A stretch of 64,000 nucleotides of DNA, taken from the NCBI RefSeq assembly GCF_947568905.1, contig NC_079169.1:2604001-2668000 (forward strand), given 5' to 3'. A program made the position numbers and the translations under genes. This DNA is from Ostrea edulis. Lineage: Eukaryota. Positions within the stretch are counted from its first letter, which is position 1, and each line of letters starts with the position of its first letter. Of this stretch, positions 1-64,000 are shown piece by piece. The notes beneath the pieces are model-generated. The model made no database searches and was not told the origin of the DNA. It saw only the letters and a list, made by a program, of their open reading frames with translations.

Positions 1-182
1 GTGTTACAGATGAACTACGGTATCTCGAACACTGATATCTCGAATACCATGGATATGTTGAAGTGATTCAGAAGTCTCAACCACTTATTCTTTAAGTATT
101 TTACCCATGATATCTCGAATTCTCAGATGTCTTTTTTTTTCTCTCAGTTCCATCAAGTTTGTGATAACAAGGTTTGACTGTA
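1..182. mobile_element. Right end of a non-autonomous TA-flanked DNA transposon (MITE), truncated by window edge
   Basis: Ends in GGTTTGACTG-TA (reverse complement TACAGTCAAACC) with repeated internal ATATCTCGAA motifs; typical Tc1/mariner-like MITE terminus. Left end not visible. Confidence 0.55.
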
Positions 183-3100
183 TTTTAATTTAATTTAAGG
201 TACAATGGCCTCTCTGATAAGAAAGACAACTCTAAATTATAAATGATCTGATGCTATATAATGCATTTACAAAATGGTTACAATCTATGAGCAAATGAAT
301 CTAATTTTGATTAGACTGAAAATATCCATGCTAATGACCCACTCCTGGGTAAGCATATGTGTTGAAGAATCTGTAAGAAAGACTTGCATTAGGGCGCTGA
401 AAGGGTGTATTGTAAACGAGTGTTTAATGAATCTGGTTTGAATGATTTCGAAGTTTGACTGTACTAATAGACTAAAAGTTTTCAACATTATATTTATAGT
501 CTAGCTCAACCACGTTTGGAAATTAACATGAAAAGAAAATTGCATTTTAATGTGGAGAGAAAATGATGTACATTAATAGTTATACAGGTACAAAAACCCA
601 TTTTTATGGAAAAAAAACATTGATCATCATTAAGGTGTAGAGGTGATTGTGTATTTACTAGGTGAGTTTGACAAACGTAGAACAATGTAGAAATGTCAGT
701 ATAAACATTCAATTTTAAAATTGGATTTTATGAATAGACTAGAATTTTTGTTCCTTCAATCATCAGAGAACCACAATAGTAATTGTTCATAGAAAAATGA
801 ATTATTAGTACAATACATGGTTTTAATTGCTTACAGAAAACAAATATGCATTGTTACATAGTAGAATATACTGAATTCATATATTTTTAGATGATGTCTC
901 CAAAAACTAATTTTTTTGTAAAAAAAACAAATAAACATTTTTCCCTCATACATAAACACCACCAAGAAGTTGTCAACTAAAATAATTGTAAAATGTAGTG
1001 AAAGGGGAGAAAAACCCCACAAGACTTCATTCTTCCAATTCAGACTATCATATTATATCATAGTCTCCAATACATAGACCTCAATTCATAGCATATATTT
1101 TGTCCAATTAACATCCTGAGAGAGTGTTGTCTGGAGAGCGTTCTACTTCAATACATGGAGGTGACAGTTGACACAGCTACAAGCACTACCTGAAATACAA
1201 TATTCAGATCATATTAGCTATATTTCAACAAAGCTTGAAATTGCTGACTCTGATTGAATCAACTGGGACAAAATGGAATTAATGAAACACAATCAGCACT
1301 AAAAAAAACCATCATTGGATATCCCCATTTATCCCCCCAATTTAAAACTTCATTGACTGTCTTCAGATTACCATCAGCATAGTTCAAAGTGATCGTAAAG
1401 GTCATTTCAGCTTACATTATATGTTATATAGCAGAAGTCCAGGGTGAGTGAACTTGACTGAGATACTGGAGGGATGAGATTTAACAGCTGATGAATACCC
1501 AGCTTTGTATTAATGGGTATATACACAGAATAGCTAGGTGTCAGATGGGACACAAGTACAGAACGAAGTATTGGAAGATGGCCCATCCGACAATTGTATA
1601 ACGGCAGTTTGACACAGCGCTGCACTTAATCTGACACTATACTACTGTGACATAGAAGGTGTAACTAGTTCCTAAGGAAGTTCCCTTTAAAGTCATGAAT
1701 GTGTGTGTGATATATCTCGCTGTTGTTACAACTACTGAAGTACACACATGGCTATATTATGTCAGGAACTCCCTATCATCCGAGCGTACAGTGTCTCTCA
1801 TGTCTACAGCATGCGTTTATAATCTCCCTTCTGAATTTGCACTTGTATTTAAATAGACAAAGGTCGTGATTATGACAAATATTTAGCCTTCTACTTGTGT
1901 CTTTGTGTGGGTCTTGGACTAACGAGTCTTTTTAACCACGGCCACCAGTTCTAGGCCGACGTTTTCTGTTGACAAGTCTTTCTATGTAGCTATTGTTAAT
2001 CTGCAGGATTAGAATGACTGTATTGCCTTAAAAATCATACCCAAGTCACACAAGCTACTAATTATGTTCAAAAGCATGCAAGAAGCATAGGAATTTAATG
2101 TATGGTGCAATTGTTTTCTTCAATTTTCTTTCTGACCATCAAGATCAATTTACAAGGTTGTTTCACTTAGAAGCAGTGGGCAGTCATTAAAACGATGGTC
2201 AGATATTCAAAAATGTTTTCTAAGCGAAATATTGTTTTCAGAAAAATTGCAGTATGCACAAATTACTTGTGGCTTAGTACGAAGATATTCAGATACATGT
2301 ATTTCCAAAAACTTTCAAAATACCTATGTAGACAAACACATTAATTATTTTACAGAATTACACAGGATCTATTTAATCCTATAGATATGCCTTACAATTG
2401 AAACAAATTACATAAGAATGTGTAATTCTCGAATCAGATTAAAATCTGTAAGATAAAGAAATGGGAATTAAGACATACATCATGAAAGTTCTTGTGTAAT
2501 TCTCAAAATCAGATAAAAAATCAAATCTGTAAGATAAAGAGATGGAATTAAGACGTACATCATGAAAGTTTTTGTAGATCAATAAAACTGAGAGTACATA
2601 AGAAAGCCTGGAGGCTCGGTGACAACCTGTCTAAGGGGAACAAAAGTAGGAGTCGAAAAACTGAATTAAATTTCCAAAAGCAAGTGCTCCCTTATGGACT
2701 TGGATCATTAATCCCGAGTTTGAGTTTCACTGATGAAATGATTAATGTACAAACAAAAAAATGAGGTGAAACTGCTCTACAAATACTACAGGAATCCTTC
2801 ATTTGGAGATAGGATCACAACCTGCTATGAAGAATTTAATACCTCAAGTCTATGTAAATGTTATTCTGAATTCTCGAGTAAACAGATAAGTCATAGTATT
2901 GAAGTTTTAAGAAAGTACCACAAAAACTATGAATTAAAGTACATAATGCATTTCATTAGGATTTTCCATTAAAGACATGTATAATCCAAGTAATATGGTT
3001 TTTTAAAAAAAGCCCACAACCTCCCTGTAACAAATCTTTGAAGGTCTTTCTATTTTTCTTTTTTATTGCATTTGATTTGGAAGAAACAAGCGATGAATCA

Positions 3101-3416
3101 CCACTGATTGATCATGATGAAGATGAATATACATGTTTGCATCTTATTATCACAACAGCTATTTCACTTCTTTATCCATGACTACTGGTACATGCATTGT
3201 TGCATGCTTTTGAGAAGTTAAAATAATGCATGTATACAATTTGTACAAAGGAGTTTCAAAGGAAACTATTGGGGTTCGTATCTATAAGAGAGCACGAAAA
3301 CATTTTGTCTATCCATTAAGTTAGACAAAGATAGAATGGAGACTATAATCAAAAGTAAATTAAATATGCATGACGTATTTCATAAAATGAAATGTACAAG
3401 GTCCTGCTAATCAGCA

Positions 3417-3717
3417 TAAATAAAGTCAGTCCCGACAATTAACATTCGACAAAGCTTACCAAATAAAGTCAGTCCCGACAATTAACATTCGACCAAGCTT
3501 ACCAAATAAAGTCAGTCCCGACAATTAACATTCGACCAAGCTTACCAAATAAAGTCAGTCCCGACAATTAACATTCGACCAAGCTTACCAAATAAAGTCA
3601 GTCCCGACAATTAACATTCGACAAAGCTTACCAAATAAAGTCAGTCCCGACAATTAACATTCGACAAAGCTTACCAAATAAAGTCAGTCCCGACAATTAA
3701 CATTCGACAAAGCTTAC
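3417..3717. repeat. 43-bp minisatellite x7
   Basis: Unit AAATAAAGTCAGTCCCGACAATTAACATTCGAC(A/C)AAGCTTACC, near-perfect copies, abutting the 3'UTR splice donor of the 1256-aa gene. Confidence 0.97.
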
Positions 3718-3736
3718 CTGCAGTCCGTGTTTTCCC

Positions 3737-6700
3737 TTATTTAGAAAGGTTTGGAACCGAAATGGATGACTTGAATAATCCAACACTATTCTCAGTCACT
3801 GATGGTCGAAAATCCCCAACATGGATTTTAGCCACCATGGAAGCCCTTTGGGGTGATAGTCCTTCCGACACGGAAACATCAGAATTAGAGTCATCTCCCT
3901 TGCCACTGGGATCACTAGCACCATTAGAATGATATTGCTGGTTTGCAGGACTGTCACCATTCATCATATATTGCGCAGATCCTGATTCTGAGTTCGGGTT
4001 GGGTACTACTTGCTTGGTAGGCCCCTGCCATGTGTTGTACACCTCATTTCTTTGTGAATCGTCTGTCGGCACACTATTGCTAGACATTTTAGAATAATCC
4101 ACAAAACCTTTAACATCCATCACAGGATTTGGCCAACTGGATCCATTCAACATAAATCCATATGCAGAAGTCATATTGGTTTGATTCTGTTGGAAGCCAT
4201 GCATCATTCTCATATAGTCATTAAGATCGTAACTCACACCAGGAACACCAGCATTGAACAATGGCCCCCTAAAGGTAGGCTGGCTACCATAATGTTGGCC
4301 AATTCCTCCATGCTGAAGGTTGGGTTGATTCATCACATTGGAGTACTCAAATGCTGCAGGATTGTAGCCCTGTTGAAACCCGGTAGGTGGAGGAAGTGGT
4401 GGGGCCGATAGAAAACCCATCTGTTGCTGCTGTTGTTGCAGCAACTGTTGCTGCATTTGTGCTGCTTGGAGCTCCAGTTGTTGCAGCCTATCCCTGGCCT
4501 CCAATTCCCGCAGTCTTCTGAATTCCAATTCTGTTTCTCTTTCTTTTTGTTTCTCTTCTTCTCTTTGTTTTTCCTTTTCTTGAATTTCTTTTGACACCAT
4601 CTCATTCTTCAGTTCCCTCTCCTTCCGTCTCACAGTGGCATCATATGCAAATTTCTTTTTCTTTGGAACTACCTTAGGAGCAGATCCTTCAAATCTTTCC
4701 CGATCTCTTCCATTCACAGTGTCATATTCTGGCAATAACACAATCTGTCCTTTATTATTAACATAAGCCACACCAGCACGTTTCATTGTGCTGATATCAT
4801 GGTCTTTACTTTCATCTTCATCTTCTTCACTTTCTTCATCATCTCCTCTTCCATTGCTTTCTGATGCTTTATGACTAGAATGGCTTTCACTAACACTTGA
4901 CTCTAAAACAGACTCCTCATCTTCAGAACTGTCCTCTTGTGCTCCTAAATCATCAGGTATCATCATCCTGTTGACAGCTGGTTCTGAATGAGATGACGTA
5001 AGCCTCCAATTTCTTGGAGGGTCCTGAACAACTTCAAAGTCTTCTGATCTCTGCTTCTTCATAATTTTCCCTGAGGCTTTACTTATAGATCCAAAGGCAT
5101 TTCTAACACTCTTGTGTACAGATTTCTTAAATTTCTTAATGCTGTCAAATTTCCTTCTTTCATCAGCAGAGGAATCTGAATTTTTTTTGTATTTCTTTTC
5201 TTTAACTTTGGGGGGCTTGGACTTGGCTTTCAAATCTTTGACTTTCTGTGGAATGATAGATGTTTTGAATCCTTCCATTCCATTTCTTGGAGATGCCATC
5301 GTCTGATCATCAGAAAGATTATCATCTGACAGATCATCTTCTGGCACCCAGTCTTCTGCTCCATATACAGAGTCTCGATAATTTTTACTAGCATCTTCAT
5401 CATCCGAGTCAGGTGCACGTTGCCTAGAATTTCTCACAGCCAACCCACTAGGAGCTGTAGAACTTTTCTTCAGAAACTGTGGTCGAGGGAATTCTGACAA
5501 CTCCTCTTTCACATTGACAGTGTCCTTTTTCTCAGTTTCTTTAGATTTATGAAATTCTTTCTTACTATCTTCTGCACGTTTGACCGTAACAAAGTCAGAC
5601 TTAAACACCAAATTTTCCTCTTGTTCGCGTTCTTTCTCTCTCTGTTCTGCCAAATGAGAATCGATTGTCTTCCCGTCCTTACACCTTGCCTCTCTCTCCG
5701 CTGCAGCTTTTTGGAGTTGTTCTCGAAAGACTTGTGAAGGATCTTTTGGTTTCTCCTTCACAGGGGTTGTGTGCTTGACCATTTTTGTTGCTTTAGCCTG
5801 AGCAGCAATTTTAATGTCATGTTGCAACAAGGAGCTCAACCTTCTTGTTGCTTGGACTGTGTTGCTGTCATTGGATGACACACCACTGGTTGTGGAAGTT
5901 TCTGATGGCTGTCTTTGTAGTCCCTCTCCTGGCTTCTGTGTTTCAGGATTTGTAGTTGAACTTTCAATAACTCCTGAATCAACAGAATTCTGTCTCAGAA
6001 GTGGAGGGGGTCTGGGCGAATATTTATCCTGAGTTTCACGAGGGGTGAGAGAAGCACTTCGGAAAACAAGATTAGGCTCATCCTCAGCTATTGAAATGTC
6101 TGTGAAGTTAAGGTTCTCCACTTCTTCAGAAGTCTCTTCATTAGTAGGATCCTCCACATTTGAAGCTTTCTTATCCATTTCAGCCTGCTCTGATTCCTGT
6201 CTCCTTATTGAAATGCGTTCTGCTTTCTTTTGAATTTCTAATAAAAACGGATTTGACTGATTTGCCTTTGCAGAAGGTGGAAGAACCGGAGGGGATTTGT
6301 ATAGCGAGGTAGAGCGAGGAGTTGTAGGTGCACTCTGTGCTGTAGTTTGTATTGCACTTGGTGGATATTGATTATTTGTTGTAGATGGACCACTTGTACC
6401 TGATTTTTTCAAAATAGACTTTGTTATTGGAGGTGGAGGAGGTGCAGCTGGTGTGCGTAAACTCGTGGAGCGTTTCACGAGTGCATTGTCCAAAGTGTCC
6501 ATATCATAATCCACTGGGGGTTCCTCAAAAGAATGGGATTTTCTCTGTGGAGGTTGAACTGGTCTTGGAGGAGGTGGGGCAGATGGTTTTTGTGTTGTTG
6601 AGGATGGTAGTTGTGGTGGAGGATGGTTCGGTGGTGGTGGAGCTCTCTTTTTCTTTTTCATACCAGAATCTAAACTGATAGCACTTTTGATACTTCGGAC

Positions 6701-7507
6701 AGAGGGATTTCTAGAAAATGACCCCTCATCAGTGTTGTCAGCCAAGTCAAAACTCAAGTCCTCCAGTTTTTTACCAGTTCGTTTTTCAATGTCCATTAAA
6801 GTTTTGCTCCTGCGAGCTTCAGCAAGTTGGGCATAGGTCATATTGTAGGACTGGTCCAAGTCAAATGAATTTTTCACAGGTATAGACACTTGTGAAGTGT
6901 AACTTGTGTCCATTGAAATGGGATCAATCTTCCCTCGCATTTCAAGAGATTCCTCATTTGGGTCCTCTGGAATTGTTTCACGGATGTACAGACTAGATGT
7001 GGCTGACATTTGTCTGCGATGTCCCCTCACTTTTCCTGATGCAGATTGCGTGAGTATTCCATTCTCAACAGAACCACCATTGACACGAGCAGATGAACTG
7101 GGCAAGCCATTTGCCAACACAGAGCTTTGCAAACCTGGGTAAGAACTTGACAAAATAGTACTGTTAAAATTTCCATTTGGAATCTCCTCATGTGGCAAAT
7201 CTCCATTTGAAATATCACCCTTTGAGGGCACATTTTCAGAATTCTGGTCATTTTCATTGGAGTTAGGACTAGAAAATATATCCTTGAAGTCTGGATGATA
7301 CTGAGAAAGTTCCTGTGAAACGGGTCTTAGTTGTACATCCTTAATCCCTGTCAGAACAGAGGGCAGCACACAGTTGGCGGGATTGTAGTAGCTGGGACTC
7401 TTTGGGCCGAGATCACTGACTAGGCGGGATGTTGGAAGTTCAGCTGGTCTAGGAGGAGGGCCCTTTATCTCCTCCCGAGGAGTTCTAGCAGACTGGTTCT
7501 GACCCAT
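3737..7507 (-). CDS. Uncharacterised 1256-aa intrinsically disordered proline/serine/charge-rich protein, whole CDS in one exon
   Basis: 3771-bp uninterrupted ORF in AT-rich DNA; ATG in strong context (GCCATGG); acceptor TTTTATTTTCAG ending at 7523 just upstream; donor CAG|GTAAGC 19 nt after the stop (3718/3717). Starts MGQNQS (MGxxxS), has KKKKRAPPPP and polyproline tracts, helical charged blocks and a Q-rich C-terminal region. No family recognised. Confidence 0.9.
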   Translation of the reverse strand: MGQNQSARTPREEIKGPPPRPAELPTSRLVSDLGPKSPSYYNPANCVLPSVLTGIKDVQLRPVSQELSQYHPDFKDIFSSPNSNENDQNSENVPSKGDISNGDLPHEEIPNGNFNSTILSSSYPGLQSSVLANGLPSSSARVNGGSVENGILTQSASGKVRGHRRQMSATSSLYIRETIPEDPNEESLEMRGKIDPISMDTSYTSQVSIPVKNSFDLDQSYNMTYAQLAEARRSKTLMDIEKRTGKKLEDLSFDLADNTDEGSFSRNPSVRSIKSAISLDSGMKKKKRAPPPPNHPPPQLPSSTTQKPSAPPPPRPVQPPQRKSHSFEEPPVDYDMDTLDNALVKRSTSLRTPAAPPPPPITKSILKKSGTSGPSTTNNQYPPSAIQTTAQSAPTTPRSTSLYKSPPVLPPSAKANQSNPFLLEIQKKAERISIRRQESEQAEMDKKASNVEDPTNEETSEEVENLNFTDISIAEDEPNLVFRSASLTPRETQDKYSPRPPPLLRQNSVDSGVIESSTTNPETQKPGEGLQRQPSETSTTSGVSSNDSNTVQATRRLSSLLQHDIKIAAQAKATKMVKHTTPVKEKPKDPSQVFREQLQKAAAEREARCKDGKTIDSHLAEQREKEREQEENLVFKSDFVTVKRAEDSKKEFHKSKETEKKDTVNVKEELSEFPRPQFLKKSSTAPSGLAVRNSRQRAPDSDDEDASKNYRDSVYGAEDWVPEDDLSDDNLSDDQTMASPRNGMEGFKTSIIPQKVKDLKAKSKPPKVKEKKYKKNSDSSADERRKFDSIKKFKKSVHKSVRNAFGSISKASGKIMKKQRSEDFEVVQDPPRNWRLTSSHSEPAVNRMMIPDDLGAQEDSSEDEESVLESSVSESHSSHKASESNGRGDDEESEEDEDESKDHDISTMKRAGVAYVNNKGQIVLLPEYDTVNGRDRERFEGSAPKVVPKKKKFAYDATVRRKERELKNEMVSKEIQEKEKQREEEKQKERETELEFRRLRELEARDRLQQLELQAAQMQQQLLQQQQQQMGFLSAPPLPPPTGFQQGYNPAAFEYSNVMNQPNLQHGGIGQHYGSQPTFRGPLFNAGVPGVSYDLNDYMRMMHGFQQNQTNMTSAYGFMLNGSSWPNPVMDVKGFVDYSKMSSNSVPTDDSQRNEVYNTWQGPTKQVVPNPNSESGSAQYMMNGDSPANQQYHSNGASDPSGKGDDSNSDVSVSEGLSPQRASMVAKIHVGDFRPSVTENSVGLFKSSISVPNLSK

Positions 7508-10500
7508 GGCTAAAGATCAATCCTGAAAATAAAAGAATTCATTTCAGATTTTTGAAAGTATTTAGCATTGCTACAGCCAAATAAAACACATCTCTCTCAG
7601 TTGTGTTTTTTTAATTCACCATTGAAGATATCAAATTCATATACAAAAACATATTTGATTAACATGCAAACATTTACATATCAATACAATCAATAATCTG
7701 ACTGGTTTAGGAAATATTATCTTGTGGTTTGATGCTTGATCAATTTTGTACATTTACAAATTCATCATATTTTTAAACAAAAACATGAAAAATAGAGAGA
7801 AAGAAGGCCAGATTCCATTCAGTTTTTGATTGTGCACAAATACAATATTACCCTTTGCTAAGAGAAGCATTTGTCCTTTATCATTATATTTACTGGACAG
7901 CACAACTAAAACTATCACATATGTAATTTAAATTTTTTTGAAAAAAAAATACAGTATGGCATCTGTAAATTATAATCATAATTATGCAATATCACATAAG
8001 ATTTAAAAAATTTGCTGTACACAGGTGCTAAAATGTCTATAAAGAATCATAACTTCTCTGTACTTTTTAAAATCCACACACCTGTGTGGGATGTCTCGGG
8101 TTATTCCAAAACACGTCTACATTAAGGATACAAAACAGTACAAATTGGTTCCTGAATCCTTATAGCCATTATCCAATAAAATGAAACATCCATACAGAGG
8201 CACTGGGGCGATGTAAAAAGCCACCGAACCTCCAAAATATTTTTACACATGATTCATATGCTACATCATTTCAGGGTACAATCATACACCCACAGCTGTT
8301 TCATCGTATTGTCAACACTGGACAATGCCTTCCTACTAAAAATCATTCACAACTCATCCACACTCGAATCCCACAGCTTAGCAGAGTCCAAACAATACAC
8401 AGGATCCTACCTACACAAATCCATATGTTTGACCAAATGTTTAAGATTTCACTGGCCAGATATAAGTAGGATATACCTCTTACACTTTTTGGTCAGGTTG
8501 CCCAGAGCTTCAGGTGAAAATGACAGAGGGCAGGTGAAAATGATAGGTTAAACAGTTATACTCCATACATAACCCACATGAGTGACTGTTCACTTCAGCC
8601 AGAGGCCTGTCCTAAGCAAATGGGTATTCAAGTGTAAGGATTGTAATAAAGGTATCAGATTTATTTTCATAAAAAAAAAACCCAACACATTCTTGACTAC
8701 ATTATACCTACTTATATTAAAAATCACAAAAACAAAAAAAAAAAGGAAAAAGATAAACTTACCAATTTTGTTTGAAAATTTAATATCATTCCTTGTACTC
8801 CTCACAATGCCGACTTGTTTCTGCTACATTTCATTTTGTTACTCGAAACCCAGTTTTCTATTTCACTACCATCCCATCCCTGTCTACACACAGAGTAATG
8901 AGCAATGAGAATTTTCCTGTCTGATATTTATCTACCTTTAAATTACAATAGCCCTCTTAAAAGACAAAGTCACTGAAGCATTGAGGATGGTTTGAGTTCC
9001 TTATAATAATATAAATGACACAGTTTTGTAAGGGTTAAATACAGTAGTATATTAATGAGGTCAAAGATATGCTTCACTTACTAATGAAATAAATCAGGCC
9101 ATGACCCTTTTATATATATTAAAAAAAACCACTATTTGACAACAACCCTTGAAGTAACATTGGAAAGAATGGTGAAATAAGATTGTTTGTATCATAAATT
9201 ACATTCACGGTTTTCATAGACCACTCTCAATGGTAAAACTTACAAAAAATTGAAATTAAAAAAAATCTTTATTAAGTTCTTTGGTAGGGTGGTCCTGTCA
9301 TTTTGATTTTTCTTGAATGTCAATCAGATCTCAAGTTTGTGTACAGTTTAGCAAATGAAGGGTTTGACATGCACATAATTTAAAATATACACTGACAATT
9401 ATTTTTTTAATTTGACAAACTTATACTACTTCAATTTTTTTCATAAATAAATATTTTCAAACAAAAACCAAATTCTATTTTTCATAACTTCAAGCATCAT
9501 TCTACTTTTTTCTTTAATATTCATAAAATATTATCTCAGATATCACTGAAACACTGTAATTATACATGCTGATTAAACTTAAAATGTGCCTTTTAATTTC
9601 ACGGAATCGATCACCATGAAGGGCTGCTGTAAGTAGGTGACCTACTTCCTATGAGAGGACTGATCAAAATACTATACACACACATTACTACAGCAAATAT
9701 CTACTTCTTTTAAATTTTTTGAAATCCTCATTTATTAGCACTTTCAAATCAATTCTGCTGATCAAACACAGTCACTTCAGGTGAGGGTTGAATCTACAAC
9801 AAGCTAAGCATTCTATACAAATTTACACTTCAATACCAATTTACTGAAGTTTTTCAGAATATCTAACTATTTGTTGAAGTTGGTGAGAAGAGATCAAACA
9901 TCACTCGATTATCGTATTGTTGACACAAGTTAAGTTTCTTCAGACGAGTGAGAATAATATTTAACTACCGATAGTCTTTGGAAATTCAGAACTACAGAAT
10001 TCACTATCTCCCTATTGAAATACAAGACAGTACAATGTACTAGATATTTAAGGTGAATGATAGACAACAAACCATAACGAGTGTGTATTCTGTATGTAAA
10101 TGTAATCAAATGAGAAGTATACACACACGAAGACATCATTATGCAAGGAGATTTTCTGAAAGAGAAAATCTATATTACAAAAATGTATTAGCTAATTAAT
10201 CTCTAAAAAATCTGAACATGACATCAAATGAATTCAAAAAAGGAAGAACAATTTATTTTGATTTTGCAATTAATTATTAACTCACACTCTACTCATCAGA
10301 AACCCTAAAATGTGTTAATAGTCAGATTTATGAATGAACTAATAATTAAGAGCACCGAATCAATCTGTCAAATGGGTAACGATATCCAAAACGCTCTAAA
10401 TCAATCAGGGCATGTGATGAGAAATTATTAACAACAAAATATTAAACATACCAATATTTTGATGCTATTGCTGCACTAATCCTGGGCATTATCTTAATTG

Positions 10501-10876
10501 ATCATTAAGTACATGCTGTTGCATGGTTTTAATTATAGATTGATGCTCATTTATACATTTTGTAATGCATTGATAACACGATCGAAATCTGTGACCCAAA
10601 CTGATTAAATTTGTGCAGCAATATAATAAGAGAATATTGATTAAGAATAATTATGGTTATTTACAACAAGAGTGATATAGACAAGAGAGAATGTATATAC
10701 ATACATATACATGTGTTTCTATATCTATATGCACAGTTCAATTAATGTTTAACACATTATTTTTATCCAATACTTTTCTATAATGGCTAATTCAAACTAA
10801 ATTCCTTCTTTCTCAAATACAATGTATATAGTCATAGTTAAACCAACACAATTAAGCTCTCATTTTGGTGTCAAAA

Positions 10877-12059
10877 TCTTTTTGACCATATGGTAAAACC
10901 CATCACCTTGTATGGCTGTGAGAGATGGGGAACACTTTCAGCACGCATGCTGGAAAAAGACAGAGATTTATATGATATCTTTAAAAATTGGGAGGTAGAA
11001 AACCTGAATATTAAGTTTTGTAAACATCTACTGGGTCCCGGTAAAAGAAGTACTAATATTGCAATGATCTCTGAATTGGGTAGGTATCCTATGTTCTGCT
11101 CTATAATCCAAAGTATTTTACTATATTGGCATAGACTTGAGAATTACCCTGTTATACAGTGCTTATACAGAGAATATCAATCTGAATTCATATAATATAA
11201 ATTGTTGGTACAAAAACATTAATTATTTTAAGGAAAAAATGGGTATTTTGGTACACAGTTGTAAAAATATCAAATTCTCATTTTTCAAAAAACAATTGAA
11301 GAATCAGGTACGGAAACAATTTTTACTTTACTGGTCAAAACGACGTGAAGAGGGTCAGAAATCAGGAAAACTCACAACATATTTTTCGTATAAAGAAAAC
11401 TTTACTATGGAAAGTTATATATTTTTAGAATCCCTAGAATTAAGAAAAACTCTATGTATAGATTTCGAATTAGTGCACATGACCTTCGAATTGAAAGAGG
11501 AAGATATGAATTTACAAAAACCAATTCTGGCCAGAAGATTTCTTTAGAAAGAAACAAAAGAATATGTGAATTATGTAACCTTAATTGTGTTGAAGATGAA
11601 TTTCATTTCCTTACTGATTGTCCATTCTATGTTGAAGAGAGAAATATGTTTTTTAATGGTATATACAAGCTCGACAAAATTTTTATCTATCTAACAAATA
11701 AGGACAAATTTACTTGGTTGATGATTAATGAAGACAAACCAGTAATTGTCAAATTGAGTGAATATTTAGTGCAAACTTTCAGAAAAAGAAGTGATGCTTT
11801 AAAACTGCAAAAATCATTATAGTTTATTATTCATATGTTGGTATAATACTGATACTGTCCATTTACTTGTATATACATGATTAGCAATTCATATATGTAT
11901 GTACTTGTTTCCCCAACATGCTGCATCCACATGCAGTTTGCAGTCTATGTAACCTGTAGTTAATGTTGTAAACTTTCTTTCTTTTTTGAATTTCCTTCTT
12001 TATAAACTGTCTTACTGTTATGCCCTCTGGGCCCAAAATTGGAATAAACTTATCTTATC
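10877..12059 (+). mobile_element. 5'-truncated, frameshifted RTEX-type non-LTR retrotransposon (3' part of ORF2)
   Basis: Three overlapping ORF pieces join into VKPITLYGCERWG...KFCKHLLG...ELGRYP...YWHRL...RFRISAHDLRIERGRY...RICELCNLNCVEDEFHFLTDCPFY (post-RT region and CCHC knuckle); AATAAA then CTTATCTTAT tail; identical ~50-bp direct repeats at 10827-10876 and 12060-12109. Confidence 0.85.
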
Positions 12060-25811: not shown

Positions 25812-26147
25812 TTAAGCCAATTAAAATTAATTGATAGATTATCATCCCTGCCCGGCTCTCAAAAAAGGACCAACCCCGAATTTTTTTATTTTCGCAAAAA
25901 ATACAATTTCAAACAAACTTGCTTCCCAGTGACATGAGTAAATGATTAAAGTCACAAAATGTTGGTTTTATATCTTCTACCAAGGATTCTTTGAATGTTA
26001 ACTTGATTAACACTTTGTGTGATGCCTTTTGTCAGTAATTTTTTTCTCGGGAAATCAAAAATAAAAACATAAAATCCTCTCCCCGCCCCATATTTTTTGT
26101 GAACCCGGATTATAATTTACTAATTAAGTTGAATTGATTGGCCTTAA
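25812..26147. mobile_element. TTAA-flanked non-autonomous DNA element (Kolobok/piggyBac-like)
   Basis: TTAA-(G)GCCAATTAAAATTAATT ... AATTAAGTTGAATTGATTGGCC-TTAA imperfect TIRs. Confidence 0.6.
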
Positions 26148-26149
26148 AG

Positions 26150-26545
26150 AAGTTAGATGTATTCTCTATGTCAAAACTCAAAAAGTCCAAAAACCTGTAA
26201 TTTTCTCAAAATTAAAAAAAAAAAAATCAAAATCCTTGCAACATGCACATCTTCAATATTTATACAAACACTCTGTAAAATAAAAGGGTCCTGACTCGAA
26301 AACTGTGGGAGGAGTTAGACGGACAAACCATGTACCATCAATATACCATTAAATATCAAATAAAGGGGCAAAACTCCTGCAAGAGAGGTCAAAATGAATC
26401 AAAATTACAAACATGATCTTGAGTGATCCACAAAGAAGCTAATCAACATGTTTCAGCTCAACATGTGGCAGAGAAATGAAAATAGAAGCAGAAACCCCTG
26501 AACAGGCAGACAGACAAACATGCTCCCTCTTAAAAACGAGCATTT
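26150..26545 (+). mobile_element. Degenerate HINE body and terminus, same family as 27085-27812
   Basis: Shares CATGCACATCTTCAATA...AAAACTGTGGGAGGAGT...AAGGGGCAAAACTCCTG blocks with 27230-27800; decayed GACA microsatellite and terminal hairpin. Confidence 0.7.
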
Positions 26546-27084
26546 CAATCTAAGCATAATATCCTAAGCACTATAAGTAGAATAATGGCTACTTGATGCC
26601 ATGTTGATCATCACCATCAGAGACCCGTCATGCACAGTACTAATTAGGTATTAAACCAGAAACATCAATGTCTGATCAGAACGAGATAAACCTGTCTGTC
26701 AACACGTTAGGTCACTCTCTGCCCTCTGGACATCAGTGGACAGAGCAGTCACAGTATACCCACATGTACTATACACAACTGCAACTGTAAAATGCTTCAG
26801 GTCTATGACAGTTTCTTATAGATATATCTTGTCATGTGTTAAGATATACATGTCAAATAACTCACGTCAAATTAGCCATATACAATATTAAGACCTAACC
26901 AGATTTCCAGTCATTACCAAAGTTTTGAAGACATGTATTGTCTTCTGTTTAATGAAGAGTAGAGCCTGGCCCTCTGTTTTCTCTCCTTGTCATATCTCTA
27001 TCTGGCTAAATCCCATTACAGCTTAATTCTGTTTACAAAAATGAAAATCCCGACGTATATTTAACAAGTCTTGAAGAGTACCAC

Positions 27085-27812
27085 AAACGGTACATAATAC
27101 GCCCGTGAAATGCTTACATAGGGTGTTTTTTTGTGCCATAATTTGTATAATTTTGCTTCAGGTAGTATCAGCCATTACGAGGCTGTGACAAACTTTCATA
27201 TGAACAAAGGGTCTTACCTTAAAAATCGAGATTTCCTCAAAATGGACCAAGTTCAACAACCTGTAATTTTTTCAAAAATGGAAGAAAATCAAATTCCTTC
27301 CCCAGATGCACATTTTCAATACCCATACAAACACTCCACAAGATAAGATGGTCCTCACTTGAAAACTGTGGGAGGAGTTGGGCGGACAAATTATGTACCC
27401 TCCATAGAATATTAATTTCCAAATAGACTAAGTTCAACAACCTGTAATTTTTTCAAAAATTGTAGAAAATCAAAATCCATCGCACATGCACATCTTCAAT
27501 ACCCATACAAACACTCCACAAAATAAAAAGGCTCTCACTTGAAAACTGTGGGAGGAGTAGGGCGGACAAATTACGTACCCTCCATATAATAATTATTTCC
27601 AAATAAAGGGGCAAAACTCCTGGAAAAAAGGTTGAAATGGATCAAAATTGCAGTATGATCTAGAGTGACCCACAAAGAAGCTACACAGCAAGTTTCAGCA
27701 TGATATGTGAAAGGGAAATGAAATTATAAAGAGAAAACCCCGAACGGACGGACGGCCTGACGTACAGACATCGCTGTAACATAATATGTTCCATCTAAAG
27801 ACGGGCGTATAA
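27085..27812 (+). mobile_element. Helentron-associated non-autonomous element (HINE)
   Basis: Subterminal inverted repeat ATACGCCCGT (27097-27106) / ACGGGCGTAT (27801-27810), internal ~180-bp tandem units, (GGAC)n microsatellite near the end. Its left ~110 bp recurs at 60175-60290. Confidence 0.75.
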
Positions 27813-28047
27813 AAAAAAAAACTACTCTCATTAAATTAGCTGATCTAGAGCATTATGTGATTCTGGAATCACTGCCAGAGTCATAACAAAATTGTAAACC
27901 AACTTTTATTCATAAGAAAAATCTGCAAAACTTGCGAGCATATTCTGGCAAAAAAATCCTCACAACAAACAAATTAAGATTTTGATGTAAAAATTGAAAA
28001 CATTGGCTCATGTGTGAACATTATTCAATGCAAACGCTTTTCTTATC

Positions 28048-28316
28048 GGCATCAGTTGTGATAGCTCTGTGGTAGAGCGTTCTCTTCATAACCAGGAGGT
28101 CGCGAGTTTGAGCCCAGTTCAATCACGGATTTTTCGAATATGACCTTAAAAACGGAGGTCCCATGTCCGGCAGGCATTGGTACTTTAAAGAACCCTCACG
28201 TGATGCTAAGGCCATAAGCACTAAGCATAGGTATAAAGTATTTGTGGTAGTTCACCTATAGCTGATGACATCTCAATATGAGTGAAAAATTCTGGACGGA
28301 CATAAAGCAAACAACC
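28048..28316 (+). mobile_element. Near full-length tRNA-derived SINE
   Basis: A-box-like TAGCTCTGTGG (28062), B-box-like GAGTTTGAGCC (28104), shared central core and AAAC-type tail. Confidence 0.8.
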
Positions 28317-29984
28317 TTATCTGGTGAATAAAAGTAGTCACAAATTAAAATAAGTTTAAATTAACAAGCAATAACTATTTGATCTCTGAATAATTCTTTT
28401 ATAAAAGTTTTAGCCAAGGGTTTATCTGAAACTCGGCTCTTAATTCAACTTCAATTTAAGTTAATACATCATGTACACCACTAAAAAGATCCTTGGGAAA
28501 CTCAAGATGGACATTGTACTAGGATCTGTGTCCTGCATACCCTGCACTTGCATGTGTTTTTCTAAATAATTCAAACTGTTGTACATTTTTTTTTTTAATT
28601 ATTTAGAAAAACTGGGCGCCACCATATAACTGAAAAATTGTTGAGTGTGGCGGAAAACATCAAATCAAATCAAAAACTGTTGTACATGCAGTTAAGCATG
28701 CATGGTTATGAATCTGTAATGTATGATTATGGATGAGCAGAGATTTTAAGATTTTTTTGTCTACCATAAGTCAATTGATGTTTTGTTTCAACACAAAAAG
28801 GCATTAAATTCCATTAAAAACCATAACATTTTAAAGACAGTTCTAAGTGCCATAAATGAGTCAACTTCTATGGTTTTTTTTACTATATATAATCACTGAA
28901 AACCAGAAAATTGTCTAAGTCAATATATAATAACTTAATTGTACACCATAAACAACACAAATATCTACAGTTTCTGGTCTCAGTGTCCTTTTTCCTGAAC
29001 AGCCATACATATTATATGACACTCAAGGTTTTTGTTCCACTCTTACAAAGGTTTATATACAACTGAGAGCTTAAAGTTGATGTCAAAGTTTCAGTTGTCA
29101 TATTTCTGCAGTAGTTGGGCAAAGTTTTAAATCTATTTTTAATAGACTTTATGCCCAGATGTTTTGTTATGAACGCTTTAGATTTCATAATGATTGGAGC
29201 AAAAATGAGTTCAGAATGATTTTTCATACAAAAGATATTTTTCAATGAAATACTGAGCATACAATTAATTAAACATCGACAGTTGGCTCATTTACGACAC
29301 TACGCTGTAGGTATATACTGTGTTTAGATGTCTTCACACCGATCTGATCAAACAGTTTCTAATCTGTTAGCAAATAACATGAAAATAATTTAATCAGATG
29401 ATATTGCATACCTTAATGTCATTATGAATTACATGCTAATTAATTTTCATTCAGCTGTTGGTACTGGGCCAAATGCATAGTATTTTATAGCTATTGTAAC
29501 AGTCGTTACATCATGTTATGTAACAAAATAATCAAATCCAAAGTACATAACCAGAGGGGCAGTAAATTGGAACAATGGTGAACATTTGAAAAACTTGACC
29601 GTTAATTAAAAAAAGGAATCCCTCTGATCACACACACAAACACAAAGAATGGGTGGGACCAAAAACATATAGCATGTTGATAGCAAATGTCAAAACAATC
29701 CTTTGTTGTGTTACAGGACCGAAATAAACAATTTATACGACTGGTTTATACACCAAATAACAGTTTCACACAGAGAGGGTAAAAGTAGCAGTTTCTATAG
29801 CCAAGCTGTGCCTTTATTGTCCTCCAATCCATAAAAACTGTTATAAAGTACACGTAAAACAAAAATAATATACCTCAATACTTCTAATTCTTGCGCCATT
29901 TTACGTATTTCAATTAAATATTAGTATATAGTCAGCTATGGTGCAGTATTTTTGTCCAATCTCCAAACTTACATCTATTTAACT

Positions 29985-30140
29985 ACTGTACAGTTTTATT
30001 TGAGTTGAACCCTCCTTAAATACTGTCACCAAACTTACACCTAACTGCAGTTTTATTTGAGTTGAACCCTCCTTAAATACTGTCACCAAACTTACATCTA
30101 ACTGCAGTTTTATTCGAGTTGAACCCTCCTTAAATACTGT
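29985..30140. repeat. 57-bp minisatellite x3
   Basis: CAGTTTTATT starts at 29991, 30048, 30105. Confidence 0.93.
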
Positions 30141-31831
30141 CTCTGTTTTTTTGTTTTTTTTTTCATTTTCTAATAAAGTTTTAATTATACATTCAACATC
30201 ACAGATGAAAAAAAAATAACAACAACAACAACCAAAATCAGAAATTCTTCCATAGAGTAGATCTCCAACCAGAGCTTAATCAACAAGCTTTAACGAGGTG
30301 TATATGCTAATTAGACAGGGCTCATTTATCACATATTGATGGAACAGCTTAATCCTACATACAGACCCTGATTTCAGAGTGATTGAATGTGTCTGCTTAC
30401 AACAGCTTTTTAATTGTCCAAGTTTTCTTATAGATTACATACAAAATTCCTTCAAATTGACTTTTTATGGTTATAAATGATACATTTCTGGATCAGCTGA
30501 TGCATTCTATGTTGCTGGAGAATTTTATATTGGCCACTTCATAAATCAGTCCTAAATACACACAAAGCTGCACTACTTTCATTTATCACTGGGTGGAATA
30601 AATCATGTACACATAGCATTACTTACCTATATATAGAGTATCTACATTTATTAAGACTGCATGCACTTTATCCAGTTTGCTAGCTAATGCACACTTTATA
30701 CTCTCCTGAAAATTGAAGAAAAGAAATCATTAGAACAGTGTTAAGTATACATAGTTTTACACATACTTTTTAGTTTACTCGGCAATACACCTCAACAGCC
30801 AAATATTTATGGTTTTAAAAAAAATCATCCGATGTCTTGAATCTGCAAGACATACAAGGGAAATTAAATCATTGCGATATATTTTAATGAAACATCTGAA
30901 ATTGAATTTACCTTTTCCTGCACAGCCTGACTTTAATTTCCAGCTATATATGAAAACCAATTTATTGAGGTAAATCCATTAACTTTCCTGCAGTATCAAT
31001 TTTGGCTCACTCTATGTGTTTATTTCAGAATACATTACCTGTCAGAAAGCCTTGGGGTACTTCAGTGATCATGTACATGGAAAATGACAGGCTACAAAAG
31101 TATAGGATGCCACACCCCCAAGTGTCAACAGCCAGGTAAATCCAAAAATCTACAAAGGAAAATCCTTACTTTATATGTCTAAATATCTTATTTTCTTAGG
31201 TTTTAATCAGTAAACACCAAGGTGTGATAGACAGTAGTGAATCTCTCTCTATATTTATGTAGGATAAAATTCAAAATTTCATGAATCCAATTGAAGAGCA
31301 AATTTTACTATTTAAATGTACGGTTTTACATAGGATGCATTATGCTCCTGACATAGTTTTGAAACATCGCTGTTTTTATGCGATAGAAATCTTTAAAAAA
31401 TGCAATTATACTGCTCTGACTGACAGATGCCACTGCATTCAGAATAAAATGAGATGAATAGCGCATCAATCTTTGTATACCCGTATACAAACACATGTAT
31501 TAAACAGATATGTAAAATAATGCAATCAGATAACTCGTACACATTCCAGCAACCTCAAAACATATGTGAAAGTAAGAAATTTATCTAAACTAAACAAAAC
31601 CCACAAAAGACGTGCCCGTGTTAAGAGACAGTTTAAGTATTGAGAAGATTGTTTGTTTAAGAATTATAGTATAAGAGTTAATGGAACAAATATGCCAGTG
31701 TGTGTGTGTGTTATTTCACTCCAGCAAAATACATATCTCATTTAACGGCCAAAGAAAAGAGCAATTACATTCAATGTATATATGATGGTACACGTAAATA
31801 CAGATTAGTAATATATATACATTTCTTACAA

Positions 31832-32030
31832 GGTGTCCAGGTAGTGCAGAGGTAGCACTCTTGCTTCTCTGACCATTGCAACCCGAGTTTGATCCCCGTA
31901 ATCAGCAATGGTATGCAATAGTAAGTGATAGGGTATGGTGGTCACCCGCTCAGACACGTGGGTTTCCCCCTGGTACTCCGGTTTCCTCCCACATAAATGA
32001 CCCCCTAGCACCAACATCCATTTATCAAAG
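31832..32030 (+). mobile_element. tRNA-derived SINE with V-domain-like core
   Basis: Degenerate tRNA head (GTAGTGCAGAGG...GAGTTTGATCCC) followed by GTGGGTTTCCCCCTGGTACTCCGGTTTCCTCCCAC (31958-31992), matching the V-SINE core as I recall it. Confidence 0.7.
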
Positions 32031-32849
32031 GACCCCATCGGAAATAAGCTTTCGAGATTCATGGGTTATCCTTGGTATGTACGTATATTTGTATGCATAT
32101 ATACCGAATAAACATTTATTTATTTATTCTATATGTGTCACATATCAATGCCCCTGTCAGCAGTGTCAAGCAAAGAGTATATACTACAGTACAGCTCATT
32201 AAGCTTCCAACTTTAAGAATCACAACCCTGCATAAATTAAGGTATCTCATATCTGAAACTCGCAGAAGCTAGTGTAACTAATAAGATTATCAGGTTCACT
32301 ACCAATATCGCATGAAATTTAAAAAATCCATCCAAGTACTGCCACAACTCTGTTGAAACTAAGTGTATTGGGATACTCTGAACTAGTAAGTACTGGTACT
32401 AAAAGACAAGAAAATAATACGAAGCAGGTCAAGTGGAAAACTATACAGGAATTGTAGATATTAATTATCAGACAAAAGGGCCATAACTCTGCTGAAATCA
32501 GAAAAAGGCCCGTTAGTTATCACTGCATGATTATACACACCGAACATCATGCAGCTCGCATTCTGTGGCCATACAGATCGGAAAGAGTCTACATAACTAC
32601 TTTATCAGAGAACGAGAAAAGACTGGAGGAAGAGAAGAAAGGAGTATCCCTAGTCATTTCATGCCAAGTCTCTAAAATTATCCATTCAGGAAAATGGCAA
32701 TATTAATCTGATAACTTACTCTAAACCTTAACAGGTACATTAAGGCAGGTAGTACTCCATTTATTTCCCCAACCCTACCATACCCGAGGCATTAAACACC
32801 TAGTAGCTGCTCCTTCCCTAGGTGCCTCGGTTGGAGGTTTAAGTCATGA

Positions 32850-33030
32850 ATCTTTTGGGCGAGACCTAAAAACTAAGGTCCCATGTCACAGTAGGCATTC
32901 ACGTGATAAACAACCTTCACTGCTAAGTGGCCCCGAGTGCCTAGCACACGTATAAATTTGTGGCACTTCACCTACAGCTGGTGACATCTTTTTACGAGCG
33001 AATGATTTTTGAAGGAAAGTAAAACCACAA
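32850..33030 (+). mobile_element. Old diverged SINE copy (same core as 14966 and 28048)
   Basis: AAGGTCCCATGTCACAGTAGGCATTCACGTGATAAACAACC...TTCACCTACAGCTGGTGACATC. Confidence 0.65.
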
Positions 33031-34063
33031 ACGTATCACATAAATATGAAGCAAATGCTGTACAAAGCTATTAAAATCAGTTTTATCCATTAATGAATGT
33101 GTGTGGAAGGGGGGGGGGATATGTCTCCTATATTGACACAAATTAATCATATTGATTTGATATACAGTCATATGTATCATCAATTTAAAAAAACATTTTA
33201 TTTTTTTTCATTTCTAAAGATTTTTTCTTGAAATCTTCAGAATTGCAATCTGGGTTTGTCTTTTTTTAAAAATGCACATGAAACATTGAATAGTTTCTTC
33301 CTAATCAACTCTACGTCTGATAAACTTAATTAATTCAATGGAGAATCACATCTGATAAAGTCAAGTTTGTAAAAGAAAAACAATCTTTGATGTTGCACAA
33401 TGAAGAAGGACATTTAAATTGCCTTGAAAATTCTTAGTTTATCCAAGGTGTAATAAAAATTGTAATGAAATTATACAAAAAATTCAGCTGTCAAAATAAA
33501 TGAGTCAAGCAGAGGTTCAGGTGAGTGACTCCTAGCACACATTAACATAATCCTGTCACATTTATTTTTCATGTTCATAATATCTCCCTAGCTATACATA
33601 TCATCGTTATTAACAGCCAGGCCAGAGGGGCATGCAGCGTCCTTAACATTGCAAGTTACATAAAAAGAATTATAGTTTAAAAACGCGGCGTGTCAGGACA
33701 CTCACATTTAAAACATGCATATCATTATCACAAAATTATCTGTACTAGAGCTTCAATAAAAATTGTTTATACCACCATATTCTGCTATAAATACGCCTTT
33801 GCGATACATGATTTTAGGTATGGACAGGTTGTTATAGTATTTCAGTGTATAGTTATATACATTAATTCAGCAAAATTAATTTCAATGATTTCAAGCAATA
33901 AATAAGGGTTTTATTTCAATTATCAAAGAAATAATAATGCAACTAGTTTTAAAGTTGGCTTCTTAAAAACTCCTTTTAGTTATGCGCATTGAGTTTGATT
34001 CTTCAAAAAATTACATAAAGATATATATTTTGTGACCACATTACAAAATAATTAAAGGAAATT

Positions 34064-34068
<5 letters not shown>

Positions 34069-34118
<50 letters not shown>
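34069..34118. repeat. (GA)n microsatellite
   Basis: About 25 uninterrupted GA units. Confidence 0.98.
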
Positions 34119-34121
<3 letters not shown>

Positions 34122-35399
34122 TATATTATTTGAACAGTAATAAAATCCATAAAACTTTTATAATTTTTTTTTTTAAATTGTTTTAAACACATATCAAGTA
34201 TACATACTGTATAACAGGTTTACATTATGAACCTTCAGGACCAGAGAAAAACAGTTAAGATTTAACAAGCTTTGTTATATCAAATAAAATGTTGGCATCT
34301 AATTCCTCTAATAGGGAAACAATCATCACTTCACAATAAGCATGCATTCGTTATAACCATGTTCATTATACGCATGTTTAACTGCATTACTAATTAATGC
34401 AAAACATATATAATTCACATAAATATTATACTAAGTTACATATGATGTACTTTAAAATTATACCTGCATAATCATACATTACCTGTCACTGTTACTAAGC
34501 CAAGAGATAAAAGTAAAATGAAGATTGACCATTACTGAAGCAATGCCTAAAAGATCAATACACATGGATTATACTAATCAACTTTCTACTATGTTTTTGC
34601 CAATAACAAGACACACTAATTAATTTGAAACTTTTGCCACATTTCCCACAAGAGTAATGAATTTATTCGTGTCAATTATCAGCTTATTTCTATAACTACA
34701 AAAACACTTCTAATGTCACAACTGTTCATTAGAGGTTTGCAGTAAGTGTCAACCTTAATAGGAATGTTAATTCATATCCTTATATCAGGTTTATGAAAAT
34801 GACAATGATTGGTATCTGAATTGAGGGTAAATATTCTCATTAAGAATAGAAATCATTAGGGACACACTGATTATAATGAGGAGTTGATGAGTATCAAGGT
34901 GTCAAGAAATACATCACGTTGCCACTGACAGGACCATGTCTAAAGTGATGTTCAACACTGACCAACAAGTCTTGGTCCCTGGTTAACCCCCAACAGGTGT
35001 CCGTGATGACCAATAAACAGATTTACAAGCAAAAAATGACCCAAGAGGACTTTTTAAGCTTTCCTTGAAGTGGTCAAAATGTAACTGAAAGGACTTCTTT
35101 TATGATGTGGTCAAAATCTTAAAATTCCTATGCTTTGACATGCATGGAAGTATTTGTAAATTATTTATAAAGTTAATATAGAGACTTCAAAGTTATACTT
35201 GCCTAAAAATGACTTTACTGGGACCCCTGCATTACAAATCATACACATGCTCAGCTCCACCACACTATCAGACTGATATTCAAAGTACTGGTACATTTAA
35301 TTTTAATTGTCAGTAAACCTAATAGTAAATTTGCTACAATATACTTTTATCATTTATTTTTCTATCAAACACAGGTTATTTTGCAAGTGTTACATTGAC

Positions 35400-35770
35400 A
35401 AACGGGATGTGTTTGTGAAATAGTCATTGATGTCCCCATTCCAAGGTCATGAGGTCAAATATTTTGGTATGAAAAGAAAAGTCTTGATACAAGGAATACA
35501 CATGTGAAATATGAAACCCCTATTATTATCCATTCAAAAGTAATGGCCTGGGTTAAAGTTTTATGTCAAAAGTTGGTCAAACCTTAAGGTCAAGGCCACG
35601 AGGTAAAAACTTTTGGTACCAAAAGAAAGGCCTTGTCACAAGGAAAACGTGTGAAATATGAAACCCCTCTCATCATCCACTCAAAAGTTTTGACCAAGGT
35701 GAGAGTTTTTGAAGACAGACACACAGAACAAAAACTTTTGACCTGATTCTCCAATTACGTGGGCATAAAA
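35400..35770 (+). mobile_element. HINE carrying ~165-bp oyster-satellite-like units
   Basis: ACAAGGAATACACATGTGAAATATGAAA(G/C)CCC...TCAAAAG...GGTTAAAGTTTT units, GACA tail, GGGCATAAAA end; same family at 39120-39635. Resembles the 166-bp Crassostrea satellite from memory; unverified. Confidence 0.7.
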
Positions 35771-35964
35771 CAGTTATCCTAAATATTTACCTTCCTATTA
35801 TCAGTTGTGAAAAGTTACACCTTTTTCACTGTCACACCAAACTTACTCAAAGACTTCAAGGTGCTCTACTCCAATAAATACATGAAAGTTTACAATCTTT
35901 TTTTAACAAAGGTCATTGTGTGCAGTTGAAATGGCCATTCTGCAACAGTAATGCTTACAATGCA

Positions 35965-36604
35965 AATGTTTAAACTTCCTGTCACTAGAGCTGTCCGAAT
36001 AAGACCAACTACCCCCTCATCCATATCAAATGTTTAAACTTCCTGTCACTAGAGCTGTCCGAATAAGACCAACTACCCCCTCATCCATATCTAATGTTTA
36101 AACTTCCTGTCACTAGAGCTGTCCGAATAAGACCAACTACCCCCTCATCCATATCTAATGTTTAAACTTCCTGTCACTAGAGCTGTCCGAATAAGACCAA
36201 CTACCCCCTCATCCATATCTAATGTTTAAACTTCCTGTCACTAGAGCTGTCCGAATAAGACCAACTACCCCCTCATCCATATCTAATGTTTAAACTTCCT
36301 GTCACTAGAGCTGTCCGAATAAGACCAACTACCCCCTCATCCATATCTAATGTTTAAACTTCCTGTCACTAGAGCTGTCCGAATAAGACCAACTACCCCC
36401 TCATCCATATCTAATGTTTAAACTTCCTGTCACTAGAGCTGTCCGAATAAGACCAACTACCCCCTCATCCATATCTAATGTTTAAACTTCCTGTCACTAG
36501 AGCTGTCCGAATAAGACCAACTACCCCCTCATCCATATCTAATGTTTAAACTTCCTGTCACTAGAGCTGTCCGAATAAGACCAACTACCCCCTCATCCAT
36601 ATCT
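35965..36604. repeat. 64-bp minisatellite x10, almost invariant
   Basis: Unit AATGTTTAAACTTCCTGTCACTAGAGCTGTCCGAATAAGACCAACTACCCCCTCATCCATATCT. Confidence 0.98.
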
Positions 36605-37452
36605 AATGTCTTCAATACCTGATGGGAATTCTGATTCATGCGACCATAACTTTTTACGACCTTGGTGTGAGGTTCATGAATCACAGTATAAAATTTGCCA
36701 AAAGCAACCTTTGTCTACAGTATGGAAGTCTCTGTTCCTCCACAACAAAAATATATGAATTGGTCAAAACTTTCTACTGTGTCCTTGATCAAATGCCCCA
36801 AGTTCTTGGAACTTTCAAATTCAACTTACTAAAGTGAAATAACGCAGTTTCATAGAAAGTTTCAGTAACAAAAAAATGACACTCCTGCTAGATTTGAATC
36901 CACAATCTACATATTGGCAGTAAAACACATTAACCCACTTTACAGCTATCCAGCCAAACAATAAGATTATAAACAATAAGGAATATATTGCTGATACTTA
37001 TTTCTCCATTTGGGTTTCAGATGGATTATGTATAGTTTGGATAACTATCTTAAAACTTTTCTCCCTGAGACCTTAAACTTATCCAAATGATTTTGGTTCA
37101 AGGTCATGATAAACCCTTGTGTTATAAGCAACAATCTCTAAAGTTTATTACAAATTTTACCCCTTTTCTCTTACTGACCTTCTTGTCCAAATGATCTTGA
37201 GCTAGATTTATAGCTCAACCTCATATGAAAACTAACTTCAGCATGAAGGAAGAGCATCTAATTTTAATTTGTTAAAAAGATATGGACCATTCATGACTTG
37301 CACAAACAAACAAATATAGAATAAAATCAATAGCACTTCCGCATCCTCAATGTCAGGTCCAAATTACGGTAACTGATTTTTTGCAGCAGTCTTCTGCAAA
37401 AATTAGGAGGATAGTCCAGTGTAGGTATGGTTGCCTGTAAGATATCATCTAC

Positions 37453-37901
37453 TAGGATGTAGTGGTCTCAATTCAATGTTCGATTTATTTGGGGTCTGTT
37501 TCGGTTCGATACGGTTTTAAAATCATAGCACACATTGCTCTTGATAACACGGTTCCTGATTAGCCAATGGAATTGAAAATTGCCCAATCAACATACGAGT
37601 AAACTTTGCTGTATCAAAATGGATGCAGTCGAGTTGAAAAATGCACCCCCAATGTATAAATCCTGGGTATGGCGACATTTCGGCTTTAGGACAAGTGATA
37701 AGAGTGTTGCTCTATGTTAAACGGTTTTACATTATGTAGAATTTATTTGCAGAAAGCAATAAATACAACGAAACATAAGAAAATCTTAGCATTATGAAGA
37801 ATTTGGTACACGCTATTGTATCGAATCGAAAATCATCGAATCGAGACTAAAGTATCGAAAATCGAATCGAATCGAGAAGGTACTGTATCGTTTCACCCCT
37901 A
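37453..37901. mobile_element. Non-autonomous hAT-type element
   Basis: TAGG...CCCCTA termini, ATCGA-rich subterminal repeats, perfect 8-bp TSD TCATCTAC at 37445-37452 and 37902-37909. Confidence 0.8.
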
Positions 37902-38789
37902 TCATCTACATGTATACCTTGTAAACCTGTTAACAGCTACTTGTAGGCTTTAACATATAACATCCTCTACCTGATTTGGGGACAACTCCCATCATTTTAG
38001 GACGATTTCACAAATCAAAAGTCGAACACAGAAATGGTCATGCAATTAAACACCATGGTGCATCCCATGCAAAAACACATGTAGTGAAATAACTTTGCAT
38101 TGGCAAGTAAAATATTAATGGGTGTATATATTGATACATTTTCCAAAAAGTTCTGGTCTTGTCCATTGAAGTTTGACTTAAAAACCCAAATACTGCGCCA
38201 ATTTTCAACAGTTTACTTGGTCCATGTACCAGTGCAACATTCACAACTTTCACATAATCATCTTAATGTAGTAAGAAACTTATCATGGGTAAAAGGCAGT
38301 AAAAATGTTATAACAATAAAACATTGAGAAGATGCCTGAAGCACATAAACATGTGATCTTCAAAGACTTAATACAAATATCATAAAAGAAATTGACCTAA
38401 TACATGTACATGATTACGTTCAATAATACAGAGATTGAATGCACATATTTCGCACACAATCAAGTCTTAAGTGCACATCTTTCCTAAAATGTTTGCTAAA
38501 TTCTTAACACTGAGGTACCTTAATGTAGGTATATCAACACACATACTCTATAAAACATTAATCTGACCCTCCACTACAGCCTAGGGAAGTACTGTCTGAA
38601 TTTCAGTGAATATTGTTTTCATTTTGAAACCTTGTAACATGCTAAATGTTGACCATTGCCATTGGTATCATTCTACACTCAGAATGAATTGAAACTGATT
38701 CAGTATAAGTTCGTAACATACAGATGTCTTTCTGTCGGACATTGAATCATTGCTGAGGTTTACACCAACACATACTGTTTAGGCTTTTT

Positions 38790-41700
38790 TCATATTCCTT
38801 CCTTGGGTTTTAGACCTCGGATAGACAAGTCATACACCACTTCTTCCACCTTTTTCAGGTCGTATTTCAGTCCATCGAATCTCTTACGGAGTGCATCATT
38901 CTTAAGGTTTAGAAGTCGGAATCCAGTATCTAGCTCTGCCACAAATTTAGCAATTTTCATTGGTCTGTTGAAGTCTCCAGCTGTTACCGAGTTCACTGCC
39001 AACCTTGACTGAAAGGGTATATTGATAAGGACATTTGTAATCCATAGAAAGAAGGAATATCCAGAAGCATACACCTACATGTTGTACACACAATTCCACA
39101 AATTCAAAATCACATGTTAAAAACAAGATTTGTTTGTGAAACACTTTTGCCCTTGTATGGCAGTAAATTAATTCTGGTACCAGGAGATAGGTCTTATGAC
39201 TCTTGTCACAGGGAGTACACATATGAAATATGAAAGCCATATCACTAAGCATTCAAAAGTTATGGCCAGAGTTAATTTTGTTCAAAGTGGGTAAAACTTG
39301 CAAAGTCAAGAGGTAAAAATTTTAGTACCAAAGAAAGGTCTTTCACAAGGAATACACATGTGAAATATGAAAGCCCTATCACTATCTATGCATTGAAAAG
39401 TTAAGACCAAGGTTAAAGTTTTCCAAGTTAGGCCAACCTCCAAGGTCAAGGTCATGAGGTCAAAAAGTATGATGTCTTATGAAAGGTTTTGTCACAAGAA
39501 ATACACATATGAAATATGAAAGCCCTAGCACTAACCGTTCAAAAGTTGTGACCAAGGTTAAAGTTTTCATGGACAAAAAGACAGACCAAATTCTACCTAT
39601 ATGATCCCGAATCTATGAGTAAAGGGGCATAAAAATCCAATAATTGCCTTGCATATTTTGTTTTGAATACAACTTCAAGTACAAAATGAAGAAAGGGATA
39701 AAGAATTGAAACAGAACTTGGAAACAAAAACATACTCACCAGTTCACTTGCCATCTGTAACAAACCAATCAGATAGTCATCGAGATCCATGTGAAAGCCT
39801 TCTCCTTGTTTTAGTTTCACTACAATGTCAAACCTTCCTCATTACAGTTACTGATGAGTCTGTAAAACAATGCCATTACTAATATATCTAATCTAACCTC
39901 CAAGCATTGTCGCAGTTTCCTCCCTTGAAACAAGCTTCTCTGTTTTGAGGTAGGTAATCAGAGCTGACAGAAATGAGAGTTTTTGGAGAGCATATTTCCA
40001 ATGGTCATGAAACCTATCAAAACAAACACCGAGATAAAGAATATAAAATACAAAAAACATCTAGTGTTTACATTTACTACAGAGACTGTATTCCATTATT
40101 TGTTCTCTAAAATATATTCACCATTATCATTTTCTTGCAAATCAGATCAAAGTACATAATTGTTCTGTTATGATGCAAGCCAATAATTCATCATTTCCTA
40201 AATTACAAACTGACATAGAATGACATAAAACAAAACACTATGAGATGAATTCTATAATCCATCTATTTCCAAATTACAAGTCACTGTACACAACTTTGAA
40301 TCTGTTGCAGGTTATTTAAAAAAAATTTCTCGACTCCTTTTCAATCAACTTCAAATATACCATTTTTGTTTCAATATTACATGCAAGATTTCACAGGCAG
40401 TGTAAATGTCATGTTTTTTTCCTTCCATAAAATCAACAAAAATCGAACAGTGGCAAAAACTAAGGTGTATACAGCACTTGACAACAGAGAGTCTACTTGC
40501 GATGTTAGAGTAGTTTAGTACCTATAATACTGATTTTCTGGTACTTTTGAACTTAATTCCTGGAACTGCTTCCTTGCTGTTTCAAAATATGGCTCAGTGC
40601 ACTTGCATATGTCAGCAACTGAAGAACATTTTAATAAGAAATATTTGTAAAACATGCATGCCCTCTTTTATTCCAATTCGAAACCTGGTGACCTTGAACT
40701 ATTGACCTGAAATGTATTATAAGCGTCATCAAACGAAACTATTTCTTTGGTAAAACATTTTCTTCTGAACAGTAAACTAGAACACATGGAACAGAAACCC
40801 ATGGACCTTTTGATCAAAAAATGTCAAAAGGTAATTTACAACTTTATATGTTTGAAGTTTGATGACTATCAAGAAAAAGGTTCTCTAGCTAAAATATAGA
40901 ACTATCACACAATATGTGGTCTTCTGGGCAACAGATCTGTTGACCAACATGTGCAAGATAATAAGCCTTTCATCTTCAAAAGATGAGGGAAGTGGGCTTG
41001 ATACTTCATAAAGCTCAAAAGTGCATGGTGAAATGCAGTAGACATAAGACAGACAATTAATGCACCAACAAAATTTACAGTAAATCTTTTTTCACAGGTT
41101 AATATCAATGTGCATACCATTTTTACTTCCATCTCTCTGATGTACTTGTTGCAGAACAGCATGGATCTCTCTCGCTGTTTGTTCTAAATCACGAACAGTT
41201 GATCTGATCTCCTGTTAAAGAGACAATATTAAAGAGCATAAATATTTAATACACATATAGCACACTATGGTCTCATAAGCACAATATAAACCAAACCACA
41301 TCAGCTAGTAAATGAAATATAATTTAATATCTATGGAATAAGTGATAATTTCATGTAAACAAAATCATATATATATGTTTCTATATATAATTTTTAACTA
41401 GAATCATTTCTCCTGATTATGACCCTTTTTGTCTTTCTGTTTGCATTTTTAATTTAATAGTCAAAATAAAGAGGGTACCCCGAATTACCAAAATGCCTGC
41501 GATATACCGAAATGCCCCAAGAAATTACCAAAAGGCAACCTAAAACTACCGAAATTCCCCTCTAATTATATACATTAATGCATATCATTGACAAGTTTAC
41601 ATATATGTTAAATTTTGATGATAAAACACTTTTAAAATAAAGAATATTCAATGGTGTTAAATTTTCGTATTCACAGTGTTTAAAAGAAAGATAACTCTAG

Positions 41701-43187
41701 CAAAATTTACATCACTGATAAAAAAAAAATTTCCCATACAATATTTGTTTGAATGGCAAAATACATCTGTACATTGATTTAATTCATCTTAAACAATGTA
41801 TATGTATAACAACAAGGAAATAATGGTCGAACACATTCTTCTCATTCAAAGAAAAATAACATGAGTTACCTTCCTTAGATTGACACAAATTCTAACAAGA
41901 CTCTTTTTATATTAATTTTTTTTTTCAGAGGTGGAATTTTACACAATCAATCCCTAATCTTTCAATGTATAATTTTCAAAAAAAATTATCTAACGTGGAA
42001 TTTCGGTACTTTCAGTAATTTCTGTGGGCATTTCGTTAACTCACTGGCATTTCTTTAATTCGAGGTACCAAAATAAAGATCACTGAAAATTTCATTTTTT
42101 AGATATCATCAAAAAATAGGTAACAGATAAAGTACGTCGTGAAACATTACATTAACATATAGTCTATATATACCATGTAGCAGTCAATGGGCGCTTTAAA
42201 AGATCTGTATTGGATGTCAGAGCACACCGAGGTGCAGATGTCGGATCTGACCACAATTTAGTCATCACAAAAGTAATGCTTAAACTACACAAAATAGGAA
42301 AGAAGCCAACATCTTCAACAAGATTCGAGACATGCAAACTTAAGGTACCAGAAGTTCGGAAACAATTCCAAATAGAACTGAGGAATAGATTTAATGCACT
42401 CAGTGAAGACAGTACCATAGGTCCCAATCCTGATGATATAAAGGAAAGATGGAACAACATTAAAACTGCATATAATGAAACTGCCATAAACGTACTTGGG
42501 TATAGAAAAAGGAAAAACCAGGAATGGATAAGCCAGGGTAGTTGGAAAAAGGTAGAAGAGAGGCGAGTTCTAAAGGGCAAAGTAGAAAGTGCAAGATCTG
42601 AGAGATTAAGAGCTAGACTAAAAGAAAAGTATGGAGACAAAGACATGAAAAGAAGTTTTAGAAAAGATAAACGACAATGGGTAGATGACATTTTTTTGGG
42701 TCATGGACAGAGGCAGCAAGATCAGCCCAGGATAGAAGTAAATGGAGAGGACTTGTTCATGGCCCTATTCTCCACGAGGAGAGAAGGAATTAAGTCAAGT
42801 AAGTCATAGGCTATAAAATATACAGGATATTATATGAAATCAAATGCTGAGCAGCGACAACTTCAGACAAGGTACTAAAGTTTTATAATTTACTGTGTAC
42901 AGGTTTGCCTCAAAATTAATATACATAACAGTGACAGGGGCTTGAAGTTGTATTATTCAGCAAAAGTATGAGTCTATGGGATCATGGGAGGACCATGGCA
43001 TTAGAAATTATCTTTGATGGTTCATAACTTGGAAGTTTTGTCTCATTTACCCTATAACCATTATTCTTCACTAAAATTACAAATGTTCAATATCATGCAC
43101 CTCCTTTAAATCCTGTTCTTTGTTGAAATAACAATGGAAATCCGCAAAAACGTCTGCTATTCTTTCTGAAGACTCGTGTTCATCCAT
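38790..43187 (-). CDS. TSN: Translin (C3PO subunit), 6 coding exons, 230 aa
   Basis: Exons 43187-43101, 41211-41118, 40618-40522, 40013-39898, 39819-39740, 39008-38790, all GT-AG and in phase (693 nt). Translation includes EQDLKE-EIRSTVRDLEQTAREI...QYYRFHDHWKYALQKL...FHMDLDDYLIGLLQMASELSRLAVNSVTAGD...LLNLKNDALRKRFDGLKYDLKKVEEVVYDLSIRG, the Translin signature. In-frame upstream ATG at 43214 is possible. Confidence 0.97.
39120..39635 (+). mobile_element. HINE with three ~165-bp satellite units in Translin intron 5
   Basis: Starts AAACAAGATTTGTTTGTGAAACAC, repeats of CACAAGGAATACACATGTGAAATATGAAAGCCCTA, ends GACAGAC...GGGGCATAAAA. Confidence 0.75.
41473..42069. mobile_element. Mutator-like MITE in Translin intron 1
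   Basis: Long imperfect TIRs starting GGTACC(C/T)CGAATTA..AAATGCC; 10-bp TSD AAAATAAAGA at 41463-41472 and 42070-42079. Confidence 0.8.
42160..42806 (+). mobile_element. Internally deleted RTE-clade LINE relic in Translin intron 1
   Basis: HVAVNGRFKRSVLDVRAHRGADVGSDHNLVI (endonuclease C-terminal motif) plus linker to ~42690, joined to AQDRSKWRGLVH (RTE ORF end, 42725) and TAAGTCAAGTAAGTCA tail. Confidence 0.8.
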
Positions 43188-43506
43188 CTTTTTTTCTTTT
43201 GATAACTCGTCCATCAAATGATCAGCGTGTATCATTCAACAGTATCATGTTTCAAAGAATTAGTTGTTCATGCTTAGGCTATACGTTTCAAGTAAATATC
43301 TAAATAGAATTTTTAAAATCCTGTACTCATTTCAGCTAATTTCCAATCAACGGATTACGAAAATATACGAATCACATATTGTTTGACATATCCATTACCT
43401 TGCATTATTTACCTTGGTTTCTCGCACTGAACTTTCCAATAAACGCTGCACTCATGATTTGTGACGTAATTTGGCTTGTTTCTATAGAATAGTTCTCGTT
43501 ATCAAC
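43188..43506. promoter_or_regulatory. Bidirectional promoter region shared by TSN and RNF32
   Basis: Divergent start codons at 43187 and 43507; CRE/ATF-like TGACGTAA at 43462-43469; CCAAT at 43436-43440; minus-strand donor-like sites near 43398 and 43412 suggest a TSN 5'UTR exon. Confidence 0.6.
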
Positions 43507-47374
<3,868 letters not shown>

Positions 47375-47875
47375 CTTTCTTACAATGTCACTTATATAAA
47401 TATACACTATATAGCATTAAGATGATTTTTAGTACAGATGAGTAATAATTCATCTTACTGTGCTTGAATTTTCCTCAACTGTTTGTATGCACTACAAGAA
47501 TGGATAGTTCACATTAGAAATGCTAAAGCAAACATTAGCAATGTGTTATTTTAAAATGCTACAAAAATTTGCAGTGATTGAATTCACTATCCTTTGCATT
47601 ATTTCCGTAACTCAATAAATGACATATTTAGAACCAAAAAAAAACCCAACATATCCCCCCCCCCCCCCATATATTGCAAAAGATTTAATTTAAAATGTCT
47701 GTAATGATAAATGAAAAATAAGGTTATCTGTTAGTCAGGGGCAACCACAGTACTACAATGTAGGTTTGATCTCTGGATGAGTCAGGCAAACAGTTTTTAA
47801 GATTCAGAGTGAATTGATTTAAGATTCAAAATTAAAAGGAGGCAGATCTTGTGACTTGAAAACCATTTGGTGTAA

Positions 47876-48105
47876 TTTACTCTTTAGGGGGAGGAGTCAT
47901 TTACTCTTTAGGGGGAGGAGTTGATTTACTCTTCAGCGGTAAGAGTTATTTACTCTTCAGTGGTAGGAGTTATTTACTCTTTAGGGGGAGGAGTTATTTA
48001 CTCTTTGGGGGGAGGAGTTATTTACTCTTTAGGGGGAGGAGTTATTTACTCTTTAGGGGGAGGAGTTTTTTTACTCTTTAGGGGGAGGAGTTTATTTACT
48101 CTTTA
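47876..48105. repeat. 24-bp G-rich minisatellite x~9-10
   Basis: Unit TTTACTCTTTAGGGGGAGGAGTTA, some copies degenerate. Confidence 0.93.
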
Positions 48106-48800
48106 GTGGGTACCAGAGTACCAAGTTTGATGTATGTCATACAAAGGGTTCACAATATATTAAGCAGACAGTATTTTCTTATGTCCAGAGAAGTTTAACC
48201 CTTGACCTTGTGATCTCAGTCTATAGGGGTCACCTACTAGTGCTCATTAGGATGAACCAGTGTACCAAGTTGGATATTTGTCAGACAAAGGGTTCTCAAG
48301 ATACTGAGTGGACAATATCTTCAATAGCTAGAGTAATTTGACATGGTGACTTCAAAATCTATAGGGGTCATCTACTCCATAGGTAAAACCTTTGTACCAG
48401 GTTTGATGTTGAAAGAAAGGTTTCTAAAAATATTGAGGAAGCAGTATCTCATAGTATATCCAGAGTGATATGACCTTGCACCCTTAAAATCAATTGGGGT
48501 CATCTACTTCTCAAGGGAACAAATGTACCCCATTTGATATCCCTCAAGAATAGGGTTATCAGGATCTTGTGCAGACAGTATCTTCCTATGTTCAGAGTAA
48601 ATTAACCCTTGTCCTTTAACTTGTGACCTCAAAATCAATAGCTATAGGGGTTGTCTACTTTTTTGCATGGGGAACCCGGTTTAAAAATTTGATGTCTGTA
48701 AAGCAAAGGCTACTTTAGATATTGGGCAGACAACACTTGGTTTACAGCCCAAAACACCACCTAACCTATAGGTGAAAACCAATATCCATTTTTCAAGTTT
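48106..48800 (+). mobile_element. Degenerate HINE array, same family as 62403-64000
   Basis: Decayed ~125-bp units GTACCAAGTTTGATGTCTGTC...AAAGGGTTCTCAAGATATTG...GACAGTA...TGACCTTGTGACCTCAAAATC...AGGGGTCATCTAC. Confidence 0.75.
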
Positions 48801-49420
48801 GGTACAAAACTAATTGTGATCTTCTGGAATTATGTTTTTATTAAAATTGCCTTTTAATAGAATTCTTGACTGTAAAGACATTTTTAAAAATTAATTTCTC
48901 GAGGTACATTGTAAGCAGTGTTTTGTATAGAATGAATACATCTGTACATACAGCAAATTATATTATAATGAAGTGCTAGGTACAAGTGAAATTACTTCAT
49001 TATACACAAACTTCATTATGTACATTGTGTATAATGACTTATTGGCAATCCAACTAAAAAGTTTGCTATGCAAGAAATACTTTTAACTGAAAGCTTATTA
49101 ATTGCATTATTAAAAAAAAGAATAAATAATGTTTGTGTTTATTTCTTAGAGAAATCATGAATGGACGACTGCTTCCAGACTGAGGATTGTTTTCTCCACA
49201 TAGAGTCAATATCGACAATGCCTTATACATGTATATATTTCCATTCACTGCAATCTTTTCTCTTATGTTGCAATTGAAATTGACACTGCTTTCATCATAC
49301 ACTGAATACTTGTTTGTTGCAAACCAGTTCGATCTGGTTTTCTAGTACTACCTTTCTGCGAAATCATTACCAAATATTGGCAAACTTAATTCTAGTTTTT
49401 TGTTTTTTTTATAAATACAT

Positions 49421-50686
49421 AACAAGAGGCTGCCCACAGGCCTTAACAGTCACCTGAGTACTAGTGAAAAGTATCACTACTCCCAAGGGCTATGAAATCT
49501 AGAAGAAAAAATTCCAGTTCTGATTATCTAAGCTAAATTCTTATGACGTTGAAAGCAAGTTATAAAACAAGATCTGTTCTTAAAACTTCAATGCCCTCAA
49601 AAGTGCATACACGTACTGATGAAAGGCTTTATAATATAATATGCGCATCAACATTAAAAGATATGACTAATCTGAACCCATCCCAGGGTCAAAACTCTGG
49701 GTTGTGAAATTCACTATTTTTTGTACATCCCTTTCTGCTTTTCCTGATTATGCATTTAGATTTTATATCAGAGTATCAGCAAACTTAAAGACATCCTTCA
49801 AATTATTATAATTATTTTGACACTACCCTGAAACCAAACCCTTATCCCTGTAGGATCATGCAATTTACAATTTTGGTAATTAAAGGACTACCTACTCCTT
49901 CTAAATATCCACTTAGTTTCAATTCAGCATCCATAAACCTATAATGAAGGTGTTAATTAAATGTTTTACACATCAGTATTATGTACTAAGTCTGTCCCCA
50001 CCCTGGGGTCAAAACCCCTACCTCGGGGATCATTAAATTTACAATTTTGGTAGAGGCCTTCTGGCCTGCTCTACATCATTATGTATTTAGTTTTTCTTAA
50101 GATGTACAGTTCTAGAAAAGAAGATTTTTAAAATTGGTCAATTTTTGCTCTGACCCTAAGGCCTCAGGGGGTGCAGGCGTCCTGAAATTTTGATTCTATG
50201 CCCCCCTTGTTCCAAAGATGATTCATACCAAATTTGAAATGAATTTGAATGGTAGTTATCAAGAAGTTAAAAATCTCTATTTCTCACACATTTAATAACT
50301 GACCATTTTGGCCTTACCCTAATACCAAAACCTTCTCTTTCTAAATATCCATTTAGTTTCAATAGCACTAAAGATGTTATTTAAGTGTTTTACACATAAA
50401 CACTTAATATACAAATTTTTGCCCCACCTTGGGGTCAAAACCTCTACCCCGGGGATCATGAAATTTACAAGTTTGGTAGAGTCGTTTCTGCTCTATATCA
50501 CTTAGTTTTTCTTACACGTGCGGTTCTAGATTTTTGAAAATTTGGGCAGTTTTTGTCTCGACCCTAGGGGTGCTGGAATCCTAAAATTTACAATTTATGT
50601 CTCCTTTGTCAATTGTTAACGCAAGACGACGGACGACAACCAATTGCAATATATAATATAGGTCAGAGTTTACTCAGGTGACCTAA
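49421..50686 (-). mobile_element. HINE, copy A (copy B at 54830-56096; fragment at 61915-62344)
   Basis: AACAAGAGG..CCCACAGGCC end, subterminal inverted repeats GTCACCTGAGT / ACTCAGGTGAC, internal repeats with GGGGTCAAAACCCCTAC...GGGGATCAT, GACG microsatellite. Confidence 0.8.
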
Positions 50687-51040
50687 TTAAAACAATATCA
50701 ATTTGAAATTATAATACAAAATTTTATTCCTACTGTCATATAAATATATTCATGCATTGAACTATGTACAATATAACAAATTCATTAGTTAGAAAATATT
50801 TAACAAATTCATTTAGTTAGAAAACATTGAACAAATTCATTTAGTTAGAAAACATTGATCAATGAATGAAGTAATACTTATTTATAACAAATATTGTGTG
50901 GCAGCAAATCAACATGCAATACAGAAACAAAAACAAAGATAAAAATAGCACTATTTTACAGATCTAAATGAAACAGACCTCAAAAAGTCTACACAGAAGA
51001 TATAATCTATTAGCACTTTCCTCAGGATAAATAATTTACC

Positions 51041-51258
51041 AGCACTATACAAGCACCTCAGGATAAATAAATAACTTACCAGCACTATACAAGCACCTCA
51101 GGATAAATAAATAACTTACCAGCACTATACAAGCACCTCAGGATAAATAAATAACTTACCAGCACTATACAAGCACCTCAGGATAAATAAATAACTTACC
51201 AGCACTATACAAGCACCTCAGGATAAATAAATAACGTACCAGCACTATACAAGCACTA
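51041..51258. repeat. 40-bp repeat in 3'UTR of homeobox copy A (x~6; x~9 in copy B at 56449-56786)
   Basis: Unit AGCACTATACAAGCACCTCAGGATAAATAAATAACTTACC at 51041, 51081 ... 51241. Confidence 0.95.
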
Positions 51259-51339
51259 CGATTTCACAGGACAGTAACCAGAAGCAGGTCTGATATATCA
51301 TTAATCCCAGATTCTTTTTCCACACTAACATACTCACTA

Positions 51340-52638
51340 TCACCATTCACTGGGCACACACTTGTTAACACTGAGTGTTTTCCTCTTGCTGATCCCTAAT
51401 GAGCGTCTGCTTCTGTTCCTCTTGTTGGAGAACCATTTCTTCACCTGCTCCTCCTTGATTCCTCCTCTCACGGCTAGATTCTGGATGACATCAGATGGTG
51501 GGTGCGGGTGATCGAGATGACTGTAGTACCACTGCTCCATAAGCTGAACGGCCTTCTGGGATAGGGATGGTCTGGTCCGTAGGTTGTTCTGGCTGCAGGT
51601 CTGGTGCTGTGCTGTGGTGGTCATGTTGATGGTTGATGACTGCTGAGGTAGATTGTCCTCCAGGAACTGTAGACTGCTCTCCACTCGGTCCATGATGCGA
51701 TGATGGATGATGGTATAGTGTTGGTTGATGCTCTCTTGGATGTGGTGGGGCTGTCTGGAGTTCTGGTGAAGCGCACAGTAGCGATCAGTCTCCACTTGGG
51801 CACTCTGGTACTTAAAGAAGGATGTCAGGTCATTCATCTGCTGAGGATGGAAGGGACGAAGGCTGTCAAGTCTCTGCAGAAGCTGTCGTTCACGGCTGGC
51901 AGTGGACATCTCGGGTTGAATGGACTTGATGAGCACAGATGGAGTGTATGAACTGGCCTCTGAGCGGAAGATGGACTGAAGAGCACTGAAGATTTCGTTG
52001 GATGAGATGATGTTGTCACTGAAGTTTTTCTGTGGTATTGGAGGTGGTAGACACTTGAGAGCAAGCTGAAGTTCGTTGTCTGGAGATTTCTCTGGTGTGG
52101 GTTGGTCGCTGATGAGGGAAGCCAAGAACTCATCAAATCTGGTCTCTGCTTTGCTGGTATCAATGTCATTCTGGCTGGAAGATGAGATGTTGTTCTCTGA
52201 AAATTTCTCTGGTGTGGGTTGGTCGCTGATGAGAGAAGTCAGGCACTCATCAAATCTGGTCTCTGCTTTGCTGGTGTCGATGTCATTGTGGCTGGAGGAT
52301 GAGATGTTGTCTGGAGATTTCTCTGTTGTGGGTTGGTTGCTGATGAGGGAAGTCAGGCACTTGTCAAATCTGGTCTCTGCTTTGCTGGTGTCAATGTCAT
52401 TCTGGCTGGAGGATGAGATGTTGTCTGGAGAATTCTCTGGTGTGGGTTGGTTGCTGATGAGGGAAGTCGGGCACTTATCAAATCTGGTCTTTGCTTTGCT
52501 GGTGTCAATATTCTGGCTGGAGGTGGTGAGAGGCTGGGGTGTGGCTGGGGAATCGTCAAAGATGGTGGCCTTGATGATGTCCTCCAGCGTGGTATTAAAG
52601 TTGATCTCGATGTGGGGTGAAGAAGCACGATCAGCCAT
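51340..52638 (-). CDS. Divergent TALE-class homeobox transcription factor, copy A (spiralian-specific SPILE-like), 432 aa, intronless CDS
   Basis: C-terminal homeodomain RTRPSLSQKAVQLMEQWYYSHLDHPHPPSDVIQNLAVRGGIKEEQVKKWFSNKRNRSRR with the three-residue loop extension and WFxN; upstream helical block QQMNDLTSFFKYQSAQVETDRY...INQHY...IMDRVESSLQFLE; four 38-aa N-terminal repeats. Confidence 0.9.
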   Translation of the reverse strand: MADRASSPHIEINFNTTLEDIIKATIFDDSPATPQPLTTSSQNIDTSKAKTRFDKCPTSLISNQPTPENSPDNISSSSQNDIDTSKAETRFDKCLTSLISNQPTTEKSPDNISSSSHNDIDTSKAETRFDECLTSLISDQPTPEKFSENNISSSSQNDIDTSKAETRFDEFLASLISDQPTPEKSPDNELQLALKCLPPPIPQKNFSDNIISSNEIFSALQSIFRSEASSYTPSVLIKSIQPEMSTASRERQLLQRLDSLRPFHPQQMNDLTSFFKYQSAQVETDRYCALHQNSRQPHHIQESINQHYTIIHHRIMDRVESSLQFLEDNLPQQSSTINMTTTAQHQTCSQNNLRTRPSLSQKAVQLMEQWYYSHLDHPHPPSDVIQNLAVRGGIKEEQVKKWFSNKRNRSRRSLGISKRKTLSVNKCVPSEW

Positions 52639-52926
52639 GATGAATCACGATATACACAACACAAAGCACTAACACCTAAACATACTAAAATACAAAATCA
52701 CTCAACACAACATATACACTATTACTTACAATGTACAGACAATATGACTGCAGGTAAGCAACACAGAAAGAACACAAATTCACAAAAACAAGGAATGAAT
52801 TCAATAGGTGCAAAATGTAGAATTTATTGCTCCAATGAATTAGGCAATCTATAGGATTATATCAGCTCTCTGATACCTCAGACTGGATCACAATATGTGA
52901 ATAGTTGAAATTCAATAGCAAGGGGC

Positions 52927-53540
52927 TTTTTATAGACACAAAGTTCTGCTACAATTCAGCTTGGATTGCAAACAAAGATGTTCATTGGTCATGAGGTGTT
53001 TCCATCAGTTGTGATTGGTTGATGAATCCAATTATTTAACAAGCTAAGTTGGGACTGGCTGGTTTTGCATCATTGACCACACCTTTCCTTGGTCTGAGAA
53101 ATCAGCTTGGGGTCATTAGGGATAGCTTGGGTGTGGTCACCTTGTGGTGTGGGGATCAAAGTAAGCAGCTGGTTACTAATTGATCATAATTAATACTGGA
53201 GACCTACAGATCAAAGGGAAAGACCGTTCTCTGATTGGTCATAGTTAATACTCTACAGAGGGGATGAAATTAAGTGATAAACAGATCTATAATGGGTCAC
53301 ACTAAATGGTCAATCAAAGTGATAAGCTTGTTGCTGGTAAGCCATTATTTCAAACACAATATGTAACAGATCAAAGTGAGAAGATGATCTAATTAGTGCA
53401 CAGATCAAAGTGAGAAGATGATCTAATTAATGCACAGATCAAAGTGAGAAGATGGTCTAATTAGTGCACAGATCAAAGTGAGAAGATGGTCTAATAAGTG
53501 CACAGATCAAAGTGAAAATATATGGTCTTTGACTAATCCT
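52927..53540 (-). promoter_or_regulatory. TATA + multi-CCAAT promoter and TCF/LEF-site array of homeobox copy A
   Basis: Minus-strand TATAAAAA at 52934-52927; CCAAT boxes at 52984, 53014, 53028, 53234; ATCAAAG at 53155, 53210, 53313 and in 34-bp repeats (AGATCAAAG at 53368, 53402, 53436, 53470, 53504). Confidence 0.65.
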
Positions 53541-53754
53541 AATTAGTGCACAAGGACTACCAGATCAAATTGCAAAGCTGGTACTAGTGTGATAAGCCTA
53601 TACATAAGCCAAAACAGAATAGATAAAAAAAACAACAATTAGTTTACTTTCAAAACTTTATAAAAATATAATATACTAAAAGAATTTAATATGATATTTT
53701 AAACATTTCTCCTAATTTATTGTTTATCAATAGTAAATCAGGTTATATTTTTAT

Positions 53755-54808
53755 TGAGAATTGTGTACTGATAGTACTGTGAGAATTGTGTACTGATGGT
53801 ACTGTGAGAATTGTGTACTGATAGTACTGTGAGAATTGTGTACTGATAGTACTGTGAGAATTGTGTACTGATGGTACTGTGAGAATTGTGTACTGATAGT
53901 ACTGTGAGAATTGTGTACTGATGGTACTGTGAGAATTGTGTACTGATGGTACAGTGAGAATTGTGTACTGATGGTACTGTGAGAATTGTGTACTAATGGT
54001 ACTGTGAGAATTGTGTACTAATGGTACAGTGAGAATTGTGTACTGATGGTACAGTGAGAATTGTGTACTGATGGTACTGTGAGAATTGTGTACTAATGGT
54101 ACAGTGAGAATTGTGTACTGATAGTACTGTGAGAATTGTGTACTGATGGTACAGTGAGAATTGTGTAATGATGGTACTGTGAGAATTGTGTACTGATGGT
54201 ACTGTGAGAATTGTGTACTGATGGTACTGTGAGAATTGTGTACTGATAGTACTGTGAGAATTGTGTACTGATGGTACTGTGAGAATTGTGTACTGATGGT
54301 ACTGTGAGAATTGTGTACTGATGGTACTGTGAGAATTGTGTACTGATGGTACTGTGAGAATTGTGTACTGATAGTACTGTGAGAATTGTGTACTGATAGT
54401 ACTGTGTACTGATAGTACTGTGAGAATTGTGTACTGATGGTACTGTGAGAATTGTGTACTGATGGTACTGTGAGAATTGTGTAATGATGGTACTGTGAGA
54501 ATTGTGTACTGATGGTACTGTGAGAATTGTGTACTGATAGTACTGTGAGAATTGTGTACTGATGGTACTGTGAGAATTGTGTACTGATGGTACTGTGAGA
54601 ATTGTGTACTGATGGTACTGTGAGAATTGTGTACTGATGGTACTGTGAGAATTGTGTACTGATAGTACTGTGAGAATTATGTACTGATAGTACTGTGAGA
54701 ATTCTGTACTGAGAGTACTGTGAGAATTGTGTACTGATAGTACTGTGAGAATTGTGTACTGATGGTACTGTGAGAATTGTGTAATGATAGTACTGTGAGA
54801 ATTGTGAG
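53755..54808. repeat. 25-bp satellite x~42 (copy B: 59365-59945, x~23)
   Basis: Unit GTACTGTGAGAATTGTGTACTGAT(G/A); stop-free on the minus strand, producing the spurious 367-aa ORF. Confidence 0.97.
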
Positions 54809-54829
54809 AATTTTTTTTTATAAATACAT

Positions 54830-56096
54830 AACAAGAGGCTGCCCACAGGCCTTAACAGTCACCTGAGTACTAGTGAAAAGTATCACTACTCCCAAGGGCT
54901 ATGAAATCTAGAAGAAAAAATTCCAGTTTTGATTATCTAAGCTAAATTCTTATGATGTTGAAAGCAAGTTATAAAACAAGATCTGTTCTTAAAACTTCAA
55001 TGCCCTCAAAAGTGCATACACATACTGATGAAAGGCTTTATAATATAATATGCGCATCAACATTACAAGAAATGACTAATCTGAACCCATCCCAGGGTCA
55101 AAACTCTGGGTTGTGAAATTCACCATTTTTTGTACATCCCTTTCTGCTTTTCCTGATTATGCATTTAGATTTTATATCAGAGTATCAGCAAACTTAAAGA
55201 CGTCCTTCAAATTATTATAATTATTTTGACACTACCCTGAAACCAAACCCTTATCCCTATAGGATCATGCAATTTACAATTTTGGTAATTAAAGGACTAC
55301 CTATACTCCTAAATATCCACTTAGTTTCAATTCAGCATCCATAAACCTATAATGAAGGTGTTAATTAAATGTTTTACACATCAGTATTATGTACTAAGTC
55401 TGTCCCCACCCTGGGGTCAAAACCCCTACCTCGGGGATCATTAAATTTACAATTTTGGTAGAGGCCTTCTGGCCTGCTCTACATCATTATGTATTTAGTT
55501 TTTCTTAAGATGTACAGTTCTAGAAAAGAAGATTTTTAAAATTGGTCAATTTTTGCTCTGACCCTAAGGCCTCAGGGGGTGCAGGCGTCCTGAAATTTTG
55601 ATTCTATGCCCCCCTTGTTCCAAAGATGATTCATACCAAATTTGAAATGAATTTGAATGGTAGTTATCAAGAAGTTAAAAATCTCTATTTCTCACACATT
55701 TAATAACTGACCATTTTGGCCTTACCCTAATACCAAAACCTTCTCTTTCTAAATATCCATTTAGTTTCAATAGCACTAAAGATGTTATTTAAGTGTTTTA
55801 CACATAAACACTTAATATACAAATTTTTGCCCCACCTTGGGGTCAAAACCTCTACCCCGGGGATCATGAAATTTACAAGTTTGGTAGAGTCGTTTCTGCT
55901 CTATATCACTTAGTTTTTCTTACACGTGCGGTTCTAGATTTTTGAAAATTTGGGCAGTTTTTGTCTCGACCCTAGGGGTGCTGGAATCCTAAAATTTACA
56001 ATTTATGTCTCCTTTGTCAATTGTTAACGCAAGACGACGGACGACAACCAATTGCAATATATAATATAGGTCAGAGTTTACTCAGGTGACCTAATT
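54830..56096 (-). mobile_element. HINE, copy B
   Basis: Nearly identical to 49421-50686. Confidence 0.8.
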
Positions 56097-56867
56097 AAAA
56101 CAATATCAATTTGAAATTATAATACAAAATTTTATTCCTACTGTCATATAAATATATTCATGCATTGAACTATGTACAATATAACAAATTCATTAGTTAG
56201 AAAAAATTTAACAAATTCATTTAGTTACAAAACATTGAACAAATTCATTTAGTTAGAAAACATTGATCAATGAATGAAGTAATACTTATTTATAACAAAT
56301 ATTGTGTGGCAGCAAATCAACATGCAATACAGAAACAAAAACAAAGATAAAAATAGCACTATTTTACAGATCTAAATGAAACAGACCTCAAAAAGTCTAC
56401 ACAGAAGATATAATCTATTAGCACTTTCCTCAGGATAAATAATTTACCAGCACTATACAAGCACCTCAGGATAAATAAATAACATACTAGCACTATACAA
56501 GCACCTCTGGATAAATAAATAACTTACCAGCACTATACAAGCACCTCAGGATAAATAAATAATTTACCAGCACTATACAAGCACCTCAGGATAAATAAAT
56601 AACTTACCAGCACTATACAAGCACCTCAGGATAAATAAATAACTTACTAGCACTATACAAGCACCTCAGGATAAATAAATAACTTACCAGCACTATACAA
56701 GCACCTCAGGATAAATAAATAACTTACTAGCACTATACAAGCACCTCAGGATAAATAAATAACGTACCAGCACTATACAAGCACTACGATTTCACAGGAC
56801 AGTAACCAGAAGCAGGTCCGATATATCATTAATCCCAGATTCTTTTTCCACACTAACATACTCACTA

Positions 56868-58280
56868 TCACCATTCACTGGGCACACACTTGTTAACACT
56901 GAGTGTTTTCCTCTTGCTGATCCCTAATGAGCGTCTGCTTCTGTTCCTCTTGTTGGAGAACCATTTCTTCACCTGCTCCTCCTTGATTCCTCCTCTCACG
57001 GCTAGATTCTGGATGACATCAGATGGTGGGTGCGGGTGATCGAGATGACTGTAGTACCACTGCTCCATAAGCTGAACGGCCTTCTGGGATAGCGATGGTC
57101 TGGTGCGTAGGTTGTTCTGGCTGCAGGTCTGGTGCTGTGCTGTGGTGGTCATGTTGATGATTGATGACTGCTGAGGTAGATTGTCCTCCAGGAACTGTAA
57201 ACTGCTCTCCACTCGGTCCATGATGCGATGATGGATGATGGTGTAGTGTTGGTTGATGCTCTCTTGGATGTGGTGGGGCTGGCTGAGGTTCTGGTGAAGG
57301 GCACAGTAGCGATCAGTCTCCACTTGGGCACTCTGGTATTTAAAGAAGGATGTCAGGTCATTCATCTGCTGAGGATGGAAGGGACGAAGGCTGTCAAGTC
57401 TCTGCAGAAGCTGTCGTTCACGGCTGGCAGTGGACATCTCGGGTTGAATGGACTTGATGAGCACAGATGGAGTGTATGAACTGGCCTCTGAGCGGAAGAT
57501 GGACTGAAGAGCACTGAAGATTTCGTTGGATGAGATGATGTTGTCACTGAAGTTTTTCTGTGGTATTGGAGGTGGTAGACACTTGAGAGCAAGCTGAAGT
57601 TCGTTGTCTGGAGATTTCTCTGGTGTGGGTTGGTCGCTGATGAGGGAAGCCAAGAACTCATCAAATCTGGTCTCTGCTTTGCTGGTATCAATGTCATTCT
57701 GGCTGGAAGATGAGATGTTGTTCTCTGAAAATTTCTCTGGTGTGGGTTGGTCGCTGATGAGAGAAGTCAGGCACTTGTCAAATCTGGTCTCTGCTTTGCT
57801 GGTGTCGATGTCATTGTGGCTGGAGGATGAGATGTTGTCTGGAGATTTCTCTGGTGTGGGTTGGTCGCTGATGAGGGAAGTCAGGCACTTGTCAAATCTG
57901 GTCTCTGCTTTGCTGGTGTCGATGTCATTCTGGCTGGAGGATGAGATGTTGTCTGAAAATTTCTCTGGTGTGGGTTGGTCGCTGATGAGAGAAGTCAGGC
58001 ACTCATCAAATCTGGTCTCTGCTTTGCTGGTGTCGATGTCATTGTAGCTGGAGGATGAGATGTTGTCTGGAGAATTCTCTGGTGTGGGTTGGTTGCTGAT
58101 GAGGGAAGTCGGGCACTTATCAAATCTGGTCTTTGCTTTGCTGGTGTCAATATTCTGGCTGGAGGTGGTGAGAGGCTGGGGTGTGGCTGGGGAATCGTCA
58201 AAGATGGTGGCCTTGATGATGTCCTCCAGCGTGGTATTAAAGTTGATCTCGATGTGGGGTGAAGAAGCACGATCAGCCAT
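56868..58280 (-). CDS. Divergent TALE-class homeobox transcription factor, copy B, 470 aa, intronless CDS
   Basis: Homeodomain protein sequence identical to copy A; five 38-aa repeats rather than four; NSR/NLS and T/I differences in the middle region. Confidence 0.9.
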   Translation of the reverse strand: MADRASSPHIEINFNTTLEDIIKATIFDDSPATPQPLTTSSQNIDTSKAKTRFDKCPTSLISNQPTPENSPDNISSSSYNDIDTSKAETRFDECLTSLISDQPTPEKFSDNISSSSQNDIDTSKAETRFDKCLTSLISDQPTPEKSPDNISSSSHNDIDTSKAETRFDKCLTSLISDQPTPEKFSENNISSSSQNDIDTSKAETRFDEFLASLISDQPTPEKSPDNELQLALKCLPPPIPQKNFSDNIISSNEIFSALQSIFRSEASSYTPSVLIKSIQPEMSTASRERQLLQRLDSLRPFHPQQMNDLTSFFKYQSAQVETDRYCALHQNLSQPHHIQESINQHYTIIHHRIMDRVESSLQFLEDNLPQQSSIINMTTTAQHQTCSQNNLRTRPSLSQKAVQLMEQWYYSHLDHPHPPSDVIQNLAVRGGIKEEQVKKWFSNKRNRSRRSLGISKRKTLSVNKCVPSEW

Positions 58281-58568
58281 GATGAATCACGATATACACA
58301 ACACAAAGCACTAACACCTAAACACACTAAATCACAAAATCACTCAACACAACATATACACTATTACTTACAATGTACAGACAATATGACTGCAGGTAAG
58401 CAACACAGAAAGAACACAAATTCACAAAAACAAAGAATGAATTCAATAGGTGTAAAATGTAGAATTTATTGCTCCAATGAATTAGGCAATCTATAGGATT
58501 ATATCAGCTCTCTGATACCTCAGACTGGATCACAATATGTGAATAGTTGAAATTCAATAGCAAGGGGC

Positions 58569-59135
58569 TTTTTATAGACACAAAGTTCTGCTACAATTCA
58601 GCTTGGATTGCAAACAAAGATGTTCATTGGTCATGAGGTGTTTCCATCAGTTGTGATTGGTTGATGAATCCAATTATTTAACAAGCTAAGTTGGGACTGG
58701 CTGGTTTTGCATCATTGACCACACCTTTCCTTGGTCTGAGAAATCAGCTTGGGGTTATTAGGGATAGCTTGGGTGTGGTCACCTTGTGGTGTGGGTATCA
58801 AAGTAAGCAGCTGGTTACTAATTGATCATAATTAATACTGGAGACCTACAGATCAAAGGGAAAGACCGTTCTCTGATTGGTCATAGTTAATACTCTACAG
58901 AGGGGATGAAATTAAGTGATAAACAGATCTATAATGGGTCACACTAAATGGCCAATCAAAGTGATAAGCTTGTTGCTGGTAAGCCTTTATTTCAAACACA
59001 ATATGTAACAGATCAAAGTGAGAAGATGATCTAATTAGTGCTCAGATCAAAGTGAGAAGATGATCTAATTAATGCACAGATCAAAGTGAGAAGATGGTCT
59101 AATAAGTGCACAGATCAAAGTGAGAATATATGGTC
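58569..59135 (-). promoter_or_regulatory. TATA + multi-CCAAT promoter and TCF/LEF-site array of homeobox copy B
   Basis: TATAAAAA at 58576-58569; AGATCAAAGGG at 58850; 34-bp repeat with AGATCAAAG at 59010, 59044, 59078, 59112. Confidence 0.65.
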
Positions 59136-59364
59136 TTTGACTAATCCTACTTAGTGCACAAGGAGTACCAGATCAAATTGCAAAGTTGGTACTAGTGTGA
59201 TAAGCCTATACATAAGCCAAAACAGAATAGATAAAAAAAAAAACAACAATTAGTTTACATTCAAAACTTTATAAAAATATAATATACTAAAAGAATCTAA
59301 CATGATATTTTAAACATTTCTCCTAATTTATTGTTTATCAATAGTAAATCAGGTTATATTTTTA

Positions 59365-59945
59365 TTGAGAATTGTGTACTGATAGTACTGTGAGAATTGT
59401 GTTTGTGTACTGATGGTACTGTGAGAATTGTGTACTGATAGTACTGTGAGAATTGTGTACTGATAGTACTGTGAGAATTGTGTACTAATGGTACTGTGAG
59501 AATTGTGTACTGATGGCACTGTGAGAATTGTGTACTGATGGCACTGTGAGAATTGTGTACTGATAGTACAGTACTGTGAGAATTGTGTACTGATAGTACT
59601 GTGAGAATTGTGTACTGATAGTACTGTGAGAATTGTGTACTGGTGGTACTGTGAGAATTGTGTACTGATAGTACTGTGAGAATTGTGTACTGATAGTACT
59701 GTGAGAATTGTGTAGTGATAGTACTGTGAGAATTGTGTACTGATAGTACTGTGAGAATTGTGTACTGATAGTACTGTGAGAATTGTGTACTGATGGTACT
59801 GTGAGAATTGTGTACTGATAGTACTGTGAGAATTGTGTACTGATAGTACTATGAGAATTGTGTACTGATAGTACTGTGAGAATTGTGTAGTGATGGTACT
59901 GTGAGAATTGTGTAGTGATGGTATTGTGAGAATTGTATAGTGAGT
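59365..59945. repeat. 25-bp satellite, copy B; end of the duplicated unit
   Basis: Same unit as 53755-54808, decaying into unique sequence at ~59945. Confidence 0.95.
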
Positions 59946-60560
59946 TTATTTGTTATCAGAAAAATGTTCTATGATCATTTACAGTTTTTTGAATGTAAGA
60001 GATTAGCCCAACCTCTATAATAAATGGAAGCAAGAATTAACTGTACATGGAGATGTTATTTCAATACAAGGTATTCTTAAAGTATGTTCTAAGATAATAA
60101 CTGATCCTTCTGTTCAATGATTGCAATTTAGAATATTACAAAGAATGGGACATTACTTTTAAACAATAGTACTGCAAATGGTACATAATATGCCCGTGAA
60201 AATGCTTACATAGGGTGTTTTTCTTATGCGATAATTTGTAGAATTTTGCTTCAGGTAGTATCAGCCATCATCAGGCTGTAACATACTTTCTTTGCATCAA
60301 ATAAATAAAGGGTCTTATTCAGAGAGAGAGAATTAAAGATCATCAATAATAAAGGACCATGTCTTTCAGTTGGTATTGAAATCTATAATTTTATGTTTTA
60401 TATGCAATTTGCTTTAAAGTTCTTAACATTAAAGTTCTCTTTATTTCATTTATCAGACTATTCATGGATAGGCTATTTTTTAAATATAGTGCATAAATTT
60501 ATGAGCTTTAACCAAATTCTAAATTATCAAAATGCTCATTTGAACTTCGATGCAAAAACT

Positions 60561-61385
60561 AACAAGATGTACTGTGATCAATGCTCACAAAGAATACCCC
60601 CCGCTTACCCTAATCTCCCAAAGGGTGTTGTTAATAGGTATAAATTACCTCTTTCCTGAGTGTAAAAATATGGTATGCCTTTGTAGAAGAAAATGGAAGA
60701 TATAGTCCGAACACAAATCCATGGCATAAACCTATAATTTTGACCTTGAGATCAAAGGTCAAAGTCATAAAGAGGTCATGAATGTACATGACACAAAGTC
60801 TCATGGTGATACACCCATGTCTTATGGTATGACTATGTCAAAACCCTATAATCAATTTTGACCTTGAGGTCAAAGTTCAAGGTCATATAGAGGTCATGAA
60901 GGTACTCAACACATCGTCTCATGGTGATACACTCATGTGTCAAATATGATATGTCTATGTCAAAGAACAAAGAAGTCATGGCCCTGACACGAATCCATTG
61001 TAAAAACCTTTAATTTTGACCTTGAGGTCAAGGTCATATGGATGTCATGAAGGTACATGACACATCGTCTCATGGTGATACACTCAGGTGTCAAATATGG
61101 TATGCCTATGTCAAAGAACAAAAAAGTTATGGCCCGGACACGAATCCATTGTAAAAACCTTTAATTTTGACCTTGAGGTCAAGGGTCAAGGTCATATAGA
61201 GGTCATGAAGGTACTCGACACATCGTCTCATGGTGATCTACCTGTGTGCCAAATATGGTATGCCTAAGTCAAAGAACAAAGAAGTTATGGCCCAGACAAA
61301 AATCTGCACAGACAGATGGACGGATGCAGAAAGACAGACAGAGTGATTCCTATATACCCCCCAGAACTTCGTTCGGGAGATATAA
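60561..61385 (+). mobile_element. HINE with internal tandem units
   Basis: AACAAGATGTACTGTGATC start; repeats of TTGACCTTGAGGTCAA...GAGGTCATGAA...CGTCTCATGGTGATACAC...ATGTCAAAGAACAA; GACA/GGAC tail; GATTCCTATATACCCCCC..TTCG..GGGAGATATAA end. Confidence 0.8.
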
Positions 61386-61642
61386 GATAGGCAGAATGAG
61401 CATACCCAAAAATGATTTACACTATAAGTGTAAACCAAAAACCCAAGGTACTCCACAGAAAGCTTTACTACATTAAAATTTAAAGAGAATGCAAAATATT
61501 TTTACTTCACCGTGTAACGTAAATCATAAAAAATATGACGTCACAATTAAATGACGTCGCAGCAGTGTGAGATAAAAAAAAAATCTTCACATACCGGTCT
61601 CACATGGCTAAAGTCGATCTCACACTGGTGATAATGTGAGAA

Positions 61643-61914
61643 AACATCATCTCATCCAACAAAATCTTCATTGCTCTTCAGTCCATCTTCCACTCTGAGG
61701 CCAGTTCATACATTCCATCTGTGCTTATTAGGTGCATCCAGCCCGAGATGTCCACCATGAACGACATCTGGAGAGACTCGACAGCCCTCGTTCCTTCCAC
61801 CTCCGCAGATGAATGACCTAACATCCTTCTTTAAGTACCAGAGTGGAGACTGATCGCAACTGTGCCCTTCATCAGAACTCCAACCCGCCCCACCACATCC
61901 AAGAGAGCATCAAC
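61643..61914 (+). pseudogene. Inverted, frameshifted fragment of the TALE homeobox gene (NIISSNEIF...QESIN segment)
   Basis: AACATCATCTCATCCAACAAAATCTTCATTGCTCTTCAGTCCATCTTCC...CCACCACATCCAAGAGAGCATCAAC aligns by eye to the coding strand of copies A and B, with 7-, 3-, 1- and 8-nt deletions; no ORF in the supplied track. Confidence 0.88.
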
Positions 61915-62344
61915 TATGTCTGCTATTCCTAAGTATGCATTTAGTTCTATAGATTCAGCAAACTTACACATAAATACTACAACTTAAGTTTGGCCACACC
62001 CTGGGGTCAGAACCCCTACTCTGGAGATCATGAAATTTACAATTTTGGTAGAGGCCTTCCTGCTCTTCATCACCAGGCATTTACTTTTTCTTTTAACATG
62101 TGCGGTTCTAAAGAAAAAGATATTTTAAAATTGGTCAATTGGGGCAGTTTTTGCCCTACCCCTAAGGCCCCAGGAATCCTGAAATTTATAATTTATGTCC
62201 CCCTTGTTCCAAAAATGCTTCATACCAAATTTGAAAGGAATTGGAAGTTATCAAGAAGTTAAAAATGTTCAATTGGTAACGCACGACGATGGATGACAAC
62301 CAATTGCAAAAGGTCACCTAAGTCAACTCAGGCGACCTTAAAAT
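61915..62344 (-). mobile_element. HINE fragment, same family as 49421-50686
   Basis: CACCCTGGGGTCAGAACCCCTACTCTGGAGATCATGAAATTTACAATTTTGGTAGAGGCCTTC...CAACCAATTGCAAAAGGTCACC...ACTCAGGCGACC. Confidence 0.75.
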
Positions 62345-62402
62345 ATAAATAATAAAATGTCTTTGTTGTTCCATCGGGTGATGAAGGTAGCAACCATTGC
62401 AT

Positions 62403-64000
62403 AAACAAGAGATGTTTGTAAAACACATATGCCCCCCCCCCCCCCCCCAATGGTGCAAAATTGAAAAGGGTTATACACACACACATCATTTAATTGATAG
62501 TAGTATCATCAATTCAAAATATTGAGCAGACAATATCTTCCTATGTCAAGAGTGAATTGACCATGTGACCTAAATAACAATATGGGTCATCTACTCCTTA
62601 TGCTGTACCAGTGTACCAAGTTTGGTGTTAATCAAGCAAACAATTCTTAAAATATAGGAAACAAGATATTACTATGTCCAGTTCAACAATTGACTTTTAA
62701 CCTCAAAATCAATATGGGTTGTCTTCTCCTGAAAATGTACCAGTGTACTAAGTTTGATGTCCGTCAAGCAAAAATGTTATCAAGATATTGAGTGGACAGT
62801 ATATTACTATGTTCAGTTTGACCTTTGACCATGTGACCTCAAAATCAATAGGAGTCATCTCCTCCTGAATATACACCACTGTACTTAGTTTGATGTCTGT
62901 CAAGCAAAGGGTTCTCAAAATATTGAGCGGACAGTATATTCCAATGTCCAGGTTGACCCTTGACCTTTAAACATGTGAAATCAAAATCAATAGGGATCAT
63001 CTTCTCCTGAAGATGTACCAGTGTACCAAGTTTGATGTCTGTCAAGCAAAGGGTTCTCAAGATATTGAACGGACAGTATATTCTTATGTCCAGTTTGACC
63101 CTTGACCTTGACCATGTGACCTCAAAATCAATAGGGGTCATCTTCTCCTGAAGACGTACCAGTGTACCAAGTTTGATGTCTGTCAAGCAAAGGGTTCTCA
63201 AGATATTGAGCGGACAGTATATTCCTATGTCCAGTTTGACCCTTGACGTTTGACCATGTGACCACCTCAAAATCACTAGGGGTTATCTTCTCCTAGAGAC
63301 GTACCAGTGTACCAAGTTTGATGTCTGTCGAGCAAAGGGTTCTCAAGATATTGAGCGGACAGTATATTCCTATGTCCAGTTTGACCCTTGACCATGTGAC
63401 CTCAAAATCAATAGGGGTCATCTTCTCTTGAAGACGTACCAGTGTACCAAGTTTGATGTCTGTCAAGCAAAGGGTTCTCAAGATATTGAGCGGACAGTAT
63501 ATTTCCATGTCTAGTTTGACCCTTGACCTTTGATCATGTGACCTCAAAATCAATAGGAGTCATCTTCCCCTTAAGATATACCAGTGTACTAAGTTTGATG
63601 TCTGTCAAGCAAAGGGTTCTCAAGATATTGAGCAGACATTATATTCTTAAGTCCAGTTTGACCCTTGACCATGTGACCTCAAAATCAATAGGGGTCATCT
63701 TCTCTTGAAGATGTACCAGTGTACCAAGTTTGATGTCTGTCAAGCAAAGGGTTCTCAAGATATTGAGCGGACAGTATATTCCTATGTCTAGTTTGACCCT
63801 TGACCATGTGACCTCAAAATCAATGGGGGTCATCTTCTTCTGAAGATGTACTGGCGTACCAAGTTTGATGTCTGTCAAGCAAAGGGTTCTCTAGACATTG
63901 AATGGTCAGTATATTCCTATGCCCAGTTTGACCCTTGACCTTTGACCATGTGACCTCAAAATCAATAGGGGTCATCTACTCCTTAGGATGTACCAGTTTG
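62403..64000 (+). mobile_element. HINE with internal ~120-125-bp satellite array running off the window
   Basis: AAACAAGAGATGTTTGTAAAACAC..GCCCCC start, then about a dozen units TGACCATGTGACCTCAAAATCAATAGGGGTCATCTTCTCCTGAAGATGTACCAGTGTACCAAGTTTGATGTCTGTCAAGCAAAGGGTTCTCAAGATATTGAGCGGACAG. Confidence 0.85.

What the first reader, a model, noticed from the sequence alone, without database searches (positions are those of the whole stretch)
49400..59945. Young 5.4-kb tandem duplication of a complete intronless TALE homeobox transcription unit
Seen: two colinear units (offset 5409 bp), each with HINE, 3'UTR, CDS, promoter and 25-bp satellite. Both ORFs are intact. Outside the coding repeats I count six synonymous differences (cgg/cgc, tcc/tcg, cta/tta, tat/tac, gcg/gcc, aag/aaa) against two amino-acid-changing sites (SR/LS, T/I), and the homeodomain is unchanged. 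The junction at ~54810 fuses the satellite directly to the poly-T left of the HINE, so it is not at an element terminus. Established: lophotrochozoans have lineage-specific TALE expansions. Inference: birth-and-death expansion caught in progress, with purifying selection on both copies.
Basis: partly seen in the sequence, partly recalled or inferred. Interest (0 to 1): 0.72.

Follow-up and report, generated by a model that had tools for sequence, protein, structure and literature searches.

The report
Young tandem duplicate of oyster SPILE homeobox gene
Two near-identical head-to-tail copies of a mollusc-specific embryonic-type homeobox gene sit side by side in the flat oyster genome; this is a recent step in an oyster-lineage gene-family expansion of a kind already known in molluscs.

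Summary
Window 49403-54811 and 54812-59945 are two colinear units, 1.09% diverged (46 substitutions plus four indels). Each carries a Helentron-like HINE, an AATAAA signal, an intact single-ORF TALE homeobox gene, TATA and CCAAT boxes, a 34-bp TCF-like site array and a 25-bp satellite.

The genome is Ostrea edulis. RefSeq already lists the copies as LOC130047056 and LOC130047057. They are co-orthologues of Crassostrea Cgi_TALE12/13-type PADRE-domain SPILE genes, not PBX, MEIS, IRX or TGIF.

They are two of at least nine intact, Ostrea-specific paralogues in three clusters. Two of those clusters also hold young tandem arrays.

The junction lies 18 bp outside the HINE terminus with at most 2 bp of microhomology, so the join was non-homologous and not transposon-mediated.

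Caveats:
- Divergence equals the published heterozygosity (1.02%) and is patchy.
- Contigs from three other oysters show a third haplotype, so the A/B differences are not fixed.
- All amino-acid changes fall on copy B, so purifying selection is shown only for copy A.
- Independent read support for the junction and any expression evidence could not be obtained.

This is a new member of a known kind.

The parts
49403..54811 (.). Tandem unit A (5409 bp)
54812..59945 (.). Tandem unit B (5134 bp). Its right end lies inside the satellite, which runs into ancestral flank at 59945.
54795..54829 (.). Novel duplication junction: the last satellite letters (GAGAATT), then a T-run and ATAAATACAT (an 18-bp stub of old flank), then the HINE. 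Microhomology is at most 1-2 T.
49421..50693 (+). HINE-A, a Helentron-like non-autonomous element. It has a 5' end AACAAGAGG, a subTIR at 49449-49461, an internal repeat of about 430 bp and a 3' palindrome at 50661-50683.
   Evidence: PMC7492417 for HINE anatomy
54830..56101 (+). HINE-B, 99% identical to HINE-A, so it was present before the duplication.
50723..50728 (-). AATAAA signal of gene A, 614 nt after the stop and just outside the HINE. The copy-B equivalent is at 56131-56136.
   Evidence: motif only; use not shown
51020..51256 (.). 40-bp repeat array in the 3' UTR: 6 copies in A and 9 copies in B (56428-56784).
51340..52638 (-). CDS A, 432 aa (RefSeq LOC130047056). Homeodomain 51403-51579, PADRE region 51655-51903, four 38-aa repeat units 52075-52523.
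56868..58280 (-). CDS B, 470 aa (RefSeq LOC130047057). Homeodomain 56931-57107, five 38-aa repeat units 57603-58165. Carries S294L, R295S and T336I relative to A.
52929..52988 (-). TATAAA (52929-52934) and CCAAT (52984-52988), 296 and about 350 nt upstream of the ATG of A. The same motifs in B are at 58571-58576 and 58626-58630.
   Evidence: motifs only
53366..53515 (.). 34-bp repeat array, each unit with AGATCAAAG (a TCF/LEF-like core). Five sites in A and four in B (59008-59126). Present in all nine paralogues.
53624..54806 (.). 25-bp satellite of unit A (about 45 monomers). It is locus-specific.
59246..59945 (.). 25-bp satellite of unit B. Its dominant monomer variant differs from that of A.
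59946..60273 (.). Ancestral upstream flank. It is homologous to the sequence that follows a single 25-bp monomer at paralogue C5:88443359.
61640..61914 (+). Decayed, inverted fragment of a third family member (aa 207-305), 83-86% identical, with stops and frameshifts.

Best explanation
This is a real and recent DNA-level tandem duplication in Ostrea edulis (chromosome C6, 2.65 Mb). It copied a 5.4-kb segment that holds one complete gene for a PADRE-domain SPILE (spiralian TALE) homeodomain transcription factor.

Inferred order of events:
1. An Ostrea-specific burst spread the gene, with about 1 kb of promoter, to three loci.
2. At this locus a HINE inserted just beyond the poly(A) signal, and a single 25-bp motif upstream of the promoter grew into a satellite.
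3. A non-homologous join (at most 2 bp of microhomology) between the satellite and a T-run 18 bp left of the HINE produced two head-to-tail units.

The copies now differ by 1.1%, by tandem-repeat copy numbers (3' UTR 6 v 9, coding 4 v 5, promoter sites 5 v 4) and by three amino acids, all in copy B.

By homology with Crassostrea Cgi_TALE12/13 and with limpet and mussel SPILE genes, the proteins most likely act as sequence-specific DNA-binding factors in cleavage-stage embryos. That functional step is inferred, not shown.
For: Duplication and anatomy:
- The units, ORFs, junction and motifs are documented.
- The gene is a TALE homeodomain by Pfam.
- Its homeodomain aligns without gaps to the 63-aa PBX1/Exd homeodomain (E=1e-11). 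The AlphaFold homeodomain matches Exd at rmsd 0.8-2 A.

Family placement:
- The proteins are 66-70% identical over their full length to oyster orthologues, including M. gigas K1RAG1, which carries the literal PADRE sequence.
- The C-terminal QVKK and VPCFW-type tail matches Cgi_TALE12/13 in the PADRE figure of PMC5322547.

Expansion:
- Nine intact paralogues are present, and they are monophyletic against Crassostrea and Saccostrea with 100/100 support.
- Other young arrays exist: the C6b pair is 96.9% identical and the C5 11.1-kb triple is 98.4-99.2% identical.

Pre-duplication architecture:
- Paralogue C5:88443359 has no HINE, one 25-bp monomer, and then the homologue of window 59933-60273.
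- The satellite occurs only at this locus.
- HINE-A and HINE-B are 99% identical, while HINEs at the other loci are only 78-84% identical.

Selection:
- Outside the repeats there are 6 synonymous v 4 non-synonymous nucleotide changes, omega 0.17, P=0.007.

Assembly and annotation:
- The window has no gaps.
- The junction shares no sequence on which an assembler could overlap two alleles (inference).
- RefSeq annotates two adjacent genes.
Against: - No independent read evidence for the junction was obtained. Only Logan contigs were available, none of the listed pieces bridges 54811/54812, and the one raw-read run gave no cover.
- A-B divergence (1.09%) equals the published heterozygosity of 1.02%.
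- Contigs of three other individuals show a single third haplotype at the A/B-differing CDS sites. This would also fit two alleles, or a duplication that is not fixed.
- Divergence is patchy: 0 substitutions in 897 bp (P=0.0006) and 10 in 247 bp (scan P=0.03). Simple clock-like divergence after one event is therefore not the whole story.
- No RNA run holds the stretch, so expression and function are inferred only.
Confidence: 0.78

Rival explanations
1. Assembly artefact: A and B are the two alleles of a single-copy locus in the sequenced animal, wrongly laid head to tail.
For: - Divergence of 1.09% equals the published heterozygosity of 1.02%.
- The A/B differences are not fixed. Other individuals show one state per site and a third haplotype.
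- The units differ in tandem-repeat copy number, as alleles often do.
Against: - There is no gap or N at the junction.
- The junction joins satellite to a T-run with at most 2 bp in common, so an overlap-based assembler has nothing on which to join two alleles.
- The same family forms tandem arrays at two other loci at 96.9-99.2% identity.
- RefSeq carries both genes.
Confidence: 0.08
2. An older tandem pair kept similar by gene conversion or unequal crossing-over (concerted evolution), rather than a recent birth.
For: - Divergence is patchy: an 897-bp block is identical beside blocks of 2-4%.
- In all three clusters the local copies are each other's closest relatives.
- The satellite arrays of A and B have different dominant monomers.
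Against: - Colinearity covers the whole 5.4 kb, including the HINE, UTR repeats and satellite, with no old, strongly diverged segment. The maximum is about 4% over 250 bp.
- HINEs between copies at C6b are independent insertions (78-84% identity, inserted at a different site). The arrangement of gene, HINE, gene is therefore not an inherited array.
- No sampled paralogue could have donated the clustered differences.
Confidence: 0.1
3. Transposon-driven copy: rolling-circle read-through of the Helentron-like HINE captured the gene and produced the tandem. A variant is a retrocopy ending in the A-run on the gene strand.
For: - The HINE's 3' palindrome faces the gene, so read-through would run into it.
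- The unit ends in an A-run on the gene strand.
- Helitrons are known to capture genes (PMC7492417 discussion).
Against: - The unit begins 18 bp outside the HINE 5' terminus, which was defined from five other copies.
- The unit includes promoter and upstream satellite, which a retrocopy would lack.
- Paralogue C5:88443359 shares the 3' region, gene, promoter and far flank without any HINE.
- Other paralogues carry no such composite element.
Confidence: 0.02

Closest known systems
Cgi_TALE12 / Cgi_TALE13 (Crassostrea gigas PADRE-box TALE clade of Paps et al. 2015, PMC5322547); SPILE A/C clade of Phuangphong et al. 2021 (PMC8524836)
   Same: - Co-linear protein, 66-70% identical to the oyster orthologues.
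- PADRE region followed by a 63-aa TALE homeodomain.
- QVKK motif, WFSNKRNR and a similar C-terminal tail.
- Hits are restricted to bivalves.
   Different: - The Ostrea copies carry 3-5 tandem 38-aa units where the Crassostrea and Saccostrea proteins have one.
- The two window copies have PHP in place of the PYP loop.
- There are nine copies rather than one or two per species.
Lineage-specific tandem arrays of near-identical SPILE-A/C homeoboxes in Lottia (LgTALEHD21, 22, 29-34), chiton, abalone and Chrysomallon (PMC8524836)
   Same: Recent local tandem duplication of SPILE-A/C genes, with almost identical homeodomains.
   Different: - Here the full unit, breakpoints and pre-duplication state are resolved.
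- The species is a bivalve, where that paper found most A/C genes not in tandem.
PBX/Extradenticle (PBC family)
   Same: It is the nearest solved homeodomain: gapless, 33-37% identity, E=1e-11, and the predicted fold matches at rmsd 0.8-2 A.
   Different: No PBC domain was detected. The upstream domain is PADRE. The protein is not a PBX orthologue.
Cg_HINE / Pearl Helentron non-autonomous elements of oysters (PMC7492417)
   Same: The element beside each gene has a subterminal inverted repeat, a 3' palindrome, internal repeats, T-rich insertion sites and more than 10,000 first-look candidates.
   Different: It is a passenger of the duplication, not its cause. The 25-bp satellite is not part of it and is locus-specific.

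Membership tests
TALE-class homeodomain | Homeodomain of 63 aa with three extra residues between helices 1 and 2 | tested here: met
   Pfam Homeobox_KN scores 34.7 bits against a cut-off of 24. The alignment to the PBX1/Exd TALE homeodomain is gapless. The predicted fold matches Exd with TM 0.78-0.92.
TALE-class homeodomain | Conserved P-Y-P in the loop extension | tested here: not met
   Both window copies read HPHPPS. The seven other paralogues and all orthologues read HPYP. The loop length is kept, so this is a variant rather than an exclusion.
SPILE A/C clade / PADRE-box TALE clade (Paps VI-VII) | PADRE region of about 90 aa directly upstream of the homeodomain | tested here: met
   The region aligns with K1RAG1 and the C. 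virginica protein, which carry the literal PADRE sequence. It is predicted as three long helices with pLDDT above 90. The domain is described in PMC5322547.
SPILE A/C clade / PADRE-box TALE clade (Paps VI-VII) | QVKK motif in helix 3 and orthology to Cgi_TALE12/13 | tested here: met
   EEQVKKWFSNKRNR occurs in the supplementary PADRE figure in the Cgi_TALE12/13 rows. The tree groups the Ostrea copies with the Crassostrea and Saccostrea orthologues.
SPILE A/C clade / PADRE-box TALE clade (Paps VI-VII) | Expression in egg or cleavage stages | not testable with these tools
   No RNA run holds the stretch.
PBX (PBC) / MEIS-PKNOX | PBC-A/B or MEINOX domain N-terminal to the homeodomain | tested here: not met
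   No such Pfam family was found at E up to 0.1 in either protein.
Tandem segmental duplication | Head-to-tail colinear copies with one novel junction and the ancestral flank only at the outer ends | tested here: met
   The ancestral state is seen at paralogue C5:88443359.
Tandem segmental duplication | Junction supported by reads independent of the assembly | tested here: inconclusive
   Contigs of three individuals and one raw-read run do not resolve 54811/54812.
HINE (non-autonomous Helentron) | 5' subTIR, 3' subTIR with palindrome, central repeats, T-rich target and no TSD | tested here: met
   The subTIR GTCACCTGAGTAC and the terminal palindrome were seen in six copies. An internal repeat of about 430 bp is present. 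Flanks are T-rich. Copy number is high. The microsatellite module was not examined.

The most novel reading that the evidence does not exclude
The duplicate may be a very recent, still-segregating copy-number variant born by an unequal, non-homologous exchange between two different haplotypes. That would explain why its 'divergence' equals heterozygosity. It would sit inside an Ostrea-specific burst of a cleavage-stage transcription factor family that is changing in three ways: a coding minisatellite (1 to 3-5 units, possibly spliced out through a GC-AG exitron), the number of TCF-like promoter sites, and even the TALE hallmark loop (PYP to PHP). It also shows a 250-bp patch of clustered, mostly coding-strand C>T changes. 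This would be a natural experiment on how early-embryo regulators are born and diverge.
Probability: 0.2. Interest if true: 0.55.

Novelty: new member of a known kind. Interest (0 to 1): 0.35.

Why it matters
SPILE/TALE genes specify blastomere fates in spiralian embryos, and their lineage-specific duplication has been proposed to underlie changes in bivalve cleavage patterns (PMC8524836). This locus gives a base-pair-resolved example of how such a gene is copied with its whole regulatory unit. The ancestral state is preserved at a paralogous locus, and the first differences are visible: promoter site number, coding repeat number, and three residues in one copy.

It also shows that O. edulis has a nine-copy burst of one SPILE orthologue. 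That is useful for evo-devo work on a brooding oyster, and for annotators, because RefSeq currently models both genes with an unverified in-frame intron.

It does not reveal a new kind of system.

Tried and rejected
1. Helentron rolling-circle origin. The HINE 5' end, defined from five other copies, lies 18 bp inside the unit boundary, so this was rejected.
2. Retrocopy. The unit contains promoter and upstream satellite, and paralogues share promoter DNA. Rejected.
3. Gene conversion from a sampled paralogue as the source of the 10-substitution cluster. The derived states are private to A or to B and no paralogue carries them. No donor was found.
4. HINE between copies as evidence of an inherited array shared with the C6b pair. 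HINE identity is 78-84% against 90-91% for adjacent gene DNA, and the insertion site differs. Rejected.
5. Junction in public reads. Read laying returned only contigs, with no listed piece across the junction. Raw-read run X21 covered only HINE repeats. Inconclusive.
6. Junction pattern in JGI metagenome contigs: 0 matches.
7. The look-up of encoding contigs, to look for an independent O. edulis assembly, was closed.
9. Foldseek of the PADRE plus homeodomain model. Only the homeodomain matched PDB entries, and nothing matched the PADRE helices.
10. The large profile search (search of protein representatives) was not used, because the family was already identified.
Full report
OBSERVATION

Direct-repeat finding and self-BLAST show two colinear units, 49403-54811 and 54812-59945. 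A global alignment of the 4.2 kb between the unit start and the satellite has 46 substitutions (1.09%). It also has indels of 1, 120, 114 and 34 bp. The last three are whole units of a 40-bp 3' repeat, a 114-bp coding repeat and a 34-bp promoter repeat.

Both minus-strand ORFs are intact: A is 51340-52638 (432 aa) and B is 56868-58280 (470 aa). Each matches Pfam Homeobox_KN and Homeodomain above the curated cut-offs. It adds two synonymous and four non-synonymous codon differences plus one extra 38-aa unit inside the coding repeats. The window has no N.

ANATOMY OF A UNIT

Reading left to right on the + strand (the gene is on the - strand), each unit contains:
- An 18-bp stub of old flank: a T-run followed by ATAAATACAT.
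- A 1.27-kb interspersed element.
- An AATAAA signal 614 nt beyond the stop codon.
- A 28-bp repeat and a 40-bp repeat.
- The CDS.
- A TATAAA 296 nt and a CCAAT about 350 nt upstream of the ATG.
- A 34-bp repeat array in which each unit holds AGATCAAAG. There are 14 matches in the window against 1.25 expected. The array itself has five sites in A and four in B, and each copy has one further site about 160 bp nearer the gene (53208 and 58850).
- A 25-bp satellite.

The promoter and poly(A) elements are motif matches only. Their use is not shown.

The interspersed element has more than 10,000 first-look candidates in the genome. Its copies begin at AACAAGAGG. It has a subterminal inverted repeat (GTCACCTGAGTAC), an internal repeat of about 430 bp and a terminal palindrome. 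This is the anatomy described for oyster HINE/Helentron non-autonomous elements (PMC7492417).

THE JUNCTION

In unit B the satellite ends in GAGAATT and runs straight into the T-run, ATAAATACAT and the HINE. Unit A has the same T-run preceded by unrelated flank. Five other HINE copies share nothing left of AACAAGAGG. The junction therefore lies 18 bp outside the element, with at most one or two T of microhomology. This rules out rolling-circle read-through from the HINE and points to a non-homologous join.

WHAT THE GENE IS

The word-indexed protein search shows the organism is Ostrea edulis. The best hit lies on a contig of 93,534,300 bp, which is the window's contig C6. RefSeq already lists two adjacent genes, LOC130047056 and LOC130047057. 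Each is modelled as 325 aa by removing an in-frame GC-AG 'intron' of 321 bp (A) or 435 bp (B) that spans all but the last coding repeat. I could not test that intron. The ORFs are continuous without it.

Full-length orthologues of 308-318 aa, 66-70% identical, occur in Crassostrea, Magallana and Saccostrea. More distant relatives occur only in other bivalves. The M. gigas and C. virginica proteins contain the literal PADRE sequence. The helix-3 motif EEQVKKWFSNKRNR and the C-terminal tail match the Cgi_TALE12/13 rows of the PADRE-box figure of Paps et al. 2015. In the later nomenclature this clade is the PADRE-bearing SPILE A/C clade.

The homeodomain aligns without gaps to the 63-aa PBX1/Exd TALE homeodomain (E=1e-11). 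An AlphaFold model places three long, confident helices (the PADRE region), a disordered linker and a homeodomain that superposes on Exd. No PBC or MEINOX domain is detected.

One oddity: both window copies read PHP where all other paralogues and orthologues have the TALE hallmark PYP.

FAMILY CONTEXT

A six-frame search of the whole genome finds nine intact close paralogues (83-93% identity) in three clusters:
- This pair, C6a.
- A second pair on the same chromosome at 70.7 Mb, C6b.
- Five copies on C5 at 88.44-88.49 Mb.

All have 3-5 copies of the 38-aa unit, which is single in other oysters. In a maximum-likelihood tree the nine copies are monophyletic against the Crassostrea and Saccostrea orthologues (100/100), and A and B are sisters on a long stem. 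The burst is therefore Ostrea-specific.

Tandem duplication is a habit of the family. The C6b units are 96.9% identical. Three 11.1-kb units on C5 are 98.4-99.2% identical. A decayed, inverted fragment (aa 207-305, with stops and frameshifts, about 15% diverged) lies 1.7 kb to the right of unit B. This supplies the 'death' half of birth-and-death.

ORDER OF EVENTS

Paralogue C5:88443359 shares with the window the 3' region from exactly the right end of the HINE (50690), the CDS and the promoter. It then has a single 25-bp monomer, followed by the homologue of window 59933-60273. It has no HINE.

The satellite at 88% identity or more exists only at this locus. HINE-A and HINE-B are 99% identical, whereas HINEs near the other paralogues are 78-84% identical, like random genomic copies, and sit at a different site.

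It follows that HINE insertion and satellite growth happened first, and that the tandem duplication came later, with one breakpoint inside the satellite. This order is an inference from parsimony.

SELECTION

Over the 237 non-repeat C-terminal codons, Nei-Gojobori counts give 6 synonymous and 4 non-synonymous nucleotide differences: dS 0.042, dN 0.007, omega 0.17, Fisher P=0.007.

I polarised the changes with the paralogues and with a third haplotype seen in other animals. The four changes on A are all synonymous (P=0.002). B carries two synonymous and four non-synonymous changes, giving omega about 0.5 and P=0.6. Constraint is thus demonstrated for A and for the family as a whole (omega 0.14-0.5 between paralogues), but not for B on its own. 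Across the whole CDS, omega is about 0.3.

IS THE DUPLICATION REAL, AND HOW YOUNG IS IT?

Public runs: twenty of the 24 listed rows hold part of the stretch, and they come from ten studies. All of these holders are Logan contigs and none is on record as RNA.

I laid three individuals from three studies and one raw-read run on 54700-58330. None of the listed pieces bridges the junction, and the raw-read run covered only HINE repeats. The junction therefore remains supported only by the assembly.

The contigs did show something else. Across 57094-57342, all three animals carry one locus-specific haplotype. In X1 it continues into the C6a-type homeodomain. It matches none of the reference paralogues. 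It has the ancestral state at every A/B-differing site, and also at three sites where A and B agree. So the A/B differences are not fixed paralogue markers, and A and B are each other's closest relatives.

Three further facts bear on age:
- A-B divergence (1.09%) equals the published heterozygosity of 1.02% (PMC9679249).
- Divergence is patchy: none in 897 bp (P=0.0006) and ten substitutions in 247 bp (scan P=0.03).
- Thirteen sites vary within 250 bp among the three haplotypes, and none vary in 370 bp of flanks. Six of the thirteen are C>T on the coding strand.

These facts fit a duplication born from two different haplotypes, later exchange between copies, or, less likely, two alleles mis-laid in tandem. 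I rate the artefact at about 8%, for three reasons. The sequence is gap-free. The junction offers no overlap on which an assembler could join alleles. And the family demonstrably forms tandem arrays elsewhere.

HOW IT LIKELY WORKS

Shown: each copy is a complete, intact gene for a TALE homeodomain protein with a PADRE helical domain, with identical core-promoter motifs.

Inferred from the literature:
- Cgi_TALE7-14 peak from egg to blastula in the Pacific oyster (PMC5322547).
- SPILE A/C genes start zygotic expression at the 4-16-cell stage and mark quartets or quadrants in limpet and mussel (PMC8524836).

The duplicates most likely act as early-embryo DNA-binding regulators. The duplication would raise dosage and provide raw material for divergence. 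The first visible differences are promoter-site number, coding-repeat number and three residues in the PADRE region and the linker of copy B.

NOVELTY

Lineage-specific, near-identical tandem SPILE-A/C arrays are already described in limpet, chiton, abalone and a vent snail. Expanded homeobox orthogroups in O. edulis have been reported in bulk. This is a new, well-resolved member of a known kind and not a new kind of system.

LIMITS

- No RNA data were available.

Noticed in passing
window 61640-61914 (+), with a HINE fragment at 61919-62343: A decayed inverted fragment of a third family member (aa 207-305, with stops and frameshifts, 83-86% identical to all paralogues) lies directly beside a HINE piece.
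   Followed up: partly
window 52197-52517 (A) and 57725-58159 (B), minus strand: RefSeq models XP_055997215 and XP_055997216 remove an in-frame GC...AG 'intron' covering all but the last 38-aa repeat, which gives 325-aa proteins from both copies. It may be a real exitron or a modelling artefact. This is untested.
   Followed up: partly
window 51489-51497 (A) and 57017-57025 (B), homeodomain loop: Both copies have PHP instead of the TALE hallmark PYP. The seven other Ostrea paralogues and all Crassostrea and Saccostrea orthologues keep PYP.
   Followed up: partly
window 57093-57342 (= 51565-51814 in A): Thirteen variable sites lie within 250 bp among haplotypes A, B and a third haplotype seen in three other oysters. 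There are none in the 370 bp of flanks. Six are C>T on the coding strand. The cause is unknown.
   Followed up: partly
G000:C5:88458000-88484000 (L035-L037): Three 11.1-kb tandem units, 98.4-99.2% identical, each carry a 524-aa family member whose N-terminus (MADRASSPHIEINF...) is itself partly duplicated in frame.
   Followed up: partly
G000:C6:70716111-70722165 (L031-L032): A second tandem pair (unit about 4.77 kb, 96.9% identical) shows 0 synonymous and 5 non-synonymous differences in the C-terminal 237 codons.
   Followed up: no
window 53624-54806 and 59246-59945; L033 around 9600-9650: The 25-bp satellite is confined to this locus. It corresponds to a single monomer at paralogue C5:88443359, so it appears to have been born in place.
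   Followed up: yes
window 60854-61298 and 62432-63997: A 151-bp tandem repeat and a longer array of about 140-bp repeats. The latter is about 80% similar to arrays inside the C5 cluster (C5 block 26875-27492 and 38031-38645).
   Followed up: no
window 49900-50797: An 897-bp stretch (two thirds of the HINE plus the poly(A) region) is identical between the units, while the first 500 bp of the unit is 2% diverged. This suggests exchange between the copies.
   Followed up: partly

What the first reader, a model, noticed from the sequence alone, without database searches (positions are those of the whole stretch)
52927..53570. A natural TOPflash-like TCF/LEF site array upstream of a spiralian-type TALE homeobox gene
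Seen: upstream of the TATA box (52934-52927) of homeobox copy A are eight ATCAAAG sites in ~360 bp. One is a perfect AGATCAAAGGG (53208) and five are AGATCAAAG in a 34-bp tandem repeat (53368, 53402, 53436, 53470, 53504), most paired with a TAAT core (CTAATTAGTG). AACAAAG at 52971 and several GATAA(G) motifs are also present. Established: AGATCAAAGG/CCTTTGATC is the TCF/LEF consensus multimerised in the TOPflash Wnt reporter; spiralian-specific TALE (SPILE) genes act in early cleavage; beta-catenin is asymmetric along the animal-vegetal axis in many embryos. Inference: a minisatellite has built a dose-tunable beta-catenin/TCF enhancer that could restrict this gene to particular blastomeres. 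Caveat: AGATCAAAG also occurs singly inside HINE repeats here (46253, 60749), so a transposon origin or coincidence is possible.
Basis: partly seen in the sequence, partly recalled or inferred. Interest (0 to 1): 0.82.

Follow-up and report, generated by a model that had tools for sequence, protein, structure and literature searches.

The report
Amplified TCF-like promoter module, oyster SPILE gene
The flat oyster has multiplied a short, anciently conserved promoter module carrying TCF/LEF-type sites in front of an early-embryo TALE homeobox gene, which makes TCF or a related HMG-box factor a testable candidate regulator of these spiralian cell-fate genes.

Summary
Copy A has eight exact ATCAAAG sites in 53155-53512, all on the + strand; dinucleotide shuffles expect about 0.2. 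Five lie in a 34-bp minisatellite. Copy B, 98% identical, has seven.

The window is Ostrea edulis. The gene is a co-orthologue of CgTALE11-13, which are A/C-clade SPILE genes.

- **Not a transposon.** The 34-bp unit is an internally deleted copy of a ~57-bp promoter module: CTTTGATCTG, then TAATTA, then CACTTTGATC. This module is conserved in Saccostrea and Magallana, upstream of CCAAT boxes and a conserved TATA box. O. edulis has three full modules plus the shortened units.
- **Motif enrichment is unbiased.** Across nine bivalve homologue promoters, ATCAAAG ranks 2nd of 3,650 7-mers, after the CCAAT-box word. Pinctada promoters have their own 32-34-bp-spaced ATCAAAGT/TAATTA clusters. Three Mytilus promoters have one site in the same place.

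This supports a selected HMG-box input, most likely TCF/LEF. Binding and beta-catenin response are untested, and the oyster promoters lack Helper (C-clamp) motifs. No RNA data were available. Whether the extra units change expression is unknown.

Verdict: a real, conserved candidate cis-regulatory module expanded in one lineage. The scan's earlier notes on this window (duplication; 5 versus 4 units) agree.

The parts
51340..52638 (-). Copy A coding sequence: a 432-aa single-ORF TALE homeobox protein (A/C-clade SPILE, co-orthologue of CgTALE11-13)
   Evidence: ORF. Pfam Homeobox_KN scores 34.7 bits against a cut-off of 24. It is 70% identical to P0005, which equals CgTALE13.
52926..52935 (-). 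TATA box, CTATAAAAAG in gene orientation, 296 nt upstream of the ATG
   Evidence: The box is conserved as CTA(T/C)AAA(A/T)AG in Saccostrea echinata, two S. cucullata paralogues and M. gigas (alignment A2).
52982..53018 (-). Two proximal CCAAT boxes (CCAATGA at 52982-52988, CCAATCA at 53012-53018). A third lies at 53232-53238.
   Evidence: They are invariant in alignment A2. CCAATCA is the top-ranked 7-mer across nine homologue promoters.
53148..53226 (-). Module I, the ancestral two-site module: ATCAAAG at 53155-53161 and 53210-53216, with TAATTA at 53187
   Evidence: It aligns with the single module of Saccostrea and Magallana. TTGATCTG is invariant in all sequences.
53306..53384 (-). Module II, a full-length duplicate of the module: ATCAAAG at 53313-53319 and 53370-53376
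   Evidence: blastn against the Scuc1 module gives 76% identity over 72 nt, E 1.4e-10. See also alignment A3.
53366..53515 (.). 34-bp minisatellite, 4.4 units. Each unit is an internally deleted module that keeps CACTTTGATCTG and TGCAC-TAATTA.
   Evidence: TRF, pattern search, alignment A3, and spacings of 34, 34, 34, 34.
53499..53577 (-). Module III, the distal full-length module: ATCAAAG at 53506-53512 and a degenerate ATCAAAT at 53564-53570
   Evidence: blastn against the Scuc1 module gives 74% identity over 65 nt, E 8e-7. See also alignment A3.
56868..58280 (-). Copy B coding sequence (470 aa), part of the 5.4-kb tandem duplicate
   Evidence: The upstream kilobase is 98% identical to copy A.
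58568..59185 (-). Copy B promoter: TATA at 58568-58577, CCAAT boxes, and the module series ending at 59185. It has seven ATCAAAG sites, and its 34-bp array (59008-59126) has one unit fewer.

Best explanation
The array is a lineage-specific tandem amplification of an ancestral ~57-bp promoter module. The module has two CTTTGATC (HMG-box, TCF/LEF-type) sites flanking a TAATTA homeodomain site. It sits 100-250 bp upstream of a CCAAT/CCAAT/TATA core promoter in the CgTALE11-13 / PfTALEHD1 / MvSPILE-7,-8 subgroup of spiralian TALE (SPILE) genes.

In O. edulis the module was duplicated head to tail. One copy lost its two poorly conserved spacers and became a 34-bp unit, which slippage or unequal exchange then multiplied. 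This gives 8 exact sites in copy A and 7 in copy B.

The most likely function is a sequence-specific input for an HMG-box factor in cleavage-stage embryos, with a TAATTA-binding homeodomain partner. The single oyster TCF/Pangolin is the best candidate: activating where beta-catenin is nuclear and repressing elsewhere. This input would restrict very early zygotic transcription of the gene to particular blastomeres.

Shown here: the sites, their non-random number, their local origin and their conservation. Inferred: that they are bound, by which factor, and that more units give more output. My sub-probabilities are about 0.85 for a locally amplified conserved module, 0.7 for a functional cis-regulatory input, and 0.45 for TCF being the factor.
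For: 1. Counts far exceed chance, even with the array collapsed.
2. In alignment A2, a block from the module down to the TATA box is conserved among Ostrea, Saccostrea (three paralogues, in different genomic neighbourhoods) and Magallana, while flanking DNA is unalignable. TTGATCTGT of site 53210 is invariant in 5/5. Site 53155 is kept in 3/5 and site 53313 in 3/4.
3. Alignment A3 and blastn show three full modules in O. edulis. They also show that the 34-bp unit retains exactly the invariant columns. Unit spacings are 55, 57, 34x4 and 58, with no inverted repeats.
4. Unbiased 7-mer ranking puts ATCAAAG 2nd of 3,650 over nine promoters. Words of ATCAAAGTA rank 1-3 in the non-ostreid set.
5. 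Pinctada L007 has four ATCAAAGT sites 32-34 bp apart with TAATTA between them. L010 has two sites 32 bp apart. Both clusters lie upstream of three CCAAT boxes.
6. Three Mytilus homologue promoters each have one CTTTGAT (at -240, -250 and -251). In the two M. coruscus promoters it lies 60 nt upstream of CCAAT boxes.
7. All eight sites read ATCAAAG and six read GATCAAAG. By my own knowledge this is the TCF rather than the Sox flavour of the HMG core.
8. A GCGGCGGC Helper-like motif lies 2 nt from the first Pinctada site, in 28% GC DNA (Helper consensus GCCGCCR from PMC4154663).
9. Related mussel genes are transcribed from the 4-cell stage in D or C+D blastomeres only (PMC8524836). Novel oyster TALE genes are expressed from egg to blastula (PMC5322547).
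10. TCF sites working together with homeodomain (CDX) sites is a documented enhancer grammar (PMC8421206).
Against: - There are no binding, accessibility or expression data for O. edulis; no RNA run holds the locus.
- No Helper (GCCGCCR or GCSGS) motif exists in any of the four oyster promoters. Fly and worm C-clamp TCFs depend on such motifs (PMC4154663).
- The base after CAAAG is mostly T, not the G of the optimal site.
- Two more distant homologues (S. cucullata L008, Mizuhopecten L009) have no site.
- S. echinata keeps only one exact site.
- Copies A and B are so young (98% identical) that their agreement carries no weight.
- Nothing links beta-catenin to the D or C/D quadrant in bivalves in the papers searched.
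Confidence: 0.5

Rival explanations
1. The conserved ATCAAAGT word is bound by a different early-embryo factor. Candidates are a maternal Sox-type HMG protein or an unknown activator of the first zygotic genes, acting with NF-Y at the CCAAT boxes. Beta-catenin plays no part. Under this view the module is a 'first-wave zygotic promoter' element, and blastomere restriction comes from elsewhere, for example polar-lobe determinants or unequal RNA polymerase II activity.
For: - The shared word extends to ATCAAAGT(A/G), which is not the optimal TCF flank.
- Oyster promoters have no Helper motifs.
- The genes are intronless with TATA and multiple CCAAT boxes, as is typical of earliest zygotic genes (own knowledge).
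- Zygotic activation in spiralians starts at about the 4-cell stage. In Capitella, RPB1 signal is stronger in C and D blastomeres (PMC12550047).
- WWCAAWG also fits Sox proteins (own knowledge).
Against: - T before CAAAG in all sites is the TCF preference; Sox sites usually read ACAAAG or ACAATG (own knowledge).
- A Helper-like GCGGCGGC is adjacent to one Pinctada site.
Confidence: 0.3
2. Only the ancestral module matters. The extra 34-bp units are neutral minisatellite slippage with no effect on expression, so there is no 'dose tuning'. This is compatible with either binding factor.
For: - Unit number already differs (5 versus 4) between two 98%-identical paralogues, showing instability rather than constraint.
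- Other genera manage with one to two modules.
- The window is rich in unrelated minisatellites, including a 25-bp satellite right next to the array and a 114-bp repeat inside the ORF.
Against: - The shortened unit kept exactly the three invariant motif blocks and lost only the variable spacers.
- Pinctada independently shows 32-34-bp spaced site arrays.
- Homotypic TCF-site clusters generally raise responsiveness (PMC4154663, PMC8421206).
Confidence: 0.35
3. The 34-bp unit is part of a dispersed transposon-derived repeat, and the sites are coincidental.
For: Single AGATCAAAG words occur in other repeats of the window (46255, 46421, 60751). Two CTTTGAT sites in Pinctada L010 lie in a duplicated element.
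Against: - The unit occurs only at the two paralogous promoters in 64 kb.
- It derives from a neighbouring module that is orthologously conserved in other genera.
- There are no inverted repeats.
- Summed unitig depth over the array is only 2-9 times that of the flanks in four DNA runs. This fits about nine units rather than hundreds of genomic copies, although the tool warns that depth is a poor copy-number measure.
Confidence: 0.03

Closest known systems
Wnt-responsive cis-regulatory modules with clustered TCF sites (TOPflash; fly nkd/Notum W-CRMs; vertebrate Axin2 CREAX, Sp5, c-Myc-335)
   Same: Several CTTTGAT(C) HMG sites lie within a few hundred bp close to a promoter. Natural WREs typically carry about four TCF sites (PMC8421206). 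One site here is the exact TOPflash core AGATCAAAGGG.
   Different: Spacing is 34-57 bp rather than about 10 bp. All sites are in one orientation. The oysters have no Helper sites, which invertebrate C-clamp TCFs use (PMC4154663). Binding and Wnt response are untested.
TCF/CDX/CAG enhancer cassette (PMC8421206)
   Same: TCF-type sites alternate with an AT-rich homeodomain site (TAATTA here). Most sites are preceded by CAG (ACAGATCAAAG).
   Different: TAATTA is not the CDX consensus (TTTATG). The partner protein is unknown. The cassette here is a fixed-length repeating unit rather than a loose billboard.
Promoter minisatellites (VNTRs) that change the number of transcription-factor sites (own knowledge, e.g. 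MAOA uVNTR, yeast promoter tandem repeats)
   Same: There is a tandem repeat in a promoter, with unit number differing between very recent paralogues (5 versus 4).
   Different: Here the repeat unit can be traced to a module that is itself conserved across bivalve genera. No effect on expression has been measured.
SPILE genes CgTALE11-13, PfTALEHD1/3/10 and MvSPILE-7/-8/-9 (PMC8524836, PMC5322547)
   Same: The downstream gene belongs to this A/C-clade subgroup. Members are expressed in cleavage stages and, in mussel, in D or C+D blastomeres.
   Different: No cis-regulatory analysis of any SPILE gene was found in the searched library. Expression of the O. edulis copies is unknown.

Membership tests
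TCF/LEF-dependent Wnt-responsive element | HMG-site core CTTTGAT / WWCAAAG, ideally AGATCAAAGG | tested here: met
   There are eight exact ATCAAAG sites, six of them AGATCAAAG and one AGATCAAAGGG.
TCF/LEF-dependent Wnt-responsive element | Several sites clustered beyond chance and evolutionarily retained | tested here: met
   Shuffle tests give 0 of 5000. Sites are conserved in Saccostrea and Magallana. The motif ranks 2nd of 3,650 across nine promoters.
TCF/LEF-dependent Wnt-responsive element | Helper site (GCCGCCR) near HMG sites, as used by C-clamp TCFs of invertebrates | tested here: not met
   Ostrea and the three Saccostrea promoters have zero strict and zero loose (GCSGS) matches. One strict match lies next to a Pinctada site. 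Whether the mollusc TCF needs Helper sites is unknown.
TCF/LEF-dependent Wnt-responsive element | Occupancy by TCF and a transcriptional response to beta-catenin | not testable with these tools
   No RNA or ChIP-type data exist for the locus.
TALE-class, spiralian-specific (SPILE) homeobox gene | 63-residue homeodomain with the three-residue loop extension | tested here: met
   Pfam Homeobox_KN scores 34.7 bits (cut-off 24) and Homeodomain 34.1 bits. The homeodomain aligns residue for residue with the CgTALE13 homeodomain printed in the PMC8524836 supplement.
TALE-class, spiralian-specific (SPILE) homeobox gene | Orthology to a named SPILE gene, with relatives only in Spiralia | tested here: met
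   P0005 (70% identical) has the exact CgTALE13 sequence, an A/C-clade SPILE. All 24 hits that carry a name are bivalve proteins. No tree was built.
TALE-class, spiralian-specific (SPILE) homeobox gene | Expression in early cleavage | not tested
   This is known for oyster and mussel relatives. No RNA run holds the O. edulis locus.
Transposon-derived dispersed repeat | Many dispersed copies, terminal repeats, and no orthologous counterpart at the same site | tested here: not met
   The unit is found only at the two paralogous promoters. No inverted repeats are present. It derives from an orthologously conserved module. Depth is only 2-9 times that of the flanks. The whole genome could not be scanned.

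The most novel reading that the evidence does not exclude
An HMG-box factor, most likely TCF with asymmetric beta-catenin, is the direct upstream switch for D- or C/D-quadrant-specific first-wave zygotic transcription of the CgTALE11-13 / MvSPILE-7,-8 subgroup across pteriomorph bivalves. Turnover in module number (about 1 in Saccostrea echinata, 4-5 sites in Pinctada, 8-10 in Ostrea edulis) tunes the level or threshold of that response.
Probability: 0.3. Interest if true: 0.8.

Novelty: new member of a known kind. Interest (0 to 1): 0.55.

Why it matters
SPILE genes are the best current molecular handle on how spiralian embryos give blastomeres different fates, but what switches them on in particular cells is unknown. 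The mussel authors only speculate about polar-lobe content (PMC8524836). A short module shared by oysters, pearl oysters and mussels, dominated by a TCF-type word next to CCAAT boxes, gives a concrete and cheap experiment: site mutation, GSK3 inhibition, and TCF or Sox binding assays. That experiment could connect maternal asymmetry to the first zygotic fate genes. The O. edulis array also shows how a working cis-module can turn into a minisatellite and multiply its binding sites.

Tried and rejected
- **RNA evidence.** The look-up of sequencing runs returned only DNA-type holders. The transcription start, strand and expression therefore could not be checked.
- **Read laying.** It gave short unitigs that break at the array. 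It yielded no information on unit-number polymorphism. It gave only a rough depth ratio and hints of 90-95% identical paralogous or allelic contigs.
- **Exact-pattern scan of metagenome contigs.** The 34-bp unit found nothing, which is uninformative. The prokaryote, phage and plasmid collections are irrelevant, so the 'genome-wide repeat' test could be done only within the window and by depth.
- **Crassostrea virginica orthologue.** P0003 has no locus on record. The M. gigas contig L004 is truncated inside site 1.
- **Transposon origin.** Rejected.
- **Other readings of the word.** NK-2, T-box, IRF/Blimp and HNF4 were considered by eye and dropped, because only the CTTTGAT core is common to all conserved sites.
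- **Copy B as independent support.** Rejected because it is 98% identical.
- **Earlier scan notes.** Searches by the words TCF and TALE returned only notes on this same window.

Full report
**What is there**

The window is Ostrea edulis chromosome OX387709 at about 2.65 Mb. On the minus strand lies a single-ORF TALE homeobox gene. Copy A is at 51340-52638 (432 aa). A 5.4-kb tandem duplicate carries copy B at 56868-58280 (470 aa). Pfam Homeobox_KN and Homeodomain both score above their cut-offs. The upstream kilobases of the two copies are 98% identical and differ by one 34-bp unit.

- eight ATCAAAG in 53155-53512, all on the + strand;
- AGATCAAAGGG at 53208;
- five AGATCAAAG in a 34-bp repeat (53366-53515, 4.4 units);
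- TAATTA between the units;
- TATAAAAA at 52927-52934 on the minus strand.

Copy B has seven sites.

**Is it more than chance?**

The window holds 30 ATCAAAG against 18.7 expected, and half of them lie in the two promoters. In 52927-53570 dinucleotide shuffles give a mean of 0.23 against 8 observed. With the minisatellite collapsed to one unit the figures are 0.16 against 4. In both cases 0 of 5000 shuffles reach the observed count.

**Which gene**

The best hits are all bivalve proteins. P0005 from Magallana gigas (70% identity) has exactly the sequence printed as CgTALE13 in the supplement of PMC8524836. CgTALE11 and CgTALE12 are near-identical to it. These are A/C-clade SPILE genes. Pinctada P0012 carries the PfTALEHD1 homeodomain.

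Mytilus P0008 resembles MvSPILE-8 by eye, including its distinctive C-terminal tail. It lies in an intron of a PX-kinase-WH2 gene, as does S. cucullata L003. The published CgTALE12 model is fused to a PX kinase.

In the mussel, MvSPILE-7 and -8 are transcribed in the D blastomere from the 4-cell stage, and MvSPILE-9 in C and D. In the Pacific oyster the novel TALE genes 1-4 and 7-14 are expressed from egg to blastula (PMC5322547).

**Comparative evidence**

I fetched homologous loci from:
- S. echinata (L002);
- S. cucullata (L003, L005, L008);
- M. gigas (L004, truncated);
- M. galloprovincialis (L006);
- M. coruscus (L011, a tandem pair);
- Pinctada imbricata (L007, L010);
- Mizuhopecten (L009).

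The upstream kilobase of O. edulis aligns with the Saccostrea and Magallana promoters only in one block. That block runs from the ATCAAAG sites to the TATA box. DNA further upstream and most of the 5' leader are unalignable.

Within the block:
- the TATA box and the CCAAT boxes (AACCAATCA) are conserved;
- TTGATCTGT of the site at 53210 is invariant in all five sequences;
- the site at 53155 is kept in three of five (CTTTCATC in the other two);
- the site at 53313 is kept in three of four.

The oyster paralogues lie in different genomic neighbourhoods: next to a RING/IQ gene, inside a TIR-domain gene, and inside the PX-kinase gene. The promoter block has therefore travelled with the gene and been maintained.

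**Origin of the 34-bp unit**

blastn of the O. edulis upstream region against the other species shows that their single ~57-bp module matches three places in O. edulis. The module reads CTTTGATCTGTTAG, then TATTGTGTAT-TAATTA-T, then CTTATCACTTTGATC. The three places are:
- 53148-53226;
- 53306-53384 (E 1.4e-10 against Scuc1);
- 53499-53577 (E 8e-7).

In alignment A3 two consecutive 34-bp units align to one module with two internal gaps. The first gap removes about ten bases after GATCTG. The second removes about twelve after TAATTA. What is kept is exactly the set of invariant columns.

The repeat finder independently reports ATCAAAG-centred copies spaced 57, 34, 34, 34, 34 and 58 bp. It also reports a 55-bp pair at 53154/53209, and no inverted repeats.

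The region 53148-53577 is therefore a head-to-tail chain of module copies. One shortened copy has become a minisatellite. This removes the transposon caveat:
- the unit occurs nowhere else in the window;
- summed unitig depth over it is only 2-9 times that of the flanks in four DNA runs (a weak measure);
- a whole-genome scan could not be run.

**Unbiased motif test**

For each of nine upstream kilobases, with the O. edulis array collapsed, I scored all 7-mers against an order-1 background and summed the log P values.
- ATCAAAG ranks 2nd of 3,650, behind the CCAAT-box word CCAATCA.
- In the set without any ostreid orthologue, the three top words are overlapping pieces of ATCAAAGTA.
- In the two Pinctada promoters alone the same three words lead.

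Pinctada L007 has ATCAAAGT at -636, -602, -570 and -497, plus a TTCAAAGT, with TAATTA-type motifs between them. All lie upstream of three CCAAT boxes. L010 has two ATCAAAGTAAA sites 32 bp apart upstream of three CCAAT boxes. In Pinctada the sites are on the sense strand, the opposite orientation to the oysters.

Three Mytilus promoters each have one CTTTGAT, at -240, -250 and -251. In the two M. coruscus promoters it lies 60 nt upstream of two CCAAT boxes. Two more distant homologues (L008, L009) have none.

**Which factor?**

The common core is CTTTGAT(C), the HMG site of TCF/LEF. The T before CAAAG distinguishes it from typical Sox sites (own knowledge).

For fly TCF the published HMG consensus is SCTTTGW(W)SWW and the Helper site is GCCGCCR. 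Helper sites near HMG sites are needed for activation (PMC4154663). No Helper-like motif exists in the four oyster promoters. One GCGGCGGC lies 2 nt from the first Pinctada site, in 28% GC DNA. This feature is therefore not met in oysters and only hinted at in Pinctada.

TCF sites cooperating with a homeodomain (CDX) site and a CAG motif is a described grammar (PMC8421206). Here most sites read ACAGATCAAAG and alternate with TAATTA.

No paper in the library links SPILE genes to Wnt, beta-catenin or TCF. Beta-catenin's role in spiralian axial patterning is described as modified and poorly understood (PMC9133022). Zygotic transcription in spiralians can begin at the 4-cell stage (PMC12550047).

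**Conclusion**

The array is a local amplification of a module under long-term constraint in the promoters of this SPILE subgroup.

My estimates are:
- the module is a functional cis-regulatory input: likely, about 0.7;
- the factor is TCF acting with beta-catenin: the best single candidate, about 0.45, but untested and weakened by the missing Helper sites;
- the extra O. edulis units tune dosage: pure inference. They may be neutral slippage, as the 5-versus-4 difference between near-identical paralogues suggests.

The scan's earlier notes on this window (s1-268741, s1-268800) agree with what I measured.

Noticed in passing
window 52075-52523 and 57603-58165: A 114-bp (38-codon) tandem repeat lies inside the SPILE ORF, with 3.9 units in copy A and 4.9 in copy B, which gives the 432-aa and 470-aa products. 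The NCBI model P0001 (325 aa) skips 107 codons here, so either an intron was called inside the repeat or the model is an artefact.
   Followed up: partly
window 53755-54806 and 59366-59943: A 25-bp satellite (TGAGAATTGTGTACTGATGGTACTG; about 42 units in copy A and about 23 in copy B) starts about 180 bp beyond the last promoter module and fills the space up to the next duplicated unit.
   Followed up: no
L003 (S. cucullata), L006 (M. galloprovincialis): The SPILE homologue is nested in an intron of a PX-domain kinase/WH2 gene in both an oyster and a mussel. This matches the fused CgTALE12 gene model in the PMC8524836 supplement. It is conserved nested synteny that identifies an old orthology group.
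   Followed up: partly
window 53131-53152: The conserved promoter block contains two TGTGGT (RUNX-type, RACCRCA) words. Further towards the gene it contains a conserved CCCAAGCTGAT word (CCAAGCT ranks 3rd in the nine-promoter 7-mer test). The factors are unknown.
   Followed up: no
L007 3357-3364 (Pinctada imbricata): GCGGCGGC, which fits the Helper/C-clamp consensus GCCGCCR, lies 2 nt from the first ATCAAAG in otherwise 28% GC DNA. It is the only Helper-like motif next to a site in any promoter examined.
   Followed up: partly
L010 about 3253-3275 and 3379-3400 (Pinctada imbricata): Two further CTTTGAT words sit in a duplicated GGGTAGGGCTTTGATAT element that looks like a dispersed repeat. They are not part of the promoter module and show that single sites can ride on repeats.
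   Followed up: no
window 52755-53126, read sets X1 and X19: Public DNA runs contain unitigs 90-95% identical to the promoter. They also contain a variant that leaves the reference after 53164. This suggests further diverged paralogues or alleles of this promoter in O. edulis.
   Followed up: no
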